64,000 nucleotides of DNA. It comes from Croceivirga thetidis (GTDB lineage: Bacteria > Bacteroidota > Bacteroidia > Flavobacteriales > Flavobacteriaceae). Below, piece by piece: positions 1 through 64,000 of the stretch. A model generated the notes under the pieces. The model worked only from the letters and a program-made list of their open reading frames with translations. It searched no databases and was not told where the DNA came from. The translations under genes and the position numbers were made by a program. Positions within the stretch are counted from its first letter, which is position 1; each line of letters opens with the position of its first letter. Location: positions 1,301,146 through 1,365,145 of the forward strand of contig NZ_JAAWWL010000001.1 of NCBI RefSeq assembly GCF_012272815.1, written 5' to 3'.

Positions 1-821
1 CCTTCATGGATTTGAGCGAGTTGATTGTTATATGGCCCAATATGGTCGCCCATCCCCATTTTATCAACCACAGTTCTGGCAGGGCGATTACCAGCCGGTG
101 TATTGATGAGCTTCACAATTGCATCTGCCACATTCTGTGGGTCTTGTACTGGATTATTGGCCAAAGCGCCCTCGAAGCTATCAAAGGCTTGCTTGGGTGC
201 ATGTACCATTTCACCATAGCTCTCATCTTGTGAGCGGTCGGATGGTTTCATTAGATTATCAAAGAACCCAGTCGGATATCCTCCTGGCTCTACGAGGCAG
301 GAATCCACTCCAAATCCTGACAATTCTATTCGATAATTTTCAGCTAACGCTTCTACGGCCCATTTTGAAGCATTGTAGGGACCGTAAAAGGGAAAGGTAA
401 TTCTCCCCAGTATACTTGAAATGTGAATCAACAATCCAGACCCCTCTTTCCTTAAGTGGGGCAAAGCTGCTCGATTCACACGCTGAACCCCAAAGACATT
501 TACGTCGAATAGCTTTTTGAAATCATCAATCGTGAACTGTTCTTGAATTCCCAGAACGCCAATACCTGCGTTATTGATTACAACATCTAAGCCACCGAGA
601 AGCTCAATTGTGTTTTTAATTCCTTCATTTACGCTTTCCTCGTCTGTAACATCTAGATTTATGATTTTTGCCCCTAGTACAGATAGTTCATCTGCCGAAG
701 CTTTGTTTTTTGAATCAGGACTGCGCATGGTAGCCACGACTTCATGCCCGTTCTTTAAAAGTGTTTTTACGGTTAAGGCTCCAAAGCCTCCATTCGCTCC
801 AGTGATTACTACTTTTGCCAT
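1..821 (-). CDS. SDR family NAD(P)-dependent oxidoreductase (3' end outside window)
   Basis: Reverse-complement translation from the ATG at 819-821 gives MAKVVITGANGGFGALTVKTLLKNGHEVVATMRS... with a TGxxGxxG Rossmann motif and a downstream YNASK (YxxxK) catalytic motif. The ORF stays open to position 1. It is absent from the ORF track because it runs off the window edge. Confidence 0.8.
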   Translation of the reverse strand, partial: MAKVVITGANGGFGALTVKTLLKNGHEVVATMRSPDSKNKASADELSVLGAKIINLDVTDEESVNEGIKNTIELLGGLDVVINNAGIGVLGIQEQFTIDDFKKLFDVNVFGVQRVNRAALPHLRKEGSGLLIHISSILGRITFPFYGPYNASKWAVEALAENYRIELSGFGVDSCLVEPGGYPTGFFDNLMKPSDRSQDESYGEMVHAPKQAFDSFEGALANNPVQDPQNVADAIVKLINTPAGNRPARTVVDKMGMGDHIGPYNNQLAQIHE

Positions 822-923
822 TTTATTGTGTTTTTAATTGATACTCGTACAAAATTCTAAATCAATTGGTTATTCTATGTAGTCGAATCCTAGAGATTTG
901 TAGCCAAAAAAAATTCTAAGATT

Positions 924-2222
924 TTAATCGATAACAATTGAAGTAGCGTTGCTTTCTGTTCCACTAGCATTTACCGCTTTTACTTCAAAGTTACCTAAGG
1001 CATTTTCCAAAAGGTATTTGGTTCCATAGGCTTGTTGCTCGAATTCACCATTTTTATAAATGTTGTATCCAACGACCCAACTTCCTTTATCCAAATCTTT
1101 TGAGGGATCCCAGCTAAGTATTCCATTTTTGAAGACCAGGTTCTCTGGTTTTGTGGGAGGAGTTTTATCCAGTTCTGGGACATCCCCCATCATCAAAGCT
1201 TCAATTTCCGCTGCAATTAAATCATCATCACGCTTTTTCTGAATATGCCCCTGATTTTTGTCATGGGTACTATCCCATGTGCAAACACCTTTTTCCGACA
1301 GGGTAATGGTTCCATTTAAAAAAGCTGTATAGTTTTCACCCTCTCCACGAATGGCATAATGAAGGGCAATTTGGTCGTTGCTATGTCGTGCAATACTTTC
1401 TGCGCCACCACGATACTCAAAGTGTTTCTCATAACTGACCCTTGCGATATGGTCGGCTGACAGTGTTTTTAAACCTTGACCCGACATCACGTTGCCGTTA
1501 TTGGCATTGAAGTAGTCACCATTGCCATTTTCCCAGCCTGATGCCACAAAGGGGGCGGGGCAATGTTCTATGACATAGCGGCACATGCGGTTTCGCTCTT
1601 GATTCAGGCAGGACCAATCTGTATAGGAACAAAGGTGGTCAGCACCACCCCAATTGGTTCGGTCCCAACCTTTGTTGTTTAGAAAGTTACCGCCCATAGT
1701 GGCTACAAGGGCGACCTTTTCGGCTACTAATTGCTTACCGCTCTTAGAACTGATTTCATCTGGTTCTGATTTTAGAAGCCCATATAAGTTATGCATGGTA
1801 CCCACAACAATTATCGTAATACTGTTGTCTTGGGCACTTTCTAAGATTTCGCGGTATAGTTTAACTCCGTCCAATGATTCTTCCCAAGTCTTCAATGGTC
1901 TTGGGTAGTCCTTGGCAATATGGAAATCATAGGTATTTTCAGTTGCATGTATTTTCTCAGCATACCCTTTATAATCTCCAACTGGAATCCCCGGCCTGTT
2001 GTAAAATTGGTTAATGGCACTCATACAAAGTGCTGATTCTTTTTGGTTGGTAGAATTGACCATGGCCAAAATATCACACTCTCCGTTAGTGGCCATTGTC
2101 TGTAACATGGCAATACAACCCACATCGTCTGGGTCAAAAGAGGGGTCGGTGTCAAGTATTACCTTTAATTGTGCATTTGTCTGAAATGAAAGGAATATTA
2201 AAAGGAAAAATACGGTTCTCAT
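924..2222 (-). CDS. secreted nucleoside-hydrolase-like protein with C-terminal FN3-like domain
   Basis: N-terminal signal peptide (MRTVFFLLIFLSFQTNAQ). VILDTDPSFDPDDVGC resembles the IU-nucleoside hydrolase DxDxxxDD Ca/ribose-binding motif. The C-terminal roughly 90 aa has a fibronectin-III-like pattern (WDPSKD...GYNIYKNG). ATG confirmed at 2220-2222. Confidence 0.5.
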   Translation of the reverse strand: MRTVFFLLIFLSFQTNAQLKVILDTDPSFDPDDVGCIAMLQTMATNGECDILAMVNSTNQKESALCMSAINQFYNRPGIPVGDYKGYAEKIHATENTYDFHIAKDYPRPLKTWEESLDGVKLYREILESAQDNSITIIVVGTMHNLYGLLKSEPDEISSKSGKQLVAEKVALVATMGGNFLNNKGWDRTNWGGADHLCSYTDWSCLNQERNRMCRYVIEHCPAPFVASGWENGNGDYFNANNGNVMSGQGLKTLSADHIARVSYEKHFEYRGGAESIARHSNDQIALHYAIRGEGENYTAFLNGTITLSEKGVCTWDSTHDKNQGHIQKKRDDDLIAAEIEALMMGDVPELDKTPPTKPENLVFKNGILSWDPSKDLDKGSWVVGYNIYKNGEFEQQAYGTKYLLENALGNFEVKAVNASGTESNATSIVID

Positions 2223-2266
2223 ATTGTAGTAGGAATAGGTCCCTTTAAAGTATAAAATTTTTCAGT

Positions 2267-4519
2267 TCAGCGTTTGCGTAATATATCTTGTATGGTGTCA
2301 ACTACTTGATCAACATTAGCCTTTGAAAAACATAAGGGTGGCTTGCTTTTAATCACATTATCAAAAGGACCATCGGTACTGACTAGGATATATTTTTCTC
2401 GAAGTTCATTTTTAAGGTATTGTGCCAGTTTCGTATTTGGCTCTTTGGTTCCCGGAACTACAATATCGACACCTATAAAAAGGCCTGAGCCTCTTATATC
2501 TCCAATTTCCGGATGTTGCTTTTGTAATTCTTTAAGAGAAGACATATAATAATTACCGACGTCGAATGCATTTTTTTGAAGTTCTTCTTCTGCTATAACG
2601 CCTAAGACAGCCTTACCAATTTCACAGGAAACAGGATTGCCCCCGAAAGAGCTGAAAAATTCCACTCCTTTTTCAAACGATGCTGCAATCTCATCGGTCG
2701 TCACCACAGCACCAATGGGGTGCCCATTGCCCATGGGTTTTCCTAAAATTACAATATCAGGAACCACGTTTTGTTTTTCAAAACCCCAGAAAACATCGCC
2801 CAAACGGCCAAATCCGGTTTGCACTTCATCACTTATGCAAACACCACCTTGTTCACGAACCAGAGGATAAATTGCCTTTAGATAACCAGGTGCCAAAGGT
2901 ACTTGTCCGCCGCATCCAACTACAGGTTCGGCGATAAATGCCGCGACTTTTCCTTCAAAATCATCAAGTTGTTGTCGTACTTCTTGTGCGTGATTTTCAC
3001 CCACAGCTTTAGCATACGGGCTTCTAAATTCATCAGGTAGACTCGCCTTTAAAATAAAAGGTTTTTGCCCTTGCCCTTTGGTATTACTGAACTTATAATC
3101 ACTAATATCAATTCCGATTTGGGAGTTGCCGTGATACCCATGTTCCATGACCATGATATTGTGACTCTTGGTATGGCAGATGGCCAGGCGTATGGCCAAA
3201 TCACTTGCTGCACTACCCGAATTGACAAAAAAGACTTTATTTAAGGAAGAAGGAAATTTTGCTAGCAATTGTTCAGCATATTCGGCCAATTGCGCGTATA
3301 AGTACCGGGTATTGGTATTTAATTGGTTCATTTGACGCATTGCCGCTTCAACAACTAGCGGATGCTGGTGCCCAACATGGGGAATGTTGTTGTAGGCATC
3401 TAAAAAAGTATTGCCGCTCGCATCAAACATATATTGAAAAGCCGCTTTTTGCATTGCGATAGGCTTTTTATAACTAATTGAAAGAATGTCTGAGATGTGC
3501 TTTTTTCTTGCAGTCAAATGTTCTTCAGAAGTAGCATTTTGAATGGGTGGATATCCTACCGCAGAACGAAAACAGTTTTCTGCTTTTAGCGACCCAATTT
3601 GTAACCATTCTTCTAGCATGTTCCATGCTTTAGTTTCGCTGATTGATGCGTATTCATTACTAGGGTCTGTCTTGGCCGCATGTGCCGAATTACAAACACT
3701 GGTGCAAAGCCTCATGGCAATCAAATAATAAAGTGCCGAAACTTCCTTTTCTTGGATAGGCAGTATTTCATGATAAGCCCTTAACAAAGGCTCCACCCAT
3801 TGTAAAGGAGTTTCGCTCCGGTAAAAAACGTACGTAGCTGTAATGGCAATTTCATTAATTAAATAGGTGTGTGTACAATCACCGAAATCAATTATTCCTG
3901 TAACCTCATTATCGCGAACCAAAATGTTCCATTCATTTAGATCGTTGTGAATACAGGCCGTTCGAAAATCGTGTAAATGGGGAATTACATTTTGCTCATA
4001 TTGTTGGAAAAAGTACCGTACGAGGTTCCTGTTTTTTGAGGATTTAATATCCTTTACATACTCCTTATTTAGTTCAACGTGCTGCAGGTCCCATTCCCAT
4101 TTTCGGGCCCTAAGGGCCACATGGTCAAAATTTTGAAGAGCTTTGGTCAAGTTGGCAATAAATCGCCCTAAAGAACTTACCAAAGCTGTTTTTAACTTGA
4201 CATCGGCCATGAATGCTCCATTAACAAACGTCAACATTCTACATAATTGTGCTGTGTTATTTAGTGTTGCGGTTTTTAGAAAATTCCCGTCTGAAAATGC
4301 AACTGGTTCTGGAATTTCTTTAAAACCTTCTGTTTTTAAATGAAGAAGCATTTCATTTTCTGCAGATACAATTTCCAACATATTGGCAGGTTTGGTATAG
4401 GTTTTGAAAATAAATTTACCCTGGTCAGTATCAACCAAGTAATTCTTATTATCGTAGCCATTCAGTGTTTTGATATTGGTACTGGAAAATCCAAATTCCT
4501 TTTTTAGAAAGGCATTCAT
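2267..4519 (-). CDS. bifunctional APH-fold phosphotransferase / class-III aminotransferase-fold PLP enzyme (kinase + putative phospho-lyase)
   Basis: The N-terminal half carries aminoglycoside-phosphotransferase-like motifs ([17 protein letters not shown]). The C-terminal half is a class-III aminotransferase fold ([25 protein letters not shown]). 750 aa; ATG confirmed at 4517-4519. Confidence 0.75.
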
Positions 4520-4706
4520 TATCAGTTAGGTTTATCCAAATTTCGGAAAAGCTTCGCATAGTTTTTTGAAATAATTAGGGGTTTTGAACGCTGATCATAA
4601 AATGCTTCGATAACTGTTAAAAGAAAGTAGGGCATAAGGTCTTTTTTTCATCGATTTGTATTGTAAATTCGAGGCAATCAGAAAGCACATTACTAAAAAA
4701 CTCAAG

Positions 4707-5471
4707 ATGAAAATTATATCCTACAACGTGAACGGAATCAGGGCTGCAATGAAAAAAGGTTTTGTCGATTGGCTTTCTTCAGTTGAGGCAGACGTAGTTT
4801 GCATTCAAGAGACAAAGGCACTAAAGGAGCAAGTCGAAACCGAAGCCTTGGAAGAAATCGGATTCTCTCATCATTATTGGTACAGTGCAGAAAAAAAAGG
4901 GTATAGTGGTGTTGCAGTTTTGTGCAAAGAAAAACCCGATAACGTTGAATATGGTACTGGTATAGACTACATGGACAATGAAGGCCGTAATCTCAGGGTA
5001 GATTTTGGGGACGTCTCGGTAATGAGCATGTATTTACCTTCAGGTACCAACATGGATCGGTTGGATTTTAAATTAACTTATATGGCCGATTTTCAAAAGT
5101 ATGCTGATGATTTGCGAAAAGAAAGACCGAATCTCATCGTCTGTGGGGATTATAATATTTGTCATGAGGCAATAGACATTCACGACCCGGTCAGAAATAA
5201 AAAGGTCTCCGGTTTTTTACCTATTGAGCGTGAGTGGATTGGTAATTTTATTAAAAGTGGATTCATCGATAGTTTTCGTCATTTTAATAAAGAGCCCCAC
5301 AATTACACTTGGTGGAGCTATCGTGCAAATGCACGGGCGAATAATAAAGGTTGGCGATTAGATTATGGTATGGTAAATGACAGCTTAAAAGACCGACTAA
5401 AGCGTTCAGTTATTTTATCTGAAGCAAAGCATAGTGATCACTGCCCCATTCTACTTGAAATTGAAAAATAA
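4707..5471 (+). CDS. xth: exodeoxyribonuclease III
   Basis: MKIISYNVNGIRA...VVCIQETK is the classic ExoIII/APE1 N-terminus. The ORF track starts at 4656, but the ATG at 4707 matches the family N-terminus. Confidence 0.85.
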   Translation: MKIISYNVNGIRAAMKKGFVDWLSSVEADVVCIQETKALKEQVETEALEEIGFSHHYWYSAEKKGYSGVAVLCKEKPDNVEYGTGIDYMDNEGRNLRVDFGDVSVMSMYLPSGTNMDRLDFKLTYMADFQKYADDLRKERPNLIVCGDYNICHEAIDIHDPVRNKKVSGFLPIEREWIGNFIKSGFIDSFRHFNKEPHNYTWWSYRANARANNKGWRLDYGMVNDSLKDRLKRSVILSEAKHSDHCPILLEIEK

Positions 5472-5599
5472 CGGGATTATTAAATTCCCACTTTTGTGGA
5501 TTTCCTATTTTTGGACGTTTTCTTAAAAATCATGTGAAATACTGAATATGCGGAAATTTTTAGTCGATTTCTTTTCAGTAAACTAGAAATTGTAAATAG

Positions 5600-6640
5600 A
5601 TGAAATACACCTTTATACCAAGAACAAAAATTCGTGTCAGCAAGATTTGTTTAGGTACCATGACCTGGGGAAGGCAGAACAGTGAAGACGAAGCCTTTGA
5701 ACAAATGGATTATGCCTTGGACCAAGGAGTCAATTTTTTTGATACTGCTGAATTATATCCAGTACCACCTAAAAAAGAGTTGTACGCCCTGACCGAAGAG
5801 TATATAGGTAATTGGTTTAAGAAAACAGGAAACCGAGATAAGGTAGTTCTCGCTTCAAAAATAGCAGGGCCGGCCGATTTCACAAAATACATAAGGACTA
5901 CAGGGTTCAGTAAGGATTCGATTCTAGAAGCAATTGATGGTAGCCTGAAACGATTACAAACTGACTACGTAGATCTGTATCAGTTGCATTGGCCGGAACG
6001 AAACACCAATTTTTTTGGACAACGTGGTTTTAATGCTGATAATGATGATCATTGGGAAGACAACATACATGAGGTTCTAAATACGTTATCAGATCTCATA
6101 AAAGCTGGTAAAATTCGAGAGGTAGGTATTTCAAATGAAACACCATGGGGAACCATGCGTTATTTGGAAGAAAGCAAAGTGCATGAACACTTACCCAGAA
6201 TGGTAACAGTTCAAAACCCATACAGCTTATTGAACCGTACGTTTGAAACTGGAATGTCAGAGATATCAATTCGAGAGAAAATAGGTTTACTCGCCTATTC
6301 TCCTTTGGGATTTGGGGTTTTGAGCGGAAAATATTTAGGAGAGGTTCCTCCTCGAAAAGGAAGGATTACACTTTTTCCTCATTATTCGCGATATAGCGGT
6401 GAAACTGCCACAGCTGCTACGGAGAAGTACAATCAATTGGCTGAAAAAAATGGACTTTCATTGGCTCAAATGGCTCTTGCTTTTGTGAATACTCGAAAAT
6501 TCTTGACAAGCAATATCATTGGAGCAACCACCATGGAGCAGTTGAAAGAGAATATCGCTTCCATAGATATTGAATTGAGTAAAGAAGTTCTCCAAGGTAT
6601 TGAAGAAATTCACGGTGATATTCCTAATCCAGCACCATGA
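5600..6640 (+). CDS. NADP-dependent aldo/keto reductase (Tas-like)
   Basis: MKYTFIPRTKIRVSKICLGTMTWG... is the Tas/AKR family N-terminus. 346 aa is typical for the family. Confidence 0.8.
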   Translation: MKYTFIPRTKIRVSKICLGTMTWGRQNSEDEAFEQMDYALDQGVNFFDTAELYPVPPKKELYALTEEYIGNWFKKTGNRDKVVLASKIAGPADFTKYIRTTGFSKDSILEAIDGSLKRLQTDYVDLYQLHWPERNTNFFGQRGFNADNDDHWEDNIHEVLNTLSDLIKAGKIREVGISNETPWGTMRYLEESKVHEHLPRMVTVQNPYSLLNRTFETGMSEISIREKIGLLAYSPLGFGVLSGKYLGEVPPRKGRITLFPHYSRYSGETATAATEKYNQLAEKNGLSLAQMALAFVNTRKFLTSNIIGATTMEQLKENIASIDIELSKEVLQGIEEIHGDIPNPAP

Positions 6641-6745
6641 TATCTGCGGTTCTTTTAAGAATAGGTTTTGGTCAGATTCTGCTTATCGTAGTGGTTATCT
6701 TGCTTATTTTTCTATTAACCAGAATGTTTAGGAACAAATAGAACT

Positions 6746-8914
6746 CTATTTTTCGAGCGCATAAGCACGATATTCATCGCCTGATTTTGTACCCATTTTA
6801 CCTCCACCACATGCAACAACTAAGAACTGTTGCCCTCCAACCTCATACATAGCTGGGGTAGCATAACCACCTGCAGGTAAGTTATCTTCCCATAATTGTT
6901 GGCCATTTTTCATATCAAAAGCACGAATTTTTTCATCTCGAGTTGCTGCGATAAAAAGTAGTCCACCGGCAGTAATGACAGGGCCACCATAATTCTCTGT
7001 TCCAGAAATTGGTATTGAAGGGTCATTTAATTTTTCCTCATGCCCCAAGGGAACTTTCCATAAATATTCACCTGTATTTAAATCAATGGCATTAAGTGTG
7101 CCCCAAGGTGGTTTTACAACAGGAAATCCACGGTCATCTTTAAATCGACCAAAACCAGCGACCGCATAAGGTACCTTAATAGATGATTTTTCTGCTCGGT
7201 GATCGGTTTCCATTTCAATGCCCGAAATGTAGTGCGTTATGGCATTGATTTCTACTTCTGATAGATTGGGCATTCCAGGCATTGCTCCTTTTCCATTCTT
7301 AATTATTTTACCAATGGAATCAAGACTTAATCTTTCTTTTATCGTTTGTAGCTCAGGTATTCCCGCAAGTCCTTGTAATTCACCACCGTGGCAACGGGCG
7401 CAATTAATTTGAGTTAAGGCTTCTCCAGGGTGGCTTCCTTCGCCCTCATCTTCTAGCACTTCTTTCATTCGAACAATCCAAGCCATTTCATTTGAGTTGA
7501 CATACATGACCCCATCTCTTGGGTCTAAAGCTGCACCGCCCCATTCAGCCCCTCCGTCTGCGCCTGGGTAAAGGATGGTTCCAAGGGTGTCAATCGGCAT
7601 AAACTGACCTTTTGAAGTAATGGATTCTAGTTTTTCGAGAACCGTAGGTGGATCAATATTTTGATCTTTATCTACAAAATCATCAACAAATGCAGGTCGA
7701 TTTGGTTGGTACAAGTCATTTTTTGTTAATTCTTGCCTTGCAAATGGGGCAGGTTTTGTGGGAAGTGGTTGTGTGGAATGTGCCGATTCGCCTTTTAGAC
7801 TTGAAGGCGGGTATTCTTTTTCTTCTATGGGGAATAATGGTTCTCCGGTTACCCGGTTGAAGACAAAGACATGACCACTTTTGGTAACTTGGGCAACCGC
7901 CGGAATTTTATCCCCATCACGGTCTAGTTCAAAAAGGTTGGGAGGCGCAGGCAGATCCCTATCCCACATATCATGATGAACAAATTGAAAATGCCAAAGT
8001 CGTTCCCCTGTTTGGGCGTCAAGGGCCAAAAGACTATTTGCAAACAGATTTTCCCCATGTCGATCACCCCCATACCAATCAAAGGCCGCAGACCCAGTGG
8101 GGAAGTATACAATACCACGATCAAGATCAACAGCATTTCCTGACCAGCTATTTGCCCCACCAACTGTTTTATAAGCATCTTTGGGCCAAGTTTGGTAACC
8201 ATACTCTCCAGGTTGTGGAATTGTATGGAATGTCCATCGTATTTCACCCGTAACAACATCGTACGCTCGAATATGGCCTGGTGAAGAACCGGGTCCTTCA
8301 CCAACTCGGGTACCCATAATAATTAAATCCTTATAAATTGCCCCAGGGGTGTTTGCATAAACTGCCAACTGCTCCTTATTCCTTCCAAGACCGTCGCGCA
8401 AATCGATACTCCCATTTTCTCCAAAAGTGTCGATTGCTTTGCCCGTTTTTGCCGAAACGGCATATAATCGGAAACCGGAAGCGAAAAACAATCGATTTTC
8501 TTCACTTTCACTGTTTGACTGCCAATAGCTTAGGCCGCGATTTAAACCTAGTCCAGTATTGTCCTTAGCATTTGGTATGTATTTCCAAATTTCTGATCCA
8601 GTTTTTGCATTTAACGCAAATAGTTCAATAGAAGGATTTACACCGTACAATATTCCATCAATGATTAAAGGGTTGGTTTGAATTTGGGTAGTTCTTCCTT
8701 CTTCCAAACCACCGCTTTTATAGCTCCATGCCAGTTTTAGAGAATTGACATTTGTCGTATTTATTTCAAGGAGCTCAGAAAAATGGGACCTTTCAGGGTC
8801 TCCCAAATAGTGTTGCCAAGTTTTAGTAAATGGTGATTTTTTTTCTACAGGGTTAGAGCATCCCAGAAAAATAAAAGTTAGAATAAGACCAATTAATAGA
8901 TACCAATTTCTCAT
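6746..8914 (-). CDS. PQQ-dependent (quinoprotein) beta-propeller dehydrogenase with inserted c-type cytochrome domain
   Basis: Lipoprotein-type signal (LIGLILTFIFLGCS). Repeated W-containing propeller blades typical of PQQ glucose/sorbosone dehydrogenases. A CARCHGG (CxxCH) haem c site sits in the middle of the protein. ATG confirmed. Confidence 0.7.
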   Translation of the reverse strand: MRNWYLLIGLILTFIFLGCSNPVEKKSPFTKTWQHYLGDPERSHFSELLEINTTNVNSLKLAWSYKSGGLEEGRTTQIQTNPLIIDGILYGVNPSIELFALNAKTGSEIWKYIPNAKDNTGLGLNRGLSYWQSNSESEENRLFFASGFRLYAVSAKTGKAIDTFGENGSIDLRDGLGRNKEQLAVYANTPGAIYKDLIIMGTRVGEGPGSSPGHIRAYDVVTGEIRWTFHTIPQPGEYGYQTWPKDAYKTVGGANSWSGNAVDLDRGIVYFPTGSAAFDWYGGDRHGENLFANSLLALDAQTGERLWHFQFVHHDMWDRDLPAPPNLFELDRDGDKIPAVAQVTKSGHVFVFNRVTGEPLFPIEEKEYPPSSLKGESAHSTQPLPTKPAPFARQELTKNDLYQPNRPAFVDDFVDKDQNIDPPTVLEKLESITSKGQFMPIDTLGTILYPGADGGAEWGGAALDPRDGVMYVNSNEMAWIVRMKEVLEDEGEGSHPGEALTQINCARCHGGELQGLAGIPELQTIKERLSLDSIGKIIKNGKGAMPGMPNLSEVEINAITHYISGIEMETDHRAEKSSIKVPYAVAGFGRFKDDRGFPVVKPPWGTLNAIDLNTGEYLWKVPLGHEEKLNDPSIPISGTENYGGPVITAGGLLFIAATRDEKIRAFDMKNGQQLWEDNLPAGGYATPAMYEVGGQQFLVVACGGGKMGTKSGDEYRAYALEK

Positions 8915-8941
8915 ACTTAAAGGTAGAAATTGAAAATGGTT

Positions 8942-10303
8942 TTAACCAAAAAGGCCACGTACCATATCTTGTACCTTACCCAATTTGATAACCTCAATTT
9001 TCGGATTTTTTATCCCAACTGTACAGTTTTTTGAAATGTAGATTTTTGTGAAGCCCAACTTTTCAGCCTCTATTATGCGTTGATCCACACGTTGTACTGG
9101 TCTGACTTCACCCGCCAAACCAACTTCAGCAGCAAAACAATTGTTTTTTTCAACCGCAATGTCGACATTACTTGAAAGGATGGCCGCAACCACAGCCAAA
9201 TCAATCGCTGGGTCGTCTATTGATATTCCACCGGTAATATTTACAAAAACATCTTTGGCAGCTAGTTTAAATCCAGCTCTTTTTTCAAGAACGGCTAATA
9301 ACATGTTCAATCTCTTAGCATTGTAACCAGTTGCTGACCTTTGAGGGGTGCCATAGACCGCCGTACTGACCAAAGCTTGAATTTCAATGAGCAAAGGGCG
9401 CATTCCTTCTACAGTTGCAGCAATCGCCATTCCGCTAAGGTCTTCCTCGTTTTTAGAAATCAAGACTTCAGATGGGTTATTTACCTCACGTAAACCTCTA
9501 CTTTGCATCTCGTAAATGCCCAATTCAGCGGTAGAACCAAATCGGTTTTTCAAGGCACGAAGAATTCGGTAAACATAGTTTCTGTCACCTTCAAATTGAA
9601 GGACAGTATCAACCATATGCTCCAAAATTTTTGGACCAGCAATGGTGCCGTCCTTTGTAATATGGCCAACCAAAACAACGGGTGTGTTACTTTCTTTAGC
9701 AAACTTGATAAGTTCGGCAGTGCATTCCCTTATTTGCGATATACTGCCGGCAGCCGAATCTATATAGTCAGAATGTAAGGTCTGTATGGAATCTATTATT
9801 AGCAAATCGGGCTCCAACTGCGAGATTTGCTGAAAAATATTTTGGGTTTTGGTTTCAGTGAGAATGTAACAATTTTCGGAATTCGGATTTATTCGGTCCG
9901 CCCGCATCTTTATTTGCTTTTGACTTTCTTCACCTGACACATATAAGGTTTTGAACGGAAGGCTTAGCGCTATCTGAAGTAATAAGGTACTTTTTCCGAT
10001 GCCGGGTTCTCCACCTAAAAGCGTAAGTGAGCCAGGCACGATTCCTCCCCCTAAAACTCGATTGAATTCTTTGTTTTTAGAATCCAGACGAATTTCAGAA
10101 TCGTTTGAAATTGTATTGATTTTTAAAGGTTTATTGGCCTTACTAGGACTATTATTTGAGGATTTCCAGGTTGTTTTTTCCTCTTTTTGCACCACTTCCT
10201 CGACTACAGTATTCCACTGCTTACAAGATGTACATTGTCCGACCCATTTTGGAAACTGGGCGCCACAATTTTGGCAGAAAAAAGCAGTTTTTGTCTTAGC
10301 CAT
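8942..10303 (-). CDS. radA: DNA repair protein RadA
   Basis: N-terminal C4 zinc finger (CQNCGAQFPKWVGQCTSCKQWNT), Walker A (GGEPGIGKST), and a Lon-like C-terminal domain. ATG confirmed at 10301-10303. Confidence 0.9.
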   Translation of the reverse strand: MAKTKTAFFCQNCGAQFPKWVGQCTSCKQWNTVVEEVVQKEEKTTWKSSNNSPSKANKPLKINTISNDSEIRLDSKNKEFNRVLGGGIVPGSLTLLGGEPGIGKSTLLLQIALSLPFKTLYVSGEESQKQIKMRADRINPNSENCYILTETKTQNIFQQISQLEPDLLIIDSIQTLHSDYIDSAAGSISQIRECTAELIKFAKESNTPVVLVGHITKDGTIAGPKILEHMVDTVLQFEGDRNYVYRILRALKNRFGSTAELGIYEMQSRGLREVNNPSEVLISKNEEDLSGMAIAATVEGMRPLLIEIQALVSTAVYGTPQRSATGYNAKRLNMLLAVLEKRAGFKLAAKDVFVNITGGISIDDPAIDLAVVAAILSSNVDIAVEKNNCFAAEVGLAGEVRPVQRVDQRIIEAEKLGFTKIYISKNCTVGIKNPKIEVIKLGKVQDMVRGLFG

Positions 10304-10332
10304 TTGGCTAAGATAGGGAAGCTAATAGACAA

Positions 10333-11475
10333 TCAATATCCAAAATCAGCTTTGAGCGCATCTATTTTTTCAATGGCCATTTCTTTGGTTAAAAAGTCGA
10401 TTTCCTCCATCAAGAAAGATTTCTCAAAAGCCTTTTTTGCCTTCTTTGGCTCACCTATGTATTCGAGGTATTCGCCCTCGAAGTAAAAACCCAACATGGT
10501 TTCTGGATATGTCTTCTTACAAAGTTTTGCAAGTTCACCCAATGATTCATAATCTTCTTTTTTGAGCACACCCGCATAGATAGCCATAACATCGTTAAGT
10601 TCGATTTCTTTTTCAAAACCCAATAAATTCTCAATCATGGCATATTTGTCGAGTAAATATTGAAAAACCGGTTGGTCTGAAGTCAAAATTTTCTCTTTGT
10701 ACTCTTTTGGACTTATGGGTCTAAAAATCTTGAATACATTATCGAATGCTTTACTTATTCCATATGCGGCAATTGAGGTATGATCCGGTTCTTCGTATTG
10801 GTCAAAGAAGTAACGAATATTCTCTTTGTCAATAGAAGTAATTGCCCTGTCCATTTGAAGAATTCGGTTTCTGTCCTCAGTATTTTCTTTTTCTAAAACC
10901 AAATTGTAAAAAATCTGTTGCTTTAAATCCGTTAATCTTGCCGGAACCCTCGCTTCCATTTCTGTTGCCAGAAGTGGAGATATTATTAGGTAGGAGTTAA
11001 AAATCGACTGATCTTCAAACAAAAAGTAGTTGCCAAAATTTGCAGTTATGTCATAACCAATAAACATTTTAAATGGGGCAATACTATAGGTACCTTCCAA
11101 ATACGGAATTAGTTCTTTGCCAATAAAATCGTAGAACTCTTGTGCGTTGTCTGTTGGTAAGCCTGTAGTTTGTTCAAAATCACAATCTTCCCACCTTAGG
11201 TCATAACTAACTTGGTTAACGCCTACAATAATCGCTTCGGGCATTCTTTGATAGGTACCATAGAATTTTGCGTTGGCTACTACCATATCAAAAAGATACT
11301 CCGCATCCAAAACCAATATGAGCGGATATTTTTTTTCTTCTGTATAATCTTCTGGAAAGAAATATTGAAGCTGCCTGCTATCTTGAAGTATGTACGAATC
11401 AAATTTTTCGGAAGTGACCTGTGCTTGTAACCCAATACAAAGTAGTCCGAAAAGCAGAAGTAGTTTTTTGGTCAT
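10333..11475 (-). CDS. secreted esterase-like alpha/beta-hydrolase-fold protein (possibly non-catalytic)
   Basis: Signal peptide (MTKKLLLLFGLLCIGLQAQ). YPLILVLDAEYLF resembles the putative-esterase (PF00756-like) family. No clean GxSxG nucleophile elbow was seen. Confidence 0.35.
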   Translation of the reverse strand: MTKKLLLLFGLLCIGLQAQVTSEKFDSYILQDSRQLQYFFPEDYTEEKKYPLILVLDAEYLFDMVVANAKFYGTYQRMPEAIIVGVNQVSYDLRWEDCDFEQTTGLPTDNAQEFYDFIGKELIPYLEGTYSIAPFKMFIGYDITANFGNYFLFEDQSIFNSYLIISPLLATEMEARVPARLTDLKQQIFYNLVLEKENTEDRNRILQMDRAITSIDKENIRYFFDQYEEPDHTSIAAYGISKAFDNVFKIFRPISPKEYKEKILTSDQPVFQYLLDKYAMIENLLGFEKEIELNDVMAIYAGVLKKEDYESLGELAKLCKKTYPETMLGFYFEGEYLEYIGEPKKAKKAFEKSFLMEEIDFLTKEMAIEKIDALKADFGY

Positions 11476-11500
11476 TAGGTTATTCTTTTGATTATCAGTG

Positions 11501-12466
11501 CTATCGGTTTCGGTTCAATAACGGCAGTAACACAAAAGATATTGCCCCAAATAGGAGAATCATAAGGGTTTGGGCAATCCACATAATCCATCCAAATGCT
11601 GTACCACTAACTGTGCTGACATCAAATAATTCCAAAGATTTACTAACTGCTATCGGAAAAGCTAGAAATCCTCCATTGGTCGTTGTCATGGCAAAAGCAC
11701 CACCAACAAATGCCACCAAAATTGCCCCAAAGGAAAGGTCAACCGTTTCTAAGACTGTGAATTTAATAACCCAGAACATGAAAATGTAAGCAGTCCAGAT
11801 TACAAAGGTGTGAAAGATAAAAGCCCATTTTCGTTTAATCTTGAAGATGCTCAGAACTCCTTTAAGAGTATCATCCAGAAAGTTCTTGATTTTAATTGCT
11901 ATTGGGGAGGTGGATTTTCGTAGAACACGAATACCTAAAATCAAACCTATTATACCAACTATGATAAGTAAAGCCCCGCCTAAAATTCCTATTCCTGACT
12001 CTTTAATGAAACCGAGTATTAAATCGGTTTGAAGAATAAGTGCTATACCGATAACAAGAAATAGCATTATTAAGTCGATGATTCTTTCTGTCACAATGGT
12101 GCCCATGCCTTTTTCAAATGGAACGCCTTCATAGGTTGAAAGGGCAGTGGCCCTTAAAATTTCGCCCGATCTAGGCACACCTAAATTTGCTAGATAAGCA
12201 GTTAATATGATTAATGTATTGTTGAGTAATTTAGGTCTGTAGCCTAGGGGTTCTAAAAGGTAATTCCATCTAATTGCCCTAGAAATGTGGCTCAGTATTC
12301 CGATTAAAATTGAGATTGAGACCCAAAACAAATCGGCTTGTTTGATGTAAGAAACTATTTCAGAACGTTGTTCTGGGGTAGTAGAATTATATAAATACCA
12401 TATCAGAAATGCCCCAAGACCAATTGGGATGATAAATTTTAGGGTCTTTTTAAATTGGTCTGACAA
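11501..12466 (-). CDS. lysylphosphatidylglycerol-synthase-TM-like (UPF0104 / flippase-like) membrane protein
   Basis: Multi-pass membrane protein with an RW..LL...G and PxRxGE..R pattern typical of the LPG_synth_TM family. The only start available before the conserved N-terminus is TTG at 12466. Confidence 0.6.
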   Translation of the reverse strand: MSDQFKKTLKFIIPIGLGAFLIWYLYNSTTPEQRSEIVSYIKQADLFWVSISILIGILSHISRAIRWNYLLEPLGYRPKLLNNTLIILTAYLANLGVPRSGEILRATALSTYEGVPFEKGMGTIVTERIIDLIMLFLVIGIALILQTDLILGFIKESGIGILGGALLIIVGIIGLILGIRVLRKSTSPIAIKIKNFLDDTLKGVLSIFKIKRKWAFIFHTFVIWTAYIFMFWVIKFTVLETVDLSFGAILVAFVGGAFAMTTTNGGFLAFPIAVSKSLELFDVSTVSGTAFGWIMWIAQTLMILLFGAISFVLLPLLNRNR

Positions 12467-12467
12467 A

Positions 12468-12818
12468 CTAGTTCAATAAGTTGGTTTCCTCGTTCGGGAA
12501 AACCAAAGATGGATTAAAGGTTTTAGCCTCTTCAATATCCATAGATGCGTAGGTGATTAATATAAGAACATCACCAACAGCAACCTTACGGGCAGCAGCT
12601 CCGTTCAAGGTCAATTCTCCAGAGCCCCTTGGACCAGGTATGGCATATGTTTCCAATCGCTCGCCATTATTATTGTTCACAATTTGAACTTTCTCCCCAC
12701 GGATGATGTTTGCGGCATCCATTAAATCTTCATCTATGGTGATGCTACCGATATAATTAAGGTCTGCTCCTGTGACCTTTACTCGATGGATTTTGGATTT
12801 TACTACTTCTATTTGCAT
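12468..12818 (-). CDS. panD: aspartate 1-decarboxylase
   Basis: [32 protein letters not shown]..., 116 aa, a canonical PanD sequence. Confidence 0.9.
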
Positions 12819-12840
12819 GTTGGGGGTAAAATTAGTTTTT

Positions 12841-13689
12841 TTAATTGAGGGCTATATTGTCGATTAACCGAACGTCATCTGCGTATACAGCGATGAAGGC
12901 CCTGTATTTTCTGTCCTTTTGTTTTTTTAATATTGGTGTGAGTGTGTCAATGTCAGTAATTTCAAAATATTCAAGATTAAAAATCTCATTACTAGCGAAT
13001 TGATCTATAACCCATTCCTTTATTTGAATAGCATTTTCTGTGCCAAACTTAGATTTGACATTTTTTAGAACATCGTAAATAAATCCACCTTGCTTTCTTA
13101 CCAATTTTGTCAGACGCTCATTGCGAGAACTCCTTGCAAGACCATTTTCTTCACGTTCAATAGGGCAAGGAACAATTTCAATTGGTATTTCCTCTTTTTC
13201 TACAAGTTTTTTGATTATTTGTAGCTGTTGAAAGTCTTTTTCTCCAAAGTAGGCCCTATTGGCTCTAATGGTTTGGAACAAAATTTTTACAATAGTAGCG
13301 ACACCGTTAAAATGATTTGCTCTAAACTCACCTTCCATTACCTTGTCCAGACCATCAAAAGTAAAATCCCCGGTTGTTAGGTTTCCTTCGTAAACCTCTT
13401 CGACTGATGGTGCAAAAACCACAATTCTTTCTGAAGTTTGTTGCAGCATTGCTAAATCATCTTCAAAAGTTTTTGGGTAGTTTTCAAGGTCCGATAGATT
13501 GTTGAATTGTGTTGGGTTCACAAAGATGCTTACCACGACCCAGTCATTCTGACTAATCGCTGTTGAAACCAGTGATAGATGCCCTTCGTGCAGAGCTCCC
13601 ATTGTTGGTACCAAACCAAGTGAGGAACCATTTTTCTTAAGTCCTTCTAAGAATTTGTTAAGTGTGGTTTTGGTTTTGAATATTTCCAT
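12841..13689 (-). CDS. panC: pantoate--beta-alanine ligase
   Basis: [15 protein letters not shown] is the PanC signature. The ORF track extends to 13740, but the ATG at 13689 (MEIFKTKT...) fits the family length better. Confidence 0.85.
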
Positions 13690-13793
13690 GGGAAAATTAA
13701 AAAGGCTTGCAAAAATACCATAAATACTAGTAATCGGCATAATTTTTGTACTTTTGCGGCTACGTTTTTCCAGACAAACAAAAGAATGATTTT

Positions 13794-14603
13794 ATGAACG
13801 GAAAAAAGATATTGTTTGTATCTTCTGAATTAGTACCCTACCTACCTGAAAATCAAGTTTCCTTAATGTCGTATGAAGCACCTAGAATGGTGAATAGTAA
13901 CGGTGGGCAAATTCGAATATTCATGCCTCGCTATGGAAACATTAATGAGCGCAGACACCAATTACACGAGGTGATAAGATTATCAGGAATGAATCTTGTA
14001 ATCAACGATATGGATATGCCCTTAATAATCAAAGTGGCGTCCATACCTCGGGAGAGAATTCAAGTTTATTTTATTGATAACGACGAATATTTTAAAAGAA
14101 AAGCCACTTTTACTGATAAGGATGGCAATTTGTTTGAAGATAATGATGAAAGGGCGATTTTCTTTGCTAAAGGTGTTGTTGAAACCGTTAAGAAGCTGAA
14201 CTGGTCTCCGGACATTATCCATGTTCATGGTTGGTTGGCATCAATGGTTCCTCTTTATTTAAGGGAATATTATGCAGACGAACCCCTGTTTGCGGATAGC
14301 AAAATAGTCACTTCGATTTATGATCGCGGTTTTGAAGGGGAATTGGACAAAAAAATGGTTGAAAAAATCGTTTTTGATGGTATTGAGAAGGAAAAAATTG
14401 ATGCACTTCAAACCCCTGACTATAATAATTTGTTAAAAACGGCAATGGATTATTCCGACGCAATTATTTTAGCCTCCGAAGAAATTTCGGATGAGTTGAA
14501 AGAACATGTGAAGGGTCTGAATAAGCCAACCTTACCTTACGTTACTTTCAAAGAAACGGAAGAAGCCTATACCAATTTCTACAACACCGAGGTTCTTAAA
14601 TAA
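13794..14603 (+). CDS. short glycogen-synthase-like protein (GT5 N-terminal domain only)
   Basis: KKILFVSSELVPY...HVHGWLASMVPLYL resembles the glycogen/starch synthase N-domain. At about 270 aa it lacks the C-terminal GT1 half. Divergent from panC; ATG at 13794. Confidence 0.55.
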   Translation: MNGKKILFVSSELVPYLPENQVSLMSYEAPRMVNSNGGQIRIFMPRYGNINERRHQLHEVIRLSGMNLVINDMDMPLIIKVASIPRERIQVYFIDNDEYFKRKATFTDKDGNLFEDNDERAIFFAKGVVETVKKLNWSPDIIHVHGWLASMVPLYLREYYADEPLFADSKIVTSIYDRGFEGELDKKMVEKIVFDGIEKEKIDALQTPDYNNLLKTAMDYSDAIILASEEISDELKEHVKGLNKPTLPYVTFKETEEAYTNFYNTEVLK

Positions 14604-14608
14604 GGTCC

Positions 14609-16459
14609 ATGATTTTTAATCGAAAATGTTCGATTGCGAATTATTTCGCAGTATTTGTTCTGTTGCTATTGGTGGCATGTGAAGAAGACTTGAATACCTT
14701 AGGGGAAGGGGTCGTCGGGGGAGAACCTTTTACTTCAGACCGTGTTGATTACGATGTGTTTGTTACCAACCAAAGGTTGCTGGCCGTTCAGACCAATAGG
14801 TTGCCGCTATATCAATTGGGCACTTTTAATGATCCAATATATGGCCGTAGTGAAGCAAAAATAACATCGCAACTGCGTTTGTCAACTACAAATCCTATTT
14901 TTGGAAACTTCTCACAGTCCACTGAAGACGCTGCTGATACTGACGATCTTGATGAAACAATTGATGAAATGGAAACGGTTACCGAGGTAATCTTATACAT
15001 TCCATATCAACTTGCATCACCAGAATTTAGGGATAAAGACAATGATGGAGTTCCCGTTAATGATGATTTCGATGATAATGATAGGGAAAGTGACTCTGAT
15101 GGTGATGGTGTTTCTGATGGAGATGAAACTGCCATTGGGTCAGACCCTTTAGACCCAGCTGTTACAGGCGAAGAAGATGATTTTGAACCAAATCGATTTC
15201 CACAGACATTTGCTATCGATAGCATTTTTGCCAGTGATCCGCTAAAGCCATTAGGCGAAATACCATTCAACGTTCGTGTTGATGAATCAACATTCTTTTT
15301 GGCAGACTTGGACCCAAACTCGAATTTTACAGAGGCGCAGGAATATTTTTCGAACAGCGATTTAACAACAGAATTTTCAGGTCAAAGACTTGATATTGAA
15401 ATGGAAAATCAAGTTGTTATTACAAATCAAGAATTTTTTGAGTTAACCGAAGATGACCTTGATACAGAAGAAAATGAATTTAATATTGAACGTCAGAATC
15501 CTGGAATCCGAATCCCATTGAATGTTGCCTTCTTCCAAGAAAATATTTTGAATAAAGAAGGGTCTTCAGAATTATTGACACAATCTAATTTCAATAGCTT
15601 TCTTCGTGGGTTACATTTTTCTATCGATGCACTTGGGGAAGATCTTTTACTGCTACTTGATTTAACCCAGGCGACGATAACTATTAATTATACTTTTTTG
15701 GATGTTCCCTCAACATCGGATACTGATGGTGATGATGCAACAGAGCCCGAAATAGTTGAAAGTTCTTATGTATTGAACTTAGTTCAATTGAATAATGGTC
15801 TTGTTTTTGGTAATGCGGTCAATACTATTTTGAATCCTAATTTCCCAAATAATTTAGATTACACAAGTTCAAACGCCGAACGTATTTATTTAAAAGGTGG
15901 TCCTGGTTCAGTAGCCGAGATTCGCCTTTTTGATATGGAAGACGGCCAGTCCATTATAGATGAGATTCGAGCAAATAATTGGATTATTAATGAAGCAAAT
16001 TTGGAATTCTATGTGGATCGAGAAACACTAGATATGGCTCAAGTTGCTTATGAACCACCTCGATTGTACCTATTTAATGCCGAGACCAACGCTCCGATTT
16101 TCAACGCTAATACTGAAAGTAATTCTGCAGAAACGCCTTTGGGGGCCTTTTTGAATTATGATGGAATTCTGGAACGAGACGGAGATTCAGGTATTAAGTA
16201 TACGGTGAGACTTACAGAATATCTTAATGACATAATTGTTCGTGATTCTGCTAATGTGCCTTTAAAACTTGCTGTTAGTAGTGATATACGTGTTGTGGCG
16301 GTTCAAGAATCCTTGGCTGAAGGATCTGATACTAATCCTGAAATCCCAATTATGTCTACAATAAACCCTTTCGGAACTGTCCTTTTTGGCGGAAATGTAG
16401 GTCCTGAAAATGAAGACAGAAAACTAAAATTGCGCTTGTTCTACACCGAAGCGAATTAA
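14609..16459 (+). CDS. DUF4270-family lipoprotein with acidic Ca-binding-like Asp repeats
   Basis: Lipoprotein signal (LLLLVAC). The panC / glycogen-synthase-like / DUF4270 / glmS neighbourhood is common in Flavobacteriia. Residues about 150-185 are DxDxDG-type acidic repeats (NDDFDDNDRESDSDGDGVSDGDE). Confidence 0.5.
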   Translation: MIFNRKCSIANYFAVFVLLLLVACEEDLNTLGEGVVGGEPFTSDRVDYDVFVTNQRLLAVQTNRLPLYQLGTFNDPIYGRSEAKITSQLRLSTTNPIFGNFSQSTEDAADTDDLDETIDEMETVTEVILYIPYQLASPEFRDKDNDGVPVNDDFDDNDRESDSDGDGVSDGDETAIGSDPLDPAVTGEEDDFEPNRFPQTFAIDSIFASDPLKPLGEIPFNVRVDESTFFLADLDPNSNFTEAQEYFSNSDLTTEFSGQRLDIEMENQVVITNQEFFELTEDDLDTEENEFNIERQNPGIRIPLNVAFFQENILNKEGSSELLTQSNFNSFLRGLHFSIDALGEDLLLLLDLTQATITINYTFLDVPSTSDTDGDDATEPEIVESSYVLNLVQLNNGLVFGNAVNTILNPNFPNNLDYTSSNAERIYLKGGPGSVAEIRLFDMEDGQSIIDEIRANNWIINEANLEFYVDRETLDMAQVAYEPPRLYLFNAETNAPIFNANTESNSAETPLGAFLNYDGILERDGDSGIKYTVRLTEYLNDIIVRDSANVPLKLAVSSDIRVVAVQESLAEGSDTNPEIPIMSTINPFGTVLFGGNVGPENEDRKLKLRLFYTEAN

Positions 16460-16587
16460 GTTACATTCCATTATACCAGTCGTAGAGTTTTTACGTTGTT
16501 AATCTGTATTTAAATTTTGTAAGAAAAGTAAAGATTAGCTTTGCAATGCTTATTAATTCGTATCTAACCAAGCAAATACATTAAAAT

Positions 16588-18435
16588 ATGTGTGGAATAG
16601 TAGGTTACATAGGGCACAGAGATGCCTATCCTATAATTATAAAAGGACTTCAGAGATTGGAATACCGAGGTTATGATAGTGCTGGTATTGTCCTTTTCGA
16701 TGGTACAGAGAACAATTTAGCCAAAACAAAAGGGAAAGTAGAGGACCTCAAACACAAGGCTGAAATTTCAATTTCAACCAAAGGTAAATTAGGCCTAGGG
16801 CATACACGTTGGGCTACCCATGGGGTGCCAAATGATGTGAATTCACATCCACATTATTCAAATTCCGGTGATTTAGTGATTATCCATAATGGAATCATAG
16901 AAAATTATGAGTCTATAAAGGCAGCTCTTATAAAAAGAGGATATGAGTTTCATTCAGATACGGACACCGAAGTTTTAGTGAACTTAATTGAAGAAGTAAA
17001 AAAACAAGAAGGCGTTAAACTTGGTAAGGCAGTACAGATTGCTTTGAACCAAGTTGTAGGTGCTTATGCGATTGCTGTTTTTGATAGAAGTAAACCCGAC
17101 GAAATTGTTGTCGCTAGATTAGGAAGTCCACTGGCAATAGGAATTGGTGAAGATGAATTTTTCATCGCATCAGATGCATCTCCTTTTATTGAATTCACGA
17201 ATAATGCCGTTTATCTTGAAGATGAAGAGATGGCTATTGTACGATTGGGCAAGGAAATTAAACTTAGAAAGATAAAGGATGATGCCATCGTTTATCCGAA
17301 TATTCTTGAATTGCAATTAAATCTTGAAGAAATTGAAAAAGGTGGATATGACCATTTCATGCTCAAGGAAATTTACGAGCAACCAAGAGCCATTAAAGAT
17401 ACCTACAGAGGTAGACTACTTGCAGATCAAGGTATAATTAGAATGGCAGGTATTGATCAGAATTTGGAGAAGTTCTTAAATGCCAATAGAATAATCATTG
17501 TGGCTTGTGGTACTTCGTGGCATGCAGGATTAGTTGCTGAATATATTTTTGAGGACTTAGCTAGAATTCCAGTTGAGGTTGAATATGCCTCTGAATTTAG
17601 GTACCGAAATCCAGTTATTACAGAAAATGACATTTTGATAGCAATTTCTCAATCTGGAGAAACAGCCGATACTTTGGCAGCAATAAAAATGGCCAAGGAA
17701 AGGGGAGCATTTGTTTTTGGTGTATGCAACGTTGTTGGATCGTCTATTGCACGTGAAACGGATGCAGGTGCTTACACGCACGCTGGCCCAGAGATTGGTG
17801 TCGCATCTACAAAAGCTTTCACCACCCAAATAACAGTTTTGACCTTGATAGCGCTAAAATTAGCCAAAGAGAAGGGCACTATAGAAGAATCCAAATACCA
17901 TGAATATTTGGTAGAACTAGAAGGTATACCTGCTAAGGTCGAAAGAACGTTGAAGACAAATCCTTTAATTGAGGAAATAGCTGAGGTCTATAAAGACTCC
18001 TCGAATTGTCTATATCTAGGTCGTGGTTACAATTTTCCAGTTGCTTTGGAAGGAGCACTTAAGCTTAAAGAAATCAGTTATATCCATGCAGAAGGATATC
18101 CAGCTGCAGAAATGAAGCATGGTCCGATTGCGCTAATTGATGAAGAGATGCCTGTTGTTGTAATTGCTACTAGAAAAGGGCATTATGAAAAGGTGGTAAG
18201 CAATGTTCAAGAGATAAAATCACGTAGTGGTAAAATAATAGCTGTGGTTACAGAAGGTGATCAACAGGTTACAGATCTTGCAGATCATGTGGTTGAAGTG
18301 CCGGAAACTTCCGAAACATTGACGCCATTGTTGACCACTATACCACTTCAATTGTTGTCATATCACATTGCTTTAATGAGGGGATGTAATGTTGATCAAC
18401 CAAGAAACTTGGCGAAATCAGTTACTGTGGAGTAA
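16588..18435 (+). CDS. glmS: glutamine--fructose-6-phosphate aminotransferase
   Basis: MCGIVGYIG N-terminal nucleophile, two SIS domains, C-terminal ...SVTVE, 615 aa. Confidence 0.95.
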   Translation: MCGIVGYIGHRDAYPIIIKGLQRLEYRGYDSAGIVLFDGTENNLAKTKGKVEDLKHKAEISISTKGKLGLGHTRWATHGVPNDVNSHPHYSNSGDLVIIHNGIIENYESIKAALIKRGYEFHSDTDTEVLVNLIEEVKKQEGVKLGKAVQIALNQVVGAYAIAVFDRSKPDEIVVARLGSPLAIGIGEDEFFIASDASPFIEFTNNAVYLEDEEMAIVRLGKEIKLRKIKDDAIVYPNILELQLNLEEIEKGGYDHFMLKEIYEQPRAIKDTYRGRLLADQGIIRMAGIDQNLEKFLNANRIIIVACGTSWHAGLVAEYIFEDLARIPVEVEYASEFRYRNPVITENDILIAISQSGETADTLAAIKMAKERGAFVFGVCNVVGSSIARETDAGAYTHAGPEIGVASTKAFTTQITVLTLIALKLAKEKGTIEESKYHEYLVELEGIPAKVERTLKTNPLIEEIAEVYKDSSNCLYLGRGYNFPVALEGALKLKEISYIHAEGYPAAEMKHGPIALIDEEMPVVVIATRKGHYEKVVSNVQEIKSRSGKIIAVVTEGDQQVTDLADHVVEVPETSETLTPLLTTIPLQLLSYHIALMRGCNVDQPRNLAKSVTVE

Positions 18436-18457
18436 CAAGGTATTTCAAGAAAACAGC

Positions 18458-18487
18458 AAAAAAGCCGCTCTTAAAGCGGCTTTTTTG
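18458..18487 (+). terminator. rho-independent terminator after glmS
   Basis: GCCGCT (18464-18469), loop, AGCGGC (18475-18480), then TTTTTT (18481-18486). Confidence 0.7.
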
Positions 18488-18639
18488 CTGTATTAGCAAT
18501 AAATACTGCCAAAATCCAATAAAATTTTACTATGCATGCATAATTAATTTGCGTTTTAAGAAATTTCACGGGAAAAAAAATGTATCTTCCCCGCCGAAAT
18601 TAACTTCCTTTTTTAGACTAAACTTAACGCAAATTCAAA

Positions 18640-21390
18640 ATGAAGAAGATTATAGTTCATGGCCTCTTTTTATTGATAGGGGCCTTTGCTTTTTCACAAA
18701 CAACCATTACAGGAAATGTTGTAGATGAAAATGGCCAGCCTGTTTTGGGAGCAAATATTGTTATTGTTGGAAAAGCTGTTGGTGCTGTCACGGATTTTGA
18801 TGGAAATTTCACACTAAGTACTGATGAAGTTCCTCCGTTCCAACTCAAGGTTTCTAGCTTGGGATATACCGAAACTACGGTTGAAGTCACTCAAAACAAC
18901 CAGAATTTGAGTATTACTTTAAATGAGGCCTCAACCCTTTTGGACGAAATTGTAATTTCCGCCTCACGAACACCTGAACGAATTTTTGAATCTCCAGTAT
19001 CGGTTGAACGATTCGGAATTAAGGATATTCAGAACACTACCGCAGAATCATTTTATGGTGGCCTGCAAAATTTAAAGGGTGTTGATATTAATACGAATAG
19101 TTTAACCTTCCAATCAATTAATACAAGGGGTTTTGCCACATTTGCCAACGTTAGGTTCATGCAGTTGGTCGATGGTATGGATAATACCGCACCTGGATTG
19201 AATTTTGTCCTAGGTAACTTGGTTGGTATGAATGAACTTGATGTTCAAAGTGTGGAAATTCTTCCTGGAGCTTCTTCTGCTCTATATGGTGCAGGTGCAT
19301 TTAATGGAATTCTTTTCATGCGAAGCAAAAGCCCATTCGATTTTCAGGGAATTAGTGCTTACGGTAAAACCGGTATCACATCTCAAGAAGCTGCTGGTGA
19401 CAATCAATATTATGATTTTGGAATACGAGCAGCACACGCCTTCAGCGATAAGTTTGCCGTAAAAACTAGCTTTTCCTTCCTTCAAGGTGAAGATTGGCAT
19501 GCGGTTAGTACAGCTAATGTTAACAATCCTGCTACTGATAGAACTGATCCAAACTACAATGGTTTAAATGTTTATGGGGATGAAGTAGCTACAACATTGA
19601 ACTTTGATACTTTGGCAGGCCTTCCGTCAGGTACTTTAGGCTCTGCCGTTATATCAAGAACTGGATATGATGAAAGGGATTTGGCCAATTATAACGCTCA
19701 AAGCGTAAAAGCTGACTGGTCAATGCACTATAGGCCATGGGGCAATGATCTTGAGTTGATTTATAACGGTCGTATCGGTCGCGGAAATACCATTTACCAA
19801 GGAGCAAATAGATATTCAGTTTCTGGTTTCAAAATGCAACAACACAAATTAGAGTTGAAAAACGATAATTTCTTTATTAGAGGATACATTGTTGCTGAAA
19901 ACTCAGGTGATGCCTACGATACCCGTTTTGCTGCTATCAATGTAAATAGAAGATGGAAAGGTGATACAGAGTGGTTTACAGATTACGCTACCACTTTCAT
20001 CGGAGCAAGATTAGGAGTGGGAACAGGTGTTCAAGCCACCGAAGAACAAGCACACGCAGCGGCAAGGGCAGCGGCCGATACTGGTAGGTTGATTCCCGGT
20101 ACACCGGGTTTTCAGAGTGCTTTTGATGCAGTAACTGCTGATGGGGATTTGACAACTGGAGCAAAGTTCATTGATAACACGAAGTTCAGGCATTTGAATG
20201 GTAATTACAATCTAGCACATCTAATTGATGATTGGGCCGATATTCAAATTGGTGGTTCGTATAGAGAATATGAATTGAATTCAGCTGGAACTATTTTCAC
20301 TGATTTTGATGGACCAATCACTTATGATGAATATGGTGCCTATGCCCAACTACAGAAAAAGTTTGCTGATGATAGATTAAAGCTTACCATTTCTGGACGA
20401 TACGATAAAAATGAGTTCTTCGATGGATTTTTATCTCCAAGGGCAGCTCTCGGAATCACTTTAGGTGAAAATAGAAATCACAATATTCGCTTTTCAGTTC
20501 AACAAGGGTTTAGAAACCCAACTACGCAAGACTTGTTCATTGGATTGAATGTAGGTAATGCCGTGTTAGTTGGTTCTGCCCCTGCGAATTTGGATAGGGA
20601 TGTAAGAAACTTTAACCTAAGTGCTGGCGGACAGGCTGTAACTGGTACTTCAACTGCAACAATCGTTGGGCGAGCAGCTTACGAAAATGCCTTTTTAGCA
20701 AGTTCAGTAGCGGCTGGGGCACCACAAGCGGTAAATACTCCGGTTATTCAACCAGAAGAAATTACTGCCTTTGAAGGTGGTTATCGTGCGCAGATAGGCA
20801 AAGTTTCCATTGATATGAATGGATATTATAATAAATACAAGAGCTTTATTGCCTTAAGAACAGTCTTAGTACCATTCTATGGTCAAGCAGGTGACAATGC
20901 ACTTTCATTACTTGCCCTTCAAAATGGAGACTTCTTTCCATATCAAGCGTATACCAATTCTGAGCAAGACATCAATTCATATGGCGGTAATATCGGTATT
21001 GACACGAATATTGGTGGTTTTGATTTGGGTGTAAATTATACCTACGCAAAATTAGATGTGAATGAAACCGAGTTGCGAGATTTGAGAACAAACTTCAATA
21101 CTCCAGAACATCGTTTTAAAGCTTCTTTTGGAAACGCTGAACTGTTTAAAAACTTTGGATTCGGTATTAACTACAGATGGAGCGATGAATACTTTTGGGA
21201 AGCATCATTTGGCGATGGTACCATAGATTCATTTAGTGTATTTGACGCCCAAGTAAATTATAGCGTTCCAAGCATAAAATCTGTTTTCAAGGCAGGAGGT
21301 TCAAACATATTGGGTGATGAATATGTGACCGCTTTTGGAACTGGGTTCATTGGTTCTATCTACTATGTTTCGTGGACAATTAATCCGTAA
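18640..21390 (+). CDS. TonB-dependent outer-membrane receptor (SusC/carboxypeptidase-regulatory-like N-domain)
   Basis: Signal peptide, TITGNVVDENGQPVLGANIV (CarbopepD_reg-like), a plug region, a long beta-barrel ending in an aromatic residue (...SWTINP). 916 aa. Confidence 0.8.
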   Translation: MKKIIVHGLFLLIGAFAFSQTTITGNVVDENGQPVLGANIVIVGKAVGAVTDFDGNFTLSTDEVPPFQLKVSSLGYTETTVEVTQNNQNLSITLNEASTLLDEIVISASRTPERIFESPVSVERFGIKDIQNTTAESFYGGLQNLKGVDINTNSLTFQSINTRGFATFANVRFMQLVDGMDNTAPGLNFVLGNLVGMNELDVQSVEILPGASSALYGAGAFNGILFMRSKSPFDFQGISAYGKTGITSQEAAGDNQYYDFGIRAAHAFSDKFAVKTSFSFLQGEDWHAVSTANVNNPATDRTDPNYNGLNVYGDEVATTLNFDTLAGLPSGTLGSAVISRTGYDERDLANYNAQSVKADWSMHYRPWGNDLELIYNGRIGRGNTIYQGANRYSVSGFKMQQHKLELKNDNFFIRGYIVAENSGDAYDTRFAAINVNRRWKGDTEWFTDYATTFIGARLGVGTGVQATEEQAHAAARAAADTGRLIPGTPGFQSAFDAVTADGDLTTGAKFIDNTKFRHLNGNYNLAHLIDDWADIQIGGSYREYELNSAGTIFTDFDGPITYDEYGAYAQLQKKFADDRLKLTISGRYDKNEFFDGFLSPRAALGITLGENRNHNIRFSVQQGFRNPTTQDLFIGLNVGNAVLVGSAPANLDRDVRNFNLSAGGQAVTGTSTATIVGRAAYENAFLASSVAAGAPQAVNTPVIQPEEITAFEGGYRAQIGKVSIDMNGYYNKYKSFIALRTVLVPFYGQAGDNALSLLALQNGDFFPYQAYTNSEQDINSYGGNIGIDTNIGGFDLGVNYTYAKLDVNETELRDLRTNFNTPEHRFKASFGNAELFKNFGFGINYRWSDEYFWEASFGDGTIDSFSVFDAQVNYSVPSIKSVFKAGGSNILGDEYVTAFGTGFIGSIYYVSWTINP

Positions 21391-21411
21391 GGTTAGAAAA
21401 CATATAGTTTT

Positions 21412-21445
21412 AAAAAGGCGCCATTATTCAGGCGCCTTTTTTTAT
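21412..21445 (+). terminator. rho-independent terminator after the TonB receptor gene
   Basis: GGCGCC (21418-21423), ATTATTCA loop, GGCGCC (21432-21437), then TTTTTTT. Confidence 0.8.
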
Positions 21446-21547
21446 GCTAAAAAAGCAGTCATATTTTTCCTTTTTGCTCTTGAATAAACTATCTTTGCGC
21501 CCGAAAAAAGTAAGTGTATTTCCTACTAAGGAGTAACAACAAATTGA

Positions 21548-23068
<1,521 letters not shown>

Positions 23069-23132
23069 CCAAGGTAAGTGCTGAGCGAAGTCGAAGCATC
23101 TATTAATTTAAAAGATTCCCGTCTTTTCGGGA

Positions 23133-23426
23133 ATGACCATAAAAATTATGTATTTAGAAATTGTATCTCCTGAAGCAACCTTGTTTGCCGGTGAGGTGAC
23201 CTCAGTTACCGTACCTGGAATAAACGGTGAATTTCAAATGTTGCAAAATCACGCTCCAATCGTTTCGCTTTTGCAAGAAGGTGAGGTAAAGGTTCAAGGT
23301 AACATTGAAATTGAAGAAGAATTTCAAAACAAATTCTCCAAAGGTTCTAATGGCGAGACTGTATTGTCGATTAACAGCGGTACGGTTGAAATGAAGGACA
23401 ATAAAGTTATTGTTTTGGCTGATTAG
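23133..23426 (+). CDS. atpC: F0F1 ATP synthase subunit epsilon
   Basis: About 80-97 aa beta-sandwich sequence directly after atpD. An alternative ATG at 23148 (MYLEIVSPE...) is possible. Confidence 0.85.
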   Translation: MTIKIMYLEIVSPEATLFAGEVTSVTVPGINGEFQMLQNHAPIVSLLQEGEVKVQGNIEIEEEFQNKFSKGSNGETVLSINSGTVEMKDNKVIVLAD

Positions 23427-23454
23427 TCAAATCATTTAATTATAGATTATAAGA

Positions 23455-23486
23455 AAGTCCAACTGATAAAGGTTGGACTTTTTTAT
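23455..23486. terminator. bidirectional terminator between atpC (+) and the GNAT gene (-)
   Basis: AGTCCAAC (23456-23463), loop, GTTGGACT (23472-23479), flanked by an A-run on the 5' side and a T-run on the 3' side. Confidence 0.75.
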
Positions 23487-24010
23487 TCCAATAATACTAA
23501 TGACCATTCTCGATCATCAGATGAATACCGTGCCAATTCATTAAATCCAATGGCTTTATGGGCATGCATTGAACGGGTGTTTTTTACATCTACTTCAGTG
23601 ATAATTGCTTCAAAATCTGCTTTGGTAAATCGTTGCATATTTTGATAGAGTCCTCGAAACAAGCCTTTGCCGCGATAGTCTTTTGAAATACATACCTGTC
23701 CCATAACCAGATAGGAACCACCGCTAAAAACTTCGTTTATTTTGGCAAACATGGATTTTAAGAGTTCTATTTCTTCTCCAAATTTTGGGTGCATTGAAAG
23801 CGCATAGCCAACTACATTATTATTTTCAACTGCGATGGTATGGGGACAAGCTTCATTCATTCGTTTTAGTAACGCAAAATCGTGTTCTATGGTCAAGAAG
23901 CCTTGAACCTCCATTTCTTCCTTGGATAGGTTTTTTGGTAAGTTGCGTTGCTGCAAATCCAGAATTTGCAACAATTCGCTATCCGTGTTGGCTTGTTTGT
24001 ATTCAATCAT
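23483..24010 (-). CDS. GNAT family N-acetyltransferase
   Basis: GNAT fold motifs (VGYALS...GKG, RGKGLFRGLY), 175 aa. Confidence 0.75.
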   Translation of the reverse strand: MIEYKQANTDSELLQILDLQQRNLPKNLSKEEMEVQGFLTIEHDFALLKRMNEACPHTIAVENNNVVGYALSMHPKFGEEIELLKSMFAKINEVFSGGSYLVMGQVCISKDYRGKGLFRGLYQNMQRFTKADFEAIITEVDVKNTRSMHAHKAIGFNELARYSSDDREWSLVLLE

Positions 24011-24037
24011 GACTCTTAAAGGTAGTATTTTTGAAAG

Positions 24038-25174
24038 ATGGGAAAGTTTCCTGCTAAACTTGATAATAAACTACAAAAGAGGGTTCGTGAGAATGCACTA
24101 CGTTCCCTTACTACCTCTGATAAATTAGTCGATTTTTCTTCGAATGACTATCTGGGGTTCGCACGAGATACCGTACTAAAAAAAAGAGTTGAAGGGAATT
24201 TGTTAGATGTCAAATTCAACGGGGCAACTGGTTCCAGGCTTCTGTCTGGCAATCACGAATATTACGGAAAACTAGAGGCGGTTTTGTGTACATATCACCA
24301 AGCTGAAGCAGCATTGGTATTTAATTCTGGTTATGACGCCAATTTGGGCTTTTTTAGTTCAGTTCCCCAACGAAACGATACCATACTATATGACGAGTTG
24401 TGCCATGCAAGCATTCGAGATGGAATAAAATTGAGTAATGCCAACAGCATAAAATTTAAGCATAACGATTTAACTGATTTACAAAAGGTAATTGAGCGTA
24501 TACCAGAGAAAACAGCTGGTGATATGTATTTGGTAACCGAATCTGTTTTTTCAATGGATGGCGACTCACCTGACTTAATAGCATTGGCTAATTTTTGTTC
24601 GGAAAAACAAATTTATTTAATCGTTGATGAGGCCCATGCGGTTGGTGTATTTAAGAATGGTTTGGTCAACCAATTGAATTTAGAAGATGCTGTTTTTGCA
24701 CGAATTGTGACTTTCGGTAAAGCTCTGGGATCTCATGGGGCAGCCGTTTTATGTGGTATTGAATTGCGTACCTATCTCATTAACTTCTGCCGCAGTTTAA
24801 TCTATACGACGGCCTTACCGCCTCATTCTATTTTGTCTTCATTTTATTCCTACAGATACTTGCAAGAAGAAGAGGGACTTGCCGCCATTAAAAAATTATT
24901 GGACAACATTTCTTATTTTAAGTCAACAGTTGAAAGATTGAAGTTGAATACTTATTTTTCTGAGAGTGAATCAGCAATTCAAGTCTTTTGCAAGACGGGT
25001 AATAATTGCATCAAAAAACTATCTAATTCATTGGCTGAAATTGGATTTGATATAAAACCAATCTTGTCACCTACGGTTCCAAAAGGGCAAGAACGATTGC
25101 GAATTTGTATGCATTCTTTCAACACCAAAAATGAAATTGATAAAGTACTCGCAACTATAAATGAAAATCTGTGA
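24038..25174 (+). CDS. bioF: 8-amino-7-oxononanoate synthase
   Basis: Class-II aminotransferase / AONS family (SNDYLG, VFSMDGD, PLP-lysine region TFGKALG). Adjacent to bioD. Confidence 0.8.
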   Translation: MGKFPAKLDNKLQKRVRENALRSLTTSDKLVDFSSNDYLGFARDTVLKKRVEGNLLDVKFNGATGSRLLSGNHEYYGKLEAVLCTYHQAEAALVFNSGYDANLGFFSSVPQRNDTILYDELCHASIRDGIKLSNANSIKFKHNDLTDLQKVIERIPEKTAGDMYLVTESVFSMDGDSPDLIALANFCSEKQIYLIVDEAHAVGVFKNGLVNQLNLEDAVFARIVTFGKALGSHGAAVLCGIELRTYLINFCRSLIYTTALPPHSILSSFYSYRYLQEEEGLAAIKKLLDNISYFKSTVERLKLNTYFSESESAIQVFCKTGNNCIKKLSNSLAEIGFDIKPILSPTVPKGQERLRICMHSFNTKNEIDKVLATINENL

Positions 25175-25560
25175 AAGCAAATGAATGGATAACACTGGGC
25201 AGTTATGAATTTCTTTCTGATGTACAGGTAATTCGAGGAAAATTAGAATCAGAAGGCATACCTGTAAACCTAAAGGACGAGAATACTGTTGGCGTAGAAC
25301 CCTTTGCCAGTAATGCAATTGGCGGCATCAAACTACAAGTTTTAAAGCAGTATGAAGAAGAGGCAAGACAGATATATGATGAAATACGAAACTATGCTGT
25401 TGATGATGAAGGTAATTTGATAACCTGTCCAAATTGTAAAAAACAGAAATCAGAAGTGTACTATTCAAGAAAGAAACTGGTTCACAAATTGTTCCCCTTT
25501 TTCGAACCTAAAAAATACCGTTGTTTGCATTGTAATTTTATTAGAAGGGCAGACGTATGA
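25171..25560 (+). CDS. DUF2007-like (putative signal-transducing) domain protein with C-terminal C4 zinc ribbon
   Basis: The N-terminus (LGSYEFLSDVQVIRGKLESEGIP) resembles DUF2007. The C-terminus has CPNCK...CLHCN. GTGA overlap with the bioF stop and ATGA overlap with the bioD start. GTG start. Confidence 0.5.
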   Translation: MKANEWITLGSYEFLSDVQVIRGKLESEGIPVNLKDENTVGVEPFASNAIGGIKLQVLKQYEEEARQIYDEIRNYAVDDEGNLITCPNCKKQKSEVYYSRKKLVHKLFPFFEPKKYRCLHCNFIRRADV

Positions 25561-26171
25561 AAATTTTTGTAACTGGAATATCCACTGAAGTTGGTAAAAC
25601 GTTGATTTCCGCAATTTTGGTTGAAGCTTTGGAAGCTGATTATTGGAAGCCTGTGCAAGCTGGGGACTTGGATAATTCTGATAGTCATAAAGTAGAACGA
25701 TTGATTTCCAATTCCAAAACCAAAATCCATCCGAATAGTTATGCCTTGGAAACTCCGATGAGTCCGCATGGAGCGGCAGACATTGATGGGATAAAAATTG
25801 ATTTAGAAAAGATTATTGAGCCAAAAACTAATGGCCCTTTGGTCATAGAAGGTGCCGGAGGCCTTTTGGTACCACTAAACGATACCGATACCATATTGGA
25901 TTTGATTAAAGCTGAGCACAAAGTCGTTGTGGTTTCCCGCCATTATTTGGGAAGTATCAATCATTCCTTACTGACCATTACCACACTACAGGAAAAGGGA
26001 CTTGATATTGGGATTATATTTAGTGGAAATGAGCATCCAACCACGGAGAGCATAATTCTAAAAAAGACCAATGTTAACTATTTGGGACGGGTCAATGAGG
26101 AAGAAAAGATTACCAAAGAAATCGTTAAGAGTTACGCCGAGAAATTCAAACCAGCACTATTGAACTGGTAA
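25557..26171 (+). CDS. bioD: dethiobiotin synthase
   Basis: MKIFVTGISTEVGKT P-loop typical of BioD, 204 aa. Confidence 0.85.
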   Translation: MKIFVTGISTEVGKTLISAILVEALEADYWKPVQAGDLDNSDSHKVERLISNSKTKIHPNSYALETPMSPHGAADIDGIKIDLEKIIEPKTNGPLVIEGAGGLLVPLNDTDTILDLIKAEHKVVVVSRHYLGSINHSLLTITTLQEKGLDIGIIFSGNEHPTTESIILKKTNVNYLGRVNEEEKITKEIVKSYAEKFKPALLNW

Positions 26172-27716
26172 TCGCTTATGAATGACTGCGTTTTCAACAG
26201 TATCCAAAACCTGGTAATTTTTTAGAAGTTCCAACTGCGCATAAAAATTCGAAGCATACTTCTCGTGATAAAATATTCTCCTGTTTTTTCGAGTAACAAT
26301 AAATTCCGGTTTCTTGATTTCGAATATAAATTTCAATTCTTCAAATTTATTGGTTCTATGATTCGCCATGTAGGGGAATAATTCATCACGTAGTAAATTA
26401 CTTGGGTGTGTAGCAGCTTTAGTAGGAGGATTTATTCCCATCACCCAATATCCAATATGATATTCAAAGAATAGAATATTGTTTGTTGACAATTCATTTT
26501 CTGAAAAATACCTTGGCACAGAAACCCCTTCGCCATTGTAAAAGGTGTCATATTCTGTTTTGTTCTTTACGATATTCCCATACTCTAGATAGCTTTCAAT
26601 CGGTAATAATAATATCAAAATTGGTGTCAACACTAGAAATGTTTTTGTCTTGAAAATTGAAAATGTAGCTAAAGCACAAACAAGTAAAACAATTAGAAAC
26701 GGATAAAACTGAATTAAATAGTGTCCGTTCGCTTTTCCCGCCTGAAGAAACGAAAACAAAACCCCAAATCCAGTAAACAGCAAAATCTTGGTATTAGTTG
26801 GTTTATTCTTGAGAAAAGACCTCCAAAGGAATACCAGAACAGTTCCGAAAATTAGTACTGTTGGCAGCACCTTTAAAACAGAATTGTCTTGTGCTTCAGC
26901 GTAAGCCAAGGGAGCCTTAAAAACCGAACCCCACCATAAATTAGGTTGACCAGTTGATTGATATGGCAGAAACGTTAGGAAAACAACAAAACAAATTGAC
27001 GAACCACAAACTAAAAGGCGCGCAATCGTCATTTTTAGGTTTTGATTTCTATAACTTTCCCAAAGACTGAACGCAAAAAGAAAAACCAATGGATAACCCA
27101 TGTTTAATTTGCTCATCACAGCAAGTCCAAACAATAGCCCCGCCAAGACAGTAAAAAGCCTATTTCTGTTGTCAAGAAAAAGGTATAGACCTGGTATAAA
27201 AAAGGCCATACTGATATGCTCAGACATCACCCCTTGTAAGCTTCCAAAGAGACTAAAAAGCACTATGACCAATAAAGCCGAAATAATGCTTGAACTCTTA
27301 CTGGAATGTCTCTTGGTTATTTTGAAAGTGTAAAATGCGGCAATTGTGACTAATAGGGTACCCATCAATCTAATGGCCAAAAAGCTCTTGCCGAATATTT
27401 TTACGATTACAGCAAAAAATAAGAATGTAACCGGAGGTTTTAGGTCCCAAAGCTCAGTGTAAGGTAAGTTTCCATCTGCCCACGATTGCCCCATTAAAAT
27501 AAATGTGCTCTCGTCTCGGTCAATATAATCACGAAAAAAAAACGGGAATCGTATAAAAAATGCGTAAACAAACAGACCTACGAAGAGCTGCCACTCCTTA
27601 ATCTGATCTATAAAATCAAAAAATCGGGAAGTTGCTATTCTTGACAATCTTAGGGAAGTTTTTTTGCCATCTTTGCAAGATAGAAAATTGCAAGCGCTAT
27701 TGGAAGATTTGAACAA
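26157..27716 (-). CDS. glycosyltransferase family 39 (ArnT/PMT-like) membrane protein
   Basis: Many TM helices. The N-terminal loop (DRDESTFILMGQSWADGNLPYTELWDLKPP) resembles ArnT/PMT. The start is TTG at 27716 or TTG at 27647; no in-frame ATG precedes TM1. Confidence 0.6.
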   Translation of the reverse strand: MFKSSNSACNFLSCKDGKKTSLRLSRIATSRFFDFIDQIKEWQLFVGLFVYAFFIRFPFFFRDYIDRDESTFILMGQSWADGNLPYTELWDLKPPVTFLFFAVIVKIFGKSFLAIRLMGTLLVTIAAFYTFKITKRHSSKSSSIISALLVIVLFSLFGSLQGVMSEHISMAFFIPGLYLFLDNRNRLFTVLAGLLFGLAVMSKLNMGYPLVFLFAFSLWESYRNQNLKMTIARLLVCGSSICFVVFLTFLPYQSTGQPNLWWGSVFKAPLAYAEAQDNSVLKVLPTVLIFGTVLVFLWRSFLKNKPTNTKILLFTGFGVLFSFLQAGKANGHYLIQFYPFLIVLLVCALATFSIFKTKTFLVLTPILILLLPIESYLEYGNIVKNKTEYDTFYNGEGVSVPRYFSENELSTNNILFFEYHIGYWVMGINPPTKAATHPSNLLRDELFPYMANHRTNKFEELKFIFEIKKPEFIVTRKNRRIFYHEKYASNFYAQLELLKNYQVLDTVENAVIHKRLPVQ

Positions 27717-28983
27717 ATCTAAAAGTTTAGTTGAAAGGGATAGGAACCATCTTTGGCACCCTTTGACGCAACATCAAACGGCACCACCACCTTTGGCAAT
27801 TACCAAGGCAAAAGGGGCATTGATTTGGGATGAATGTGGCAATAGTTATATCGATGGTATTGGTTCTTGGTACACTGCTATGTATGGTCATGCGAATGAG
27901 CACATCATTAACGCCATGACAAATCAAATGAAGCAGCTTGATTTTGTGATGTTCAGTGGTTTTACCCATGCACCTGCCATTGAACTTTCAGAACGACTAT
28001 TGGATATTTTACCATCAAACCAATCACGAATTTTCTTTAACGATAATGGCTCCACTGCGATTGAGGCCGGAATCAAAATGGCACTACAATACCATTTTAA
28101 TCGTGGTGAAAAGCGCGATACGCTGATTGCCTTTGAAGATGGTTTCCATGGAGATACATTTGGGGCAATGAGTGCCTCTGGCTTGTCATCATACAATGGC
28201 CCATTTGAAGATTTTCTTCTTAAAGTTGAACGCATACCAGTTCCAAAAGAAGATTCCATTGCTGATGTGGTCAAGATTTTAGAGGAAATACTTGCCGCGA
28301 ATTCTTGTGCAGCGTTTGTTTTTGAACCTTTGGTTCAAGGAGCCGCAGGCATGAAATTTCATTCTGCTGAGGGGCTCGATTTACTCTTGAAAAAATGTCA
28401 AGAGAACGGTGTGATTTGTATTGCAGACGAAATCATGACTGGTTTTGGAAAAACGGGGAAGAATTTTGCGTCTGAATATTTGAATGCTGAACCCGATATC
28501 ATATGCCTAAGTAAGGCTTTGACTGCGGGTATGTTTCCGTTGAGCATCACGAGTTGTGCGGAACATTTGTTCGAAGCGTTTTTGAGTGATGAGGTTTCAA
28601 AAGGCTTTTTTCATGCACATACTTTTAGTGCCCATCCGATAGGTTGTGCGGCAGCCCTAGCCGGACTTGATTTGTTAAATTCTGAAGAGATTCTCCAAAG
28701 AAGAAGTGCTATTGCAAATGCCCATATAAATTTTGTCCATCAAGTAATTGACCATCCTAAAGTCAAAGATGCCCGAAGTAAAGGTGTTATTTTGGCAATT
28801 GATTTAGACATAACCATAAGTCGATATGGTAAAACCCGTGACGAACTGTATCAATTTTTCATGAAAAGAGGGGTAAACTTGCGTCCTTTGGGCAACGCGA
28901 TTTATGTACTGCCACCATATGTCATTACCGATTCTGAATTAAACAAAATTTATAATGCTATTCTAGAACTGCTGGAGGCTTAA
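27664..28983 (+). CDS. bioA: adenosylmethionine-8-amino-7-oxononanoate aminotransferase
   Basis: LVERDRNHLWHP matches BioA LAFDQRHIWHP, within a class-III aminotransferase fold. The true start is probably TTG at 27700 or 27709; the ORF-track start at 27664 is also TTG. Confidence 0.8.
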   Translation: MPSLQDRKLQALLEDLNKSKSLVERDRNHLWHPLTQHQTAPPPLAITKAKGALIWDECGNSYIDGIGSWYTAMYGHANEHIINAMTNQMKQLDFVMFSGFTHAPAIELSERLLDILPSNQSRIFFNDNGSTAIEAGIKMALQYHFNRGEKRDTLIAFEDGFHGDTFGAMSASGLSSYNGPFEDFLLKVERIPVPKEDSIADVVKILEEILAANSCAAFVFEPLVQGAAGMKFHSAEGLDLLLKKCQENGVICIADEIMTGFGKTGKNFASEYLNAEPDIICLSKALTAGMFPLSITSCAEHLFEAFLSDEVSKGFFHAHTFSAHPIGCAAALAGLDLLNSEEILQRRSAIANAHINFVHQVIDHPKVKDARSKGVILAIDLDITISRYGKTRDELYQFFMKRGVNLRPLGNAIYVLPPYVITDSELNKIYNAILELLEA

Positions 28984-29411
28984 AATTGGGGTTCGGAATC
29001 TTCCAAGTATTCAAATTCTTGTTCGTTGACTTCAACCCGAATTTCATGATAGACCCATTCATCACCTTCTCCAGATGCATCAATAAATAGGGTGCCTGAA
29101 TTTTTTGGCCCAGATATAGGAATCTTCATTTTAGCACTTTTAGAACCGTTTACCCAGTTGATATTGCCTTGAATCATTCCATCTTGCTCAATTGGAGACC
29201 CTAGAACTTCAGTAAGGGCTTCGTCTTTGTTTATAAGTTCAAAAGCATACTCATAGGGTTGTGATTCTTCCATAATATTGGTTACACCGAAATAAATTGA
29301 CGAAACAAGTACAATAAAACCTATAATTAAGGTTAAGCAACCGCCAAGGGGCAATACCCATTTCCAATTACTACTCCACCAGCTTTTCTGCGGAATCAAT
29401 TCGTTGTTCAT
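28980..29411 (-). CDS. Coa1-like / hypothetical single-pass membrane protein
   Basis: One TM (WKWVLPLGGCLTLIIGFIVLV) followed by a roughly 100-aa domain resembling cytochrome-oxidase-assembly Coa1 family proteins. The ATG at 29411 was chosen because the longer ORF (to 29564) overlaps the opposite-strand KAS gene. Confidence 0.35.
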   Translation of the reverse strand: MNNELIPQKSWWSSNWKWVLPLGGCLTLIIGFIVLVSSIYFGVTNIMEESQPYEYAFELINKDEALTEVLGSPIEQDGMIQGNINWVNGSKSAKMKIPISGPKNSGTLFIDASGEGDEWVYHEIRVEVNEQEFEYLEDSEPQF

Positions 29412-29464
29412 TCTTTTACTTTTTTCAATAAGATGAAGGTAATAACTTTTACTTTTGGCCTGCC

Positions 29465-30619
29465 GTGAAGACACCAATATCCATAACAGCAATATCTTCT
29501 TTATCAGCTTTAGGAGCTGACGAGACCATAATTGAGCTGGGCTACTCAAATTCAAAACATTCACTGACTTTAAAAGAAATTGGAGGTCAAAAAGTTTGGG
29601 TTGGTCATTTGACCAAAAAAGAAAAACAAGCTATTACAACGCTTCGTAATTCTGATTCAAAATACAAGAACCTTGATGATTCGGTTTTATTCGCCATTTA
29701 TTCGTCCAGAAAAGCAATCGAAAAAGCTGGTTGGAAAAGTGGAGATGATTTTGGTGTAAATATTGGCTCATCAAGAGGTGCAACTTCATTATTTGAAGAA
29801 TACCATAGATCTTATTTAAAGGAAGGAAAAACGGCAACCTTGACTTCGCCTACCACTACCCTTGGTAACATCTCTTCTTGGGTTGCTCATGACCTGCAAT
29901 CTAAAGGGCCTGTTATATCACATTCCATCACATGTTCAACCGCACTTCATTCATTGTTAAATGGAATTGCTTGGTTACGAGGTGGAATGGCTGACAAATT
30001 TTTAGTAGGGGGAAGTGAAGCACCGCTGACTTCATTCACCTTGGCCCAAATGAAGGCTCTAAAAATCTATAGTAGCTCAAATGAAGAATATCCTTGTCAG
30101 GCATTGGAACTGGAAAAGAAAAAAAATACAATGGTTTTGGGTGAGGGTGCAGCAATTGCTTGCCTCGAGAAGGGTGTTTCGGATAAAGCCATTGCACGGA
30201 TAGTAGGAATTGGATATGCTACCGAAATCCTTGAGCATAATGTTTCCATTTCTTCCGATGCTAAATGCTTTCAAGATGCCATGAAAATGGCCTTAGGAGA
30301 ATTTTCACCAGACGAAATTGATGCTATAGTTATGCATGCTCCAGGCACTATAAAGGGTGATGTATCTGAATATCAAGCTATTAAAAAGGTATTTTGTAAC
30401 AAAACCCCTTTTTTGACGACAAATAAATGGAAAGTAGGTCACACCTTCGGAGCTTCTGGAATGCTCAGCATAGAAATGGCCATCCTAATGCTAACCCACC
30501 AGAGGCCCATACCCGTTCCGTTTATAGCATACAAAAGTCTTCCTGACTCCTTTGACAAAATAATGGTCAATGCAGTTGGCTTTGGAGGTAATGCCGTATC
30601 GATTCTACTTTCATTATGA
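29465..30619 (+). CDS. beta-ketoacyl-ACP synthase I/II-like condensing enzyme
   Basis: Cys-His-His triad context: ITCSTALHS (Cys), VMHAPGT (His), KVGHTFGASG (His). 384 aa. GTG start at 29465. Confidence 0.7.
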   Translation: MKTPISITAISSLSALGADETIIELGYSNSKHSLTLKEIGGQKVWVGHLTKKEKQAITTLRNSDSKYKNLDDSVLFAIYSSRKAIEKAGWKSGDDFGVNIGSSRGATSLFEEYHRSYLKEGKTATLTSPTTTLGNISSWVAHDLQSKGPVISHSITCSTALHSLLNGIAWLRGGMADKFLVGGSEAPLTSFTLAQMKALKIYSSSNEEYPCQALELEKKKNTMVLGEGAAIACLEKGVSDKAIARIVGIGYATEILEHNVSISSDAKCFQDAMKMALGEFSPDEIDAIVMHAPGTIKGDVSEYQAIKKVFCNKTPFLTTNKWKVGHTFGASGMLSIEMAILMLTHQRPIPVPFIAYKSLPDSFDKIMVNAVGFGGNAVSILLSL

Positions 30620-30697
30620 CCCTTAATAAGATATTTGAATATCCATTCAAAGTCTTATCTTAAATTATTATTTCAACCACTTTAAAATTGTAAAGCC

Positions 30698-31273
30698 ATG
30701 GAAACTTGGTTCGAAGCTTTGACGCTTTTTCAGAAAATTTATTGGATTGTAGCCATCGTAGGCTCTGCTATTCTATTGGTACTTATCGCCATGACCTTAA
30801 TTGGTGGTGATGTTGACGACATGGGAGATGTTGATGCTGATATTGATGGGGATACAGGAATAGGTTTTCAGTTTTTATCGTTCAAAAACTTGATGGGTTT
30901 TTTGACCATTTTTGGTTGGTCCGGTATTTCATGTATCGATAACGGACTTTCGACTGGTGCAACCATTGCAATATCCGTTTTTTGCGGATTGCTTATGATG
31001 CTAACGATGGCTTCATTGTTCTACTATTTGGCAAAATTGCAAAGTAGCGGTACGCTTAAGCTAAAAAATGCAAAAGACCAAATAGGAGAGGTATACCTCA
31101 CGGTGGGTGCCAAGCGTAGTAGAATCGGTAAGGTCAGTGTTAATGTTCAAGGTACGCTTCGTGAACTTCAAGCATTGACCGATGAAGACCAAGATTTGGT
31201 TCAAGGTAACGTGGTGAAAGTACATGATGTCACAGATACAGGAATTTTAATAGTCAATCTTTTAAATAAATAG
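30698..31273 (+). CDS. NfeD-family membrane protein (flotillin partner)
   Basis: N-terminal TM helices plus a C-terminal OB-fold-like region (VGAKRSRIGKVSVNVQGTLRELQA). Directly upstream of a flotillin gene. Confidence 0.65.
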   Translation: METWFEALTLFQKIYWIVAIVGSAILLVLIAMTLIGGDVDDMGDVDADIDGDTGIGFQFLSFKNLMGFLTIFGWSGISCIDNGLSTGATIAISVFCGLLMMLTMASLFYYLAKLQSSGTLKLKNAKDQIGEVYLTVGAKRSRIGKVSVNVQGTLRELQALTDEDQDLVQGNVVKVHDVTDTGILIVNLLNK

Positions 31274-31277
31274 AAAT

Positions 31278-32723
31278 ATGCTAATACTACCATTACAATT
31301 GGGCGGAGGCGGCACTTTGCTTGCCATTGGCTTCGCCATCCTCTTTTTCTTTATAATTATTATATCCTTCATTAGAAGGTACAAACGCTGTCCCTCAGAC
31401 CGTATTCTTGTGGTCTATGGAAAGGTAGGTACTGGTAATTCTGCCAAGTGTATTCATGGTGGAGCCGCCTTTGTTTGGCCCGTTATCCAAGACTATGAGT
31501 ATTTGGATTTGACCCCTATTTCAATAGAGGTCGATTTGCAGAACGCCCTTAGTAAACAGAATATACGGGTTAACGTACCTTCTCGTTTTACCATAGGTAT
31601 TTCAACCGAACCCGGTGTAATGCAGAACGCGGCTGAGCGCTTATTGGGCCTTGGTCTTCCAGAGGTTCAAGATTTGGCCAAGGAAATCATTTTCGGTCAG
31701 TTACGTTTGGTTGTAGCATCTATGGATATTGAAGAAATCAATGCCGATAGAGATAAGTTTTTGACAAATATTTCTGCAAGTGTTGAGTCTGAATTGAAGA
31801 AGGTTGGTCTCAAGTTAATTAACGTAAACATCACTGATATTGTTGATGAATCTGGTTATATCGAAGCTTTGGGTAAGGAAGCTGCCGCTCATGCAATCAA
31901 TGCCGCACGTAAATCAGTTGCTGAAAAAAATAGGGATGGTTCTATTGGTGAGGCAAATGCACTACAAGATGAGCGTACCCAGGTAGCAGCCGCAAATGCA
32001 AAAGCAGTCGAAGGTGAGAACATTGCCAAAATAGATGTTGCCAATTCAGATTCACTGCGAAGACAGCGAGAGGCTGAGGCTGAGCGAACCGCCATCGCTG
32101 CTGAGAAGGTTCAGTCTGCTAAAGCTTTGGAAGAGTCCTATGCAGCTGAAAGAGATGCTGAAGTTGCAAGGGCAGAACGTGAGCGAAGCTCTCAATTGGC
32201 TGATATTGTTGTCCCTGCTGAGATAGACAAACAGAAAGTTGAAATTGAAGCCGAAGCTGAAGCTGAAATGATTCGTAGAAGGGCCAAAGGTGAGGCTGAC
32301 GCAATTCTGTTTAAAGCTCAGGCAGAAGCTAAAGGTATTTTTGAAGTATTGACCAAGCAGGCCGAAGGTTTGGATAAAATAGTTCAAGCAGCCGGTGACA
32401 ATCCAAAAGATGCAGTTTTGTTATTAATTGCTGATAAATTACCTGAGTTGGTCGAAAAGCAGGCTGAGGCTATTAAGAATATCAAAATTGATAAGGTTAC
32501 GGTTTGGGATTCTGGTCAGAAGTCTGAAGATGGAAAGAACTCGACAGCCAACTTTATTTCAGGTATGTACAAGTCGGTACCACCCTTACAGGAAATGTTC
32601 AATATGGCAGGTATGCAATTACCTGAGTATTTAAAGGGTAAGGACATTACCGTTGATGATGGTAAAGGAGCAAAACCAGCTCAGAAATCACAGAAAAAAA
32701 CCGATTCAAAATCGGAAGAATAA
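31278..32723 (+). CDS. flotillin / SPFH (band-7) family protein
   Basis: N-terminal TM, SPFH domain, then a long Ala/Glu-rich coiled coil (EAEAERTAIAAEKVQSAKALEE...). Confidence 0.8.
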   Translation: MLILPLQLGGGGTLLAIGFAILFFFIIIISFIRRYKRCPSDRILVVYGKVGTGNSAKCIHGGAAFVWPVIQDYEYLDLTPISIEVDLQNALSKQNIRVNVPSRFTIGISTEPGVMQNAAERLLGLGLPEVQDLAKEIIFGQLRLVVASMDIEEINADRDKFLTNISASVESELKKVGLKLINVNITDIVDESGYIEALGKEAAAHAINAARKSVAEKNRDGSIGEANALQDERTQVAAANAKAVEGENIAKIDVANSDSLRRQREAEAERTAIAAEKVQSAKALEESYAAERDAEVARAERERSSQLADIVVPAEIDKQKVEIEAEAEAEMIRRRAKGEADAILFKAQAEAKGIFEVLTKQAEGLDKIVQAAGDNPKDAVLLLIADKLPELVEKQAEAIKNIKIDKVTVWDSGQKSEDGKNSTANFISGMYKSVPPLQEMFNMAGMQLPEYLKGKDITVDDGKGAKPAQKSQKKTDSKSEE

Positions 32724-32738
32724 AGAGCTTATTTTGAA

Positions 32739-32767
32739 AGACGGCGGATTTTTCCGCCGTTTTTTTA
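32739..32767. terminator. bidirectional terminator between flotillin (+) and gpsA (-)
   Basis: ACGGCGGA (32741-32748), TTTTT loop, CCGCCGT (32754-32760), then TTTTTT. On the minus strand it follows the gpsA stop. Confidence 0.75.
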
Positions 32768-33766
32768 ACCAGGTTCTGACTCTGAACCGCTTTCTAATTT
32801 TAAAAGCCCTCTGAATGCATCATGAACCGTATTGTCTTCATAAAGCACTTTATAAACCTCTTCTGAAATGGGCATATGAACGTTGTAGTCTTGTGCCAAT
32901 TCCATAACAACTTTAGCAGTTTTCACCCCTTCGGCAACTTCTGACATTTCTTCTATTATCTCATCCAGTTTTTTCCCTTTTCCCAATTGAAAGCCTACAT
33001 GTCGGTTTCGACTTTTGGTACTACTACAGGTCGCAACCAAATCACCCATGCCGGCAAGACCAGCGAAGGTTCTTCGCCGACCACCCATTGCCGTGCCCAA
33101 TCTTGTAAGCTCTGAAAGTCCACGTGTAATAAGAGCTGCTCGAGTATTATCTCCAGCGTTTGCACCATCACCCATTCCTGTAGCAATGGCCATAATGTTC
33201 TTTAACGCACCACCGAGTTCACATCCAATAACATCATTATTCGTGTAAACCCGAAATAGACCTGAATTGAAAACGCCTTGTAGTTTTTTGCCAATCACTT
33301 CATCAACCATGGCAATCACGGCTGCAGCCGCTTGACCATTGTGAATTTCCTTGGCTAGATTTGGACCGGTTAGAACGCCTGTTGGATGCCCAGGTAGGAT
33401 TTCTTCGATAACTTCGGTCATCCTTTTTTTGGTACCCATTTCTAATCCCTTTGAAAGGCTTACAATTGGTATCCAGGGTCTAATATGGGCTTTTGCTGTT
33501 TCCAATACTGTTCTGAAATTTTGTGATGGAATGCCCATTACCAAAACATCAGAATTTTTAACGGTTTCTTCTATTGAAGCTGAGGCTTTAAGATTTTTGT
33601 TAAGGAGTGCTCCCGGAAGGTATTTTGAATTGGTGCGATGTTCGTTGATTTCATTAACGGTATTTTCGTTTCGTGCCCAAATAGTAGTATTTGCATTCCG
33701 GGCAGTTAAGGAGGCAACTGTGGTTCCCCAAGATCCTCCTCCCAACAATCCAACATTTAATGGCAT
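32765..33766 (-). CDS. gpsA: NAD(P)H-dependent glycerol-3-phosphate dehydrogenase
   Basis: VGLLGGGSWGTT Rossmann motif, GpsA-like length. The ORF-track start at 33781 is TTG; the ATG at 33766 (MPLNVGLLGGGSWG) is the likely start. Confidence 0.85.
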   Translation of the reverse strand: MPLNVGLLGGGSWGTTVASLTARNANTTIWARNENTVNEINEHRTNSKYLPGALLNKNLKASASIEETVKNSDVLVMGIPSQNFRTVLETAKAHIRPWIPIVSLSKGLEMGTKKRMTEVIEEILPGHPTGVLTGPNLAKEIHNGQAAAAVIAMVDEVIGKKLQGVFNSGLFRVYTNNDVIGCELGGALKNIMAIATGMGDGANAGDNTRAALITRGLSELTRLGTAMGGRRRTFAGLAGMGDLVATCSSTKSRNRHVGFQLGKGKKLDEIIEEMSEVAEGVKTAKVVMELAQDYNVHMPISEEVYKVLYEDNTVHDAFRGLLKLESGSESEPG

Positions 33767-33808
33767 AGGCAATGGTTTCAAAGTGGATTGCTTGAGAAGG
33801 CAATCCTA

Positions 33809-36800
33809 TTAGTTATTCAGTTCAGCTACGAACAGGTCCCTTACCTGTTCTACGTATTTATCCAAATCTTTCAATTTCCATAGTCCAGTATCCACGGGTT
33901 CCAAAACGACAACTTCTATATGGGTAGGACGTAATAATTTGGCACCTTTCGGCATAGCCTGGTATGCATTTTTGATAACTATTGGAATGATTGGAACTCC
34001 AGCTTGTATGGCCAAATGAAATGCACCTTTTTTGAACTTGCCCAGCTCTGCTGTACCACTTCTTGTACCTTCAGGGGCAATAGCGACTGAAATCCCACTT
34101 TTTAAGGCATCCACTGCTGGTTTCATGGCCTCTATAGCCTTGGCTTTGTTACTTCTGTCTATATAGATAGCACCTAGGGCCTTAAATATTGGACCAATTG
34201 GGCTTTTCTCCAATTCCTTTTTAGCTACACCTGTAAAATCATTACGGAGCAACTTCATCACAATAAAAAAGTCTGCTGCACTTTGATGGTTAAAGCAAAA
34301 AACAGCTGGACGAAAATCGGTCAGGTAGCGTTTTCCCCGAACTGAAATCTGCAACCCAGCAAGTCTGGTACCCAAATCCCCAATGGTTGCAAAGGTAGTA
34401 TTGGCAGCTTCTTGTCTTGACATTGTAGTCAAGCCTTTAATTGCTCCCCTTACCGCTGAAGGATAGATGCTAGCGACCGCCAAGCCCGTACGAAGACCGT
34501 TCACCACAGATTTTTCTTGTGGTTCTTCAAATCTTAGAATTGGCCAATCGTTTTCAAAAGCAACTTGTGACAAGGCGTTATCTGGATTTACGGCAACGGG
34601 CTTTCCTACTATCTTGAATAAGGGATAATCATCAAAGCTGTCCGAGTAAAAATAACTTTTAGAAAGGTCAATATCGTTATCTCGAGCAAATGAACGGGCT
34701 GCTTTGGCCTTACCTTCACCCCAACACATTTCTTCGATTCGACCCGTGAACTTCCCGTTTTGCAGCTCCATTCTGGTGCAGTATATATCAGATATACCCA
34801 GCTCTTTGGCTATCGGCGCAACTTGATACGCGGTGGCAGCCGAAACGATTACCACGCGGTGCCCTTTTTCTAAATGTTTTTCAATCAGTTTTCTTGACTC
34901 AGGATAAATGGTTGCGGCTAAAAACTCGTCATAGACATCCTGCCCTACATCGTAGAATACCTTTTCTGGAATTCCCTTGACCCCTAGGGCTGCAATTTTG
35001 GTTAATACCTCAAAATCTCGATTTCCAAATGAATACACCAGCGCTGTAATAAACTGTGTGATGTATTCTTTTGGGGTGGTTTCACCGCTAAATAATCTTG
35101 TTCGTACAAATCGTTTGGCAGAAAAGTCGTTAATCAGTGTACGGTCCAAATCAAAATAAGCAGCGATATGATTTCCTTCCTCTTCTTCAAGTGTTTCTTT
35201 TTTCGAATGTATTGTAGAAGCTTGCGGAACCAATAATTTCTTACTGGATATCAAGTCCATGCTTTTTTCGCTTGGTTCTACCTCAAATTCATTGAGGTAG
35301 GTGAGTCTGGTGGTAAGGTCTTCAAGTTGAACCATCCACTCTTCAAGACCTTTTTGGTTTATATGCTGTTGTTTTAGTCCAAGACCTGCATTTTCGGCAA
35401 AACGATAAGCGTTCTGCAAGAATGGTTTTGAAACGCTATCCAATCTTGTGATTCTACTTTGCCAATGCAGTTCTTTTCCTTTGAACATGCAAAGCTCCAG
35501 GAAATCATCTTCCGAATATGGGTCTTCATTGTCCCAATTGAGTAGGGTATAGCAAACAACTTTGTAAGCATCTAAATAAGACAGGAGCAGTGCCCTTGAA
35601 ATGAACAAGTGCTGTTTTTTAAGTATTTCAGAAATATCCCTTGAGGAATCACTTAGGATATCGCGCCAATCTTTATGAAACCGAAATAGTTCCTCTTCAA
35701 TTTCTTCACTGAATTTTGCCTTATTAGTATAGAAAAATTCGAATTTAAATAGATTTCTGAGGTTCATGATTTCCTCCCAGAAATGAACAATTCTGTTGTC
35801 TGAAGTATCATCCTTGATTTTAGCCAAGGCCATCTCTACAAAAGCTGAATGATACAAATGCCCCGCGGTCATATTTGCATAATAAGTAGCAGGAAGGTAT
35901 TCTGATGAAACAATGCTGTACTGTGCTTTTTGACCGGCCCTGCTTTTTTGTAGAATATTTGCCCCTTGTAGCAGATTTAAAGCTTTTTGGACGCTTACAG
36001 CTATAGGGAAACCCCTATCCATCAAGGCGTTTTCTTGTTTTTTACCGATGTACTCCATTAACCGCTTCACCTTGAATTCGATTTCCTTTTTGGTCAAGGC
36101 AAAATCATTCAATAAAACCGTACATATTAGCGAAACAGTTGATACTGGTGTTATTCTTGACATTCTGGTGATTACATCAAATGCAAAAAAGGGCAGTGTA
36201 TTTTTATTTGCATAGCTGTCTTCACTTAATTGAGGTACGGTAACATTGTGTGTTTCATCAATTTCAACGGGGTCGCCAAACCGTATTGCAGCGCGGCCAT
36301 AATCACTGCCAAGACTTCGAACATATTTAACACCTTCAGCTAGGTTTTCAGATTTCTTTTTGGCGCCACGACCTTGTTGGGTCATTTCTTTAACATCAGG
36401 GATGAGGTCGTAAACAATGGAAACCGGCACATATTTTATGGCCCTTGAACTCTGTTTTTCGGCGTCCATTATGTATTTGAGAATACCCATTTGCGGATGC
36501 AGAATCTTACCGGTTCTAGAACGGGTACCTTCAATATTCCATGTAAGGTGATCGCCTTTATCGATGATGGTCGAAATGTAATGCCTAAGCGTTACTTTGT
36601 AAACAGGATTATCTTTAAAACTTCGCCTTATAAATACGATACCTGCACTTTTCCCTAATTGTTTCATACCAGGGAAAGCCAAATTGATTCCACCAAAAGA
36701 ATAGGGAACGGGCATACCGTATCGGGCCAATGTTGCTATCAAAACCAAGGTGTCTAAGTAGGTCTTGTGCGTCATGATGAATGCAACGGAATTCAACCGC

Positions 36801-37051
36801 ATTAACTTCATCAATTTTTTTATCCCCTTTGGGTCAACATCTATTTTTTCGCTGTAAGCACGAGATAGGATGTAATCGAAGCCTTTGACCGATACCATTT
36901 TGGCAATAGGATGTTGCTCGGCATATAGTTCTCTGATATACTCTGTGGCTTCTTTTTGGACTTCTTTGAAATCGAGCTTATGTTCTTTGGCGGTTTGCCT
37001 TAAGACTTCTTGAAATTTTTCATTCTTTATGATATTGTCCATACTGCCCAA
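33809..37051 (-). CDS. tri-domain fusion: PlsB-type glycerol-3-phosphate acyltransferase + HAD-IB phosphatase + PlsC-type lysophosphatidate acyltransferase
   Basis: N-terminal domain has PlsB blocks I-IV: AFIMTHKTYLDTLVL (HxxxxD), GIVFIRRSF, WNIEGTRSRTGKIL, KYVPVSIVYD. The middle domain has HAD motifs: YFDLDRTLI (DxDxT), VVIVSAAT, a conserved Lys region, SDSFDD. The C-terminal domain has PlsC blocks: FCFNHQSAADFFI, AIYIDRSN, IAPEGTRS, VPIIPIVI. 1080 aa. The track start at 37051 is TTG; an ATG at 37042 is the likely start. Confidence 0.85.
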   Translation of the reverse strand: MGSMDNIIKNEKFQEVLRQTAKEHKLDFKEVQKEATEYIRELYAEQHPIAKMVSVKGFDYILSRAYSEKIDVDPKGIKKLMKLMRLNSVAFIMTHKTYLDTLVLIATLARYGMPVPYSFGGINLAFPGMKQLGKSAGIVFIRRSFKDNPVYKVTLRHYISTIIDKGDHLTWNIEGTRSRTGKILHPQMGILKYIMDAEKQSSRAIKYVPVSIVYDLIPDVKEMTQQGRGAKKKSENLAEGVKYVRSLGSDYGRAAIRFGDPVEIDETHNVTVPQLSEDSYANKNTLPFFAFDVITRMSRITPVSTVSLICTVLLNDFALTKKEIEFKVKRLMEYIGKKQENALMDRGFPIAVSVQKALNLLQGANILQKSRAGQKAQYSIVSSEYLPATYYANMTAGHLYHSAFVEMALAKIKDDTSDNRIVHFWEEIMNLRNLFKFEFFYTNKAKFSEEIEEELFRFHKDWRDILSDSSRDISEILKKQHLFISRALLLSYLDAYKVVCYTLLNWDNEDPYSEDDFLELCMFKGKELHWQSRITRLDSVSKPFLQNAYRFAENAGLGLKQQHINQKGLEEWMVQLEDLTTRLTYLNEFEVEPSEKSMDLISSKKLLVPQASTIHSKKETLEEEEGNHIAAYFDLDRTLINDFSAKRFVRTRLFSGETTPKEYITQFITALVYSFGNRDFEVLTKIAALGVKGIPEKVFYDVGQDVYDEFLAATIYPESRKLIEKHLEKGHRVVIVSAATAYQVAPIAKELGISDIYCTRMELQNGKFTGRIEEMCWGEGKAKAARSFARDNDIDLSKSYFYSDSFDDYPLFKIVGKPVAVNPDNALSQVAFENDWPILRFEEPQEKSVVNGLRTGLAVASIYPSAVRGAIKGLTTMSRQEAANTTFATIGDLGTRLAGLQISVRGKRYLTDFRPAVFCFNHQSAADFFIVMKLLRNDFTGVAKKELEKSPIGPIFKALGAIYIDRSNKAKAIEAMKPAVDALKSGISVAIAPEGTRSGTAELGKFKKGAFHLAIQAGVPIIPIVIKNAYQAMPKGAKLLRPTHIEVVVLEPVDTGLWKLKDLDKYVEQVRDLFVAELNN

Positions 37052-37063
37052 AACCGTTAACTC

Positions 37064-38254
37064 CTAATTTAAGAAAAACAAACTTCTCTTTTTCTTGTTC
37101 CAGTAAAAAGGATAGAGAAAGCGTTCTATGAAAGTTGTAGTGTCTTCAACGGTCCTACCTTCAATGTTGGCTTGCAAGGCATTTGCCGTAATCAATAGCA
37201 CACTGACATTTGCGCCTAATCCTGAATGACTACCATAAACTTCAATGTTGGCAATATCTTTTCTGAAACTTTCTGCTTCCATACAATGTTTCCAAGGCAA
37301 AAGACCGTCGGTTTTTGTATAAATACAGGTTATAGGAACATTGGGTATTGGGTCCAATTCTTCTAAAAAACGCTTGTTTCGCTCTTTTAATGATTTACCC
37401 CTAAAGAATTCAAGAACACCATTCACAGGGGTCTTCATGTCCATAACTCCCCAAACAGGTGAACCAATGGTCACAATTTGCTCAACCATATCAGGATGTC
37501 GGTTGGCCATAATTTTAGCGAAAAGACCACCGCCACTCCAACCCACTATATTGACTTTTTGCCCACGGGTACGAAAAATATCTTCTAGTTTTTCTTCTAG
37601 CCTTGGTATATAATGAGATTTGATCAGGTTGACACCTTGATCCCATTTGTAGGTTTTGAAACCCAAAGAAGTCAAATAGCGACGCACAAATGAGGTTGAA
37701 TAATCATCTCCTAAATAGGGCGGAATCAAAAGAACTGGCCTGCCATCTCCTTTAATTCGTTTTGGTATAAAGGGATAAAATGCATAAATCGATGTCCATT
37801 CTACCAAAGACCTTCCTTCCAATAGCATATTGAAAAGTGGTGGCTTGGGAATCTTTAAATTGATTTGAGCAATTTGACGCTTGAAACTTTCCAGAACATT
37901 TTTGGTGAGTTCAGTTGTTTTCGGATCACTTTTTTCGACAAGATCCTCAACGACATGTTCAAGTATGTTTATCAAGGTATAGTACTCACGGCTCGGCCCA
38001 AGTTCGTCGCAGATTCGTATACATTTTTGAAATGAGGAATTAATATCACTTTCATTATCGAGAGTTAACTTCTTGATAAGAGGAAGTAAATCTTCAGAAT
38101 CTTGATGGTCTTTAAAGTGTTTTGAAAATATTCGTTTCAAGTCTCGAACCGCAAGTTTGTTCTTTTTGCCCAAATGGGTAATGAACTCGATAAAAGCTTC
38201 GTATAAATGCAAATAGTCGTTCATGGTTTGTGGGGGATATGCTTGTTTAGCCAT
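37064..38254 (-). CDS. lipase-like alpha/beta-hydrolase with N-terminal helical domain
   Basis: The C-terminal half carries a nucleophile elbow VNIVGWSGGGLF, a candidate Asp (TKTDGLLPW) and a candidate His (GSHSGLG). An alternative ATG at 38224 would give an ATGA overlap with the upstream gene stop. Confidence 0.55.
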   Translation of the reverse strand: MAKQAYPPQTMNDYLHLYEAFIEFITHLGKKNKLAVRDLKRIFSKHFKDHQDSEDLLPLIKKLTLDNESDINSSFQKCIRICDELGPSREYYTLINILEHVVEDLVEKSDPKTTELTKNVLESFKRQIAQINLKIPKPPLFNMLLEGRSLVEWTSIYAFYPFIPKRIKGDGRPVLLIPPYLGDDYSTSFVRRYLTSLGFKTYKWDQGVNLIKSHYIPRLEEKLEDIFRTRGQKVNIVGWSGGGLFAKIMANRHPDMVEQIVTIGSPVWGVMDMKTPVNGVLEFFRGKSLKERNKRFLEELDPIPNVPITCIYTKTDGLLPWKHCMEAESFRKDIANIEVYGSHSGLGANVSVLLITANALQANIEGRTVEDTTTFIERFLYPFYWNKKKRSLFFLN

Positions 38255-39162
38255 GTAATGATATCTTCTTCGACCTCTTCGCTGTTTATTTCGTTAAGCA
38301 TTTCATGTCGGCCTCCTTTGTAGAGATTGAAAGTCAGTTCATTGTTGCCATTTTCTCTATAATTTTTGGCAACTTTAGTGACCCCCTTGCCCATTTCTCC
38401 AACGGGATCCTCATCTCCTGAAAATATCAGTATAGGGAGGTCATCAGGGGTACTTATAAAGGCTTCAGGTTTATTCAATTGTCGCGAATTGGTCAATATG
38501 TCTGCAAAAACGCCAATTGAAAAATTTTCTATTCGATAAGGGTCGGCTTCAAAAATATCAACTGCAGTTTCATCACTACTTATCCAATCAAGTTTGGTTC
38601 TATTGGGTTTGAATTTTTTATTGAATTCATCAAAAAAGAATGCCCTTAAGGTTTCGTTGCTTCGTTCCCTACCTCTGAAAGCACTAACAAGTTTTGTGCT
38701 TGCCAGCCCAAAATGACCGAGTCCTTTTATAAAATTTGCGGTTCCTGATAAAATAAGAGCGTCAATATCCGAGCCGTGTTCTAGTACATATTTACGACTT
38801 AGCAAAGATCCCATGCTATGCCCAAATAGAATAAACTTCGTGTTAGGGTGTTCCTGGCACATCAATGTAGTCAAAGAATGCATATCTGCAACAGCATCCC
38901 CAAAATAATCGTCGCCATCATAATAACCGAACAATCGTTTTATTTCGGCAGTTTTTCCATGGGCGCGATGGTCGTTCGCATACACAGTAAAACCTTCTTT
39001 TTGTAAGCGATTTGCTATGGTTTCATACCTGCCCGCATGTTCACCTATACCATGTGCAATTTGAATAACACCTCTAAGAACAGTCCCTTCTGCTGCCTCC
39101 CATTTATAGTAGCAGATGACTTCCCCATCCTTGGCGGTAAATGTATTTGTTTTGTAAGGCAT
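38221..39162 (-). CDS. alpha/beta hydrolase, lysophospholipase / monoacylglycerol-lipase family
   Basis: HGIGEHAGRY and GHSMGS motifs typical of the Hydrolase_4 / lysophospholipase L2 / MGL family. 313 aa. ATG confirmed. Confidence 0.7.
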   Translation of the reverse strand: MPYKTNTFTAKDGEVICYYKWEAAEGTVLRGVIQIAHGIGEHAGRYETIANRLQKEGFTVYANDHRAHGKTAEIKRLFGYYDGDDYFGDAVADMHSLTTLMCQEHPNTKFILFGHSMGSLLSRKYVLEHGSDIDALILSGTANFIKGLGHFGLASTKLVSAFRGRERSNETLRAFFFDEFNKKFKPNRTKLDWISSDETAVDIFEADPYRIENFSIGVFADILTNSRQLNKPEAFISTPDDLPILIFSGDEDPVGEMGKGVTKVAKNYRENGNNELTFNLYKGGRHEMLNEINSEEVEEDIITWLNKHIPHKP

Positions 39163-39164
39163 CT

Positions 39165-41003
39165 TTATCTGCTTAAAAAGGCTTTGATGAGGTTACTAAA
39201 CTTTCGCTTATCGGCAACAGTTCCTGAAAGTTTAAGGCGCTGTTGAATTTTAAGCTCGTCGAAAAGAAATTTTTTCTTGTAAAGTGCGTAGAGATTTTCA
39301 TCCTCAATTTCCATGAGCATTTTTGGATCTAGTGCTGTTGTCTTTTTAATTGAAATAGGTTCTTTAGTCAAGTCAATTTCCCAACATTCGCTACTTTCTC
39401 CCATATCAACCCCAATATGATATAGGCCTTTATATTTTTTTACGAGAGCGGTTTCTTTCTTGAGGTATCTTTTTAATGCGTTGAAAAATACGGTGCTCTC
39501 ACTCTTTTTCTTAGCCTCTTTTGCAGGTGTTTTTTTCTTATCCCTTGCTAAGATTAATTTTTCCAATTCATTTGCTGACTCTCGAATGTATCTGGAGAAC
39601 AAATAGGCATCTGGCATTGTCTTCGCATCAGATGTCGGTGTAATACTTATATTGCCGTTATAGCTAAAAGCCGCGATAATCAGTCCAAAACCATTGACCA
39701 CCGGAGTCAACGGAAACATAGCTACCACTTTATGGCCGTTGAGGTACAACGTATTTTTTGGTCCAGGCACATTGGTGATGGTGACATTAAAAGGTGGCCT
39801 GTGTAGGTCTTTAATATTGTACTTGCTGTAGATACGTGCCGCTAAATTGGCCAAGCCGAATGGAACCGCATCTGCCATTTTTACCAAGGTTTTTGCACCC
39901 ATAGTTTTATGCCTTGCTTTACCAAGCATTGTCTGTTCTTGTATATATTCCAGACGTTCCAATGGTTCTTCAATATGCGTGGCCAGCTGAATCATCATAT
40001 TGGCTATTTGGTTGTTATGCGAAGTATCGTTTTCGGCGCGTATTGAAATCGGAACATTAGCGACCAATGGCTGCATTGGTAATTTTTCTTTTTCAAGTAG
40101 ATATCTGCGCAAAGCTCCGGCACAAATGGCAAGCACAACATCATTAATACTACCACCAGCCAGTTTTCGTAGACCATTCACCCTATCAAAAGACAGAATT
40201 GCGGTGCCCCAAGTTCTTTTTGGCGAAATATTTCCATTAAAAATGGTATTTGGCACAGGATATCTTGCCGTTGCAAATTCCTTTTGGATACTTAGCGTTT
40301 TAGAAGCTCTTGTTTTGACAAGCGCAATTGCGGTGTTGGCAACGGATTTGGGTAGTTTTAGGGGGTTTTTAAAAAAACCGTAGCTACTTTTTAGTAGCAA
40401 ACTCAAGTCGTCAGGCAGCGGATCTGGTTGAAATTTTTTGATTTTTGATTTGTCGATGGGCTTTACTTTATCATCTTTCTCAAACAAAGTTCCTAAAAGA
40501 CCTACGCCTGAACTTCCATCAATCATTACATGATGAACTTTACTTACAATGGCAACAGAGCCTTTGGGCACTTGTGGGATTTCGTCAATACCCTCAATAA
40601 AATGAATTGACCAAAGGGGTCTTCTCAAATCGAGGGGAGCACTGAAAATTCGTGAGGTTGTTCTACGCAAAGACTCCCAATTTGAGGGATCTGCCAACTT
40701 CATGCGGTTGAGATGAAGATCTAATTCAAAATTTGGATCATCAACCCAATATGGATAATCCAAATCCATGGGAACACGCATTAAACGCTGTCTAAATTTT
40801 GGCATTAAATGTAGCTTCGAAGCAACAATTTTTTTGAAGTCCTTGAAATTAAGTGAACCTTCAACAACCAATAGCGTGGCAATATGCATCGGACTTGTGG
40901 GAGACTCGGCATAAAGAAAGGTTGCATCGGTACCTGAGACTTGTTCGTATTTGCCTTCCAACACCTCTTGTGCAATATCTTTAAAATCAATTTTTGATGC
41001 CAT
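39165..41003 (-). CDS. wax ester synthase / acyl-CoA:diacylglycerol acyltransferase (WS/DGAT) fused to C-terminal SCP2-like lipid-binding domain
   Basis: HHVMIDGSSG (HHxxxDG catalytic motif), the ATFLYAES...PMHIATLL N-terminal block, PKFRQRL, PYWVDD, LDLRRPLWSIHFIEG. The last roughly 130 aa (GLYHIGVDMGESSECWEIDLTKEP...KLSG) match an SCP2 sterol-carrier fold pattern. 612 aa versus about 460 aa for a typical WS/DGAT. Confidence 0.85.
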   Translation of the reverse strand: MASKIDFKDIAQEVLEGKYEQVSGTDATFLYAESPTSPMHIATLLVVEGSLNFKDFKKIVASKLHLMPKFRQRLMRVPMDLDYPYWVDDPNFELDLHLNRMKLADPSNWESLRRTTSRIFSAPLDLRRPLWSIHFIEGIDEIPQVPKGSVAIVSKVHHVMIDGSSGVGLLGTLFEKDDKVKPIDKSKIKKFQPDPLPDDLSLLLKSSYGFFKNPLKLPKSVANTAIALVKTRASKTLSIQKEFATARYPVPNTIFNGNISPKRTWGTAILSFDRVNGLRKLAGGSINDVVLAICAGALRRYLLEKEKLPMQPLVANVPISIRAENDTSHNNQIANMMIQLATHIEEPLERLEYIQEQTMLGKARHKTMGAKTLVKMADAVPFGLANLAARIYSKYNIKDLHRPPFNVTITNVPGPKNTLYLNGHKVVAMFPLTPVVNGFGLIIAAFSYNGNISITPTSDAKTMPDAYLFSRYIRESANELEKLILARDKKKTPAKEAKKKSESTVFFNALKRYLKKETALVKKYKGLYHIGVDMGESSECWEIDLTKEPISIKKTTALDPKMLMEIEDENLYALYKKKFLFDELKIQQRLKLSGTVADKRKFSNLIKAFLSR

Positions 41004-41015
41004 TGGTCAGTTGTT

Positions 41016-42353
41016 TTATGCTACTCGCGAACGGTTCTTTTTTTGTAAGCTAGTATAATTATTGATGCCTATATTTTCTGCTTTGAGTTCAAACATTAAA
41101 CTAAATAGGCCAAAAAATGTTCTATTTAGATAAATAATGTGTCTTGAACCCCTATTGGCGTTCATTTTTCTAACATTTGAAGACTTCATGTAATGCTCAC
41201 CTAAAGCTGAAATTCTTTCGAATAATGATTGGTCTGAAAAGTCGAAAGTTTCGCTTTGAAAAGGTTGTGTAAAACATTCAAGTACCTCGTAGAACATTTT
41301 GGTAAAAAACTCAAGTTCTTCTTCAGAATCTTCAGTCTTCAACACTTCAAGGGCCAAAAGATTTTTTCGAAAACTCTTTTCGTTATTTATAACATCTGCT
41401 TTAAAAAGTTCGAAATACGGCGTATAAAATTCATTTGGAATTTCTTTCATACAACCAAAATCAAGTGCAATCACCTCGTTTTTATCCGAAACAAGAAAAT
41501 TTCCAGGGTGAGGATCTGCATGAACTTTGCGCAATTCATGCAATTGGTACATGTAAAAATCCCAAAGTGTTTGGCCAACTTTGTTCGAAGCCTTTTGGTC
41601 AGTATTTGATTTAATAAATTCAGAAAGATGCTTACCATTCATCCAATCCATTGTAATAATGTCAGAAGAAGAGTATTCAGGGTAGTACTTAGGAAATCTC
41701 AAATTTGGAATATGTTGACATGAACTTGCGACCTCTTGGCTTTGTTTTAGCTCCAAGACATAATCCGTTTCTTCTACAAGCTTGTTTTCAACTTCCTTGA
41801 AATATTTCTCTGAATGTTCTCCCTTGATGTTGAACATTTTCATAGCAACAGGTTTCACAATTGCTAAATCGGATTGAATACTTTCGGCTACACCAGGGTA
41901 TTGGATTTTTACGGCAAGGGTCTTACCATTTTTTTCAGCTTGATGTACCTGTCCAATACTTGCAGCATTAATTGCTTCATTACCAAATTTGTCGAATAAT
42001 TGGTTTGGATACTTACCGAATGATTTTCTGAAGGTTTTGAGAACCAAAGGAGCAGAAAGCGGAGGAACTGAAAATTGGGAAAGGGAAAATTTCTCTACAA
42101 AAGCCTTGGGCATAATGTTCTTTTCCATGCTCATCATTTGTGCCATTTTCAGGGCACTTCCCTTCAATGTTTTTAAACTATCATAGATATCGTTCGCGTT
42201 GTTTTCATCAAGACGTTCCTTAGCCTTCTCTTCAGAATTGACCATCTTGTCGCCATAATATTTCAAATAATTTACACCAACTTTAGCACCCGTTTTTACT
42301 AGTTTGGAAGTGCGTTGCAGCTTTGAAATCGGTATTTTTTTCGATGTCTTCAT
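41016..42353 (-). CDS. ABC1/UbiB (AarF) atypical protein kinase family protein
   Basis: AASIGQVHQAEKNGKTLAVKIQYPGV and ADPHPGNF are ABC1-kinase signatures. 445 aa. ATGA overlap with the upstream TetR-like gene. Confidence 0.8.
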   Translation of the reverse strand: MKTSKKIPISKLQRTSKLVKTGAKVGVNYLKYYGDKMVNSEEKAKERLDENNANDIYDSLKTLKGSALKMAQMMSMEKNIMPKAFVEKFSLSQFSVPPLSAPLVLKTFRKSFGKYPNQLFDKFGNEAINAASIGQVHQAEKNGKTLAVKIQYPGVAESIQSDLAIVKPVAMKMFNIKGEHSEKYFKEVENKLVEETDYVLELKQSQEVASSCQHIPNLRFPKYYPEYSSSDIITMDWMNGKHLSEFIKSNTDQKASNKVGQTLWDFYMYQLHELRKVHADPHPGNFLVSDKNEVIALDFGCMKEIPNEFYTPYFELFKADVINNEKSFRKNLLALEVLKTEDSEEELEFFTKMFYEVLECFTQPFQSETFDFSDQSLFERISALGEHYMKSSNVRKMNANRGSRHIIYLNRTFFGLFSLMFELKAENIGINNYTSLQKKNRSRVA

Positions 42354-43012
42354 TCGTTTTCTTTCGACTTTATTTTTTCGGCATACAAAAATTTACCGAG
42401 GTCAATGATATTATGTAATGATTTGGTATTCAATAGCTCTAAAGCAGTATTTACTGACTTTTCAATGAAAATATCTGTTTTTTCGCACCGTTGTGAATCG
42501 TCCGACATCCAGAATTTGATGGTCAATAAGAACTGGACCCAAAAGCCTTCTTTAATTGACTTTTTTTGAAATGATTCCAGACTACTGGTAAGATTGAGCG
42601 GTTCCATCGCCAATGAATCGACGAATCCATCAAAACTTTGCTTTAATTCGCTGAATAGCGATATTGTACCTAAGCTTAAACCATAATCTTTTAAGGTGAT
42701 TAAGATGAATTCTCGATTTAAGGTCAGGTTTTCAAAAAAAGTATAATACAGGCTGAGCAGTTTGTCCTTTTTGTCAAAGGAAGGATATTCAGAACTTTCA
42801 GCAAGGGTAGCAATCGAAACATCAAAAAGCGTTCTGAAAATCGCCTTGTCCAATTCTTCAAAATCCTTATAATGTTCATGAAAAGAATTGGCATCAAAAT
42901 CATAGTGTTCACCCAAATTTTCTATTGAATCGGGTTTGCCCTGCAGTCTTACCACTGCATCCATATAAAAATCTATAAGATCTTCTTCTGTTATTTTCTG
43001 TTGATTTGCCAA
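42350..43012 (-). CDS. TetR/AcrR-like transcriptional regulator (divergent HTH)
   Basis: TEEDLIDFYMDAVVRLQGKPDSIENLGEHYDFDANSFHEHYKDFEEL aligns position-by-position with the TetR consensus HTH (TRERILEAALELFAERGY..TSMRDIAEAAGVSKGALYHHFPSKEAL). TTG start at 43012. Confidence 0.5.
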   Translation of the reverse strand: MANQQKITEEDLIDFYMDAVVRLQGKPDSIENLGEHYDFDANSFHEHYKDFEELDKAIFRTLFDVSIATLAESSEYPSFDKKDKLLSLYYTFFENLTLNREFILITLKDYGLSLGTISLFSELKQSFDGFVDSLAMEPLNLTSSLESFQKKSIKEGFWVQFLLTIKFWMSDDSQRCEKTDIFIEKSVNTALELLNTKSLHNIIDLGKFLYAEKIKSKENE

Positions 43013-43108
43013 CCTAAGATGTGAACGTTTTCATAGCTTTTTCGGGAATGCCAAATGGAAATTGAGGTAAATCCGAAGCATAGCTAAATTAAGGAATTAT
43101 GCATGCAT

Positions 43109-43145
43109 AAAAAAACCAGTTAGTCTCATTGAGATTAACTGGTTT
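43109..43145 (-). terminator. rho-independent terminator of the phasin-like operon (minus strand)
   Basis: AACCAGTTAGTCTCA / TGAGATTAACTGGTT near-perfect inverted repeat (43116-43145). On the minus strand it is followed by TTTTTTT (plus-strand A-run 43109-43115). It sits just downstream of the 43177 stop. Confidence 0.7.
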
Positions 43146-43176
43146 CAGTAACTAAACTTAAATAACTAACGAAATA

Positions 43177-43464
43177 CTAAGCTACCAGTTTTTTGAATCT
43201 CTTCTGACCCTCTTTGAAATCACCTTTGATTTCGTTTAAGATATCAAAAACCAATTCTTGTTGTTTGGCCGCCAATTTCAATCCTCCTTTTACAGCTTTG
43301 TCAGCAACACCTTGCCACTGTTCTGTAATTTCAATTGATGTGGATACAAACTCTTCGGTTTTTGTTAGGGCAACTTGGTTTGCGTTAAGTGCCATATCCT
43401 TGGTCTTCTTTGCATAGTTTGCAAAAATTCCCTTCTTATTTTTATTTACTTTCTTATTTCCCAT
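43177..43464 (-). CDS. phasin-like small amphipathic protein (paralog 1)
   Basis: 95 aa, predicted all-helical and Lys-rich, with the KQQELVFDILNEIK motif shared with the two neighbouring paralogs. Confidence 0.5.
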   Translation of the reverse strand: MGNKKVNKNKKGIFANYAKKTKDMALNANQVALTKTEEFVSTSIEITEQWQGVADKAVKGGLKLAAKQQELVFDILNEIKGDFKEGQKRFKKLVA

Positions 43465-43502
43465 TACGGTTTGAATTAAGATTAGTCCCTATTTGAACTG
43501 AA

Positions 43503-44381
43503 TTATTTTTTGTTGTCAGCCAACCAAGCCGCTATAGCTTCAACTCCTGCCTCAGCTCCTAGTTCTGCTTGTTTTTTCAAGTCAGTAACGCTGGTATTTT
43601 TAAAAGTTGAACCCGCTTCATCAAGAATCGACTTGATTTTAGTTTCAGTTGCCTGTGCCAATTGCGCAAAAGTTTCGATACCATTCTCCTTGAAAATACG
43701 CTCAAGTTTAGGACCAACACCCTTAATAGCTTTAAGGTCATCTTTAATAACGGCCTTAACAGTGCTCTCAACCTTCGCCGCTTTTTGCTTTACCTCGGCT
43801 ACTTTCACAGAAGCTTTTTTAGAGGTTTTTGTAGCTTTAGCAGTAACTGTTTTCTTTGTTTTCCCAACATTTTTCTTTGTTTGCTTCAAGGCATCATCAA
43901 CCAAGTCTTCACCCTTGTCAATTACCTTTTTAGCCTGCTTAAGAGCGTCTTCCTTGACCTCATTAAATTTGGCTACGCCCTGATTTTTTAGGTTTTCAGC
44001 AGTTTTCTCAACCTTTTGAACGATTGGGTTTTCTATAACTTTCTCTTTAATGGTTTCAGAAACTTCCAATACCTTTTTACCTACAGGTGTTTTAGATACA
44101 TATTCAAAGGCACGCTCAATGGTGTCCTCATCATAACCAACCAAATCCATGGTCTTTTCTTTTCCTGTGTTGAACTGATTTTTTACTGTTGCTGCAGTTT
44201 CAAAAACCAAATCCATTTGTCTTTTACGTAATGGCTCGGTTTTTTTAACCATTTTCTTGGTCAATTCTTGCCATTTCTCACCATGCTCTATGGTCGTGTT
44301 AATTGTTGCCATTGTCACATTTATCAATGACTTATTCAAGCTTTCGCTTTTTTTAGTTCTGTTTTTTGTTGCTGTTGCCAT
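43503..44381 (-). CDS. phasin-like protein with Lys/Ala-rich linker and C-terminal helix-hairpin-helix domain (paralog 2)
   Basis: N-terminus shares KRQMDLVFETAATVK with the paralogs. The middle has KTKKTVTAKATKTSKKASVKVAEVKQKAAK (histone-H1-like). The C-terminus has DDLKAIKGVGPKLERIFKENGIETFAQLAQAT (HhH). Confidence 0.5.
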   Translation of the reverse strand: MATATKNRTKKSESLNKSLINVTMATINTTIEHGEKWQELTKKMVKKTEPLRKRQMDLVFETAATVKNQFNTGKEKTMDLVGYDEDTIERAFEYVSKTPVGKKVLEVSETIKEKVIENPIVQKVEKTAENLKNQGVAKFNEVKEDALKQAKKVIDKGEDLVDDALKQTKKNVGKTKKTVTAKATKTSKKASVKVAEVKQKAAKVESTVKAVIKDDLKAIKGVGPKLERIFKENGIETFAQLAQATETKIKSILDEAGSTFKNTSVTDLKKQAELGAEAGVEAIAAWLADNKK

Positions 44382-44425
44382 GATATATTTTGTTTAAATA
44401 CTGTTGTTCTTAATTAATTATGATG

Positions 44426-44461
44426 CAAATCTAATTTTGAGTAGTTACAAATGAGTTGCAA
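44426..44461 (-). promoter_or_regulatory. candidate SARP-box promoter: TTGCAAC-N4-TTGTAAC direct repeat (minus strand 44461-44443) plus TAGATTTG -7 box (44433-44426)
   Basis: Reverse complement of 44443-44461 is TTGCAACTCATTTGTAACT. Fourteen nt after its second TTG lies TAGATTTG, which matches the Bacteroidota TAnnTTTG -7 element. This is 45 nt upstream of the ATG at 44381. Confidence 0.5.
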
Positions 44462-44467
44462 TCGAAA

Positions 44468-44719
44468 CTAGTTCTTGACAATTCTCTTTTTGATACCGTA
44501 GAGGGCATCAAAAACAAGTTCTTGTTGGGCAGCAGTGATGTCCAATCCTTTTTTCACAACTTTTGAGGTCAAATCCAAAGATTTATAACCTAAGCCAATA
44601 GAAACATCGAATGCTTTTTCTGTTGTGGAAAGTGCAAAGTCGTTTGCTTTGTTTGCCAATCCAAGAGCGTTATCCGCTACTTTTTCTACAATGTTCTTTT
44701 TCGTTTTTTTAGTTGCCAT
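44468..44719 (-). CDS. phasin-like small amphipathic protein (paralog 3)
   Basis: 83 aa, with AAQQELVFDALYGIKK near the C-terminus matching paralog 1. ATG confirmed. Confidence 0.5.
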   Translation of the reverse strand: MATKKTKKNIVEKVADNALGLANKANDFALSTTEKAFDVSIGLGYKSLDLTSKVVKKGLDITAAQQELVFDALYGIKKRIVKN

Positions 44720-44756
44720 AACTATATATTTTTCTAATGTTTTCTATTTTATGGTG

Positions 44757-44792
44757 CAAACATAGAATCCCATAGTTACAAATGAGTTACAA
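44757..44792 (-). promoter_or_regulatory. candidate SARP-box promoter: TTGTAAC-N4-TTGTAAC direct repeat (minus strand 44792-44774) plus TATGTTTG -7 box (44764-44757)
   Basis: Reverse complement of 44774-44792 is TTGTAACTCATTTGTAACT. The repeat-to-TAnnTTTG spacing is identical to the 44426-44461 element. It is 38 nt upstream of the ATG at 44719. Confidence 0.5.
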
Positions 44793-44866
44793 GTCTGGTT
44801 GACTATTGATTTTGAATGAAGAAAGCTGCGAAGGAAATATCGATGTTTGGAATGGGAAGATGGGAA

Positions 44867-45673
44867 TCAAGCAATAGACTCAATCTTCTTGAGCAAATCC
44901 CGAGTTGCTGGTAGTGGTGTAATACCATACTCTTCTTCTAAAATATCAGCACATTTTTGATAAGTTTTTAATGCTTGCGGCCTATTTCCTTTTTGGATAT
45001 AAGCAGACATTTGAATTCGATAAGCATCTTCCCATGTTTTATCAATGGCAATTGCTTGTTGAGCAAGCCGTACACTTTCCATTGGGTTGGTGGCTATTAA
45101 TAACTCTGCCAAATTCACCAAGGCACCCAATATCAAAACCTGAATTTTCTCTCGCTCTTCTGACGACCAATCTTCAAAAATGCGATTTGGAAGATAAGAC
45201 CCTTGATGCAATGCAATGGCCATGTTGTAGGCTTCTGCTGCAATCTCAGGAAAATCACCCAAGGCTTGATTTCCAATGATGATGTATTTCTCAATGGCAT
45301 CAACATCGATCCAAACTAAATTTGAATTTAATTGATAAGTTACCCCCTGCCGTTCTACATAAATCGCTTCGGTTCTAGATGGTCGGTTTGGTTCCAAAAC
45401 TTTGTTGACCCCATGCAGCGCTACTTTAAAATCACGATCGTCACCATCTTCCCATAAGTGGTCCATGATGTGCTCCTTGTGTAACGCATGTTTGTTTCGA
45501 TAAGAAATAAGGTATTGAATTAATTGAAGGGTCTTGTCCCGACCCCATTCTTTTGCATTGACCTTTTCTCCATCACGCCAAAGCACAAATTGACCTAGCG
45601 TTTGGAATTTAATTGGAGCTTCATTCTGAAACTTTTTATGTTGCTCCAATTGATTTGTCAATGCTGCCTTCAA
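44867..45673 (-). CDS. SARP-family (OmpR-type winged helix + BTAD) transcriptional activator
   Basis: IKFQTLGQFVLWRDGEKV...DKTLQLIQYLISYRNKHALHKEHIMDHLWEDGDD is an OmpR/SARP-type DNA-binding domain. The C-terminus (VRLAQQAIAIDKTWEDAYRIQMSAYIQKGNRPQALKTYQKCADILEEEYGITPLPATRDLLKKI) is a classic BTAD. No in-frame ATG precedes the DNA-binding domain, so the start is TTG at 45673, 45661 or 45649. Confidence 0.7.
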   Translation of the reverse strand: MKAALTNQLEQHKKFQNEAPIKFQTLGQFVLWRDGEKVNAKEWGRDKTLQLIQYLISYRNKHALHKEHIMDHLWEDGDDRDFKVALHGVNKVLEPNRPSRTEAIYVERQGVTYQLNSNLVWIDVDAIEKYIIIGNQALGDFPEIAAEAYNMAIALHQGSYLPNRIFEDWSSEEREKIQVLILGALVNLAELLIATNPMESVRLAQQAIAIDKTWEDAYRIQMSAYIQKGNRPQALKTYQKCADILEEEYGITPLPATRDLLKKIESIA

Positions 45674-45685
45674 AATTTGAAATTT

Positions 45686-46237
45686 CTATTTGGTCGTAGA
45701 TGTTTTAGCCTTGGTAGTTCTTGAAGGCTTTTTGGTATTTGCTTGGTTCATAGCATCAACCTTTTTAGTGAGTTCCGCAACCGATTTTGTGAGTTTTGAA
45801 AGACTATCTTGCATTATCTTGAAATCTGATTTAGAAGCGTTACGCCATTGGTCGATAGGTACTTTTTCCATAAGTTCCTCACCATATTCGCTTAATTGCT
45901 CCTGCAAATTGGCAACCTGTTTTCTTGGGTCTTTTAAAGTCTCTTTGAGCATTTTTGGCCCTGTGGCTGCAACTGATTTAAAAAGCGAGAAACTCTTGGT
46001 CAAAATGTTTTCCTGTTCTTCAGAAGTACGGTCGGTCGTAGCTTCCATTGTTAAATCGGCCAAATGTTGTTGTATAAAATCTACGGCCTGTTTAAAATCA
46101 GAGAAGTTTAAATCTTCACCCCCTTGAACGTGTGAAACGTTACCACGCCATTGCACTTCAGATTCACCATTTTCGTCATAGATTTTTTGGGTGAACCGAA
46201 CCATAAATGAGGCGGTCTGTGCTGCTTTTTTTGCCAT
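45686..46237 (-). CDS. hypothetical helical protein (first gene of the minus-strand block)
   Basis: 183 aa, no recognisable domain, predicted helical with a Lys/Thr-rich tail. ATG confirmed. Lies 12 bp upstream of the SARP gene. Confidence 0.4.
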   Translation of the reverse strand: MAKKAAQTASFMVRFTQKIYDENGESEVQWRGNVSHVQGGEDLNFSDFKQAVDFIQQHLADLTMEATTDRTSEEQENILTKSFSLFKSVAATGPKMLKETLKDPRKQVANLQEQLSEYGEELMEKVPIDQWRNASKSDFKIMQDSLSKLTKSVAELTKKVDAMNQANTKKPSRTTKAKTSTTK

Positions 46238-46464
46238 TTTTTTCTGTTTTATATCGGGTTGGCTAACTATCTAAAAGTAACCATAATTCTTTTCGGTGAC
46301 ATTTTCTGATACTTAATCGGGGTTACCATCCTTTCTTTGACCAGTAGTTCAAGCAATAAAAATGGGGTATTGAAATACCGATTGAAGTACGAAATCCAAG
46401 CTGTTTTTGCATTTCATCGGAATTTGTACCTTGTTCGTCGATAGATACAGCAAAATTTTTAGAT

Positions 46465-47595
46465 TTGCGCACTATGGCCGAGACGAGACACGACTGGACA
46501 AAAGAAGAAATTCTTGCTATTTATAACAAACCCCTGATGGAATTGCTTTACGAAGCAGCAACAGTTCATCGGGAATACCATGACCCAAATACGGTTCAAG
46601 TCTCAACCTTACTCTCAATCAAGACGGGAGGTTGTCCTGAAGACTGCGGTTATTGTCCGCAAGCTGCGCGTTACCATACGGATATTGAAGGCAACGACTT
46701 GATGTCAGTTCAACAGGTTAAGGCCCAAGCATTGCGTGCAAAATCCGCTGGTAGTTCAAGGGTTTGTATGGGTGCAGCCTGGAGAAACGTCAAGGATGGT
46801 CCTGAATTTGACCAAGTTCTAGAGATGGTGCGAACCATCAATAAGTTGGATATGGAGGTTTGCTGTACTTTGGGTATGGTGACAGAGAACCAGGCAAAAC
46901 GACTAGCTGAAGCAGGTTTATACGCTTACAACCACAATCTTGACACTTCTGAGGAATATTATAAAGAAGTTATTTCTACTCGTGGCTATGAAGATCGTCT
47001 TCAAACCATTGAAAATGTTCGTAAAACCAACGTAACTGTATGTAGTGGTGGAATAATTGGTATGGGTGAATCTAGTGAGGACAGAGCTGGTATGCTCGTG
47101 GCTTTATCAACTTTGAATCCGCAACCAGAATCCGTTCCAATAAATGCTTTGGTAGCTGTTGAAGGTACGCCGATGGAAGAACAAAAACCAGTTGAGATTT
47201 GGGAAATGATTCGTATGGTTGCTACGACACGAATTGTAATGCCAAAGACCCAAGTAAGGCTTTCCGCTGGTAGGACTGAAATGAGCAGGGAAGGACAGGC
47301 AATGTGTTTCTTTGCCGGGGCCAATTCCATTTTTGCAGGTGATAAGTTATTGACCACCCCAAATCCGGATGTTAATCAGGATATGGAAATGTTCAAAATG
47401 CTAGGATTGAATCCTCAAAAAGCTTTTGTAAAGGCACCACAACCTAATACCGTGGAAGCTGAAGATTCTCAATTTCAATCTTTGGGTGAAAAACCAAGAT
47501 GGTCAAGGCCAGGACATTCTATAGGACAAAATGAGGCTGCTACCGAAAAAGGAAAAGCCAAGAAATTAATCGAAACCCCCATCGAGAATACATGA
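46465..47595 (+). CDS. bioB: biotin synthase with C-terminal low-complexity extension
   Basis: [10 protein letters not shown] radical-SAM cluster motif. [34 protein letters not shown] aligns with the BioB N-terminus, with a likely ATG at 46474. About 45 extra C-terminal residues. Confidence 0.85.
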
Positions 47596-48110
47596 AAAAG
47601 ATTTTCTTGCTTGCCCCGCTCTTACTTTTCTTTATATCAGGATTTTCCCAGTTGAGAAAACAAAATGATATTGATAAAGAAGTTCGTGATATCGAAAAAA
47701 ACCAAAAACTTCGGATAAAGGAATATGACCGCGAAGACCTGTTGGGTATGGACTATGGCGAGGGAATTATAAAAGTCTGGTCAAGCGGAGGCGAAATCCT
47801 TAAAATTGAGGAAAGGGTTAATCTTGCATTCGGTATTTCTAAGGAGTTAGTCTATTTTGCCGATGGTCTTCCAATTAAAATCGTTGAGGTGGAAGAGAAT
47901 TTTAAGAAGACAAAAAACGGATTTGATAAAAATCGTTTAGAAGAAGTTTTCCGAACTGAGATTTATGTATTGGGTAAGGCCAAGTCAAAAATTGAAAACT
48001 ACTACATTACCAAAGAAGAATTAGGTCAACGTTTTTTCACCAGAAAAAATGATTTTTCAGATTATTTGGAACCCTACCAAATGGCAGAAACGTTTTTCGA
48101 GGATAACTAA
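47592..48110 (+). CDS. hypothetical secreted protein
   Basis: Signal peptide ([20 protein letters not shown]). ATGA overlap with the bioB stop. Confidence 0.4.
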
Positions 48111-48181
48111 GCATACCGTAATTTCTGTTTTGTAAGCCATTTGTAGGCATTTCTTATTTTTATAGATTAAACCATGGCGTT

Positions 48182-49042
48182 TTGCAGCTTGACCTTGAAC
48201 AAATACCTAGGGTACAAACGCTAACAAAAAAAGCGTTTTTACGCGATTACTTTAGGCCCCAAAGACCAGTTGTAATCGAAAACTTCATTGAAGATTGGCC
48301 CGCTTTTGAGAAATGGAACCTTGATTATATTAAAAAGGTTGCCGGCGATAAAGAAGTGCCTTTATATGATGACCGTGCTGTTAAATATGATGAAGGTTTT
48401 AATGAACCTCATGCCCGAATGAAGATGTCAGATTATGTTGATTTACTAAAACGTGAACCAACTAAGTACCGAATTTTTCTCTGGAATATCATCAAAGAAG
48501 TCCCCCAACTACAAAATGATTTTACCTATCCTGATTTTGGGATTCGCTTAATGAAGGGGCTACCAATGTTATTTTTCGGAGGTAGTGATTCGCACACTTT
48601 TATGCACTATGACATTGATTTGGCCAATATTTTCCATTTTCATTTCGAAGGGAAAAAGCAGTGTATATTATTCTCGCAAGAAGAGACAAAACATCTCTAT
48701 AAAATACCACATTCCCTAATAACCCGAGAAGATATTGACTTTTCTAACCCGGATTTTGAGAAATGGCCGGCCCTAAAAAATGCGAAAGGGCACGTTACCC
48801 ATTTAGAACACGGTCAAGTGCTTTATATACCCGAGGGTTATTGGCACCATATGAAATATTTAACCCCAGGCTTTTCGATGAGTTTGAGGGCAATACCACG
48901 AAAACCGAAGAACTTTGCAAAAGCGGTTTATAACATCTTTTTTATGCGGCATTATGACAATTTTATGAGAAAGCGTAGAGGGCAAGAATGGATAGATTGG
49001 AAGAATGAACAGGCAATAATTAAGACGGAACAGTTTGTTTAA
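48182..49042 (+). CDS. JmjC/cupin-like domain protein
   Basis: FMHYDIDLANIFHFHFEGKKQCILF and GYWHHM fit the HxD...H 2-oxoglutarate/Fe cupin (JmjC) pattern. Confidence 0.55.
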   Translation: MQLDLEQIPRVQTLTKKAFLRDYFRPQRPVVIENFIEDWPAFEKWNLDYIKKVAGDKEVPLYDDRAVKYDEGFNEPHARMKMSDYVDLLKREPTKYRIFLWNIIKEVPQLQNDFTYPDFGIRLMKGLPMLFFGGSDSHTFMHYDIDLANIFHFHFEGKKQCILFSQEETKHLYKIPHSLITREDIDFSNPDFEKWPALKNAKGHVTHLEHGQVLYIPEGYWHHMKYLTPGFSMSLRAIPRKPKNFAKAVYNIFFMRHYDNFMRKRRGQEWIDWKNEQAIIKTEQFV

Positions 49043-49077
49043 TTGAATTTTGAATACTTTCGTTAAAACAATATGAT

Positions 49078-49575
49078 ATGAAAATTTACGGGGGCATTTT
49101 ACTGATCATTTTGAGTTTTTCGGGCGTTTTGGCTCAAGAAGGATACACCGGAAGGGGTGATAATAAATTTCAGGTAGGTTGGGGAATTCAGAAAAACGGA
49201 AATGGAGTTCGCGCCAGCTACGATTACGGTTTGGGCGAAAATATTTCAGTTGGTGTTTTGGCAACTTATGTGACCGGAGTTGACGAAAATTTTGGAGCTC
49301 AATTGGCAGATAGATTCGATGCTAAGGCAAGATTTAATGCCAATTTAGGCAGTCTTTTTGATGTTGATAGGGCTTTTGATGTTTACCCCGGGTTAAGTGT
49401 TGGTCTTAAAAATTTTGGTGGGCATATTGGTGCAAGATGGTTTTTTTCAAGGGGTTTTGGTATTTATGCCGAAGTAGATGTGCCTTTAGCTAAATATCAG
49501 ACAGTACCAGCGGAACCAGCTGATAATCTAAACAATCAGGTGGTGGGTACCATCGGGGCAAGTTTTCATTTCTAG
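49078..49575 (+). CDS. small outer-membrane beta-barrel (porin-family) protein
   Basis: Signal peptide, alternating amphipathic beta strands, C-terminal ...IGASFHF with a terminal Phe. Confidence 0.55.
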   Translation: MKIYGGILLIILSFSGVLAQEGYTGRGDNKFQVGWGIQKNGNGVRASYDYGLGENISVGVLATYVTGVDENFGAQLADRFDAKARFNANLGSLFDVDRAFDVYPGLSVGLKNFGGHIGARWFFSRGFGIYAEVDVPLAKYQTVPAEPADNLNNQVVGTIGASFHF

Positions 49576-50048
49576 TTTAAAAGCTCGCTGATTTTTTGAT
49601 ATATCAAATGACTTTCCCATCCCCGGTAAAGCAGATAATCAGCCAATTTCTTTTTTCGCTTTTGAGGATGGGTCTCTTTAATTTCTTTGTTGCGTTTTTT
49701 GGCTAACGAGTCCAAAGTAACCAAATACTCTTCCTCAGATATTTCCTTAAGGGCTGATTGAATATTAAAACGTGAGATATCCCGCATTTTAAGTTCTTGT
49801 ACAATGCGGTTTTTGCCCCATTTCTTCACCCTAAATTTTCCTCTAGCAAAACTTTTGGCAAAACGTTCTTCATTCAAATAGTTCTCTTTAATAAGGTGGG
49901 CAACAATATGGTCAATAGCTTGCTCTACCATGCCTAATCCTTTCAATTTTGCAACCACCTCCTTATGGCAGCGGTCTTGGTAAGCACAGTAGTATTCAAG
50001 CTTTTTAGTAGCGTCTTGAACTGAAACTGGTGTACTGTAATGATTCAA
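49572..50048 (-). CDS. recX: regulatory protein RecX
   Basis: Three-helix repeat sequence (KKLEYYCAYQDRCHKEVVAKLKGLG...), 158 aa. TTG start. Confidence 0.7.
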   Translation of the reverse strand: MNHYSTPVSVQDATKKLEYYCAYQDRCHKEVVAKLKGLGMVEQAIDHIVAHLIKENYLNEERFAKSFARGKFRVKKWGKNRIVQELKMRDISRFNIQSALKEISEEEYLVTLDSLAKKRNKEIKETHPQKRKKKLADYLLYRGWESHLIYQKISELLN

Positions 50049-50055
50049 TCAAAAA

Positions 50056-52422
50056 TCAATTAGAGGTAAACGTAACTTTTGCCCCAGTAAATCTAAAAAT
50101 CGAATTGTTCATTTTTTCAAAATCTTCAAATTCAGCTCCGTTAACAGAATAATTCCCTTCAGGCAACTCTAATTGGATTGTCCAATTTTGGTTGGTTTGT
50201 AAAATTTCAATTTCGAGTTTACTATTGATATTTTTATAAAAAACGGAAACCTCGTTGTCGGCAACTTTTACATTTTCTAAGGCAGCTTCATTCCAACTTA
50301 AGGGCATTTGAGGTTTAATAATAATGGTTTCATTTTGGGCTTGGGGTTGAATACCAAAAAATTGTTGTACCACGGGAATCGCGAAAGAATAAATATTCCA
50401 AGCTTGGGTCATCATACCGAAGTCGGGTGAAACTTCATACATACTTCCCGGCAGTGCATAACTAAACGAACGGGTCATGCGTTTTAGATAATCCAATGCT
50501 TCATCTGGTCTACCATAGTTATTTTCAGCAACGGCTTGCACTCCTGTTGGTAAGGTCATCACAGCGCCAGTATAGGTGAAAATAGGAGGGGCTTCATATG
50601 CACCATCATTTGAACCAGCAGAATCATCACGATCAATACCAGTAACAAAAACGCCAAATGGGTTTGTAAATTTCTTGGCCGTATTTAATGCTGTTATTGC
50701 TTTAGTTGAATCTGCAATGCCCATTTCCATTGGGGTATTAACTACCCAGTTGTGATGCAATACAAAGGGTTTCAATTCTTCTGAAGGGTTGGCTAAAATT
50801 TGTTTTCTGGTTGCTTCCAATTCTTCAATGGCCCATGGTTTATTGAGTGTATCAGCACGCACAATGGCGTCTTCTATAAGATGTAGCGCTTGTTCATCAG
50901 TGCCCAAGAAATCTGCATAAGAACTAAAATCCTCAGACCAAAAATCCCGATTGATTTGAGCTTTGAGATTAGCTGCCAAGGCTTCGTATTGATTTGCTAG
51001 ACCGGTTTTATCCAGTTCATCGGCCATTTTCGCAGCATCAACAAAAGCACGTTGCGTGTATGCAGCGACGTCGATCATTTCACTGTCTAGCCCGTGAATC
51101 TCCATCATACCAAAACCATCAGGAAACAAATTGCCGTTGGCATCATTTTCTTGCATTAGCCAATTCAACCCTTTTTCAATGATTGGGAAGTATTTTTTTA
51201 GAAACTCTTTGTTACCATTCCACTGATAAATTTCCCAAATCAGGGAAGCAAATTGAGGCGTTTCATTGATATTGCCGGGATTAAAAACGACCCCGTTGGT
51301 CGACATTTCATGAATGATTTTGCCATTTCCATTTAATGCCATTGAAACACTATCAAGAAGTTTTATGGTCTTATTTACTGTGGCTTCTTGTCCTACTGCC
51401 ATGTACCCCTTAAGAGCGTATTCGCTGTCAACCCCGAACCACCAAGGGTAGTCGGGAATACCTGCTCCAATGCCAGTACCGACTTCAGGTACGGTTCGCA
51501 CCAACCAATCACAGTTGTATTTGAGCCATTCAAAAGTTTGCTCAAGATCTTTATCTGGGACTGTCAATTTGGATTGCACTGCCAAAGCTGCATAGCGTAT
51601 TCGTTTATCTTCCGCCATGCCGTGATAATTGCTATGAATTTCAGCATATTCTTGAAGAGCTTCCTCCTTTGATTGATAGGAACCTGCAATGACAAAATTT
51701 AAGACCTGAGGTTGCTCTACATGTAGTTCGTAAATGAGCGAATTACTGACGGTATTTCCTTTGGATGATGGAATTGTTTCACTTTTACTAGGATTGTGGT
51801 CGGTACCAAAAATTGTAAACCAATTGTTGCCAGTATCTTTCACTACCCATTTTTGACCTTCGAGCTCTGATACATCTTTACCATCTATCATTTGGGTCTG
51901 TTCCCCCAGCCATGTTGGGCGTAAATCAGAATGTCCAATAAATTCAAATTTAATGTCCAGAGGCTCCGCAGCGATATTCCGTATGAGAAATTGAACAAAT
52001 ACACCTTGTTTACCATCGGGAACAAACTGCCAACGTTCAACGACTAAGTACTTATTGGGAAACTTGAAAACATGTTTATTGGCCATTGGGTAGTTGATAA
52101 ATTCGTCAGCTTTATTTAATGGCAATGTATCGCCGTCTATATAAATGTTGACATCGAACCCGTCCATTAATTTGATGGGGTGATTCCAAATTCCTCCCAT
52201 TTCTCCTTTGATATGCCAGCCCATATCCGGAAATGTTCCATCTTGGTGGCCAACCATATAAACTCGGTCTCCGGCTGTCACATAAGGCGATTCCAAGTAA
52301 TTTTTCTTACCTGCAATTGAGGGAGTATTTTCCAAAACTGAGGATAGACGTTTTGGCTCTTGATCTATACAGCAAAGGAATAATAAGGAGAAGAACAAAA
52401 AGGCTAAAATTCGCATGCGCAT
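50056..52422 (-). CDS. lipoprotein, putative glycoside hydrolase of the six-hairpin (alpha/alpha-toroid) superfamily
   Basis: Lipoprotein signal (FLFFSLLFLCC), 788 aa. The central region resembles GDE_C / GH63-like alpha/alpha toroid sequences. The family assignment is uncertain. Confidence 0.4.
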   Translation of the reverse strand: MRMRILAFLFFSLLFLCCIDQEPKRLSSVLENTPSIAGKKNYLESPYVTAGDRVYMVGHQDGTFPDMGWHIKGEMGGIWNHPIKLMDGFDVNIYIDGDTLPLNKADEFINYPMANKHVFKFPNKYLVVERWQFVPDGKQGVFVQFLIRNIAAEPLDIKFEFIGHSDLRPTWLGEQTQMIDGKDVSELEGQKWVVKDTGNNWFTIFGTDHNPSKSETIPSSKGNTVSNSLIYELHVEQPQVLNFVIAGSYQSKEEALQEYAEIHSNYHGMAEDKRIRYAALAVQSKLTVPDKDLEQTFEWLKYNCDWLVRTVPEVGTGIGAGIPDYPWWFGVDSEYALKGYMAVGQEATVNKTIKLLDSVSMALNGNGKIIHEMSTNGVVFNPGNINETPQFASLIWEIYQWNGNKEFLKKYFPIIEKGLNWLMQENDANGNLFPDGFGMMEIHGLDSEMIDVAAYTQRAFVDAAKMADELDKTGLANQYEALAANLKAQINRDFWSEDFSSYADFLGTDEQALHLIEDAIVRADTLNKPWAIEELEATRKQILANPSEELKPFVLHHNWVVNTPMEMGIADSTKAITALNTAKKFTNPFGVFVTGIDRDDSAGSNDGAYEAPPIFTYTGAVMTLPTGVQAVAENNYGRPDEALDYLKRMTRSFSYALPGSMYEVSPDFGMMTQAWNIYSFAIPVVQQFFGIQPQAQNETIIIKPQMPLSWNEAALENVKVADNEVSVFYKNINSKLEIEILQTNQNWTIQLELPEGNYSVNGAEFEDFEKMNNSIFRFTGAKVTFTSN

Positions 52423-52454
52423 TTATTTGTTATCAGTATAAAAATACCATTTCC

Positions 52455-52497
52455 TTAAAAAACAAAAAGCGGCGCAGTTAATACTGCGCCGCTTTGT
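52455..52497 (-). terminator. rho-independent terminator after rng (minus strand)
   Basis: AGCGGCGCAG (52469-52478), loop, CTGCGCCGCT (52484-52493). On the minus strand it is followed by TTTTTGTTTTTT. Confidence 0.75.
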
Positions 52498-54045
52498 TTA
52501 CCTAATGGTCTTGCCTTCTTTATCCTTGAATCGAAATTCTAGATACGTATAGGCATCACGTGGTTGGATTTTTATCCACTTCTTGTGTTCTAAAAACCAT
52601 TTAGAACGAATTGAAGGAAACCCTTTGGTCAGATATGCTGCAATAAAGGGATGCAAGTTTAATGTTAAACTTTTATTCTTGTTGGGACCAGAAAGAATAC
52701 GTTCAATATCAACATTAATTCTGTCAATCACAGAAATTGGTGCCTCAATCTCGCCACCATTTCCGTTTGGATTTTCTTCACTTGTCTTTATTTTGACCTC
52801 AGGACGAACCCGCTGTCTGGTAATTTGAACAAGCCCAAATTTACTTGGAGGCAAAATCTTATGCTTTGCTCGATCGTCTTTCATCTCTTCGCGTAGGTGG
52901 TCAAAGAGTTTTCTACGGTGATCACCTTTTGTCATATCTATAAAGTCGACAACGATGATTCCTCCCATATCACGGAGACGAAGCTGGCGGGCAATTTCAG
53001 TGGCAGCAAGAAGATTCACTTCTAAAGCGGTATCTTCTTGATTTTTGGCTTTGTTCGAACGGTTACCACTATTTACATCAATTACGTGTAGGGCCTCGGT
53101 ATGTTCAATTACCAAATAGGCGCCTTTGCTCATTGATGCCGTTTTACCAAAAGATGTTTTGATTTGTCGTTCAATACCGAATTTTTCATAAATCGGTGCT
53201 GAACCGGTATATAGTTTTACGATGGATGCCTTTTCAGGGGCAATTTCGTGCAAATAGTCTTTGATATTGTCATGAAGCTCTTCATCATCAACATGTATAC
53301 CGGTAAAGCTATCATCAAAGACATCCCTCAAAATTGAGGATGCTCTGTTCATTTCTACCAGTACTTTTGATGGGTGTTCTGCTTTATGCAAAGACTTGCA
53401 CATTGCTGTCCATTTATTCAGCAAGTTCTGAAGATCTTTGTCAAGTTCGGCTACTTTTTTGCCTTCTGCTACAGTTCTAATAATTACACCAAAACCTTTA
53501 GGTTTGATGCTCATTACTAAACGTTTGAGGCGCGACTTTTCTTGATTGCTCTCAATTTTTTGAGAAACTGAAACGCGGTCAGAAAAGGGCACCATGACCA
53601 AATAACGCCCGGCTATGGAAAGCTCGGAGCTGATTCGTGGTCCTTTTGTCGAGATAGGTTCTTTTGCAATTTGAACCAAAATAGATTGGTTAGCTTTCAA
53701 TACTTCATTGATGCCACCATTCTTGTCAATATCTTTTTCAAATGGAAAATTCTTTAGGGAGAAATCCTTCATTCTTCCCGTTCTTGCTTTTTTGACAAAC
53801 TTTAGTAAGGTAGAGAGTTGTGGACCAAGATCGTGATAATGTAAAAAAGCGTCCTTTTCGTAACCTACATTTACAAATGCAGCGTTAAGCCCAGTTACTG
53901 GTTTTCTGATTTTGGCTAGAAATATATCTCCTACCGAAAAACTATTGTCATCATCTTCTTTATGAAGTTCGGTTAGTTTTCCATTTTTAAGCAGAGCAAA
54001 ATCGACAGCGCTTGAACTAGATCGAACTATTAATTCTCTGTTCAC
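52498..54045 (-). CDS. rng: ribonuclease G/E family (Rne/Rng)
   Basis: S1 domain plus RNase E/G catalytic core (VVDFIDM...), 515 aa. GTG start at 54045. Confidence 0.85.
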   Translation of the reverse strand: MNRELIVRSSSSAVDFALLKNGKLTELHKEDDDNSFSVGDIFLAKIRKPVTGLNAAFVNVGYEKDAFLHYHDLGPQLSTLLKFVKKARTGRMKDFSLKNFPFEKDIDKNGGINEVLKANQSILVQIAKEPISTKGPRISSELSIAGRYLVMVPFSDRVSVSQKIESNQEKSRLKRLVMSIKPKGFGVIIRTVAEGKKVAELDKDLQNLLNKWTAMCKSLHKAEHPSKVLVEMNRASSILRDVFDDSFTGIHVDDEELHDNIKDYLHEIAPEKASIVKLYTGSAPIYEKFGIERQIKTSFGKTASMSKGAYLVIEHTEALHVIDVNSGNRSNKAKNQEDTALEVNLLAATEIARQLRLRDMGGIIVVDFIDMTKGDHRRKLFDHLREEMKDDRAKHKILPPSKFGLVQITRQRVRPEVKIKTSEENPNGNGGEIEAPISVIDRINVDIERILSGPNKNKSLTLNLHPFIAAYLTKGFPSIRSKWFLEHKKWIKIQPRDAYTYLEFRFKDKEGKTIR

Positions 54046-54170
54046 TATTTATCGATTTTAAAATGATTTTGCACTTGTATTAGTGCAACAATTATACAAT
54101 GTGTTCAATAGATTTTGGGACTATTGAAAGGGTATTTTCTAAGATGTCAAAGAACGTATTCAGTCTAAAA

Positions 54171-54201
54171 ATGAAAAAGTAGTTGCAACAACTACTTTTT
54201 C
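54171..54201 (-). terminator. terminator downstream of the HU gene (palindromic, bidirectional-capable)
   Basis: AAAAA GTAGTTG CAA CAACTAC TTTTT (54174-54200). Confidence 0.6.
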
Positions 54202-54297
54202 TTGTGTCGGTTGGCTCTTCTACGTTTTTTACGCTTGTGTGTGGCCACCTTATGTCTCTTTCTTTTCTTACCGCTCGGCATAGGTTCTCCTTTAAAA

Positions 54298-54588
54298 TTA
54301 TTTAACTTGTACGTTGCTCTTTACACCTTCAACAAAAACTTTGGCAGGTTTAAAAGCAGGAATATTGTGAGCAGGAATCTTAATCGTTGTATTTTTCGAT
54401 ATGTTTCGTCCTGTCTTTTCAGCACGTGTTTTAATGATAAAGCTTCCAAAGCCTCTCAAATAAACATTATCACCATTCTCCAACGAAGATTTTACCTCAT
54501 CCATAAAAGATTCAATCGTTGCCTGTACATCTCCTTTTTCAATCCCTAGTTTATCCGAGATTTTTGATACAATATCAGCTTTCGTCAT
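54298..54588 (-). CDS. HU family DNA-binding protein
   Basis: MTKADIVSKISDKLGIEKGDVQATIESFMDEVKSSLENGDNVYLRGFGSF...RNISKNTTIKIP, 96 aa. Confidence 0.9.
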   Translation of the reverse strand: MTKADIVSKISDKLGIEKGDVQATIESFMDEVKSSLENGDNVYLRGFGSFIIKTRAEKTGRNISKNTTIKIPAHNIPAFKPAKVFVEGVKSNVQVK

Positions 54589-54702
54589 TTTTGTTACTCA
54601 ATTTGGGTTTTTAAATTGGCTTGCAAATATATAAATGTTTTATATAAAGCACTAAAATTTAGATATATAAACTAAATCTCAGTTTAGTTAGTATTTTCCT
54701 AC

Positions 54703-55734
54703 ATGAGTTTTTCAGATAAAATATTGCGATGGTACGCCGAAAACAAACGAAAGTTACCGTGGCGCAGCACCATAGACCCTTACAAGATTTGGCTTTCAGA
54801 AGTCATGCTACAGCAGACTCGCGTGGCCCAAGGTTTGCCCTATTACGAGAAGTTCGTTGAGGCCTACCCAACAGTATTCGATTTGGCAAAGGCAAGTGAG
54901 GAAGAGGTACTAAAATTATGGCAAGGATTGGGGTATTATTCCCGAGCAAGAAATATGCACCAAACGGCGAAAAAAGTGGCTGAAGAATTCAATGGTAATT
55001 TTCCAAACACATACGCTGAAATCGTAAAACTAAAAGGGATTGGTGATTATACCGCTAGTGCAATTGCCTCGATTTGTTTTGATGAACAGGTTCCTGTTGT
55101 TGATGGTAACGTTTACAGGGTTTTAGCTCGTTACTTCGGAGTAGATGTTCCTATTAATAGCAACCAAGGAATAAAATTATTTAAGGAGTTGGCCCATAAA
55201 GTAATGGCCAAAGAAAACATAAGGGATTACAATCAGGGCATTATGGAATTTGGTGCTATTCAATGCTCTCCTAAAAAACCGGCATGTTTAGTATGTCCGT
55301 TAAACGAAAGTTGCAAGGCCCTTGAAATTGGTATGGTCAATAAATTACCAGTGAAGCTGAAAAAAACAAAGATTAAGGTTCGTCATTTCAATTATTTAGT
55401 GGTACTGGATGATTTTGAAAACACCATTCTTGAACAGCGCATCGGAAAGGGAATTTGGCAGAACTTATACCAATTCCCTTTGGTGGAGTCGGATAATGAA
55501 TTGACTCAAAAGATGCTTCTTAAAAGTTTACCTGATTTTTTGCATGGTGTAAAGGAAATTTCGCTCTTCAATGAAAAACCTATTGTACACAAACTATCCC
55601 ATCAGCATTTGAACACCAAGTTCTGGATTGTAAATATTCAAGAAATTGGACCCGATGGAATTTCCATTTCGGATTTGAAAAAATATCCGGTTCCTGTCTT
55701 GATTTCTGACTTCATTGAAAGCTTCAATTTTTAG
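54703..55734 (+). CDS. mutY: A/G-specific adenine DNA glycosylase
   Basis: HhH-GPD plus a 4Fe-4S Cys cluster (CSPKKPACLVCPLNESC) and a C-terminal NUDIX-like domain. Confidence 0.9.
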   Translation: MSFSDKILRWYAENKRKLPWRSTIDPYKIWLSEVMLQQTRVAQGLPYYEKFVEAYPTVFDLAKASEEEVLKLWQGLGYYSRARNMHQTAKKVAEEFNGNFPNTYAEIVKLKGIGDYTASAIASICFDEQVPVVDGNVYRVLARYFGVDVPINSNQGIKLFKELAHKVMAKENIRDYNQGIMEFGAIQCSPKKPACLVCPLNESCKALEIGMVNKLPVKLKKTKIKVRHFNYLVVLDDFENTILEQRIGKGIWQNLYQFPLVESDNELTQKMLLKSLPDFLHGVKEISLFNEKPIVHKLSHQHLNTKFWIVNIQEIGPDGISISDLKKYPVPVLISDFIESFNF

Positions 55735-55749
55735 TATTTTTGGTGTACT

Positions 55750-56190
55750 ATGAGTGGAACACTAAATAAAGTGATGTTGATAGGGCATTTGGGCGACGAA
55801 GTTAAAATGCACTATTTTGAAGGTGGGGGATGCATTGGGCGTTTTCCTATTGCAACCAATGAGACCTACACAAACAAACAGACAGGAGAAAAAGTAACCA
55901 ACACAGATTGGCATAACATTGTTGTTCGCAATAAAGCGGCCGAGATTTGTGAAAAGTACCTAAGCAAAGGAGATAAGGTGTACGTTGAAGGCCGTTTAAA
56001 AAATCGCCAGTGGCAGGGCGAAGATGGTAATACGAGGTACACAACTGAAGTGCATGTTCAAGATTTCACTTTTTTAAGTACCAAAAGTGAAGGTATGGCG
56101 ACTACCACCAATCAAGAAGTTCCAATGCCAAAGAACCCACAACCCAATCCGGTTTCCGAACCAGAAGAGGATGACGATTTACCTTTTTAA
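55750..56190 (+). CDS. ssb: single-stranded DNA-binding protein
   Basis: OB fold (VMLIGHLGDEV...NTDWHNIVV) with an acidic tail ending DDDLPF. Confidence 0.9.
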   Translation: MSGTLNKVMLIGHLGDEVKMHYFEGGGCIGRFPIATNETYTNKQTGEKVTNTDWHNIVVRNKAAEICEKYLSKGDKVYVEGRLKNRQWQGEDGNTRYTTEVHVQDFTFLSTKSEGMATTTNQEVPMPKNPQPNPVSEPEEDDDLPF

Positions 56191-56209
56191 AATGACAAAC
56201 CAAATTTAA

Positions 56210-57538
56210 GTGGACCCAGAGCCCCATTGTTGTAGTCTGGTTTTCTTGGCATTTGATGTCTCTTTGACCTTAAATTTTGCCTTACTTGTTTTATTATTGA
56301 TTTGTTCTGCCCTTATTTCAGGTGCCGAGGTGGCCCTATTTGGTTTATCTCAAACAGAAGTCAATGAAATTGAAGATGAGGAAACACGGAATGGTAAGAT
56401 CATTGTAAAATTATTGGGAAGGCCCAAAAAATTATTGGCGACTATTTTAATCGCCAACAATGCTATTAATATTGCTGTGGTCTTGTTGTTCAGTGTGATT
56501 GGAGATACTATTTTCTCTGACATTACAACAGTACTTTTTGATGTCGTCTCGCTGCGATTTTTATTGGAAGTGGTAGTAGCGACTTTTCTAATTTTAATGT
56601 TTGGTGAAATTTTACCCAAAATATACGCAAGCCGAAATGGAAGGATTTTTTCCAATTTCATGGCTAGACCGCTAAAGATTTTAGATACTTTATTCTCACC
56701 TTTAAGTAGTCCAATGCGACGTTCAATGCTATTTCTGCAAGAAAAACTTGGTCGTAGAAAATCAAATTTTGGCGTTGATCACCTTTCCCAGGCCTTGGAA
56801 TTGACCTCTGAAGGAGATACAACAAAAGAAGAACAAAAGATTTTACAGGGTATTGTTTCATTTGGCAATACTCATACACGGCAGGTTATGCGACCGAGAA
56901 TCGACATTTTTGCCTTAAACGAACAAATGAAGTTTACTGAGGTTTTGGATGAAATCAAAAAAAACGGTTATTCAAGAATCCCCGTTTTTTCTGAGCATAT
57001 GGATAACGTTCTTGGAGTGCTTTATGTTAAGGATGTGTTGCCCTATTTAGAACGAAAATCATTCAATTGGATGAAACTTATTCGGGAGCCCTATTTTGTT
57101 CCGGAAAACAAAAAGTTGGACGATCTCTTACTCGAATTTCAGGAGCAGAAAAAACACTTGGCCATTGTTGTTGATGAATATGGAGGTACTTCAGGAATTG
57201 TTACTCTTGAGGATATAATCGAAGAGATAGTAGGTGATATCAGCGATGAATTTGATGATGAAGACCTTGTATTCTCAAAGCTGGACGAAAGAACATACGT
57301 CTTTGAAGGTAAAACTACACTGAAGGATTTTTACCGGGTAACCAAAATTGAAGATGAAGCAATGTTCGAAGACAGTAAAGGAGAATCGGAAACCATAGCT
57401 GGATTTGTTCTGGAGATTTCAGGAAGTTTTCCTCGACGAGGTGAAAAAGTACTTTTCAACGATTACCAATTTGTGGTGGAAAGTTTGGACAAAAAACGAC
57501 TTAAACAAATAAAGATAATTTTACCCCATGAGAGTTAG
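56210..57538 (+). CDS. gldE: gliding motility-associated protein GldE (CNNM/CorC-type: DUF21 + CBS pair + CorC_HlyC)
   Basis: TM DUF21 region, two CBS motifs, transporter-associated C-domain. The mutY-ssb-gldE-gldD synteny is typical of Flavobacteriia. GTG start at 56210. Confidence 0.8.
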   Translation: MDPEPHCCSLVFLAFDVSLTLNFALLVLLLICSALISGAEVALFGLSQTEVNEIEDEETRNGKIIVKLLGRPKKLLATILIANNAINIAVVLLFSVIGDTIFSDITTVLFDVVSLRFLLEVVVATFLILMFGEILPKIYASRNGRIFSNFMARPLKILDTLFSPLSSPMRRSMLFLQEKLGRRKSNFGVDHLSQALELTSEGDTTKEEQKILQGIVSFGNTHTRQVMRPRIDIFALNEQMKFTEVLDEIKKNGYSRIPVFSEHMDNVLGVLYVKDVLPYLERKSFNWMKLIREPYFVPENKKLDDLLLEFQEQKKHLAIVVDEYGGTSGIVTLEDIIEEIVGDISDEFDDEDLVFSKLDERTYVFEGKTTLKDFYRVTKIEDEAMFEDSKGESETIAGFVLEISGSFPRRGEKVLFNDYQFVVESLDKKRLKQIKIILPHES

Positions 57539-58082
57539 GCTATCCGTAGGGTTTTTAGTGCTATTAGTGATATGTGGTTGTCAAGAAAATCTCTTGCCAA
57601 AACCAAAAGCAATGCTGAAACTTGAATTTCCAGAAGGCATATACGATGAATTCGAAGAATCATGTAACTATACCTTCGAAAAGAACTTTCTTGCAAATTC
57701 CAAAACAGGAAGGGACTGTTCTTTGATTTTGGATTATCCATCAATGAAGGGCTCTATTTATATTACTTACAAACCAGTTGAAGAAAACCTCGAGAAATTA
57801 CTTATAGACGCTCAAAAATTATCATATGAGCACGTTGCAAAAGCTGATAATATAATCGAGCAGCCGTTTATCAATGAAAATGATAGTGTCTTTGGAATGT
57901 TTTATGAGGTAACTGGGAACGCGGCTTCTCAATCGCAATTCTATGTTACCGACAGTACCAATCATTTTGTTACCGGTTCACTTTACTTTTACGCGAAACC
58001 CAATTACGATTCAATTTATCCTGCGGCCATATATCTTCAAAAAGATATTCGAAGGATTATGGAAACCTTGAATTGGAAATAA
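57528..58082 (+). CDS. gldD: gliding motility lipoprotein GldD
   Basis: Lipoprotein signal (LVLLVICGC), about 184 aa. Immediately follows gldE with an 11-bp overlap. Confidence 0.75.
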   Translation: MRVRLSVGFLVLLVICGCQENLLPKPKAMLKLEFPEGIYDEFEESCNYTFEKNFLANSKTGRDCSLILDYPSMKGSIYITYKPVEENLEKLLIDAQKLSYEHVAKADNIIEQPFINENDSVFGMFYEVTGNAASQSQFYVTDSTNHFVTGSLYFYAKPNYDSIYPAAIYLQKDIRRIMETLNWK

Positions 58083-58084
58083 TT

Positions 58085-58498
58085 TTACTTTTCCAAGAGC
58101 TTCTCAGCTTTTGAAATGCTTTTATTGAACTGCTCTTTTAAGGCAATAATTTTTTCCTCCTCTTCATTTAGCCACTCCTGTTTTTGAGGGGTTAATGCAG
58201 CACCTTGAAGAATTTCTTCAGAATTAAATCGATTTCCAAAATTCCCCATCCAACTCATCATCGCGTCATAGGATGCCTGTAAGTCTTCCATTGCCCCTTG
58301 ATATTTCATACCCGTTTCGGTAGAGTCAGCCTTTTGTTTAAGCTCGGCGGTAAGTTTGGTCAAATGACCCATCTTATCCATGACTTCGTCATGAATAATC
58401 ATGACTTCTTCCATTTGGGTTTTATCCGTAGTTTCTTTTTTAGGGTCTTTGCAAGCAAAAATTACAAAGGCAACTAAAAGAAATTTCAACTTTCTCAT
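58085..58498 (-). CDS. hypothetical small lipoprotein
   Basis: MRKLKFLLVAFVIFAC lipobox, 137 aa, helical. Confidence 0.4.
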   Translation of the reverse strand: MRKLKFLLVAFVIFACKDPKKETTDKTQMEEVMIIHDEVMDKMGHLTKLTAELKQKADSTETGMKYQGAMEDLQASYDAMMSWMGNFGNRFNSEEILQGAALTPQKQEWLNEEEEKIIALKEQFNKSISKAEKLLEK

Positions 58499-58519
58499 TA
58501 CTCGTTCCGATTTCTACAA

Positions 58520-58552
58520 AAATAAAAAAGGCACCATAATTATGGTGCCTTA
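58520..58552 (-). terminator. terminator after the M16 peptidase pair (minus strand)
   Basis: 20-bp perfect palindrome GGCACCATAATTATGGTGCC (58530-58549). On the minus strand it is followed by TTTTTTATTTTT. Confidence 0.75.
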
Positions 58553-58574
58553 AAAGACGTATTAATTCTTTGGT

Positions 58575-60653
58575 TTAATCAAAATCAGCGTCGCTCAATT
58601 CAATGTTTAATACAACCTCAATTAGCTTGGATTCTAATGTTCCAGGACCCATGGTTTCTGATTTAGTGGCAGGAAAAAGAACGCCATTAAAGTCGTTATA
58701 TTCACCGTAGATAACTTCAGAGTTTTGAGATTGTCCATTCATATTGATAACAGACGTTTCTTTTAATTTCAAACCACTTTCAACATCGTAGAAGAATGTT
58801 GTTTGAATCATTTCACCTGGCACCTCAACTTTATAGGCATCCTTATCACCTACCTTTTCAATACCGGCTAATTTAGTTTTATCACTTACCATCATATTCT
58901 GTTCTGGGAATAACCCCATAACAGCTTGCATATCATTTTTCATGGCCTCTGGTAACGGCATTTTATTTGGCCCTTGTTTCATGGTCAATTCATCACCTTT
59001 TGCCACTACTCCCATCATTGGACTATCATTCATAAAAGTGGTCTTAGCATACTTATCTGTAGTTCTAATTTCCTCTATTTTTATTTTTGAGCCCATGGCT
59101 TCACCCTCAAACACCATTTTTATGGATTCAACTCCACTTAAGTCGGTATCTCCACTTACGGCATCAAGATATTTTTGAAGAATTGAATTTACTGAAACAC
59201 CTTCCGGAATTGCATTGTCATAATTTGGTTTCTCTGCTTTTGCACCATACTTGTCATAATAAAGTACAGGAACCTTTTTGCCATTAAACTCTACCTTTTC
59301 AAGGTTTTCCAAAACTTCACTGCCCTTACCAGCAACAATTACCCTTGAATTTGAAGAGGTAAAATATTTATTCGCAGCATTTTGCACATCTTCAATAGTC
59401 ACGGCATCAAGTCGTTCTAGGTAGGTTTTGTAGTAATCATTTGAAAGTCCTTGCGTTTCTATATTTAGCGCATAATTGGCCACAGTCTCAGGGCGCTCAA
59501 GTGCCATCACAAAATTACCAACGTATTTTGCTTTGGCATTTGCCAATTCTTTGGCCGAAACAGGTTCTTTAATAATCTTATCTATCTCCTTTAGCATTTC
59601 TACGACAGAACTGTCGGTCACTGCATTTCGAACGCTCGCAGTAGCTCTAAAGGTAGAAGGTCCATATTTATCGTTGCCAATTCCAGAATAAGATCCATAG
59701 GTGTACCCCTTGTCTTCCCTTAGGTTTAGGAACAAACGCGCTTGGGCACCACCGCCAAGAATTCTATTTGCCAAAAGTGCATCTAAATAGTCATCGTTTT
59801 TCATTTTTAAATCCACCAAATTCTGAACTGAAATTTCTGATTGTACAGCGTTTGGTACATCAACGAAATTTATTTGACTATACTGCGCTTGAACGGGCTC
59901 TGAATAAGACAAAGATGGTGGTACAGCTTTGGTCCAAGGAGTAAAAGCGGCTGTTACCAAGTCATTTACATTATCAAATTCAACATCTCCAACAACGATT
60001 AAATAGGCATTGGCAGGAACAAAATAATCTCGATAGAATTGTTGAACATCTACTAAAGTGACGTTGTTCACTGATTCTTCTGTAATAAATTCCCCTTTAG
60101 GATGGTTTTTACCATAGACCAACACATCTTGCACACGATTGGCAATTGCCGAAACATCTTTCTCTTGGGTTTTTAGGCCAGTAATAAGTTTGGCTTTCTC
60201 TTTTTCAAATTCTTCTTGTGTAAAATTTGGATTAATTGATGCATCAGCCATTAATTCCAAAATTCTTGGGAAATATTTGGTCAGACATTGTGCAAATGCA
60301 CCCTGAGCACCAATATTAAGTGTAGCGCCCAAAAAGTCTACTTCTTCATTAAAATCATCTTTTGAGACGCTCTTGGACCCATTACCCATTAAAGAACCGG
60401 TCAGACTTTGAACCCCTGCTTTCTCACCTTCCAATATAGGTGGATTATCAATATTTAACTGAATTCTTACTCTTGGCAACTTGTGATTTTCAACTACCAA
60501 TACGGTCAAACCGTTGTTCAATTCAAACTTTTCAGCCTCATCGAGATTAATTTCAGGGGCAGGACCAGGTTCTGGTTGCTTACTTCTATCTATTTGTCCA
60601 ATAGCCAATGAAAGGCCAAAACAAAATAATAAGCTTAGAATATACTTTTTCAT
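58575..60653 (-). CDS. M16-family (pitrilysin-like) protein lacking the HxxEH zinc motif
   Basis: Signal peptide, M16 N/C domain pattern, no HxxEH found. 692 aa. Paired with an active M16 gene upstream. Confidence 0.65.
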   Translation of the reverse strand: MKKYILSLLFCFGLSLAIGQIDRSKQPEPGPAPEINLDEAEKFELNNGLTVLVVENHKLPRVRIQLNIDNPPILEGEKAGVQSLTGSLMGNGSKSVSKDDFNEEVDFLGATLNIGAQGAFAQCLTKYFPRILELMADASINPNFTQEEFEKEKAKLITGLKTQEKDVSAIANRVQDVLVYGKNHPKGEFITEESVNNVTLVDVQQFYRDYFVPANAYLIVVGDVEFDNVNDLVTAAFTPWTKAVPPSLSYSEPVQAQYSQINFVDVPNAVQSEISVQNLVDLKMKNDDYLDALLANRILGGGAQARLFLNLREDKGYTYGSYSGIGNDKYGPSTFRATASVRNAVTDSSVVEMLKEIDKIIKEPVSAKELANAKAKYVGNFVMALERPETVANYALNIETQGLSNDYYKTYLERLDAVTIEDVQNAANKYFTSSNSRVIVAGKGSEVLENLEKVEFNGKKVPVLYYDKYGAKAEKPNYDNAIPEGVSVNSILQKYLDAVSGDTDLSGVESIKMVFEGEAMGSKIKIEEIRTTDKYAKTTFMNDSPMMGVVAKGDELTMKQGPNKMPLPEAMKNDMQAVMGLFPEQNMMVSDKTKLAGIEKVGDKDAYKVEVPGEMIQTTFFYDVESGLKLKETSVINMNGQSQNSEVIYGEYNDFNGVLFPATKSETMGPGTLESKLIEVVLNIELSDADFD

Positions 60654-60659
60654 TTTTTT

Positions 60660-61979
60660 CTAGTTAGCGTTCGCAGTTTCAGGTAAATAATCAATTACTA
60701 CACGTTGGTTCTTACCAAGGTACTTTTTGGCAACTTCCATGATTTCCTCACGGGTAATTGATCGGTAAATATCAATTTCAGTGTTGATGAGGTTTGTGTC
60801 ACCATAAAGCATGTAGTTTCTTGCCAGTGAATTAGCAATTCCTTCAACACTTGAATTTGAATTCACAAAGTCGTTCTCCATCTTGTTTTGAAGCTTTTGA
60901 AAGTCATTTTCAGAAATGAGTTCATCTCTAACTTTTGCAACTTCTTCTTCCATTTCTGAAACTAAGGTTTCCAAAGATGTTTCACCAACCGGTAGGGCAA
61001 AAACCACATACATGCTGTAGTCTTCTTGGCCAATATTAAATGCGCCGACTTGCAGCGCCTGCTTTTGCTCGTCTACCATTTTTTTGTAAAGTTTTGAGCT
61101 TTTACCATCACTTAGGTACGTTGATATCAGATTCAATACATAAGAATCACGTTCTTTGAAACCTGGAGTTCGATAGGCTACTAATGAAGCAGGAATTTGA
61201 ATATTTGCGTCGTACTTAACTGCTTTTATTTCTTGTGTAATGGGCTCCTCTTTTGGATAGTTTCTTACAACTTCAGGCCCTCTTGGAATATCACCGAAAT
61301 AATCAGTTATCATACTCTTAGCGGTATCTGTTTTAAAATCACCGGCAACTACCAACACCGCGTTATTTGGGTTGTAATATTTTTTATTGTAAGCAATTAC
61401 ATCTTCAAGTGTGGCAGCATCCAAGTCTTTCATGTAACCAATATTTGGGTCTTTGTAAGGATGTACTTTAAAGAGGTTTTCTTGAATCGCAAACAAAAAT
61501 TGACCGTAGGGCGAATTATCATACCGTAGTCTTTTTTCCTCTTTTACCACTTCATTCTGTGTGTCAACGCCCTTTTGGTCGATTACGGGGTGAAGTAAAC
61601 GTTCTGATTCCATCCAAAGTCCTAATTGCAGATTATTTGACGGGAATGTTTCGTAATAATAAGTTCTGTCGTTGGTGGTGTTTGCGTTGTTGCGGCCTCC
61701 GTTAGCCGAAACGATTTCAAACCATTTACCCCTTTCAATGTTTTTGGTTCCTTCGAATAAAAGGTGTTCAAAGAAGTGGGCGAAACCAGTTCTACCTTCG
61801 GTACGGTCCTTACCACCAACGTGATACATTACTGAAGTTGTAACTACAGGGGCTGAATTGTCTTGGTGTAAAATTACGTGGAGACCGTTATCTAGGTCAT
61901 ACTCTTCAAATTTCACTTCTTGCGCCAGACATACATTAGCAACAAAAAAAAGTGAAACCAAATAGGAAATTTGCTTCAT
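60660..61979 (-). CDS. M16-family zinc peptidase (HxxEH)
   Basis: HFFEHLLFEGT zinc-binding motif. The ATG at 61979 (MKQISYLVSLFFVANVCLAQ signal) was preferred over the longer ORF that runs to 62066. Confidence 0.75.
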   Translation of the reverse strand: MKQISYLVSLFFVANVCLAQEVKFEEYDLDNGLHVILHQDNSAPVVTTSVMYHVGGKDRTEGRTGFAHFFEHLLFEGTKNIERGKWFEIVSANGGRNNANTTNDRTYYYETFPSNNLQLGLWMESERLLHPVIDQKGVDTQNEVVKEEKRLRYDNSPYGQFLFAIQENLFKVHPYKDPNIGYMKDLDAATLEDVIAYNKKYYNPNNAVLVVAGDFKTDTAKSMITDYFGDIPRGPEVVRNYPKEEPITQEIKAVKYDANIQIPASLVAYRTPGFKERDSYVLNLISTYLSDGKSSKLYKKMVDEQKQALQVGAFNIGQEDYSMYVVFALPVGETSLETLVSEMEEEVAKVRDELISENDFQKLQNKMENDFVNSNSSVEGIANSLARNYMLYGDTNLINTEIDIYRSITREEIMEVAKKYLGKNQRVVIDYLPETANAN

Positions 61980-62138
61980 TTTATAGTGTTTAATTTTAGT
62001 TTCAAAAGGGTTAGTAACATTTCTTTCAAATATGTTACAGCCATTGGTAAAAATACGATGCAACAAAACAATTTAGTAGTATTTAGAAAGAATTTATGAT
62101 GGTGATTTCGTATATTAAAGGGATAATCACCATTTAAA

Positions 62139-62585
62139 ATGAAAAACCTAACTCTTCCGGTCCGTTTTGGTTTGGTCACCGCAGCTGTATTGATTGCCTA
62201 TTTTCTGGTATTATCCTTGCTTGGTAAACACACCAATGTTTTTTTTAGTTTGCTCAATGGTTTGATTACTGGCTTCGGTATTTATGAAGTCATAAAAATA
62301 ATCAAGATGCGTGAGGGTGATAGTTTTAGCTATGGCAGTGGGTTTAAATCAGGTATTGTCACTGGGGCGGTCGCCACCATTGTATTCACATTCTTCTTCG
62401 CCGTTTATTCAACTGAGCTAAATCCTGAATTTTTGAATCAATTGTCTGAAATTTGGTCAAAAGATTATGCCAACTTTAAAGGAATCGTCTTTTTTACAGT
62501 AGCAATTATGGGCTTTGCAACAACCTTGGTTTTAACCTTGGCCTTTATGCAGTTATTTAAGTCTTCAAATAACCTTAAAAAATAA
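62139..62585 (+). CDS. DUF4199-family membrane protein
   Basis: Four TM helices, about 148 aa, N-terminal pattern PVRFGLVTAAVLIAYFLV typical of Bacteroidota DUF4199. Confidence 0.55.
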   Translation: MKNLTLPVRFGLVTAAVLIAYFLVLSLLGKHTNVFFSLLNGLITGFGIYEVIKIIKMREGDSFSYGSGFKSGIVTGAVATIVFTFFFAVYSTELNPEFLNQLSEIWSKDYANFKGIVFFTVAIMGFATTLVLTLAFMQLFKSSNNLKK

Positions 62586-62695
62586 TTTAAGGCTACGTAT
62601 TTTCTTCTTGTTAATTAGGGAATTAGCAGTATATTTGCAGCCCCAAAAGGCAAAAATGGCAATTTTGGGCAAATCAATTTAAATAGAACAAAGCT

Positions 62696-63265
62696 ATGTA
62701 CGCAATTGTAGAGATGGCAGGGCAGCAGTTTAAAGTTGCAAAAGACCAGAAAGTGTACGTTCACCGTTTGCAGGAAGAAGAAGGAAAGAAAGTTGTTTTT
62801 GACAAAGTACTTCTTTTGGATGATAACGGAAGCGTAACTGTCGGCGCCCCAGTCATAGAAGGTGCGGCTATAGAAGCCAAAATCGTAAAGCACCTTAAAG
62901 GCGATAAAGTAATCGTTTTTAAAAAGAAAAGAAGAAAAGGATACCGCAAGAAAAACGGTCACAGACAGTCTTTAACGGAAATTGTGGTTGAAGGTATTGT
63001 TGCAAAAGGCGCCAAAAAAGCGGCACCAGCTAAGAAAACTGCAAAACCAGCAGCCAAAAAAGAAGAGTCTCCAGTAGCAAAAACTACTGCACCGAAAAAG
63101 GCTGCTCCAAAGAAAGAAGCTGCACCAAAAAAGGCTCCTGCAAAAGCAACCGAAGATTTAAGTAAAAAAACAGTTGCTGAGTTGAAAGAAATGGCTAAAG
63201 CCGCTGGTGTTACTGGTATTTCATCAATGAAGAAAGCGGAGCTTATAGAAGCTTTGAATAAATAA
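62696..63265 (+). CDS. rplU: 50S ribosomal protein L21 with Lys/Ala-rich C-terminal extension
   Basis: [25 protein letters not shown] core, followed by [17 protein letters not shown]... and a C-terminal [14 protein letters not shown]. Confidence 0.9.
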
Positions 63266-63285
63266 AAAATTAAAACGAAAACATC

Positions 63286-63546
63286 ATGGCTCACAAGAAA
63301 GGTGTAGGTAGTTCAAAGAACGGTAGAGAATCAGAATCGAAACGCTTAGGCGTGAAAATTTTTGGTGGTCAAACAGCGATTGCTGGTAATATCATCGTAC
63401 GTCAACGTGGTACTAAGCACAATGCTGGTGATAACGTGTACGTAGGCAAAGACCATACGTTGCATGCAAAAGTTGATGGTACTGTAAAATTCGAAAAGAA
63501 ATCTGGAGGAAAGTCTTTTGTTTCAATTGAACCATTTGAAGCATAA
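63286..63546 (+). CDS. rpmA: 50S ribosomal protein L27
   Basis: [29 protein letters not shown], 86 aa. Confidence 0.95.
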
Positions 63547-63571
63547 TAACTTAAATCCGAAATAAAATTGA

Positions 63572-63598
63572 AAGCCTCGTTTTGCGGGGCTTTTTTTA
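63572..63598 (+). terminator. rho-independent terminator after rpmA
   Basis: GCCTCG (63574-63579), TTTTG loop, CGGGGC (63585-63590) with one G-U pair, then TTTTTTT. Confidence 0.75.
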
Positions 63599-64000
63599 TT
63601 CTTCAAGAATATCTGCAATGATTTTTAAGTGGTGCTTGGTATGCACTTCTAAAAATCGCCTAGTTTGGTTGCGATTTAAATAATCGAATACGGGGTGTTT
63701 AAAATGGGCGTCAGCATTCAAATTTTCAAATGTCTTTAGGTTTTGTTTGGCATTTTTAAGTTGTAATCTTAAGCTATCCAAAAGTATAATCTCAGGTGGA
63801 GTTACACTCGTTGGCGCCTGGGCCGCACCTCTTGGGATATAGCCAGTAGTATGCACAAAAACCCTTTGGGTATTAAATGTCGCTGTATAATCCGATGGAT
63901 TTGAAATGGCCAAAGAATCTGAGATATTGTTGATGACCTTTAGCATATGGTCTAAATGCCAACCTACACCACTTTTTGAAATCTCTAGGTTTCTAATGTC
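63596..64000 (-). CDS. hypothetical protein (5' end probably outside window)
   Basis: The reading frame is open from 63596 to the window edge. An ATG at 63946 is present, but the frame continues upstream without a stop. No confident domain assignment. Confidence 0.3.
   Translation of the reverse strand, partial: DIRNLEISKSGVGWHLDHMLKVINNISDSLAISNPSDYTATFNTQRVFVHTTGYIPRGAAQAPTSVTPPEIILLDSLRLQLKNAKQNLKTFENLNADAHFKHPVFDYLNRNQTRRFLEVHTKHHLKIIADILEE

Follow-up and report, generated by a model that had tools for sequence, protein, structure and literature searches.

A WS/DGAT-family acyltransferase with a C-terminal SCP2 domain in a conserved lipid gene cluster of Croceivirga thetidis

The gene at 39165..41003 of the window (the whole 64,000-nucleotide stretch of Croceivirga thetidis DNA that was analysed) encodes a WS/DGAT-family acyltransferase with a C-terminal SCP2 (lipid-carrier) domain, and this fusion is the form in which the enzyme normally occurs in Flavobacteriaceae and Saprospiraceae. 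The fusion had been thought to be undescribed in the initial annotation; it is in fact already on record. PLoS One 2023;18:e0288509 (PMC10351704), in its accessible part, places WS/DGATs of 613 ± 15 aa with a C-terminal PF02036 domain in the Bacteroidota, detects PF02036 in two of four metagenomic sequences, gives a tree and a short synteny, and calls neutral-lipid storage in Bacteroidota unexplored. The window protein belongs to this group: it shares the architecture, length, phylum, many of the genera and the AGPAT/hydrolase neighbour, and it is 67-86% identical to members from genera named there. The fusion follows a familiar pattern in which SCP2 domains are joined to lipid enzymes. Relative to the accessible part of PMC10351704, the present analysis adds the confirmation of the fold, an analysis of selection, the Saprospiraceae clade, a cluster of 11 genes and the homology of those tails that have no precomputed PF02036 call.

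Architecture of the fusion protein

The ORF (39165..41003, minus strand, as for every domain and cluster gene given below) is complete, with 612 aa and a stop codon, and its product has 100% identity to the C. thetidis 'WS/DGAT/MGAT family O-acyltransferase'. The protein has three parts: a WS/DGAT core (residues 23-483), a 22-residue Lys-rich linker and a 107-residue SCP2 domain. A WS/DGAT with the sequence HHVMIDG had been annotated at this position; the ORF boundaries are exact, and the letters encoding this catalytic HHxxxDG motif (residues 157-163) are found at 40515..40535. An alignment of 40 homologues showed no variation at His157, His158, Asp162 or Gly163.

The N-terminal catalytic domain (residues 23-290; 40134..40937) matches PF03007 (WS_DGAT_cat; E = 1.3e-49, 169.8 bits) and the C-terminal domain of the core (residues 331-480; 39564..40013) matches PF06974 (WS_DGAT_C; E = 3.4e-27, 95.7 bits). 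TIGR02946 covers residues 23-483 with profile positions 2-452 of 453 and scores 396 bits, the cut-off being 310; all three family models are matched above their curated cut-offs and along their full length. The proposed colinearity with the Acinetobacter and Marinobacter enzymes also holds. PDB entry 7nxg (Acinetobacter baylyi AtfA/WSD; 463 aa) aligns with residues 26-456 (E = 3.3e-47) and PDB entry 6chj (Marinobacter Ma2; 455 aa) with residues 23-481 (E = 7.4e-42), with the same two-domain core and the shared HHxxxDG motif. Both alignments stop short of the tail: AtfA/WSD and Ma2 end where the linker of the Bacteroidota protein starts and have no SCP2 domain. We take the core to be an intact WS/DGAT-family acyl-CoA-dependent O-acyltransferase, its activity being predicted from these matches.

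Identity of the C-terminal domain

The tail beyond the core comprises residues 484-612 (39168..39554), close to the SCP2-like stretch of about 130 residues that had been claimed at approximately 39165..39560, and the pattern quoted for it (GLYHIGVDMGESSECWEIDL...LKLSG) is present in the translation. Residues 484-505 (ILARDKKKTPAKEAKKKSESTV; 39489..39554) form the linker, which is variable, has a net charge of +5 and is predicted to be disordered in part (AF2 pLDDT <50 at residues 491-497). The SCP2 domain occupies residues 506-612 (39168..39488), with the order helix-helix-four strands-helix-helix-strand-helix.

The initial annotation had proposed a profile and fold check of the tail, and both speak for an SCP2 domain. 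Against PF02036 the tail alone scores 28.0 bits (E = 2.8e-6) over the whole profile (positions 1-101 of 101) and the full-length protein scores 25.0 bits, both above the gathering score of 21.3; the match of the tail is far better than chance would give. The same profile is matched by 29 of the 31 orthologous tails, and it gives 61 bits with P0153, a homologue from the second clade (Saprospiraceae/Bacteroidota). Eight of the 31 tails also match PF14864 (the SCP2-like C-terminal domain of alkylsulfatases). The alignment of the family-profile consensus with rabbit SCP2 (1c44) runs from helix A through helix E and is broken by just two short indels. The AF2 model of the tail, which is of high confidence, has the alpha/beta SCP2 fold: a five-stranded sheet with helices over it and a C-terminal helix. 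Among the structural neighbours of the tail are SCP2-like domains joined to enzymes that handle lipids (alkylsulfatases, Eis acetyltransferases, UbiJ and CFA synthase). Sequence, profile and fold together thus show the tail to have a canonical SCP2 lipid-binding fold. The full-length AF2 model has a pLDDT of 61.5 and a pTM of 0.51 and was built on a shallow, low-diversity alignment, and for these reasons is unfit for conclusions about docking. The tail terminates in ...AFLSR, with no PTS1 signal; in mammalian SCP2 the last residues form the peroxisomal signal AKL.

Conservation and selection

We collected orthologues from 59 species loci, all in Flavobacteriaceae, of which 50 contain a complete gene. 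The tail is kept in all 50, with lengths of 608-615 aa, and a second large clade with the same fusion is found in Saprospiraceae, which answers positively the question of whether other Bacteroidota genomes carry it. The dN/dS ratio is 0.043 for the core, 0.116 for the SCP2 domain and 0.25 for the linker; both the core and the SCP2 tail are under purifying selection. A precomputed PF02036 call is missing for 45 of the 120 closest homologues. These 45 proteins are of equal length and can be aligned throughout, evidence that their tails are homologous to the rest.

Gene neighbourhood and predicted pathway

The fusion gene lies in an extended conserved cluster of 11 genes, with synteny that holds across genera and partly across orders. 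In the direction of transcription the cluster starts with a 183-aa protein (45686-46237) and its partner, a BTAD-domain protein (44867-45673), which together span 44867..46237. Two phasin-like basic helical proteins follow (43177..44381), one of 292 aa with an HHH_5 domain at its C-terminal end (43503-44381) and one of 95 aa (43177-43464). The next gene encodes a TetR_C_23-domain protein (42350..43012), for which no TetR_N match was found at E ≤ 1, and its stop overlaps by 4 nt the start of a gene for an ABC1/UbiB-type atypical kinase (41016..42353; PF03109, E = 8e-57) that lies 12 nt upstream of the fusion gene. The kinase gene is syntenic in loci L001-L054 wherever the contig extends that far; in the Flavobacteriaceae loci that diverge most (L055-L059), as in Saprospiraceae, neither the ABC1 nor the TetR_C_23 gene is present near the fusion.

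On the other side, a gene for a Hydrolase_4 alpha/beta hydrolase resembling monoacylglycerol lipases or lysophospholipases (38221..39162; PF12146, E = 1.6e-47) begins 2 nt past the fusion gene stop and is likewise syntenic. It is followed by a 396-aa alpha/beta hydrolase with weak Palm_thioest/PGAP1-like matches (37064..38254), by a 1080-aa protein in which profile matches identify a GPAT (PlsB-like, GPAT_C), an HAD-IB hydrolase and an AGPAT (PlsC-like) in a single chain (33809..37051), and by gpsA, the NAD(P)-dependent glycerol-3-phosphate dehydrogenase (32765..33781). From the TetR-like gene through gpsA the intergenic gaps are -34 to +27 nt. The triple fusion is conserved in Flavobacteriaceae and has 1100-1106 aa in Saprospiraceae, where gpsA is also syntenic, a related PGAP1/Palm_thioest-like hydrolase is present, and a BTAD protein and an adjacent unannotated protein of 173-174 aa stand next to the fusion. 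An SPFH/Band-7 gene beside the cluster was considered as a member and rejected, being syntenic in none of the 59 loci. A scan for promoters and terminators between 32 and 47 kb gave counts equal to the shuffled expectation, using a sigma-70 consensus that is inapplicable to Bacteroidota, and Rfam and tRNA scans of the whole window gave no matches.

The operon context points to triacylglycerol synthesis by the Kennedy pathway. GpsA would supply glycerol-3-phosphate, which the GPAT-HAD-AGPAT protein would convert to lysophosphatidate and phosphatidate, and possibly to diacylglycerol through its HAD domain, and the WS/DGAT-SCP2 protein would catalyse the final step. Since gpsA and the triple fusion share its operon, the fusion enzyme probably acts mainly as a DGAT, as judged from gene context alone. 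A fatty acyl-CoA reductase would favour wax esters; none was matched among the scanned window ORFs of at least 200 aa (37 such ORFs, with those at 4656-5471, 5600-6640, 12841-13740, 13746-14603, 60660-62066 and 25557-26171 set aside), and one could be encoded elsewhere in the genome or in ORFs outside the scan. Sterol as a particular acceptor is unsupported. These abundant marine heterotrophs thus have a compact, conserved operon that could lead from dihydroxyacetone phosphate to triacylglycerol.

Possible roles of the SCP2 domain

The likeliest role of the tail is that of a lipid chaperone acting in cis on the WS/DGAT, at the end of a Kennedy-type route to triacylglycerol, and we put the chances of this at about even. 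The SCP2 tunnel would take up a hydrophobic ligand (a long-chain acyl-CoA or, as acceptor, diacylglycerol or a fatty alcohol) and hand it to the active site of the core; alternatively, it would carry the very insoluble product off to a nascent lipid body. Either route would raise the local substrate concentration and lessen product inhibition. Mammalian acyl-CoA-dependent acyltransferases are served in this way by free SCP2, in trans, and comparable roles are held by the SCP2-like domains of SCPx, MFE-2, the alkylsulfatases and UbiJ. SCP2 binds fatty acyl-CoA with a Kd of 2-4 nM, promotes the incorporation of acyl-CoA into phosphatidic acid and improves the delivery of cholesterol to the ER for esterification by ACAT (reviewed in PMC9602805). 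The SCP2 domain is not mechanistically required, because AtfA and Ma2 work without one.

The main rival is that the SCP2 domain and the Lys-rich linker form a targeting or anchoring module that keeps an acyltransferase which would otherwise be soluble or peripheral on the anionic leaflet of the inner membrane or on the phospholipid monolayer of a nascent lipid body, rather than a ligand shuttle, which we regard as possible but on balance doubtful. The linker (mean net charge +5.9 across homologues) and the SCP2 domain (net +7, mean +7.7; pI 9.5) are strongly basic, and the first SCP2 helix, TVFFNALKRYLKK, is amphipathic (muH 0.61) and bears a conserved FF pair, Phe507 being invariant and Phe506 at least 90% conserved in both clades. 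Mammalian SCP2 binds membranes through its N-terminal amphipathic helix and, to our knowledge, WS/DGATs have no transmembrane segments; the phasin-like proteins encoded in the same cluster also suit a droplet anchor. However, the core is already basic (net +14, pI 9.5) and WS/DGATs without the tail already associate with membranes and droplets, and conservation extends over the entire SCP2 fold, C-terminal helix included, which is more than an anchor needs. The highly basic character of the linker and SCP2 domain fits surface binding equally well, and the anchoring and chaperone roles are mutually compatible.

A scaffolding or regulatory role, in which GPAT-HAD-AGPAT, the ABC1/UbiB-type kinase and the TetR_C_23 protein dock on the SCP2 domain to form a metabolon for lipid intermediates, much as the SCP2 domain of UbiJ, together with UbiB, organises the ubiquinone-synthesis complex, seems unlikely. 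Saprospiraceae and loci L055-L059 keep the fusion although the ABC1 and TetR_C_23 genes are missing from its neighbourhood, and the tail is far nearer to the eukaryote-type carrier SCP2 than to UbiJ and has no UbiJ-like coiled-coil extension. The reading of the tail as a local artefact (a frameshift, a read-through or a misassembly) or as a decaying, functionless remnant was rejected and can practically be dismissed, since its sole hint, the absent precomputed PF02036 calls, concerns proteins of full length that align throughout, and against it stand 50 intact genes from different species, the dN/dS of the tail, its high-confidence AF2 model and the occurrence of the fusion in two bacterial families or orders.

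Returning to the chaperone reading, its combination with the operon is a broader and more tentative proposal: that the fused SCP2 domain lets the final Kennedy enzyme use substrates bound to protein instead of dissolved in the membrane, or pass triacylglycerol to a growing lipid body, within a neutral-lipid operon found across Bacteroidota that would comprise a three-polypeptide pathway from glycerol-3-phosphate to triacylglycerol, an ABC1 kinase, a BTAD regulator and phasin-like proteins, one of them with a DNA-binding HHH domain. If true, this would give the first WS/DGAT assisted by a carrier domain and, to judge from the word 'unexplored' in the accessible part of PMC10351704, the first evidence of regulated neutral-lipid storage in Bacteroidota. 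The fusion offers a natural experiment on how a peripheral acyltransferase reaches and sheds extremely hydrophobic molecules. Should the tail prove to help bring in substrate or release product, WS/DGATs used in the engineered production of wax esters or triacylglycerol could be fitted with it.

Comparison with related systems

The SCP2 domains of mammalian SCP2 and SCPx (a thiolase-SCP2 fusion) and the SCP2-like domain of MFE-2 (1c44, 2c0l and 1ikt) are only 18-23% identical to the tail, and in SCPx and MFE-2 the partners are beta-oxidation enzymes, in contrast to the acyltransferase here. The alkylsulfatases SdsA1, YjcS and Pisa1 (PF14864) are bacterial enzymes for long aliphatic substrates that also have a C-terminal domain with the SCP2 fold; they differ in having an unrelated catalytic domain of the metallo-beta-lactamase fold, and their fold match to the tail is weaker (TM 0.5-0.6).

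UbiJ, which is paired with UbiB (an ABC1 kinase) in ubiquinone synthesis, is likewise a case of an SCP2 fold genomically linked to an ABC1/UbiB-family protein, and both systems share the idea that a very hydrophobic intermediate is kept as a pool bound to protein. UbiJ differs in being stand-alone and structurally more distant, and the ABC1 linkage is not universal across the fusion family. The tail does not answer to the description of a UbiJ-type factor (a stand-alone N-terminal SCP2 domain with a C-terminal coiled-coil region, encoded in a ubi locus and most similar to UbiJ), and such an identity was rejected on the grounds of both similarity and architecture.

A parallel in gene context is seen in Rhodococcus jostii RHA1, for which the accessible part of PMC10351704 describes an atf9-plsB-plsC-like (AGPAT-HAD) operon. 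There too a WS/DGAT is clustered with Kennedy-pathway acyltransferases that include an AGPAT-HAD fusion; unlike the RHA1 operon as given in that source, the Bacteroidota cluster has the GPAT fused as well, in one polypeptide of 1080-1106 aa, and its WS/DGAT bears the SCP2 domain.

Identity of the tailed acyltransferase

The open reading frame at 39165..41003 on the minus strand runs uninterrupted for 612 codons, and its product and the Croceivirga thetidis entry named 'WS/DGAT/MGAT family O-acyltransferase' share 100% identity. Pfam places WS_DGAT_cat at residues 23-290 (E = 1.3e-49) and WS_DGAT_C at residues 331-480 (E = 3.4e-27), and TIGR02946, the NCBIfam model of the WS/DGAT family, covers residues 23-483 and scores 396 bits (cut-off 310). 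Positions 40515..40535 (minus strand) encode the catalytic motif HHVMIDG. Two solved WS/DGAT structures align with the core, A. baylyi WSD (7nxg; 463 aa, with E = 3e-47) and the DGAT of Marinobacter (6chj; 455 aa, with E = 7e-42), and both of these proteins stop where the tail begins. The tail is 129 residues long (39168..39554, minus strand) and has the sequence quoted in the initial annotation, which was correct in content and coordinates.

The tail had been proposed to be SCP2-like, and several lines of evidence bear this out: sequence, profile and fold, together with conservation and selection. PF02036 (SCP2) matches residues 507-607 over profile positions 1-101 of 101, scoring 25.0 bits in the full-length protein (gathering score 21.3) and 28.0 bits (E = 2.8e-6) with the tail by itself; 29 of 31 orthologous tails match it individually. 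A profile of these 31 tails, compared with the PDB, matched rabbit SCP2 (1c44; E = 3.1e-7) over nearly the whole length, interrupted by two short indels, as well as insect and human SCP2 and the SCP2-like domain of MFE-2. The AlphaFold2 model of the tail from the same alignment is confident (pLDDT 91.4, pTM 0.83), with the elements in the order helix-helix-four strands-helix-helix-strand-helix.

The fusion follows a familiar design and has already been described, bioinformatically only: a 2023 paper (PMC10351704) shows a tree of Bacteroidota WS/DGAT-SCP2 sequences and calls neutral-lipid synthesis in Bacteroidota unexplored; of the genes in the cluster, the passages retrieved from it name the AGPAT/hydrolase neighbour alone. 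The suggestion that the architecture was new therefore does not hold, as published work and precomputed domain annotations both record it; our literature search found no experimental work on it. The present analysis adds fold-level proof, a selection analysis, a Saprospiraceae clade, an extended conserved operon and evidence that the homologous tail is shared by those family members for which PF02036 is not precomputed.

Distribution and selection

The best 120 database clusters come from marine Flavobacteriaceae; 118 are 605-615 aa long and 67-86% identical to the fusion, and two shorter ones, of 561 and 575 aa, look truncated, one being labelled partial. PF02036 is precomputed for 75 of the 120, and the other 45 are equally long and align through the tail; judging from this alignment, members without the call share the homologous tail. 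With the tail profile, a scan of a single genome from each GTDB species gave 59 loci, all in Flavobacteriaceae (among them Muricauda/Flagellimonas, Croceivirga, Pricia, Dokdonia, Patiriisocius, Ulvibacter, Lacinutrix, Psychroserpens, Bizionia, Oceanihabitans, Winogradskyella, Algibacter, Polaribacter, Maribacter, Aquimarina and Aquaticitalea). Intact fusion genes (608-615 aa) were recovered from 50 loci; the remaining nine include genes cut by a contig end, going by match coordinates. By the Nei-Gojobori method, pairwise dN/dS came to 0.043 in the core, 0.116 in the SCP2 domain and 0.25 in the linker. With a mean identity of 60%, against 78% in the core, the tail is the faster-evolving part, but purifying selection on it is clear.

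An exhaustive HMMER search with the tail profile against 1.84 billion representatives returned 152 matches. Fragmentary copies of this fusion rank nearest, along with P0153, a distant full-length fusion (609 aa, 49% identical); next come eukaryote-type SCP2 architectures (tandem SCP2, hydratase-SCP2, thiolase-SCP2 and SDR-SCP2). Among the tail's closest relatives outside the fusion are six proteins of 240-800 aa (P0124, P0125, P0130, P0145, P0152 and P0160) in which the match is split into three or four stretches; both of those scanned with Pfam carry tandem SCP2 domains, four in P0124 and three in P0160. Using P0153 as the query revealed a second large fusion clade (573-633 aa) named Saprospiraceae or Bacteroidota. 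Within reach of these searches no fusion was seen outside Bacteroidota, where, by sequence, it is the standard form of WS/DGAT.

Gene cluster and pathway

The fusion gene lies in an eleven-gene minus-strand cluster (32765-46237) from a 183-aa protein to gpsA. The block from TetR_C_23 to gpsA is tightly packed (gaps of -34 to +27 nt), in the order TetR_C_23 protein, ABC1/UbiB-type kinase, fusion, Hydrolase_4 alpha/beta hydrolase, 396-aa alpha/beta hydrolase, GPAT-HAD-IB-AGPAT and gpsA. The penultimate gene (33809-37051, minus strand) encodes a PlsB-like GPAT with GPAT_C, a HAD-IB hydrolase, which is a candidate phosphatidate phosphatase, and a PlsC-like AGPAT in one 1080-aa polypeptide. Rhodococcus and other bacteria are known to carry AGPAT-HAD fusions beside their WS/DGAT genes; the retrieved passages of PMC10351704 treat two-domain fusions only, whereas here GPAT is joined too. 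The ABC1/UbiB-type atypical kinase and the TetR_C_23-only protein (41016-43012, minus strand) are translationally coupled by a 4-nt overlap; the latter has a weak COQ9-family match and no detected TetR_N HTH.

Upstream lie two basic, helical, phasin-like proteins of 95 and 292 aa (43177-44381, minus strand), with weak Phasin and Apolipoprotein matches and a common N-terminal motif (EQWQ or EKWQ, then LVFD or LVFE). The larger is extended by a Lys-rich segment and, at its C-terminus, an HHH_5 DNA-binding domain, a design that we take to resemble the PHA-granule/nucleoid tethers PhaF and PhaM and the Rhodococcus lipid-droplet protein MLDS. Next come a BTAD-domain protein, in which no DNA-binding domain is recognisable, and its 183-aa partner (44867-46237, minus strand). 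The BTAD protein is always accompanied by such a small protein, of ~175-183 aa and without a convincing family match; the two are a candidate regulator pair for the cluster.

By tblastn across the 59 loci, all 11 genes are collinear and on the same strand in L001-L054, as far as each contig extends. The five most divergent loci (L055-L059) lack the ABC1 and TetR-like genes; four extend past gpsA, and the upstream genes detected there lie beyond it (BTAD and partner in 4/4, one or both phasin-like genes in 3/4). Two Saprospiraceae loci, L061 and L063, keep a 1100-1106-aa triple fusion, gpsA and PGAP1/Palm_thioest-like hydrolases, with no ABC1 kinase or TetR_C_23 protein near the fusion; an HHH_5 protein is near it in L063 only. 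Both have a BTAD protein adjoining an unannotated 173-174-aa protein (L061, 8551-9887; L063, 8533-9869), so BTAD and a similar-sized small protein accompany the fusion gene in both families.

On paper, the G3P dehydrogenase, both Kennedy acyltransferases, the candidate HAD phosphatase and WS/DGAT suffice for DHAP to TAG. Because this set lies alongside and no fatty acyl-CoA reductase occurs among the 31 scanned window ORFs of at least 200 aa, we infer from gene context that the fusion acts mainly as a DGAT. The eleven-gene cluster resembles an operon devoted to making neutral lipid and lipid bodies, apparently complete and unstudied, in abundant marine Bacteroidota.

Role of the tail

Our preferred reading is that the tail is a lipid chaperone in cis: the SCP2 domain would deliver acyl-CoA or the acceptor to the enzyme, or remove the product, giving a testable idea of carrier-assisted WS/DGAT. 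One precedent is free SCP2 (PMC9602805): its Kd for acyl-CoA is nanomolar, it stimulates the incorporation of acyl-CoA into phosphatidic acid, and it promotes the delivery of cholesterol to the ER, where ACAT esterifies it. Another is that SCP2 folds are recurrently attached to enzymes with long aliphatic substrates. The main rival is that the basic tail chiefly holds the enzyme to a membrane or droplet. The linker (~20 residues, Lys-rich, variable and partly disordered, with pLDDT below 50 at 491-497) has a net charge of +5 and the SCP2 domain +7; the first SCP2 helix is amphipathic and bears a conserved FF pair, of which F507 is invariant and F506 is conserved to at least 90%. The charge data fit anchoring as well as they fit a chaperone, and the tail may serve both purposes. 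Structure prediction for the full-length protein was too weak to reveal how the SCP2 domain docks on the core. The UbiB/COQ8, COQ9 and UbiJ(SCP2) fold set recurs here as ABC1, TetR_C_23 and SCP2, outside quinone synthesis. That the tail is a UbiJ-like scaffold acting with the ABC1 kinase is less likely, since the fusion persists without ABC1 beside it in L055-L059 and in Saprospiraceae.

Other features of the window

An SPFH/Band-7 protein (481 aa; 31278-32723, plus strand) adjoins gpsA and might suggest a connection with lipid domains, but it was rejected as a cluster member, being syntenic with the cluster in 0/59 loci. Unconnected with the fusion, a 750-aa protein (2267-4519, minus strand) combines an APH-type phosphotransferase domain (residues 20-250) with a class-III aminotransferase (353-747).

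Follow-up and report, generated by a model that had tools for sequence, protein, structure and literature searches.

Three neighboring minus-strand genes of Croceivirga thetidis, here called A, B, and C, probably encode surface proteins of fat droplets, because the protein family to which they belong adjoins a complete triacylglycerol synthesis operon. More specifically, we favor a reading, with a probability of about 0.6 and with functions taken from genomic context, in which triacylglycerol bodies are coated by A and C and held to DNA by B, with a regulator of the SARP family switching the system on. The genes lie in a stretch of 64,000 nucleotides (the window; Table 1), and the three open reading frames of 83, 292, and 95 aa are present where a previous sequence-only reading had placed them. 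That reading had proposed that the three products are phasin-like coat proteins of lipid droplets. The coat proposal agrees with what was found here, namely amphipathic paralogues, linkage to triacylglycerol genes, and promoters and a terminator of their own, but membership in a phasin family was not borne out.

Table 1. Features of the putative droplet locus, with positions counted from the first letter of the window
Feature	Positions	Strand	Description	Basis
GpsA	32765..33781	-	NAD-dependent glycerol-3-phosphate dehydrogenase	domain match
GPAT-HAD-LPAAT fusion	33809..37051	-	1080 aa; GPAT (Acyltransferase + GPAT_C), HAD phosphatase, LPAAT-like acyltransferase	domain matches
Two alpha/beta hydrolases	37064..39162	-	candidate lipases	Hydrolase_4/monoacylglycerol-lipase-like; PGAP1/Palm_thioest-like
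WS/DGAT-SCP2 fusion	39165..41003	-	WS/DGAT with C-terminal SCP2 lipid-binding domain	TIGR02946, 396 bits
ABC1 kinase	41016..42353	-	ABC1/UbiB-family atypical kinase	domain matches
TetR_C_23-domain protein	42350..43012	-	first gene of the downstream operon; 4-nt overlap with the ABC1 kinase gene	
Intrinsic terminator	43109..43145	-	AAACCAGTTAATCTCAATGAGACTAACTGG then T7; after gene C	
Gene C	43177..43464	-	95-aa basic amphipathic-helix protein; one long helix predicted	
Gene B	43503..44381	-	292 aa; family domain, helices, Lys/Ala/Thr-rich stretch, HhH	
-7 box TAgaTTTG	44426..44433	-	9 nt downstream of the B repeat; 44 nt before the ATG of B	
Heptamer direct repeat TGCAACT-CATT-TGTAACT	44443..44460	-	upstream of B	
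Gene A	44468..44719	-	83-aa basic amphipathic-helix protein; family domain alone	ORF, BLASTP paralogy, orthologues
-7 box TAtgTTTG	44757..44764	-	exactly 9 nt downstream of the A repeat; 37 nt before the ATG of A	
Heptamer direct repeat TGTAACT-CATT-TGTAACT	44774..44791	-	11-nt period; upstream of A; candidate SARP site	
SARP/BTAD-family regulator	44867..45673	-	268 aa; in 20/20 loci	BTAD 58.7 bits vs cut-off 22.1
Conserved protein	45686..46237	-	183 aa, Lys-rich tail; 12 nt upstream of the SARP gene; in 20/20 loci	

The three proteins are true paralogues, as had been supposed. They have in common a domain of about 75 residues that is similar well beyond chance, with BLASTP E-values of 4e-12 between C and A (41% identity over 73 aa), 4e-8 between C and B, and 5e-5 between A and B, and a profile HMM of the small proteins matches the N-termini of 72 B-type proteins at E-values of 1e-19 to 1e-23. 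The conserved motifs quoted earlier are all present, although two of them are exchanged if motifs and proteins had been listed in matching order: AAQQELVFDALYGIK belongs to the 83-aa protein A and KRQMDLVFETAATVK to the 292-aa protein B. All three proteins are basic (pI 9.6-9.8), with GRAVY values of -0.15 to -0.64 and, in A, about 29% large aliphatic or aromatic residues. Their earlier description as rich in Lys, Ala, and Glu is apt for Lys (17-19%) and Ala (10-12%) but wrong for Glu in the 83-aa protein A, because Glu ranges from 3.6 to 9.9%.

Helicity and amphipathicity, both anticipated from the letters, were likewise recovered. AlphaFold2 predicts a single helix at residues 8-94 of C and an all-helical B, and the mean hydrophobic moments of the proteins exceed those of shuffled sequences (z = 2.5 to 5.6), with peak moments only moderately above the shuffles. 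Averaged over the family, the periodicity of hydrophobicity between positions 20 and 95 peaks exactly at 100 degrees per residue, with a power reached by none of 1000 shuffles; the family domain is one continuous amphipathic helix family-wide. Periodicity of this kind is also known from coiled coils and helical bundles. No transmembrane segments and no enzymatic domain were found in A, B, or C, and no globular domain was found in A or C. The models of B and C are extended helices of low pLDDT without tertiary packing, as would be expected for helices that bind a surface. A long conserved hydrophobic face together with no transmembrane segment and no globular fold places the proteins in the generic class of amphipathic helices that lie on lipid surfaces, and some members of the family carry two to four amphipathic repeats in tandem.

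The family domain is absent from Pfam and has 351 representatives in 1.84 billion proteins, and A, B, and C belong to a family that is separate and uncatalogued. Because of this absence, and because homology of the PhaF type was not found, the family can be called phasin-like by analogy and not by membership. The PhaF/PhaI model (PF05597) does not match A or C and gives B 16.8 bits against a gathering threshold of 28.8; 38 of 72 B homologues have sub-threshold matches, which reach 27.2 bits at best and fall on B residues 38-98 or 119-173, depending on the member. A profile-profile comparison (hhalign) of three family alignments with 34 PhaF N-termini returned probabilities of 0.15%, 3.4%, and 0.9%. 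For Phasin_2 (PF09361), neither A, B, C nor any other protein of the window gave a match at E<=1, and weak matches were seen in four of 145 family representatives (best E=2.3e-4). The apolipoprotein A1/A4/E model (PF01442) matches 39 of 72 B homologues, at best with 4e-8, but at 17-28 bits against a cut-off of 90 bits, and ApoA-IV came up as a weak match (E=0.0047) in a search of PDB sequences. We considered remote homology as an explanation for the PF05597 and apolipoprotein matches and rejected it, given that those to PF05597 fall on two regions and that the hhalign comparison with PhaF was negative. Matches to YtxH, DUF883, and ApoLp-III within the family were sporadic and weak.

Other searches gave a similar picture. 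For A, B, and C, no homology to established granule-protein families was found; Pfam scans of 217 family members revealed no family in common with TadA/HBHA-like proteins or MLDS; and a profile of the small domain produced chance-level matches only (E>0.4) against PDB sequences. Foldseek against the PDB returned nothing at E<0.1 for the model of B and no matches for that of C, a fold comparison that is uninformative, both models being extended helices predicted with low confidence. In UniRef, C (95 aa) bears the label 'Phasin family protein', and our literature search turned up nothing published about the three proteins or about any phasin-like protein from Flavobacteriaceae.

Protein B had been regarded as one more coat paralogue. 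It does carry the common domain (residues ~1-90), but it also has a Lys-rich stretch and a helix-hairpin-helix (HhH) module that had gone unnoticed. The family domain is followed by proline-punctuated amphipathic helices (~95-165) in segments of ~20-22 residues (P99, N118-P119), of which only two were seen, and then by a Lys/Ala/Thr-rich histone-like stretch (~166-212) with 15 K+R against 2 D+E. The possibility that the middle region repeats the family domain in degenerate form was examined and rejected, all second matches having E>0.05. Residues 213-292 form the HhH domain, with a conserved W..QA tail; within it, residues 214-252 match HHH_5 (31.5 bits against a cut-off of 27), a domain present in 56 of 72 B homologues. 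A search of PDB sequences showed this C-terminal domain to be homologous to a solved HhH module (E=1.7e-11). DNA binding by the HhH of B is not guaranteed, because the same module is also the C-terminal part of two other subunits in solved structures, one from complex I and one from a reaction centre. In Lacinutrix, Oceanihabitans, and one Psychroserpens genome, B has no HhH and its histone-like tail is expanded instead; from this exchange it follows that the family uses both known tether solutions, and the exchange lends indirect support to the predicted pairing of granule binding at the N-terminus with non-specific DNA binding at the C-terminus.

This architecture, an N-terminal amphipathic domain and a C-terminal HhH, is that of PhaH, described as a helix-hairpin-helix phasin of Caulobacter crescentus (Salinas et al., 2023, as cited in PMC13052382; NCBIfam NF045508). 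PhaH, PhaF, and PhaM combine N-terminal granule binding with C-terminal DNA binding (PMC13052382), and B would resemble PhaH in its putative granule-surface domain at the N-terminus and in the basic linker that leads on to a DDLKxIxGIGPKLE-type HhH at the C-terminus. B differs in that its N-terminal domain comes from another family, its partner genes make triacylglycerol and not PHB, its host belongs to the Bacteroidota and not the Alphaproteobacteria, and its DNA binding is predicted. The NF045508 model gives B 33.3 bits (E=5.3e-8), short of the equivalog cut-off of 250 bits; the match is confined to the Lys-rich and HhH part (profile positions 80-209), and it scores no better than the matches to L21 and NuoE models, in which this HhH module also occurs. 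With PhaF/PhaI and PhaM, B shares an amphipathic N-terminal region and a Lys/Ala-rich histone-like tail, and the variants of Lacinutrix, Oceanihabitans, and Psychroserpens, with the expanded Lys/Ala/Thr-rich tail alone, are like PhaF in this respect; however, homology to PhaF/PhaI was not detectable, and the B locus has no PHA genes. MLDS of Rhodococcus connects lipid droplets to genomic DNA (bioRxiv 10.1101/2020.05.18.103093), the role proposed here for B, and MLDS and TadA are small, abundant proteins of bacterial triacylglycerol droplets, the kind of lipid body proposed here; they belong to another phylum and were compared with A, B, and C by description and Pfam families. Long amphipathic helices, the proline-punctuated segments of B, and the tandem repeats of some members also recall apolipoproteins (PF01442) and perilipin-type proteins, a resemblance that, with scores far under the cut-off, appears to be one of composition and periodicity and not demonstrated homology.

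A key result for the function of the family is its genomic setting. The location of the genes beside lipid-synthesis genes, on which the sequence-only reading had relied, was confirmed by domain annotation of the window. The operon downstream of gene C is predicted to encode all steps from DHAP to triacylglycerol, together with two lipase-like hydrolases. Within it, the GPAT-HAD-LPAAT fusion is inferred to lead from glycerol-3-phosphate to diacylglycerol, and WS/DGAT enzymes complete the synthesis of triacylglycerol or wax ester. Triacylglycerol is favored over wax ester as the storage product, because GpsA and the fusion are present and no fatty acyl-CoA reductase was found among window ORFs of at least 200 aa between 21.5 and 62 kb. 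A PHA synthase domain was not found in the window or in the annotated neighborhoods of eight loci. The TetR_C_23-domain protein at the head of the operon has no detectable helix-turn-helix.

Conservation of this linkage was followed in 20 loci with a full-length B homologue, collected with a B alignment and consisting of 16 GTDB species representatives and four others. Across about ten genera (Flagellimonas, Dokdonia, Winogradskyella, Lacinutrix, Polaribacter, Patiriisocius, Psychroserpens, and Aggregatimonas among them, and a Roseivirgaceae MAG), all 20 loci have the same partner genes as far as each contig reaches: GpsA, GPAT-HAD-LPAAT, WS/DGAT-SCP2, the two lipase-like hydrolases, the ABC1 kinase, and the SARP regulator. 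WS/DGAT is present in 18 of the 20, the remaining two being contigs that end early, and the linkage is kept across three different gene orders. Gene A, whose orthologues are 82-90 aa long, was found by tblastn in 18 of the loci. In a Saprospiraceae locus the family again accompanies the GPAT-HAD-LPAAT fusion, GpsA, and lipases. In the lineage of L087 the family genes lie by an ArsA/Get3-like ATPase and a lipase, with no triacylglycerol synthesis genes within 10 kb. A lipase-like hydrolase is the single partner that all lineages share, even L087 and L032, which have no WS/DGAT close by.

The control regions of A and B are conserved as well. SARPs bind direct heptamer repeats, and the Bacteroidetes -7 promoter consensus is TAnnTTTG; a repeat of the form TGYAACY-N4-TGYAACY followed after 9 nt by TAnnTTTG stands upstream of A and B at 39 of the 40 sites where it was expected in the 20 loci, with the heptamer box upstream of A kept in 19 of 20. 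Both strands of the 382 kb spanned by these loci contain no further copy of the combination, and in the window two heptamer boxes were observed against 0.04 expected. The promoter elements were located by direct inspection; a sigma-70 scan was uninformative, with eight promoter-like sites against 8.9 expected. Both marks of a SARP promoter, 11-nt direct heptamer repeats at the core promoter and an adjacent BTAD regulator gene, are present, and the regulator, named 'AfsR/SARP family' by NCBI, is presumed to activate transcription from both promoters, that of A and that of B. Its match to the winged-helix model Trans_reg_C is weak (14.3 bits against a cut-off of 26.2). PDB matches of the same protein to TAL effectors were discarded as an artefact of summing over repeats, no stretch passing alone. 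The arrangement resembles Streptomyces SARP promoters in its BTAD regulator and in 11-nt heptamer repeats just upstream of the -10-equivalent element; it differs in its Bacteroidota host, in having a TAnnTTTG -7 box and not a sigma-70 -10 box, and in its targets, which are putative structural genes of lipid bodies and not antibiotic clusters. Gene C starts 38 nt downstream of B and has no promoter box of its own, and therefore it is probably co-transcribed with B. The terminator after C was missed by the automatic scan, its outer loop exceeding 8 nt; the 86-nt region folds at -18.7 kcal/mol (z = -3.0), and an equivalent hairpin with a T-run follows C in L001, L002, and L004.

Other roles for A, B, and C can be weighed against this evidence. 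Perhaps they are scaffold, activator, or gatekeeper subunits of lipid enzymes and not a bulk coat, activating WS/DGAT or the GPAT fusion as PhaM does PhaC, or gating the two lipases in the manner of perilipin, in which case stoichiometric and not coating amounts would be needed. The linkage to enzymes and lipases is equally tight under this explanation, the hydrolase is the constant partner, and PhaM combines tethering with activation of the synthase (PMC13052382); however, the enzyme operon does not share the promoters and terminator of A, B, and C, and three paralogues with repeat-expanded variants suit the covering of a surface better. We therefore regard such subunits as unlikely in place of a coat, while noting that the two explanations are compatible and not mutually exclusive. 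Less likely again is a general stress or membrane-protective function of the LEA/hydrophilin, PspA, or YtxH kind, by which the proteins would be co-regulated with storage lipid in starvation and act on the cytoplasmic membrane or macromolecules and not on droplets. Small, basic, helical, Lys-rich proteins with occasional weak YtxH, DUF883, and ApoLp-III matches are what it would lead one to expect, and PspA of Rhodococcus is both lipid-droplet-associated and a stress protein. Against this, the GRAVY values and the large aliphatic and aromatic content of A are not hydrophilin-like, the linkage in all 20 loci is specific to triacylglycerol genes and not stress genes, and the tether architecture of B is left unexplained.

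The histone-like stretch and HhH of B, and the position of the genes between a SARP regulator and a TetR-fold protein, could also be read as a regulatory system in which B is a nucleoid-associated or transcriptional regulator of the lipid operon and A and C are partner or antagonist peptides. In known cases, however, HhH domains and Lys-rich tails bind DNA non-specifically (PMC13052382); A and C have no DNA-binding feature at all, the 75-residue amphipathic helix is common to all three proteins, and repeat-expanded members are atypical of regulators, so that this explanation seems improbable, slightly more so than a stress function. Least credible of all, and very nearly dismissed, is a role for A, B, and C as genuine phasins on polyhydroxyalkanoate granules. 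The UniRef label of C and the sub-threshold PF05597 and PF09361 matches speak for it; on the other side stand the PHA synthase domain not found in any annotated neighborhood, a genomic survey with two PhaC genes only across Flavobacteriaceae (PMC9676036), hhalign probabilities of at most 3.4%, and a linkage that is to triacylglycerol genes.

We, thus, return to the coat and tether reading, in which A, B, and C would be structural proteins at the surface of a neutral-lipid body inside the cell, most probably one of triacylglycerol, in marine Flavobacteriia, and thereby functional counterparts of phasins, Rhodococcus TadA/MLDS, and perilipins. A and C, which are little beyond one amphipathic helix of ~75 residues, would settle on the surface of the droplet and keep it stable, and may control droplet size and the access of the co-encoded lipases. 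In B, the family domain would serve as droplet anchor, and the Lys-rich stretch and C-terminal HhH would bind DNA non-specifically, thereby tethering droplets to the nucleoid. The SARP regulator, by binding the repeats 9 nt upstream of the -7 box at the promoters of A and of B-C, would turn the coat genes on while storage lipid is made. It is tempting to go further and see in the locus a dedicated, self-contained lipid-droplet organelle module of marine Flavobacteriia and related Bacteroidota, an idea whose chances, with all its parts, we put a little short of even. In such a module, a single operon would lead from DHAP to triacylglycerol and supply the lipases, and an ABC1 kinase would work with a COQ9-like lipid binder of TetR fold, a pairing known from plastoglobules. 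A and C would make up a new family of coat proteins, B would be a nucleoid tether derived from the coat and ending in either an HhH or a histone-like tail, and the conserved heptamer box would be the target of a SARP switch.

Much is known about storage-lipid bodies and the proteins on their surface from Actinobacteria and Proteobacteria; in these common ocean bacteria lipid droplets would be new, and the gene content suggests that they may make triacylglycerol bodies. A 2023 survey describes neutral-lipid accumulation and storage in Bacteroidota as unexplored (PMC10351704). A compact, highly conserved gene set that offers candidates for coat and tether, along with a regulator and a defined operator sequence, makes the droplet question directly testable. 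The coat family and the GPAT-HAD-LPAAT fusion could also serve as parts for triacylglycerol engineering.

Among the carriers of the gene set are genera that dominate ocean polysaccharide turnover. If our reading is correct, abundant bloom-associated heterotrophs such as Polaribacter and Dokdonia store triacylglycerol, which would be a carbon reservoir not now attributed to them. B would then be a fourth independent granule-to-nucleoid tether beside PhaF, PhaM, and PhaH, and would suggest that tethering their storage bodies to DNA is a solution used by bacteria in general.

Genes A, B and C of Croceivirga thetidis (Flavobacteriaceae) are consecutive open reading frames on the minus strand and lie where the sequence-only reading had placed its three tandem paralogues. 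Sequence comparison likewise identifies them as paralogues, with C matching A (BLASTP, E=4e-12) and B (E=4e-8), A matching B (E=5e-5), and a small-protein HMM matching the N-termini of 72 B-type proteins (E 1e-19 to 1e-23). The motifs quoted in that reading are all present, although two had apparently been misassigned (AAQQELVFDALYGIK is found in A, KRQMDLVFETAATVK in B). The triplication is old, as A-, B- and C-type orthologues cluster as separate groups across genera. C and B are identical to WP_168551677 and WP_168551678, respectively, and the exact A sequence is absent from a 15-billion-protein collection that holds all five neighbours checked alongside it; gene A may be unannotated, or annotated with another start, in the deposited genome. 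Its 83-aa start is supported by the orthologues, all of which begin MATKK...

Features of the trio and its surroundings, with homologous loci of other genomes (L labels, locus-internal coordinates)
Feature	Position	Strand	Description
Gene A	44468-44719	-	83 aa
Gene B	43503-44381	-	292 aa
Gene C	43177-43464	-	95 aa
B, part 1	residues ~1-90		family domain
B, part 2	residues ~95-165		two proline-punctuated amphipathic segments
B, part 3	residues ~166-212		Lys/Ala/Thr-rich stretch, K+R 15 vs D+E 2
B, part 4	residues 213-292		helix-hairpin-helix (HhH) domain and conserved W..QA tail
183-aa protein	45686-46237	-	12 nt upstream of SARP gene in 20/20 loci
TetR_C_23 protein	42350-43012	-	helix-turn-helix not detected
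ABC1/UbiB atypical kinase	41016-42353	-	4-nt overlap with TetR_C_23 gene
WS/DGAT fused to SCP2	39165-41003	-	
Two alpha/beta hydrolases		-	between WS/DGAT-SCP2 and GPAT-HAD-LPAAT fusion
GPAT-HAD-LPAAT fusion	33809-37051	-	1080 aa; PlsB-like GPAT (Acyltransferase + GPAT_C), HAD phosphatase, second acyltransferase
GpsA	32765-33781	-	
Biotin-related flanks	27664-32723; 46465-47595		
SPFH/Band-7 gene	31278-32723		flotillin-like
L003	10371-11309		B orthologue without HhH
L013	9953-10813		B orthologue without HhH
L014	3615-4466		B orthologue without HhH
L012	10001-10609		B orthologue without HhH
L032	9848-13661		Saprospiraceae-type locus
L087	9309-13263		Saprospiraceae-type locus

With pI values of 9.6-9.8, the three proteins are basic; they are rich in Lys (17-19%) and Ala (10-12%), and none contains a transmembrane segment or an enzymatic domain. 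Low-confidence AlphaFold2 models of B and C, built with family alignments, give C as a single helix spanning residues 8-94 (pLDDT 64) and B as all-helical (pLDDT 53), predict no tertiary packing for either, and reach pLDDT 72-78 only in the C-terminal domain of B. In the family-averaged profile, the strongest hydrophobicity periodicity over positions 20-95 is exactly 100 degrees per residue, a power matched by 0 of 1000 shuffles, which argues that the family domain (~75 residues common to A, C and the B N-terminus) is a long helix with a single coherent hydrophobic stripe. Together with the modelled helices, this bears out the helical, amphipathic character first proposed for the trio.

The proposed likeness to phasins is supported as a functional analogy, not as family membership. 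A and C match no Pfam or NCBIfam family, and B matches PF05597 (16.8 bits, cut-off 28.8) and Apolipoprotein A1/A4/E only below threshold; so do its homologues, 38 of 72 for PF05597 and 39 of 72 for Apolipoprotein. The PF05597 match covers residues 38-98 in some homologues and 119-173 in others, a shift expected of generic amphipathic similarity. A PhaF N-terminal alignment was rebuilt from PF05597 proteins of Pseudomonas (34 sequences), and its profile-profile comparison with three family alignments returned probabilities of 0.15%, 3.4% and 0.9%. The 95-aa C is labelled 'Phasin family protein' by UniRef and hypothetical by NCBI. Only 351 family members were recovered when 1.84 billion representative proteins were searched exhaustively by HMM, and no consistent Pfam family emerged among the 145 scanned. 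Some members of 230-290 aa (P0246, P0276, P0283, P0290) lack the HhH domain and carry two to four tandem ~35-residue amphipathic repeats, with a consensus like ETATEVM.DVKE....E.....TKLAKEA, ahead of the canonical domain.

The C-terminal module of B is homologous to the C-termini of the alphaproteobacterial complex I 41-kDa subunit (9wqv_a, E=1.7e-11) and of reaction-centre protein O, and weakly matches the NCBIfam phasin PhaH model (E=5e-8). PhaH of Caulobacter, PhaF of Pseudomonas and PhaM of Cupriavidus bind PHB granules through their N-termini and DNA, non-specifically, through their C-termini, the DNA-binding part being an HhH domain in PhaH and histone-like tails in PhaF and PhaM (2025 review, PMC13052382); Rhodococcus MLDS connects triacylglycerol droplets to DNA (bioRxiv 10.1101/2020.05.18.103093). 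To judge from its sequences, the B family employs both tether solutions. Like PhaH, most members possess an HhH domain (119 of the best 120 matches), together with 21-123 Lys-rich residues. The HhH-less orthologues of Lacinutrix, Oceanihabitans and one Psychroserpens genome instead resemble PhaF and PhaM in their greatly expanded Lys/Ala/Thr-rich tails; of the four HhH-less orthologues tabulated, three show this expansion. Within Psychroserpens, exactly this feature separates the genomes L002 and L003. A minimal B from Saprospiraceae consists of family domain, Lys-rich linker and HhH. Many B homologues bear JGI labels such as 'predicted flap endonuclease-1-like 5' DNA nuclease' or 'DUF4332', which apparently stem from the HhH module alone and are probably misleading for this family.

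The lipid-synthesis genes said to adjoin the trio are indeed present, in a compact run of seven genes that lies on the trio's strand, downstream of it (43012 to 32765). GpsA, the 1080-aa fusion and WS/DGAT-SCP2 would make a complete DHAP-to-triacylglycerol pathway, accompanied by candidate lipases. The TetR_C_23 protein weakly matches the COQ9 family (E=0.036), and its pairing with an ABC1 kinase, kept in most loci and absent from L088 and L089, recalls both COQ9-COQ8 of ubiquinone synthesis and plastoglobule ABC1 kinases. Upstream of A lie a SARP/BTAD regulator gene and that of a conserved 183-aa protein without a family match, which has a conserved N-terminus (ASFMVRFNQKIY..GE..VQWRGKVSHVQGGE), a DPRKQV...VPIDQWRNASKSDF motif and a Lys-rich tail, and could be a co-regulator or a further droplet protein. 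The biotin-related genes around the locus (BioB at one flank; at the other, a class III aminotransferase and a ketoacyl-synthase-like gene) are probably incidental, since the flanks differ in other genera.

The B alignment was used to scan a single genome of each GTDB species, followed by tblastn with all twelve window proteins; with four further loci, this yielded 20 loci encoding full-length B. The same partner genes occur in all 20, as far as contigs extend, with WS/DGAT in 18 (the contigs of the other two are 5 kb and 12 kb long), and linkage is kept through three gene orders: that of Croceivirga, that of Polaribacter, in which the enzyme block has shifted upstream, and that of L088, in which GPAT and GpsA are inverted. 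Every locus retains the GPAT-HAD-LPAAT fusion, even the Saprospiraceae locus (47% identity), and a Saprospiraceae MAG likewise has the family genes beside this fusion, GpsA and lipases. In L032 and L087 the family genes encode a short B, a member of ~155-167 aa and a helical protein of ~122 aa; after them come an ArsA/Get3-like ATPase, which has an HSP20-like domain, and a lipase, and in place of the SARP stands an ECF sigma/FecR pair or an AraC regulator. No synthesis genes lie within 10 kb of the family genes in L087.

An exact 16-mer, AACTCATTTGTAACTA, is repeated upstream of A and of B, as part of a TGYAACT-N4-TGYAACT pattern of paired heptamers with an 11-nt period. At both genes the Bacteroidetes -7 promoter consensus, TAnnTTTG, follows exactly 9 nt downstream, leaving 37 nt to the ATG of A and 44 nt to that of B. 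Classic SARP operators consist of direct heptamers that are spaced by one turn of the helix and border the core promoter, and the gene adjacent to A encodes a SARP. Across the 20 loci, the composite occupies 39 of 40 expected positions, with the 9-nt gap conserved in 38 of the 39, and the 382 kb spanned contain no further copy on either strand. Three TGTAACT heptamers stand in tandem upstream of the B gene of L032 (Saprospiraceae); a SARP gene was not found within the Saprospiraceae locus. C starts 38 nt after B, without a heptamer box, and is followed by a strong hairpin and T7 run (86-nt region, -18.7 kcal/mol, z = -3.0), an arrangement with equivalents in all three other genera examined. 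Boxes at A and B, none at C and a terminator after C point to two SARP-box units, A and B-C, which appear insulated from the enzyme operon.

The most economical reading, to which we assign a probability of about 0.6, is that A and C coat triacylglycerol bodies, that B, derived from the coat, tethers them to the nucleoid, and that the SARP protein turns these genes on. The droplet-surface role is the more secure part; DNA tethering by B is tentative, falling a little short of an even chance. Less probably, the proteins would serve instead as an enzyme scaffold or lipase gatekeeper, as stress or membrane-protective helices, or as a regulatory nucleoid protein. Least probably, they would be true PHA phasins, against which stand the absence of a PHA synthase domain from every annotated neighbourhood and the rarity of PhaC in Flavobacteriaceae (PMC9676036). 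Since, in addition, no fatty acyl-CoA reductase was found among the scanned window ORFs of at least 200 aa between 21.5 and 62 kb, triacylglycerol is the more likely product.

A 2023 survey (PMC10351704) explicitly states that lipid bodies in these bacteria lack experimental evidence; of the present gene set it mentions just WS/DGAT-SCP2 and an acyltransferase/hydrolase gene next to it. Our literature searches found no paper on the A, B and C proteins. With a defined regulator and operator, the proposed system is testable. On our analysis, the trio would represent a new sequence family whose role is known in kind but undescribed in this phylum.

Follow-up and report, generated by a model that had tools for sequence, protein, structure and literature searches.

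A 292-aa protein of Croceivirga thetidis may well be a structural protein of the lipid-droplet surface that tethers droplets to the nucleoid; this reading, which draws on analogy with known granule proteins, is about an even call. Association of the protein with droplets is probable from the sequence comparisons given below. DNA is a somewhat favoured candidate, again by analogy, for the ligand of its C-terminal half. The gene lies in a stretch of 64,000 nt of contig NZ_JAAWWL010000001.1, which is the whole of the DNA analyzed and is referred to here as the window.

The protein is 100% identical to WP_168551678.1 of C. thetidis (Flavobacteriaceae), which is named "helix-hairpin-helix domain-containing protein" by NCBI and "DUF4332 domain-containing protein" in UniRef. 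Its N-terminus is MATATK, and the MAT-T start is kept in the homologs. The positions of the gene, its parts and its neighbors are shown in Table 1. Two peptides singled out in the first-pass annotation, KTKKTVTAKATKTSKKASVKVAEVKQKAAK and DDLKAIKGVGPKLERIFKENGIETFAQLAQAT, are located at residues 174–203 and 214–245, respectively. A whole-protein AlphaFold model has a pLDDT of 46 and serves as a secondary-structure estimate only; in it residues 1–213 are all predicted as helix with pLDDT below 50. Because this model is usable only for secondary structure, the C-terminal domain was re-predicted alone. Literature searches, among them one on DUF4332 and one on wax esters in the genera concerned, gave no description of the protein's family.

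Table 1. Features of the 292-aa protein gene and of the surrounding cluster; coordinates are those of the window.
Feature	Coordinates	Strand	Basis
Gene for the 292-aa protein	43503..44381	(-)	stop codon 43503-43505; identical to WP_168551678.1
Residues 16-81, block common to two small paralogs; proposed droplet-binding part	44139..44336	(-)	alignment, BLASTP, amphipathic periodicity
Residues 82-165, further predicted helices, strongly amphipathic at 137-166	43887..44138	(-)	prediction, periodicity, weak apolipoprotein/phasin-type similarity
Residues 166-210, Lys-rich linker	43752..43886	(-)	composition: 15 K in 45 residues, net +13
Residues 211-292, (HhH)2-type module (HHH_5 / DUF4332-like); proposed DNA-binding part	43506..43751	(-)	Pfam, alignment, predicted structure
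95-aa paralog, shared block only; UniRef "Phasin family protein"; probable plain coat protein	43177..43464	(-)	
83-aa paralog, shared block only	44468..44719	(-)	
SARP/BTAD-type transcriptional regulator, conserved beside the coat genes	44867..45673	(-)	
Conserved 183-aa protein (p183), Lys/Thr-rich C-terminal end	45686..46237	(-)	
TetR_C_23-domain protein, weak COQ9-family match; 4-base overlap with the ABC1 gene	42350..43012	(-)	
ABC1/UbiB-type atypical kinase	41016..42353	(-)	
WS/DGAT (wax ester synthase / diacylglycerol acyltransferase), C-terminal SCP2 domain	39165..41003	(-)	
Two alpha/beta-hydrolase (lipase/esterase-type) genes	37064..39162	(-)	
GPAT - HAD phosphatase - LPAAT fusion, 1080 aa, Kennedy-pathway steps in one polypeptide	33809..37051	(-)	
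gpsA, NAD-dependent glycerol-3-phosphate dehydrogenase	32765..33781	(-)	

The N-terminal half begins with a block that is shared with two small neighboring ORFs. BLASTP comparison of the 292-aa protein with the 95-aa ORF gives an E value of 3e-8 and with the 83-aa ORF an E value of 5e-5, and the two small ORFs match one another at 4e-12. When a profile of the block was run across the window, no ORF beyond these three matched. Against a large database the same profile finds 136 relatives, all unnamed; those with a named source are Bacteroidota, and none of the 136 carries a Pfam domain. A search of the shared block on its own against Pfam gives no convincing family match, with Phasin_2 (PF09361) appearing in 2 of 22 sequences at E values of at least 0.029.

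Helical (100 degree) hydrophobicity periodicity is strong in the family-averaged profile, both in the block (z 3.8, with none of 2000 shuffles equal to it) and in the helix at residues 137–166 (z 3.8). There are 40 of 148 18-residue windows with a muH above 0.4, compared with 8.4 +/- 7.7 in shuffled sequences. The Pfam Phasin family (PF05597) matches residues 38–94 of the 292-aa protein at 16.8 bits, which is under the gathering cut-off of 28.8, so the protein is not placed in that family; matches below or near the threshold are found in 15 of 21 homologs, the best at 1.6e-6. Weak matches to Apolipoprotein A1/A4/E, also below or near threshold, are present in 8 of the 21, and the ApoA-IV match to the 292-aa protein itself has an E value of 2.9e-4. 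The N-terminal half thus displays the sequence signature of a surface-active coat protein without membership in the phasin family, and it is from this that we infer droplet binding. The first-pass annotation had described a phasin-like shared N-terminal block. The shared block is borne out by both small ORFs, and the term phasin-like is weakly supported; the resemblance to phasins appears to be one of amphipathic-helix character and not of demonstrated homology. The sub-threshold similarity to true phasins weighs against a tether.

The genes surrounding the 292-aa protein are in the order p183 - SARP - (83-aa) - 292-aa - 95-aa - TetR_C_23 - ABC1 - WS/DGAT - two hydrolases - GPAT/HAD/LPAAT - gpsA. 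The WS/DGAT has an intact HHxxxDG active-site motif, present as HHVMIDG. As judged from sequence, the triacylglycerol/wax-ester pathway is complete in this cluster, which also has structural and regulatory genes of its own. It is syntenic across Flavobacteriia, Cytophagia and Saprospiria, and the order is seen again, with some rearrangement or reduction, in Flagellimonas, a Flavobacteriaceae isolate, Dokdonia sinensis, Lacinutrix, Polaribacter, a Roseivirgaceae MAG and Saprospiraceae. A WS/DGAT and/or GPAT fusion gene is found within 10 kb of the homolog at 16 of 20 loci; three further loci are short contigs in which other cluster genes are retained. A distant homolog (L018) is situated outside any lipid cluster, with fabD, a sulfotransferase and a glycosyltransferase as neighbors, which counts against a tether, as does the putative status of droplets in Croceivirga. 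A metagenomic survey published in 2023 reported Bacteroidota WS/DGAT-SCP2 genes and the adjoining acyltransferase and did not report these small proteins (PMC10351704). The p183 gene adjoins the regulator wherever the available sequence reaches that far. It was considered as a fourth paralog and rejected, since it has no BLASTP similarity to the other three. A scan of positions 42900–46500 for sigma-70 promoters and intrinsic terminators, which does not model Bacteroidota promoters, gave counts at or below the shuffled expectation.

In basicity the linker comes second among the 45-residue stretches of the 56 ORFs in the window that are 120 aa or longer. Lysine makes up 33% of it, against a background of 7.4%; T, V and A each contribute 16% and proline is absent. 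The length and charge of the linker vary from ortholog to ortholog. A Pfam search of the 292-aa protein finds no match to histone-H1-type families, and HC2 (PF07382) is matched by only one of 21 homologs. Homology of the tract to histone H1 was therefore rejected on two counts, the missing family match and the missing proline. The earlier description of a histone-H1-like Lys-rich tract is correct as to lysine content and holds for H1 in composition only.

The C-terminal domain scores 31.5 bits against Pfam HHH_5 (PF14520), above the gathering threshold of 27, and belongs to the HHH_5 / (HhH)2 fold. It falls outside DUF4332 (PF14229), with 18.5 bits against a threshold of 23.2; DUF4332 matches are seen in 6 of 21 homologs, the best at 4.7e-5. 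Seven residues (L216, I219, G221, G223, P224, K225 and G234) are invariant across the 21 aligned homologs, and the structure model of the domain alone has a pLDDT of 80.9. The HhH is retained at 17 of the 20 loci that carry a homolog. The canonical HhH motif that the first-pass annotation placed at the C-terminus is confirmed by these results, and its conservation in orthologs, which was offered there as a point on which the proposal could fail, largely holds. The net charge of the domain is zero, a property that weighs against a tether.

The closest known analogue, from sequence comparison, is PhaH, ahead of PhaM or MLDS. PhaH is a phasin of the PHB granules of Caulobacter crescentus. According to two papers (PMC13052382, PMC12678847) that refer to Salinas et al. 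2023 (Mol Microbiol 120:307), its N-terminus is reported to bind granules and its HhH to bind DNA non-specifically, and its deletion is reported to leave the PHB granules disorganized. Residues 208–292 taken alone match positions 169–209 of the 234-position PhaH model (NCBIfam NF045508) at 24.8 bits (E 2.1e-5), which places the domain among C-terminal HhH domains of the PhaH type. The full-length protein matches the model at positions 80–209 only, with 33.3 bits against a cut-off of 250, and the N-terminal 165 residues do not match it. There are no PHA genes among the annotated neighbors; WS/DGAT and Kennedy-pathway genes are there instead, as they are at 16 of the 20 related loci. The possibility that the protein is a true PhaH ortholog was rejected because of the lack of N-terminal similarity, the score far under the cut-off and the non-PHB context. 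The two proteins are similar in size and in plan, with an N-terminal storage-body part (proposed for the 292-aa protein), a basic or low-complexity linker and a C-terminal HhH. They differ in that PhaH belongs to Alphaproteobacteria and PHB granules, whereas the 292-aa protein is found in Bacteroidota in a WS/DGAT neutral-lipid context.

The same domain is present on many other proteins. The last 90 residues gave five matches in a word-indexed search, which was replaced by an exhaustive profile search; the latter yielded 17,920 cluster representatives at E values of 1e-3 or lower, many of them tandem arrays of up to 25 copies. The C-terminal part of the PhaH model is the module that is found, by sequence, at the C-terminus of alphaproteobacterial NuoE, L21 and S2. 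It is also present on the Urf1 proteins of photosynthetic core complexes (9wqv_a, E 4e-12; 8yy9_O, 2.5e-10). Other hosts are L27, RNA polymerase beta', NrfD-type membrane subunits, small membrane-anchored proteins, a RimK-family ligase and an alpha-amylase-family enzyme. The module has the pattern DDLKxIxGIGPK...G...W..QA over about 75 residues and is usually C-terminal, following a basic or Ala/Pro-rich linker. Thus NuoE, L21, S2 and Urf1 (protein-O and protein-3h of RC-LH1) share the same domain of about 75 residues with the 292-aa protein, but these hosts are respiratory, photosynthetic or ribosomal proteins. Two cryo-EM studies of core complexes found the HhH domain unresolved in their maps (PMC12079452, PMC13066640); the authors of one termed the function of the domain obscure (PMC12079452), and the other stated that the function of Urf1 proteins is unknown (PMC13066640). 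The presence of the module on proteins with no obvious link to DNA, among them NuoE, Urf1, the NrfD-type and small membrane-anchored proteins and the alpha-amylase-family enzyme, weighs against a tether.

These hosts bear on the main rival explanation, an unlikely one, in which the 292-aa protein coats droplets and the ligand of its C-terminal module is a protein partner or an anionic membrane surface and not DNA. Through such a module, droplets might be anchored at the cytoplasmic membrane or at membrane complexes, or enzymes might be brought to the droplet. The occurrence of the module on membrane complexes and the neutral charge of the domain are in keeping with this, as is the binding of protein by the (HhH)2 repeats of NusA. 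However, PhaH is the only member of the module with a reported activity, and that activity is DNA binding (PMC13052382). The fusions to RNA polymerase beta' and ribosomal proteins, and the replacement of the module by a basic tail described below, suit a polyanion as ligand better, and a specific partner would not persist over module hosts so diverse. A related explanation would make RNA or ribosomes the ligand of the module, with droplets coupled to translation or RNA sequestered. This is very improbable: the ribosomal-protein hosts fit a generic nucleic-acid or nucleoid anchor equally well, the PhaH data favor DNA, and no RNA-specific feature was seen.

A droplet-to-nucleoid tether gains support from the variants found among orthologs. 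Three orthologs in the same synteny do not have the HhH, i.e., those of Lacinutrix himadriensis (286 aa), Oceanihabitans (283 aa) and a Roseivirgaceae MAG (202 aa). In its place they have Lys/Ala/Thr/Pro-rich C-terminal tails, 94, 91 and 34 residues long and with net charges of +29, +27 and +9, respectively; the tails of the Lacinutrix and Oceanihabitans orthologs are AKK/APK-rich. Two orthologs from Saprospirales/Saprospiraceae (L015 and L016) retain the HhH with a linker that is acidic or weakly basic. The C-terminal half therefore carries in every case at least one of two elements, an HhH or a strongly basic tail. By analogy, these are the two devices of the known granule tethers, the HhH in PhaH versus the basic tail in PhaF, PhaM and MLDS. 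Because the linkers of L015 and L016 are acidic or weakly basic, electrostatic DNA binding is not a family-wide property, and these linkers weigh against a tether.

TadA of Rhodococcus opacus has a Lys-rich, heparin-binding C-terminus and is reported to influence droplet size. The 292-aa protein could be a coat protein of this type, its basic C-terminal half setting droplet size or coalescence by charge and with no tether to the nucleoid. The basic linker and the tail-only orthologs, with charges of up to +29, are compatible with such a role, and the amphipathic front half would be the same as in a tether. Control of droplet size by charge would leave unexplained why, within the C-terminal half, conservation is highest in a folded HhH (17 of 20 loci) and why this HhH is kept beside an acidic linker in L015 and L016. 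It is considered rather improbable.

A second line of support comes from fusions to WS/DGAT enzymes. A 549-aa protein from a Chloroflexia MAG (L023) consists of WS_DGAT_cat, WS_DGAT_C and HHH_5. A 556-aa WS/DGAT from a metagenome contig (L084) is 50% identical to L023, and the module profile matches its C-terminus at an E value of 2.8e-11. Another WS/DGAT-family protein (L098; TIGR02946, 417 bits) carries a Lys/Ala/Pro-rich C-terminal extension of about 155 residues, and a further WS/DGAT (L100) has a shorter basic C-terminal tail. Through such fusions, as seen in the sequences, the module is physically joined to neutral-lipid synthesis in lineages that are unrelated. Together with tail replacement in the orthologs, the fusions support a tether role for the 292-aa protein.

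The fusions also bear on another alternative, in which the protein is absent from droplets and acts as a nucleoid-associated or regulatory DNA binder co-expressed with the lipid cluster, for example one titrated by droplets like MLDSR or PhaR. An HhH with a basic linker would be enough for DNA binding, a SARP regulator adjoins the gene, and MLDSR is a precedent for droplet-linked regulators (PMC5504291). Yet HhH domains bind without sequence specificity, neither the 165-residue amphipathic half nor the block-only paralogs have DNA-binding features, and the direct WS/DGAT-HhH fusions indicate a link that is physical and not regulatory. A regulatory role of this kind is distinctly improbable.

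Two other known systems resemble the tether proposed for the 292-aa protein. MLDS of Rhodococcus jostii RHA1 is a major lipid-droplet protein that ties droplets to genomic DNA by way of its Lys-rich C-terminus, and a K-to-E mutation abolishes this DNA binding (PMC5504291). When architectures are compared, the 292-aa protein matches MLDS in having a Lys-rich C-terminal region and linkage to a neutral-lipid cluster and an adjoining regulator, here the SARP, in an arrangement that is syntenic across Bacteroidota. The TAG droplets of MLDS are also the same kind of organelle as is presumed for the 292-aa protein. MLDS differs in that it has no HhH and binds DNA by the Lys-rich tail alone, its regulator is XRE-type and not SARP, and it belongs to another phylum. 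PhaF of Pseudomonas putida and PhaM of Ralstonia eutropha / Cupriavidus necator are nucleoid tethers with an N-terminal granule part and a C-terminal part that binds DNA non-specifically (PMC13052382). Their design is resembled by the tail-only Lacinutrix and Oceanihabitans orthologs. PhaF and PhaM have histone-H1-like Ala/Lys/Pro repeats and are on PHA granules, whereas the 292-aa protein has an HhH and a proline-free linker. By analogy, then, the protein resembles PhaH and MLDS in its proposed working and is a member of neither family; its N-terminal family is unrelated and Pfam-less. The first-pass annotation had likened the protein to PhaM and MLDS in its bipartite logic. That logic is upheld by the amphipathic front, the basic linker, the HhH and the conserved WS/DGAT / Kennedy-pathway cluster, with PhaH as the better precedent.

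In the mechanism proposed, the neighboring WS/DGAT pathway would produce droplets of neutral lipid (triacylglycerol/wax ester). The long amphipathic helices of residues 1–165 would lie on the phospholipid monolayer of the droplet, where the two block-only paralogs are probably plain coat proteins. The flexible Lys-rich linker and the (HhH)2 domain would project into the cytoplasm and bind DNA independently of sequence. From the parallels with PhaH and MLDS we infer both this DNA binding and the physiological role, in which droplets attached to the nucleoid would follow it in their spacing and inheritance and might shield it as well.

A wider interpretation is offered tentatively and is more doubtful than the tether itself. 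Marine Bacteroidota may have a dedicated, undescribed lipid-droplet organelle system in which the large coat paralog hitches droplets to the nucleoid, with "HhH module or H1-like basic tail" as an interchangeable and widely used bacterial address tag. If so, the parts of the system would include a Pfam-less coat family of three paralogs, an ABC1 kinase with a COQ9/TetR-like lipid-binding protein, and a SARP regulator. The address tag would park storage bodies, synthases (the WS/DGAT-HhH fusions) and large complexes on the chromosome. Precedents for storage bodies that are tethered to the nucleoid exist in PHB granules (PhaM, PhaF, PhaH) and in the lipid droplets of actinobacteria (MLDS). Organized neutral-lipid bodies have barely been studied in the abundant marine heterotrophic Bacteroidota, and no structural droplet protein described for Bacteroidota was found in the literature. 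The concrete candidates at the locus are the tether, its pair of small coat proteins, the kinase and the regulator, and the tether candidate comes with natural variants that have the HhH, the basic tail only, or an acidic linker with the HhH. The WS/DGAT-HhH and WS/DGAT-basic-tail fusions suggest that the principle of tethering reaches past one phylum, and they hint at a role for the very common HhH module on NuoE, Urf1 and ribosomal proteins.

The C-terminal part of the 292-aa window protein is a (HhH)2-type domain (residues 211–292, HHH_5 / DUF4332-like), referred to here as the HhH module. Three syntenic orthologs are without this module and end in Lys/Ala/Thr/Pro-rich tails that differ in length and net charge (see the table). 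The module is present in a distant homolog (locus L018), which lies outside any neutral-lipid cluster and has fabD, a sulfotransferase and a glycosyltransferase as neighbours; a 202-aa protein related to the small paralog comes after it.

The same HhH module is found at the C-terminus of two WS/DGAT enzymes, at loci L023 and L084. Two further WS/DGAT relatives display a long basic C-terminal tail and no HhH; membership in TIGR02946 is confirmed for the L098 protein, with 417 bits. The window's own WS/DGAT has a Lys-rich linker that sits between the WS_DGAT_C and SCP2 domains, and this linker ranks third among the most basic 45-residue stretches in the window's 56 ORFs of at least 120 aa. The top stretch in this ranking (+14) belongs to ribosomal protein L21, where the Rho_N domain is detected with 40.9 bits and a weak SAP match is also present. 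Alphaproteobacterial L21 has the same type of add-on, i.e., a basic linker plus a small nucleic-acid-binding domain, but the end domain differs from the Rho_N of the window L21.

A profile search shows the HhH module in 19–25 tandem copies in three proteins, P0054 (3033 aa), P0059 (3115 aa) and P0063 (2280 aa), and in 3–8 copies in many others. Three copies are fused to an RNA polymerase beta' (P0167). In Flavobacteriaceae (Winogradskyella, Algibacter) the module is joined to an NrfD-type polytopic membrane subunit (L033:8648-10390, L037 and L073), and in Meiothermus hypogaeus an alpha-amylase-family enzyme is followed by a basic Ser/Pro/Lys-rich linker and then the module (L028:7520-10354). 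The 510–526-aa carriers from Saprospiraceae / Phaeodactylibacter match no Pfam family; their N-terminal region is Trp/Gln-rich and their C-terminus is the HhH module.

Coordinates of features in the window and in related loci
Feature	Location	Strand	Remarks
ABC1/UbiB-type kinase and TetR_C_23 protein genes	window 41016-43012	-	4-base overlap
183-aa protein	window 45686-46237	-	Lys/Thr-rich C-terminal end
L21 with C-terminal extension	window 62696-63265	+	Lys/Ala/Pro-rich stretch, then Rho_N
Lys-rich linker of WS/DGAT, residues 482-526	window 39426-39560	-	14 K, net +12
Ortholog without HhH	L009:9953-10813		Lacinutrix himadriensis; 94-residue tail, net +29
Ortholog without HhH	L010:3615-4466		Oceanihabitans MAG; 91-residue tail, net +27
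Ortholog without HhH	L008:10001-10609		Roseivirgaceae MAG; 34-residue tail, net +9
Distant homolog with HhH	L018:9965-10714		28% identity
WS/DGAT with HhH module	L023:8603-10252		Chloroflexia MAG CAVOGX010000002.1; Pfam WS_DGAT_cat + WS_DGAT_C + HHH_5
WS/DGAT with HhH module	L084:1332-3002		metagenome contig MTKY01066421.1; module profile, E 2.8e-11
WS/DGAT relative, basic tail	L098:472-2346		metagenome contig; Lys/Ala/Pro-rich tail
WS/DGAT relative, basic tail	L100:994-2715		metagenome contig
510-526-aa HhH proteins	L026:8694-10238, L049:7128-8708, L050:8759-10291
Putative transposase ORF, 347 aa	L012:8347-9390	-	Polaribacter filamentus

In one Polaribacter filamentus strain the lipid cluster is split by an ORF that looks like a transposase, with the SARP regulator on one side of it and the coat genes on the other. 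In most related loci the 183-aa protein adjoins the SARP regulator, while four loci either lack it or have it out of range; this protein has no family match and no similarity to the three coat paralogs. The genes for the ABC1/UbiB-type kinase and the TetR_C_23 protein are kept together in the lipid cluster in most related loci. In the window's TetR_C_23 protein a TetR_N domain is not detectable, and there is a weak match to the COQ9 family. The pairing of the two is reminiscent of COQ8/COQ9 and of the ABC1 kinases of plastoglobules.

What the first reader, a model, noticed from the sequence alone, without database searches (positions are those of the whole stretch)
44426..44792. Identical 19-bp direct-repeat element (TTGYAAC-N4-TTGTAAC, 11-bp periodicity) in two phasin-like promoters, next to a SARP/BTAD activator gene
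Read on the coding (minus) strand, the two sites are TTGTAACTCATTTGTAACT (from 44792) and TTGCAACTCATTTGTAACT (from 44461). Each lies at exactly the same distance (14 nt after the second TTG) from a Bacteroidota -7 box: TATGTTTG and TAGATTTG respectively. The second heptamer therefore overlaps the -33 TTG. SARP regulators (DnrI, ActII-ORF4, AfsR) are known to bind heptameric direct repeats spaced 11 bp apart that overlap the -35 region. A SARP-type gene (44867..45673) sits immediately upstream. This suggests a SARP-activated regulon controlling the coat proteins. A SARP-box arrangement has not, to my knowledge, been reported in Bacteroidota.
Basis: partly seen in the sequence, partly recalled or inferred. 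Interest (0 to 1): 0.78.

Follow-up and report, generated by a model that had tools for sequence, protein, structure and literature searches.

The report
SARP-type repeat box, flavobacterial promoters
Two promoters in this marine flavobacterium carry the same tandem 7-base repeat at a fixed distance from the start signal, next to a gene for a Streptomyces-type (SARP) regulator; the arrangement is conserved across Bacteroidota, a phylum where this regulator class has not been studied.

Summary
Two copies of TGYAACT-CAtt-TGTAACT lie on the minus strand (44791..44774 and 44460..44443). Each lies 9 nt upstream of a TAnnTTTG -7 box, in front of small phasin-like genes.

The element recurs in 75 of 80 species-level Flavobacteriaceae loci (159 sites). 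It is always on the coding strand, always at the same spacing to the -7 box, and always before orthologues of the same three paralogous genes. A motif-first scan of metagenomes gave 180 sites, 173 of them before these genes. Chitinophagales relatives have 4-5 tandem 11-bp units with the same final spacing.

The adjacent 268-aa protein has a Pfam BTAD domain. Its AlphaFold model matches the AfsR SARP module and EmbR over its full length (TM 0.70-0.75).

Best reading: a small SARP-like regulator binds the repeats at about -39 to -22 and activates sigma-A transcription of lipid-body coat-like genes in a wax-ester/TAG locus. Binding and the direction of regulation are inferred, not shown.

The "-33 TTG overlap" is not conserved. 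"Phasin" membership is weak. This is a new variant of a known kind.

The parts
44774..44792 (-). Repeat box of promoter P1: TTGTAACTCATTTGTAACT. It has two TGYAACT units 11 bp apart, predicted at about -39..-22.
   Evidence: Sequence. PWM 31.7 of 33.4 bits. Orthologous sites before p83/p95-type genes in 75 species.
44757..44764 (-). P1 -7 box TATGTTTG (TAnnTTTG). The predicted transcription start is near 44752, a conserved A 5 nt downstream.
   Evidence: Sequence. TA and TTTG are present in 157-159 of 159 aligned sites at identical spacing. The -7 box lies at -12..-5 in F. psychrophilum (PMC9723704). The start site is inferred, not mapped.
44468..44719 (-). p83: 83-aa phasin-like protein, first gene driven by P1.
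   Evidence: ORF. Orthologues lie downstream of 62 sites. Paralogue of p95, E 4e-11. No Pfam family reaches threshold.
44443..44461 (-). Repeat box of promoter P2: TTGCAACTCATTTGTAACT. It starts 6 nt after the p83 stop codon.
   Evidence: Sequence. PWM 33.4 bits, the maximum. Orthologous sites before p292-type genes.
44426..44433 (-). P2 -7 box TAGATTTG. The predicted transcription start is near 44421.
   Evidence: Sequence. Same fixed spacing as P1. The start site is inferred.
43503..44381 (-). p292: an N-terminal p83/p95-like module, a Lys-rich linker and a helix-hairpin-helix domain. It is driven by P2.
   Evidence: Pfam HHH_5 2.4e-07; Phasin PF05597 E 0.007, below the cut-off. hhalign of the p83/p95 profile to residues 15-81: 93.8 %, E 1.7e-07. 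Orthologues lie downstream of 80 sites.
43177..43464 (-). p95: third phasin-like paralogue, 38 nt after p292 with no box of its own. It is probably co-transcribed from P2.
   Evidence: ORF and sequence. UniRef name 'Phasin family protein'. In other genera a p95-type gene takes the p83 position and then carries the box.
43109..43144 (-). Intrinsic terminator closing the P1/P2 transcription units.
   Evidence: Hairpin of -17.6 kcal/mol, z -4.36, followed by U7.
44867..45673 (-). Small SARP-like regulator (268 aa): OmpR-type winged-helix DNA-binding domain (about 20-122) plus BTAD (123-264). It is the proposed binder of the boxes.
   Evidence: Pfam BTAD 1.1e-15. AF2 pLDDT 89.3, pTM 0.87. Foldseek to AfsR 8K60/8HVR and EmbR 2FEZ/2FF4: E 3e-09 to 8e-08, TM 0.68-0.75 over about 255 columns. 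802 close homologues, many named AfsR/SARP family by their sources.
45686..46237 (-). p183: conserved uncharacterised protein encoded 12 nt upstream of the SARP-like gene. It is the probable operon partner and a possible modulator.
   Evidence: Present directly upstream of the BTAD gene in 78/80 loci, and in Chitinophagales/Saprospiraceae with 1-nt overlap. No family hit. AF2 model unusable, pLDDT 53.6.

Best explanation
The two 19-mers are operator sites of the small SARP-like regulator encoded immediately upstream (44867..45673).

Proposed mechanism:
- Two protomers bind side by side, through their OmpR-type winged helices, to the two TGYAACT units. The units have an 11-bp period, so they lie on the same face of the helix, at about -39..-33 and -28..-22.
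- The proximal unit ends exactly 9 bp upstream of the TAnnTTTG -7 box. The region where a -33 element would sit is occupied by the invariant AACTCA of the box.
- From there the BTAD domains contact RNA polymerase and activate sigma-A-dependent transcription of p83 (from P1) and of p292-p95 (from P2).
- These three paralogous small helical proteins are probably surface proteins of neutral-lipid bodies, made by the WS/DGAT-SCP2, ABC1-kinase and TetR-like genes that follow in the same cluster.

Shown: the cis-element, its promoter context, its conservation and exclusivity, and the SARP fold of the neighbouring protein.

Inferred: that this protein is the binder (about 0.8); that it activates rather than represses (about 0.7-0.75 given binding); and the lipid-body role of the targets.
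For: Cis-element:
- It is invariant in 159 sites from 75 species. There is zero variation in spacing to the -7 box, while flanking and spacer positions drift.
- Hits on the gene strand outnumber the opposite strand 160 to 1.

Targets:
- 158 of 160 sites lie before p83/p95/p292 orthologues, with the ATG 63-86 nt after the start of the proximal box.
- In the motif-first metagenome scan, 173 of 180 sites lie before the same families, 6 are at contig ends and 1 is an outlier.

Regulator:
- BTAD domain.
- A confident AF2 model whose best full-length matches are AfsR-SARP bound in transcription complexes and EmbR.

Linkage:
- The BTAD gene lies directly upstream in all 75 motif-bearing genome loci.
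- It lies within 3 kb upstream in 59/67 informative motif-first contigs.
- The same synteny and an 11-bp tandem array ending 9 nt from TAnnTTTG occur in Chitinophagales (about 50 % protein identity).

Geometry matches known SARP sites:
- Heptamer direct repeats in classical 11-bp units overlapping the -35 region (PMC10972967).
- The AfsR repeats sit 8 nt upstream of the -10 element (PMC11301090).

Strict spacing conservation is what a protein-RNAP contact requires, not what simple occlusion requires (inference).
Against: - There are no binding or expression data.
- Sequence-only comparison to solved SARPs is insignificant (AfsR E 0.25), and Pfam Trans_reg_C does not hit the N-terminal domain. 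The DNA-binding-domain assignment therefore rests on a predicted structure.
- The recognition helix differs between the Flavobacteriaceae and Chitinophagales proteins (DRDFKVALHGVNKVL versus NRNFKAALHQLTKTI), yet the heptamer stays TGTAACT. I therefore obtained no protein-DNA covariation.
- Eight of 67 motif-first contigs show no BTAD gene within the held upstream sequence.
- The -7 box is near-perfect, and flavobacterial promoters often lack a recognisable -33 element (PMC7366714). The core promoter might be active alone, which would favour repression.
- Some SARPs act negatively (PMC10972967).
Confidence: 0.62

Rival explanations
1. The SARP-like protein binds the repeats but acts as a repressor. 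It occupies -39..-22 and blocks RNA polymerase until a signal such as lipid-body formation, perhaps through p183, removes it. This would work like PhaR on phaP promoters.
For: The box overlaps the core promoter. The -7 box is consensus in 157-159 of 159 sites, so it could be constitutively strong. The -33 element is not generally detectable in flavobacteria (PMC7366714). A few SARPs are reported as repressors (PMC10972967). Phasin genes in PHA systems are classically derepressed (from memory).
Against: The spacing between box and -7 box is invariant in 159 sites and in Chitinophagales. A repressor would tolerate shifts. The BTAD activation domain is highly conserved. The geometry equals that of activating SARP sites, where repeats sit 8 nt from -10 and replace -35 recognition (PMC11301090).
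Confidence: 0.17
2. Another winged-helix regulator that reads tandem repeats, such as an OmpR/PhoB-type response regulator encoded elsewhere, binds the box. In that case the neighbouring SARP-like gene has a different target.
For: A 7-bp direct repeat with a 4-bp spacer next to the -10 region is also the layout of PhoB pho boxes (from memory). No protein-DNA covariation was found. 8/67 motif contigs lack a nearby BTAD gene.
Against: No other regulator is consistently adjacent. The TetR-like gene is missing from many motif-bearing loci and from the Chitinophagales loci, and TetR proteins bind palindromes (from memory). Contigs without BTAD show no alternative regulator next to the sites. The box is never found before pho/pst-type genes. 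The p183-BTAD pair co-occurs with the box across three orders.
Confidence: 0.13
3. No dedicated factor exists. The similarity reflects duplication of promoter plus gene (p83, p95 and p292 are paralogues), or an extended promoter element read directly by RNA polymerase.
For: The target genes are paralogues. Promoter modules are tandemly duplicated in several genera.
Against: Duplication cannot hold 16 positions invariant across genera and orders while the 9-nt spacer and flanks diverge. The spacer is only 2/9 identical even within the window. The element occurs only at these genes, so it is not a general promoter feature. The tandem 11-bp units are typical of protein dimers or arrays binding one DNA face.
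Confidence: 0.05

Closest known systems
Small SARPs of Streptomyces (ActII-ORF4, RedD, DnrI) and the SARP module of AfsR
   Same: - Same two-domain layout, OmpR-type winged helix plus BTAD, and similar size (268 aa versus about 300).
- Best structural matches.
- Targets carry heptamer direct repeats in 11-bp units that overlap the -35-equivalent region and end 8-9 bp from the -10/-7 element (PMC10972967, PMC11301090).
- The regulator gene is cluster-situated, next to its targets.
   Different: - Only about 19 % identity, and not detectable by sequence against solved SARPs.
- The host phylum is Bacteroidota, whose primary sigma factor reads TAnnTTTG at -7 rather than -10/-35 (PMC7366714, PMC9723704).
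- The heptamer is TGYAACT rather than TCGAGXX-type (from memory).
- The targets are small structural, phasin-like genes in a neutral-lipid locus, not antibiotic biosynthetic operons.
- There is a constant partner gene, p183.
EmbR (Mycobacterium tuberculosis)
   Same: The winged-helix plus BTAD core superposes with TM 0.73-0.74, normalised to the query.
   Different: EmbR has a C-terminal FHA domain and is controlled by Ser/Thr kinase PknH (from memory). The protein here ends after the BTAD domain.
PhoB/OmpR-family class II activation at pho boxes
   Same: Tandem 7-bp direct repeats with a 4-bp spacer sit on one DNA face. They replace the -35 element and lie a fixed distance from the -10 region (from memory). 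AfsR and PhoP even share a site (PMC10972967).
   Different: There is no receiver domain here. The effector domain is BTAD. The box is not found before phosphate-regulon genes.
Regulators of storage-granule coat proteins (PhaR-PhaP in PHA producers; MLDSR-MLDS in Rhodococcus lipid droplets)
   Same: A dedicated regulator is encoded beside small amphipathic coat-protein genes of a storage-lipid system (from memory for the known systems; locus content).
   Different: Those regulators are repressors of unrelated folds that bind inverted or other operators and are titrated by the granule (from memory). Here the regulator is SARP-like and the operator is a direct repeat in activator position.

Membership tests
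SARP (Streptomyces antibiotic regulatory protein) family | N-terminal OmpR-type winged helix-turn-helix DNA-binding domain | tested here: met
   The AF2 model (pLDDT 89.3) shows a beta-sheet, three helices and a beta-hairpin wing at residues about 20-122. Foldseek aligns the whole chain to the AfsR SARP module and EmbR. Caveat: Pfam Trans_reg_C gives no hit, and the profile search against PDB gives only E 0.13-0.16 to ArlR DNA-binding domains.
SARP family | Bacterial transcriptional activation domain (BTAD) following the DNA-binding domain | tested here: met
   Pfam PF03704 E 1.1e-15, 58.7 bits against a cut-off of 22.1, residues 123-264.
SARP family | Target promoters carry heptameric direct repeats with 11-bp periodicity | tested here: met
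   TGYAACT-N4-TGYAACT occurs at both window promoters and at 159 orthologous sites. Chitinophagales promoters have 4-5 units.
SARP family | Repeats overlap the -35 region, with the proximal repeat about 8 bp from the -10 element | tested here: met
   The proximal unit ends 9 bp before the TA of TAnnTTTG in 159/159 sites. The box spans about -39..-22 if the -7 box is at -12..-5 (PMC9723704; PMC11301090). Transcription starts are not mapped.
SARP family | The protein binds these repeats and activates transcription | not testable with these tools
   Only genomic association supports this. EMSA, footprinting and genetics are needed.
SARP family | Actinobacterial host and control of secondary-metabolite clusters (usual description, not a structural criterion) | tested here: not met
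   The host is Croceivirga thetidis, Flavobacteriaceae. The targets are phasin-like genes in a WS/DGAT locus. A review calls SARPs exclusive to actinobacteria (PMC10972967). I therefore file this as SARP-like in architecture and probable mechanism, not as a classical SARP.
Bacteroidota sigma-A promoter | -7 box TAnnTTTG | tested here: met
   TATGTTTG and TAGATTTG in the window. Conserved in 157-159 of 159 sites.
Bacteroidota sigma-A promoter | -33 TTTG/TTG element at canonical distance | tested here: not met
   The positions where it would lie hold the invariant YAACTC of the box. The T preceding each TG is variable. The canonical spacing of about 19-21 nt is from memory. The -33 motif is not generally detectable in F. 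johnsoniae (PMC7366714).
Phasin families (Pfam Phasin PF05597, Phasin_2 PF09361) | Match to a phasin HMM above the curated threshold | tested here: not met
   p292 versus PF05597: E 0.007, 16.8 bits against a cut-off of 28.8. Phasin_2 is hit by only 3 of 20 p83/p95 homologues, best E 0.031. 'Phasin-like' is a contextual label only.
PhoB pho-box regulon | Box present before phosphate-starvation genes, and a regulator with a receiver domain | tested here: not met
   None of 180 motif-first sites precede pst/pho genes. The adjacent regulator has no receiver domain.

The most novel reading that the evidence does not exclude
A phylum-wide, previously unstudied SARP-like circuit exists in Bacteroidota (Flavobacteriales, Cytophagales, Chitinophagales, Saprospirales). 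In it, a p183-SARP pair senses neutral-lipid (wax ester/TAG) body formation and switches on coat-protein genes. It does so by substituting for -33 recognition at sigma-A(Bfr)-type promoters. This would be the first functional SARP system outside Actinobacteria, the first regulator of lipid bodies in Bacteroidota, and evidence that the SARP-RNAP activation mode works with the divergent Bacteroidota sigma factor.
Probability: 0.4. Interest if true: 0.75.

Novelty: new variant of a known kind. Interest (0 to 1): 0.62.

Why it matters
- SARPs are treated in the literature as an actinobacterial speciality tied to antibiotic clusters (PMC10972967). A conserved SARP-type box and regulator in marine Bacteroidota would widen the family's range and physiological role.
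- It offers a compact two-promoter system, with an 18-bp operator and a 268-aa protein, for asking how an OmpR/BTAD activator works with the unusual Bacteroidota primary sigma factor.
- It gives the first regulatory handle on neutral-lipid storage in Flavobacteriaceae, a process described as unexplored in this phylum (PMC10351704). These bacteria are major carbon processors in the ocean.
- The box is also a very specific genomic marker for this locus: 173 of 180 metagenome hits.

Tried and rejected
- **Profile search of the BTAD family against PDB sequences.** It gave only TPR noise, ArlR at E 0.13 and AfsR at E 0.25, so sequence alone does not establish SARP membership. Structure prediction was needed.
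- **NCBIfam.** No family reached threshold for any of the six proteins scanned (p183, the BTAD protein, p83, p292, p95 and the TetR-like protein).
- **Covariation test with distant relatives.** The aim was to see a changed recognition helix paired with a changed heptamer. The helix differs but the heptamer stays TGTAACT. The test therefore extends conservation but gives no covariation.
- **p183.** I ran a homologue search, an alignment and AF2. The model had pLDDT 53.6 and was too poor for a fold search, so the function is still unknown.
- **Phasin membership of p83/p95.** Only sub-threshold Phasin_2 hits, and nothing in PDB.
- **Sigma-70 promoter/terminator scan.** It was not informative for Bacteroidota promoters, and it missed the terminator because of loop size. 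The terminator was shown by folding.
- **Rfam on 42900..46500.** Only a chance miRNA hit over the terminator hairpin.
- **Search for the box upstream of the p183-BTAD operon.** None in Flavobacteriaceae, so there is no sign of autoregulation there.
- **The five BTAD loci without a box.** They have no relaxed hits either. They also lack adjacent phasin-like genes or end at contig edges.
- **Literature.** No paper on SARP/BTAD regulators or lipid-body proteins in flavobacteria. The paper with the -33/-7 spacer measurements (PMC1828668) is not held, so that spacing is quoted from memory.

Full report
**1. What is in the window**

All genes around the finding lie on the minus strand. In order they are:
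- p183 (45686..46237; no family).
- A 268-aa BTAD protein (44867..45673; Pfam BTAD E 1.1e-15).
- p83 (44468..44719).
- p292 (43503..44381; HHH_5 domain, weak Phasin and apolipoprotein hits).
- p95 (43177..43464).
- A hairpin terminator at 43144..43109 (-17.6 kcal/mol, z -4.4).
- A TetR_C_23 protein, an ABC1 kinase and a WS/DGAT-SCP2 fusion.

The organism is Croceivirga thetidis (= Muricauda sp. DJ-13), family Flavobacteriaceae.

Each is followed after 9 nt by TATGTTTG or TAGATTTG respectively.

**2. Is it more than chance?**

Within the window:
- These are the only two instances of two TTGNAAC heptamers 3-5 nt apart.
- The refined 18-mer has 2 matches at up to 1 mismatch, against 0.00 expected.

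The decisive evidence is comparative. I searched one genome per GTDB species with an alignment of the BTAD protein. This found 181 relatives, and I kept 80 loci from many Flavobacteriaceae genera plus one Roseivirgaceae.
- A PWM scan finds at least 2 sites in 75 of the 80 loci. All are on the gene strand and all lie downstream of the BTAD gene.
- A relaxed scan gives 160 hits on that strand and 1 on the other.
- The five loci without sites end at a contig edge or have no phasin-like genes nearby.

**3. Anatomy of the element (159 sites)**

The consensus is n-TGYAACT-CA-ty-TGYAACT-N9-TAnnTTTG-CA.
- G, AAC and T of both units are essentially invariant. The CA after unit 1 is nearly so (C in 154 and A in 151 of 159 sites).
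- The T that makes 'TTG' is present in only 78/159 sites for unit 1 and 107/159 for unit 2.
- The 9-nt gap to the -7 box never varies in length, although its sequence does. Within the window the two gaps are only 2/9 identical.
- The -7 box lies at -12..-5 in a flavobacterial transcription-start map (PMC9723704). On that basis the units lie at about -39..-33 and -28..-22, and the start is the conserved A at 44752 (P1) and 44421 (P2). These starts are inferred.
- The second TG is therefore near -28/-27, not at -33. The place where a -33 TTTG would sit holds the invariant AACTC. The canonical spacing is from memory. The -33 motif is in any case weak in flavobacteria (PMC7366714).
- A weak third unit (nnnAACT) appears one period upstream in about half of the sites.

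**4. What the element controls**
- In the genome loci, 158 of 160 sites precede orthologues of p83, p95 or p292. The ATG lies 63-86 nt from the start of the proximal box.
- p83 and p95 are paralogues (E 4e-11). Their profile matches residues 15-81 of p292 (hhalign 93.8 %). All targets therefore share one module of about 70 aa.
Of these, 173 precede the same three families and 6 are at contig ends. One precedes an ArsP-type permease (L090) and is probably chance.
- In 59 of 67 contigs with at least 1.2 kb of upstream sequence, the BTAD gene is within 3 kb upstream on the same strand.
- Contigs without it show no other regulator beside the sites.
- No box lies before p183-BTAD, the TetR-like gene, ABC1 or WS/DGAT in Flavobacteriaceae.
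- The gene order p183-BTAD-p83-p292-p95-TetR-ABC1-WS/DGAT is complete in 41 loci. p183 accompanies BTAD in 78 of 80.

**5. The regulator**
- By sequence, only the BTAD domain is recognised. PDB profile searches do not reach SARPs: AfsR E 0.25, ArlR DNA-binding domain E 0.13.
- AlphaFold2 on a 20-sequence alignment gives pLDDT 89.3 and pTM 0.87. The model has an N-terminal sheet, three helices and a beta-hairpin wing, followed by a helical repeat domain.
- Foldseek against PDB ranks the AfsR SARP module in RNAP-promoter complexes (8K60, 8HVR) and EmbR (2FEZ, 2FF4) first. E values are 3e-09 to 8e-08, TM 0.68-0.75, about 255 aligned columns and 19 % identity. Below these come only TPR proteins that cover half of the chain.
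- The protein is thus a small SARP in architecture.
- The proposed recognition helix (DRDFKVALHGVNK) is invariant in the family.

**6. Wider distribution**
- An exhaustive HMMER search found 24,066 cluster representatives at E <= 0.001. The nearest non-orthologous relatives are about 270-aa proteins at about 50 % identity, and about 1070-aa proteins with the module at the C-terminus.
- The 50 % group comes from Chitinophagales, Saprospiraceae and unclassified Bacteroidota.
- These genes again follow a p183-like gene. They sit beside WS/DGAT-SCP2, GPAT/acyltransferase or gpsA genes, or before an HHH_5 protein plus a 90-aa protein.
- Three such promoters carry 4-5 tandem 11-bp units: TGTAACT two or three times, then degenerate CGnnACT. 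The last unit again ends 9 nt from TAnnTTTG.
- The recognition helix differs there but the heptamer does not. This extends conservation to other orders but gives no covariation.

**7. Mechanism**

Known SARPs bind heptamer direct repeats in 11-bp units that overlap the -35 region (PMC10972967). In the AfsR complexes two SARP modules sit side by side on one DNA face, with the proximal site 8 bp from the -10 element. They replace sigma region 4 on a poor -35 and contact the beta flap, sigma R4 and alpha-CTD (PMC11301090).

The flavobacterial box reproduces this geometry against a -7 box. I therefore propose that two protomers of the SARP-like protein bind the two units and activate sigma-A transcription of p83 and p292-p95.

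My estimates for each step:

| Step | Probability |
|---|---|
| Real, selected cis-element | about 0.98 |
| Promoter-embedded as described | about 0.9 |
| Bound by the adjacent protein | about 0.8 |
| Activation rather than repression, given binding | about 0.7-0.75 |

The main argument for activation is the absolute spacing constraint together with the conserved BTAD domain. The main argument against is the consensus -7 box, which might suffice alone.

p183 is always co-encoded and has a nearly invariant N-terminal 65 aa and a Lys-rich tail. It may modulate the regulator. This is speculation, because its model was unusable.

**8. The targets**

'Phasin-like' is not established. Only sub-threshold phasin hits were obtained, and one UniRef name says 'Phasin family protein'.

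The context is a neutral-lipid one: a WS/DGAT-SCP2 fusion, an ABC1 kinase, and acyltransferase/GPAT/gpsA neighbours in other orders. This argues for wax-ester or TAG bodies rather than PHA. Such storage is described as unexplored in Bacteroidota (PMC10351704).

**9. Novelty**

I found no paper on SARP/BTAD regulators in flavobacteria. A 2024 review states that SARPs are exclusive to actinobacteria (PMC10972967), although databases already label these proteins 'AfsR/SARP family'.

The regulator class and the operator logic are known. The new elements are the phylum, the -7-box promoter type, the target class and the constant p183 partner. I rate this a new variant of a known kind, with interest 0.62.

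Noticed in passing
window 45686..46237 (-); L001-L080 just upstream of the BTAD gene: p183, an uncharacterised 183-aa protein, is encoded directly upstream of the SARP-like gene in 78/80 loci. The gap is 12 nt in the window and there is a 1-nt overlap in Chitinophagales. Its N-terminal 65 residues or so are almost invariant and its C-terminus is a Lys/Thr/Ala-rich tail. It is a likely operon partner of unknown role.
   Followed up: partly
window 39165..43012 (-): Downstream genes form a neutral-lipid locus: a WS/DGAT fused to an SCP2 sterol-carrier domain, an ABC1 atypical kinase and a protein with only the TetR_C_23 domain recognised. The order is conserved in 41 of 80 loci.
   Followed up: partly
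window 43503..44381 (-): p292 combines the p83/p95-like N-terminal module with a Lys-rich linker and a helix-hairpin-helix domain. This resembles PhaF-type phasins that tether granules to DNA (resemblance from memory).
   Followed up: no
L021, L023, L025, L026, L028, L030, L037, L048, L056, L060, L062, L076, L077 (about 6800-9000): In several genera two complete box-plus-(-7) modules lie about 77-90 bp apart before a single gene. These are tandemly duplicated promoters.
   Followed up: no
L201 7001-7057; L202 6971-7037; L204 5981-6047: Chitinophagales-type promoters carry 4-5 tandem 11-bp units (TGTAACT x2-3, then degenerate CGnnACT). The last unit is again 9 nt from TAnnTTTG, which suggests binding by a longer array of protomers.
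   Followed up: partly
L206 4365-4400: TGTAACC-N4-TGTAACT followed after 9 nt by TAAATTTA lies before the p174-BTAD operon itself, divergent from WS/DGAT. This may be autoregulation in that lineage. No such site occurs in Flavobacteriaceae.
   Followed up: no
L090 2490-2524: This is the only full motif match not before a phasin-like gene. The downstream ORF is an ArsP_1 permease with an HMA domain, and no locus genes are nearby. It is probably a chance match.
   Followed up: partly
proteins P0129-P0270: The closest non-orthologous relatives include many proteins of about 1070 aa with the winged-helix/BTAD module at the C-terminus. This is the reverse of the AfsR domain order.
   Followed up: no
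window about 46255..46275 (-); upstream of p183 in L001-L047: The p183-BTAD operon is preceded by conserved -7-like boxes that deviate from consensus: TAnCTTTA in the Croceivirga/Muricauda group and GTAATTTGT (TAnnTTGY-like) in the Winogradskyella/Lacinutrix group. In Polaribacter-type loci p183 instead starts right after a gene ending ...GSEKEPG.
   Followed up: no
L069, L073 (6001-6800 and flanks): Two loci with full flanks (L069, Tenacibaculum aquimarinum; L073, an unclassified Flavobacteriaceae MAG) keep p183-BTAD but have neither phasin-like genes nor any box within 6 kb. The targets may lie elsewhere or be lost.
   Followed up: partly
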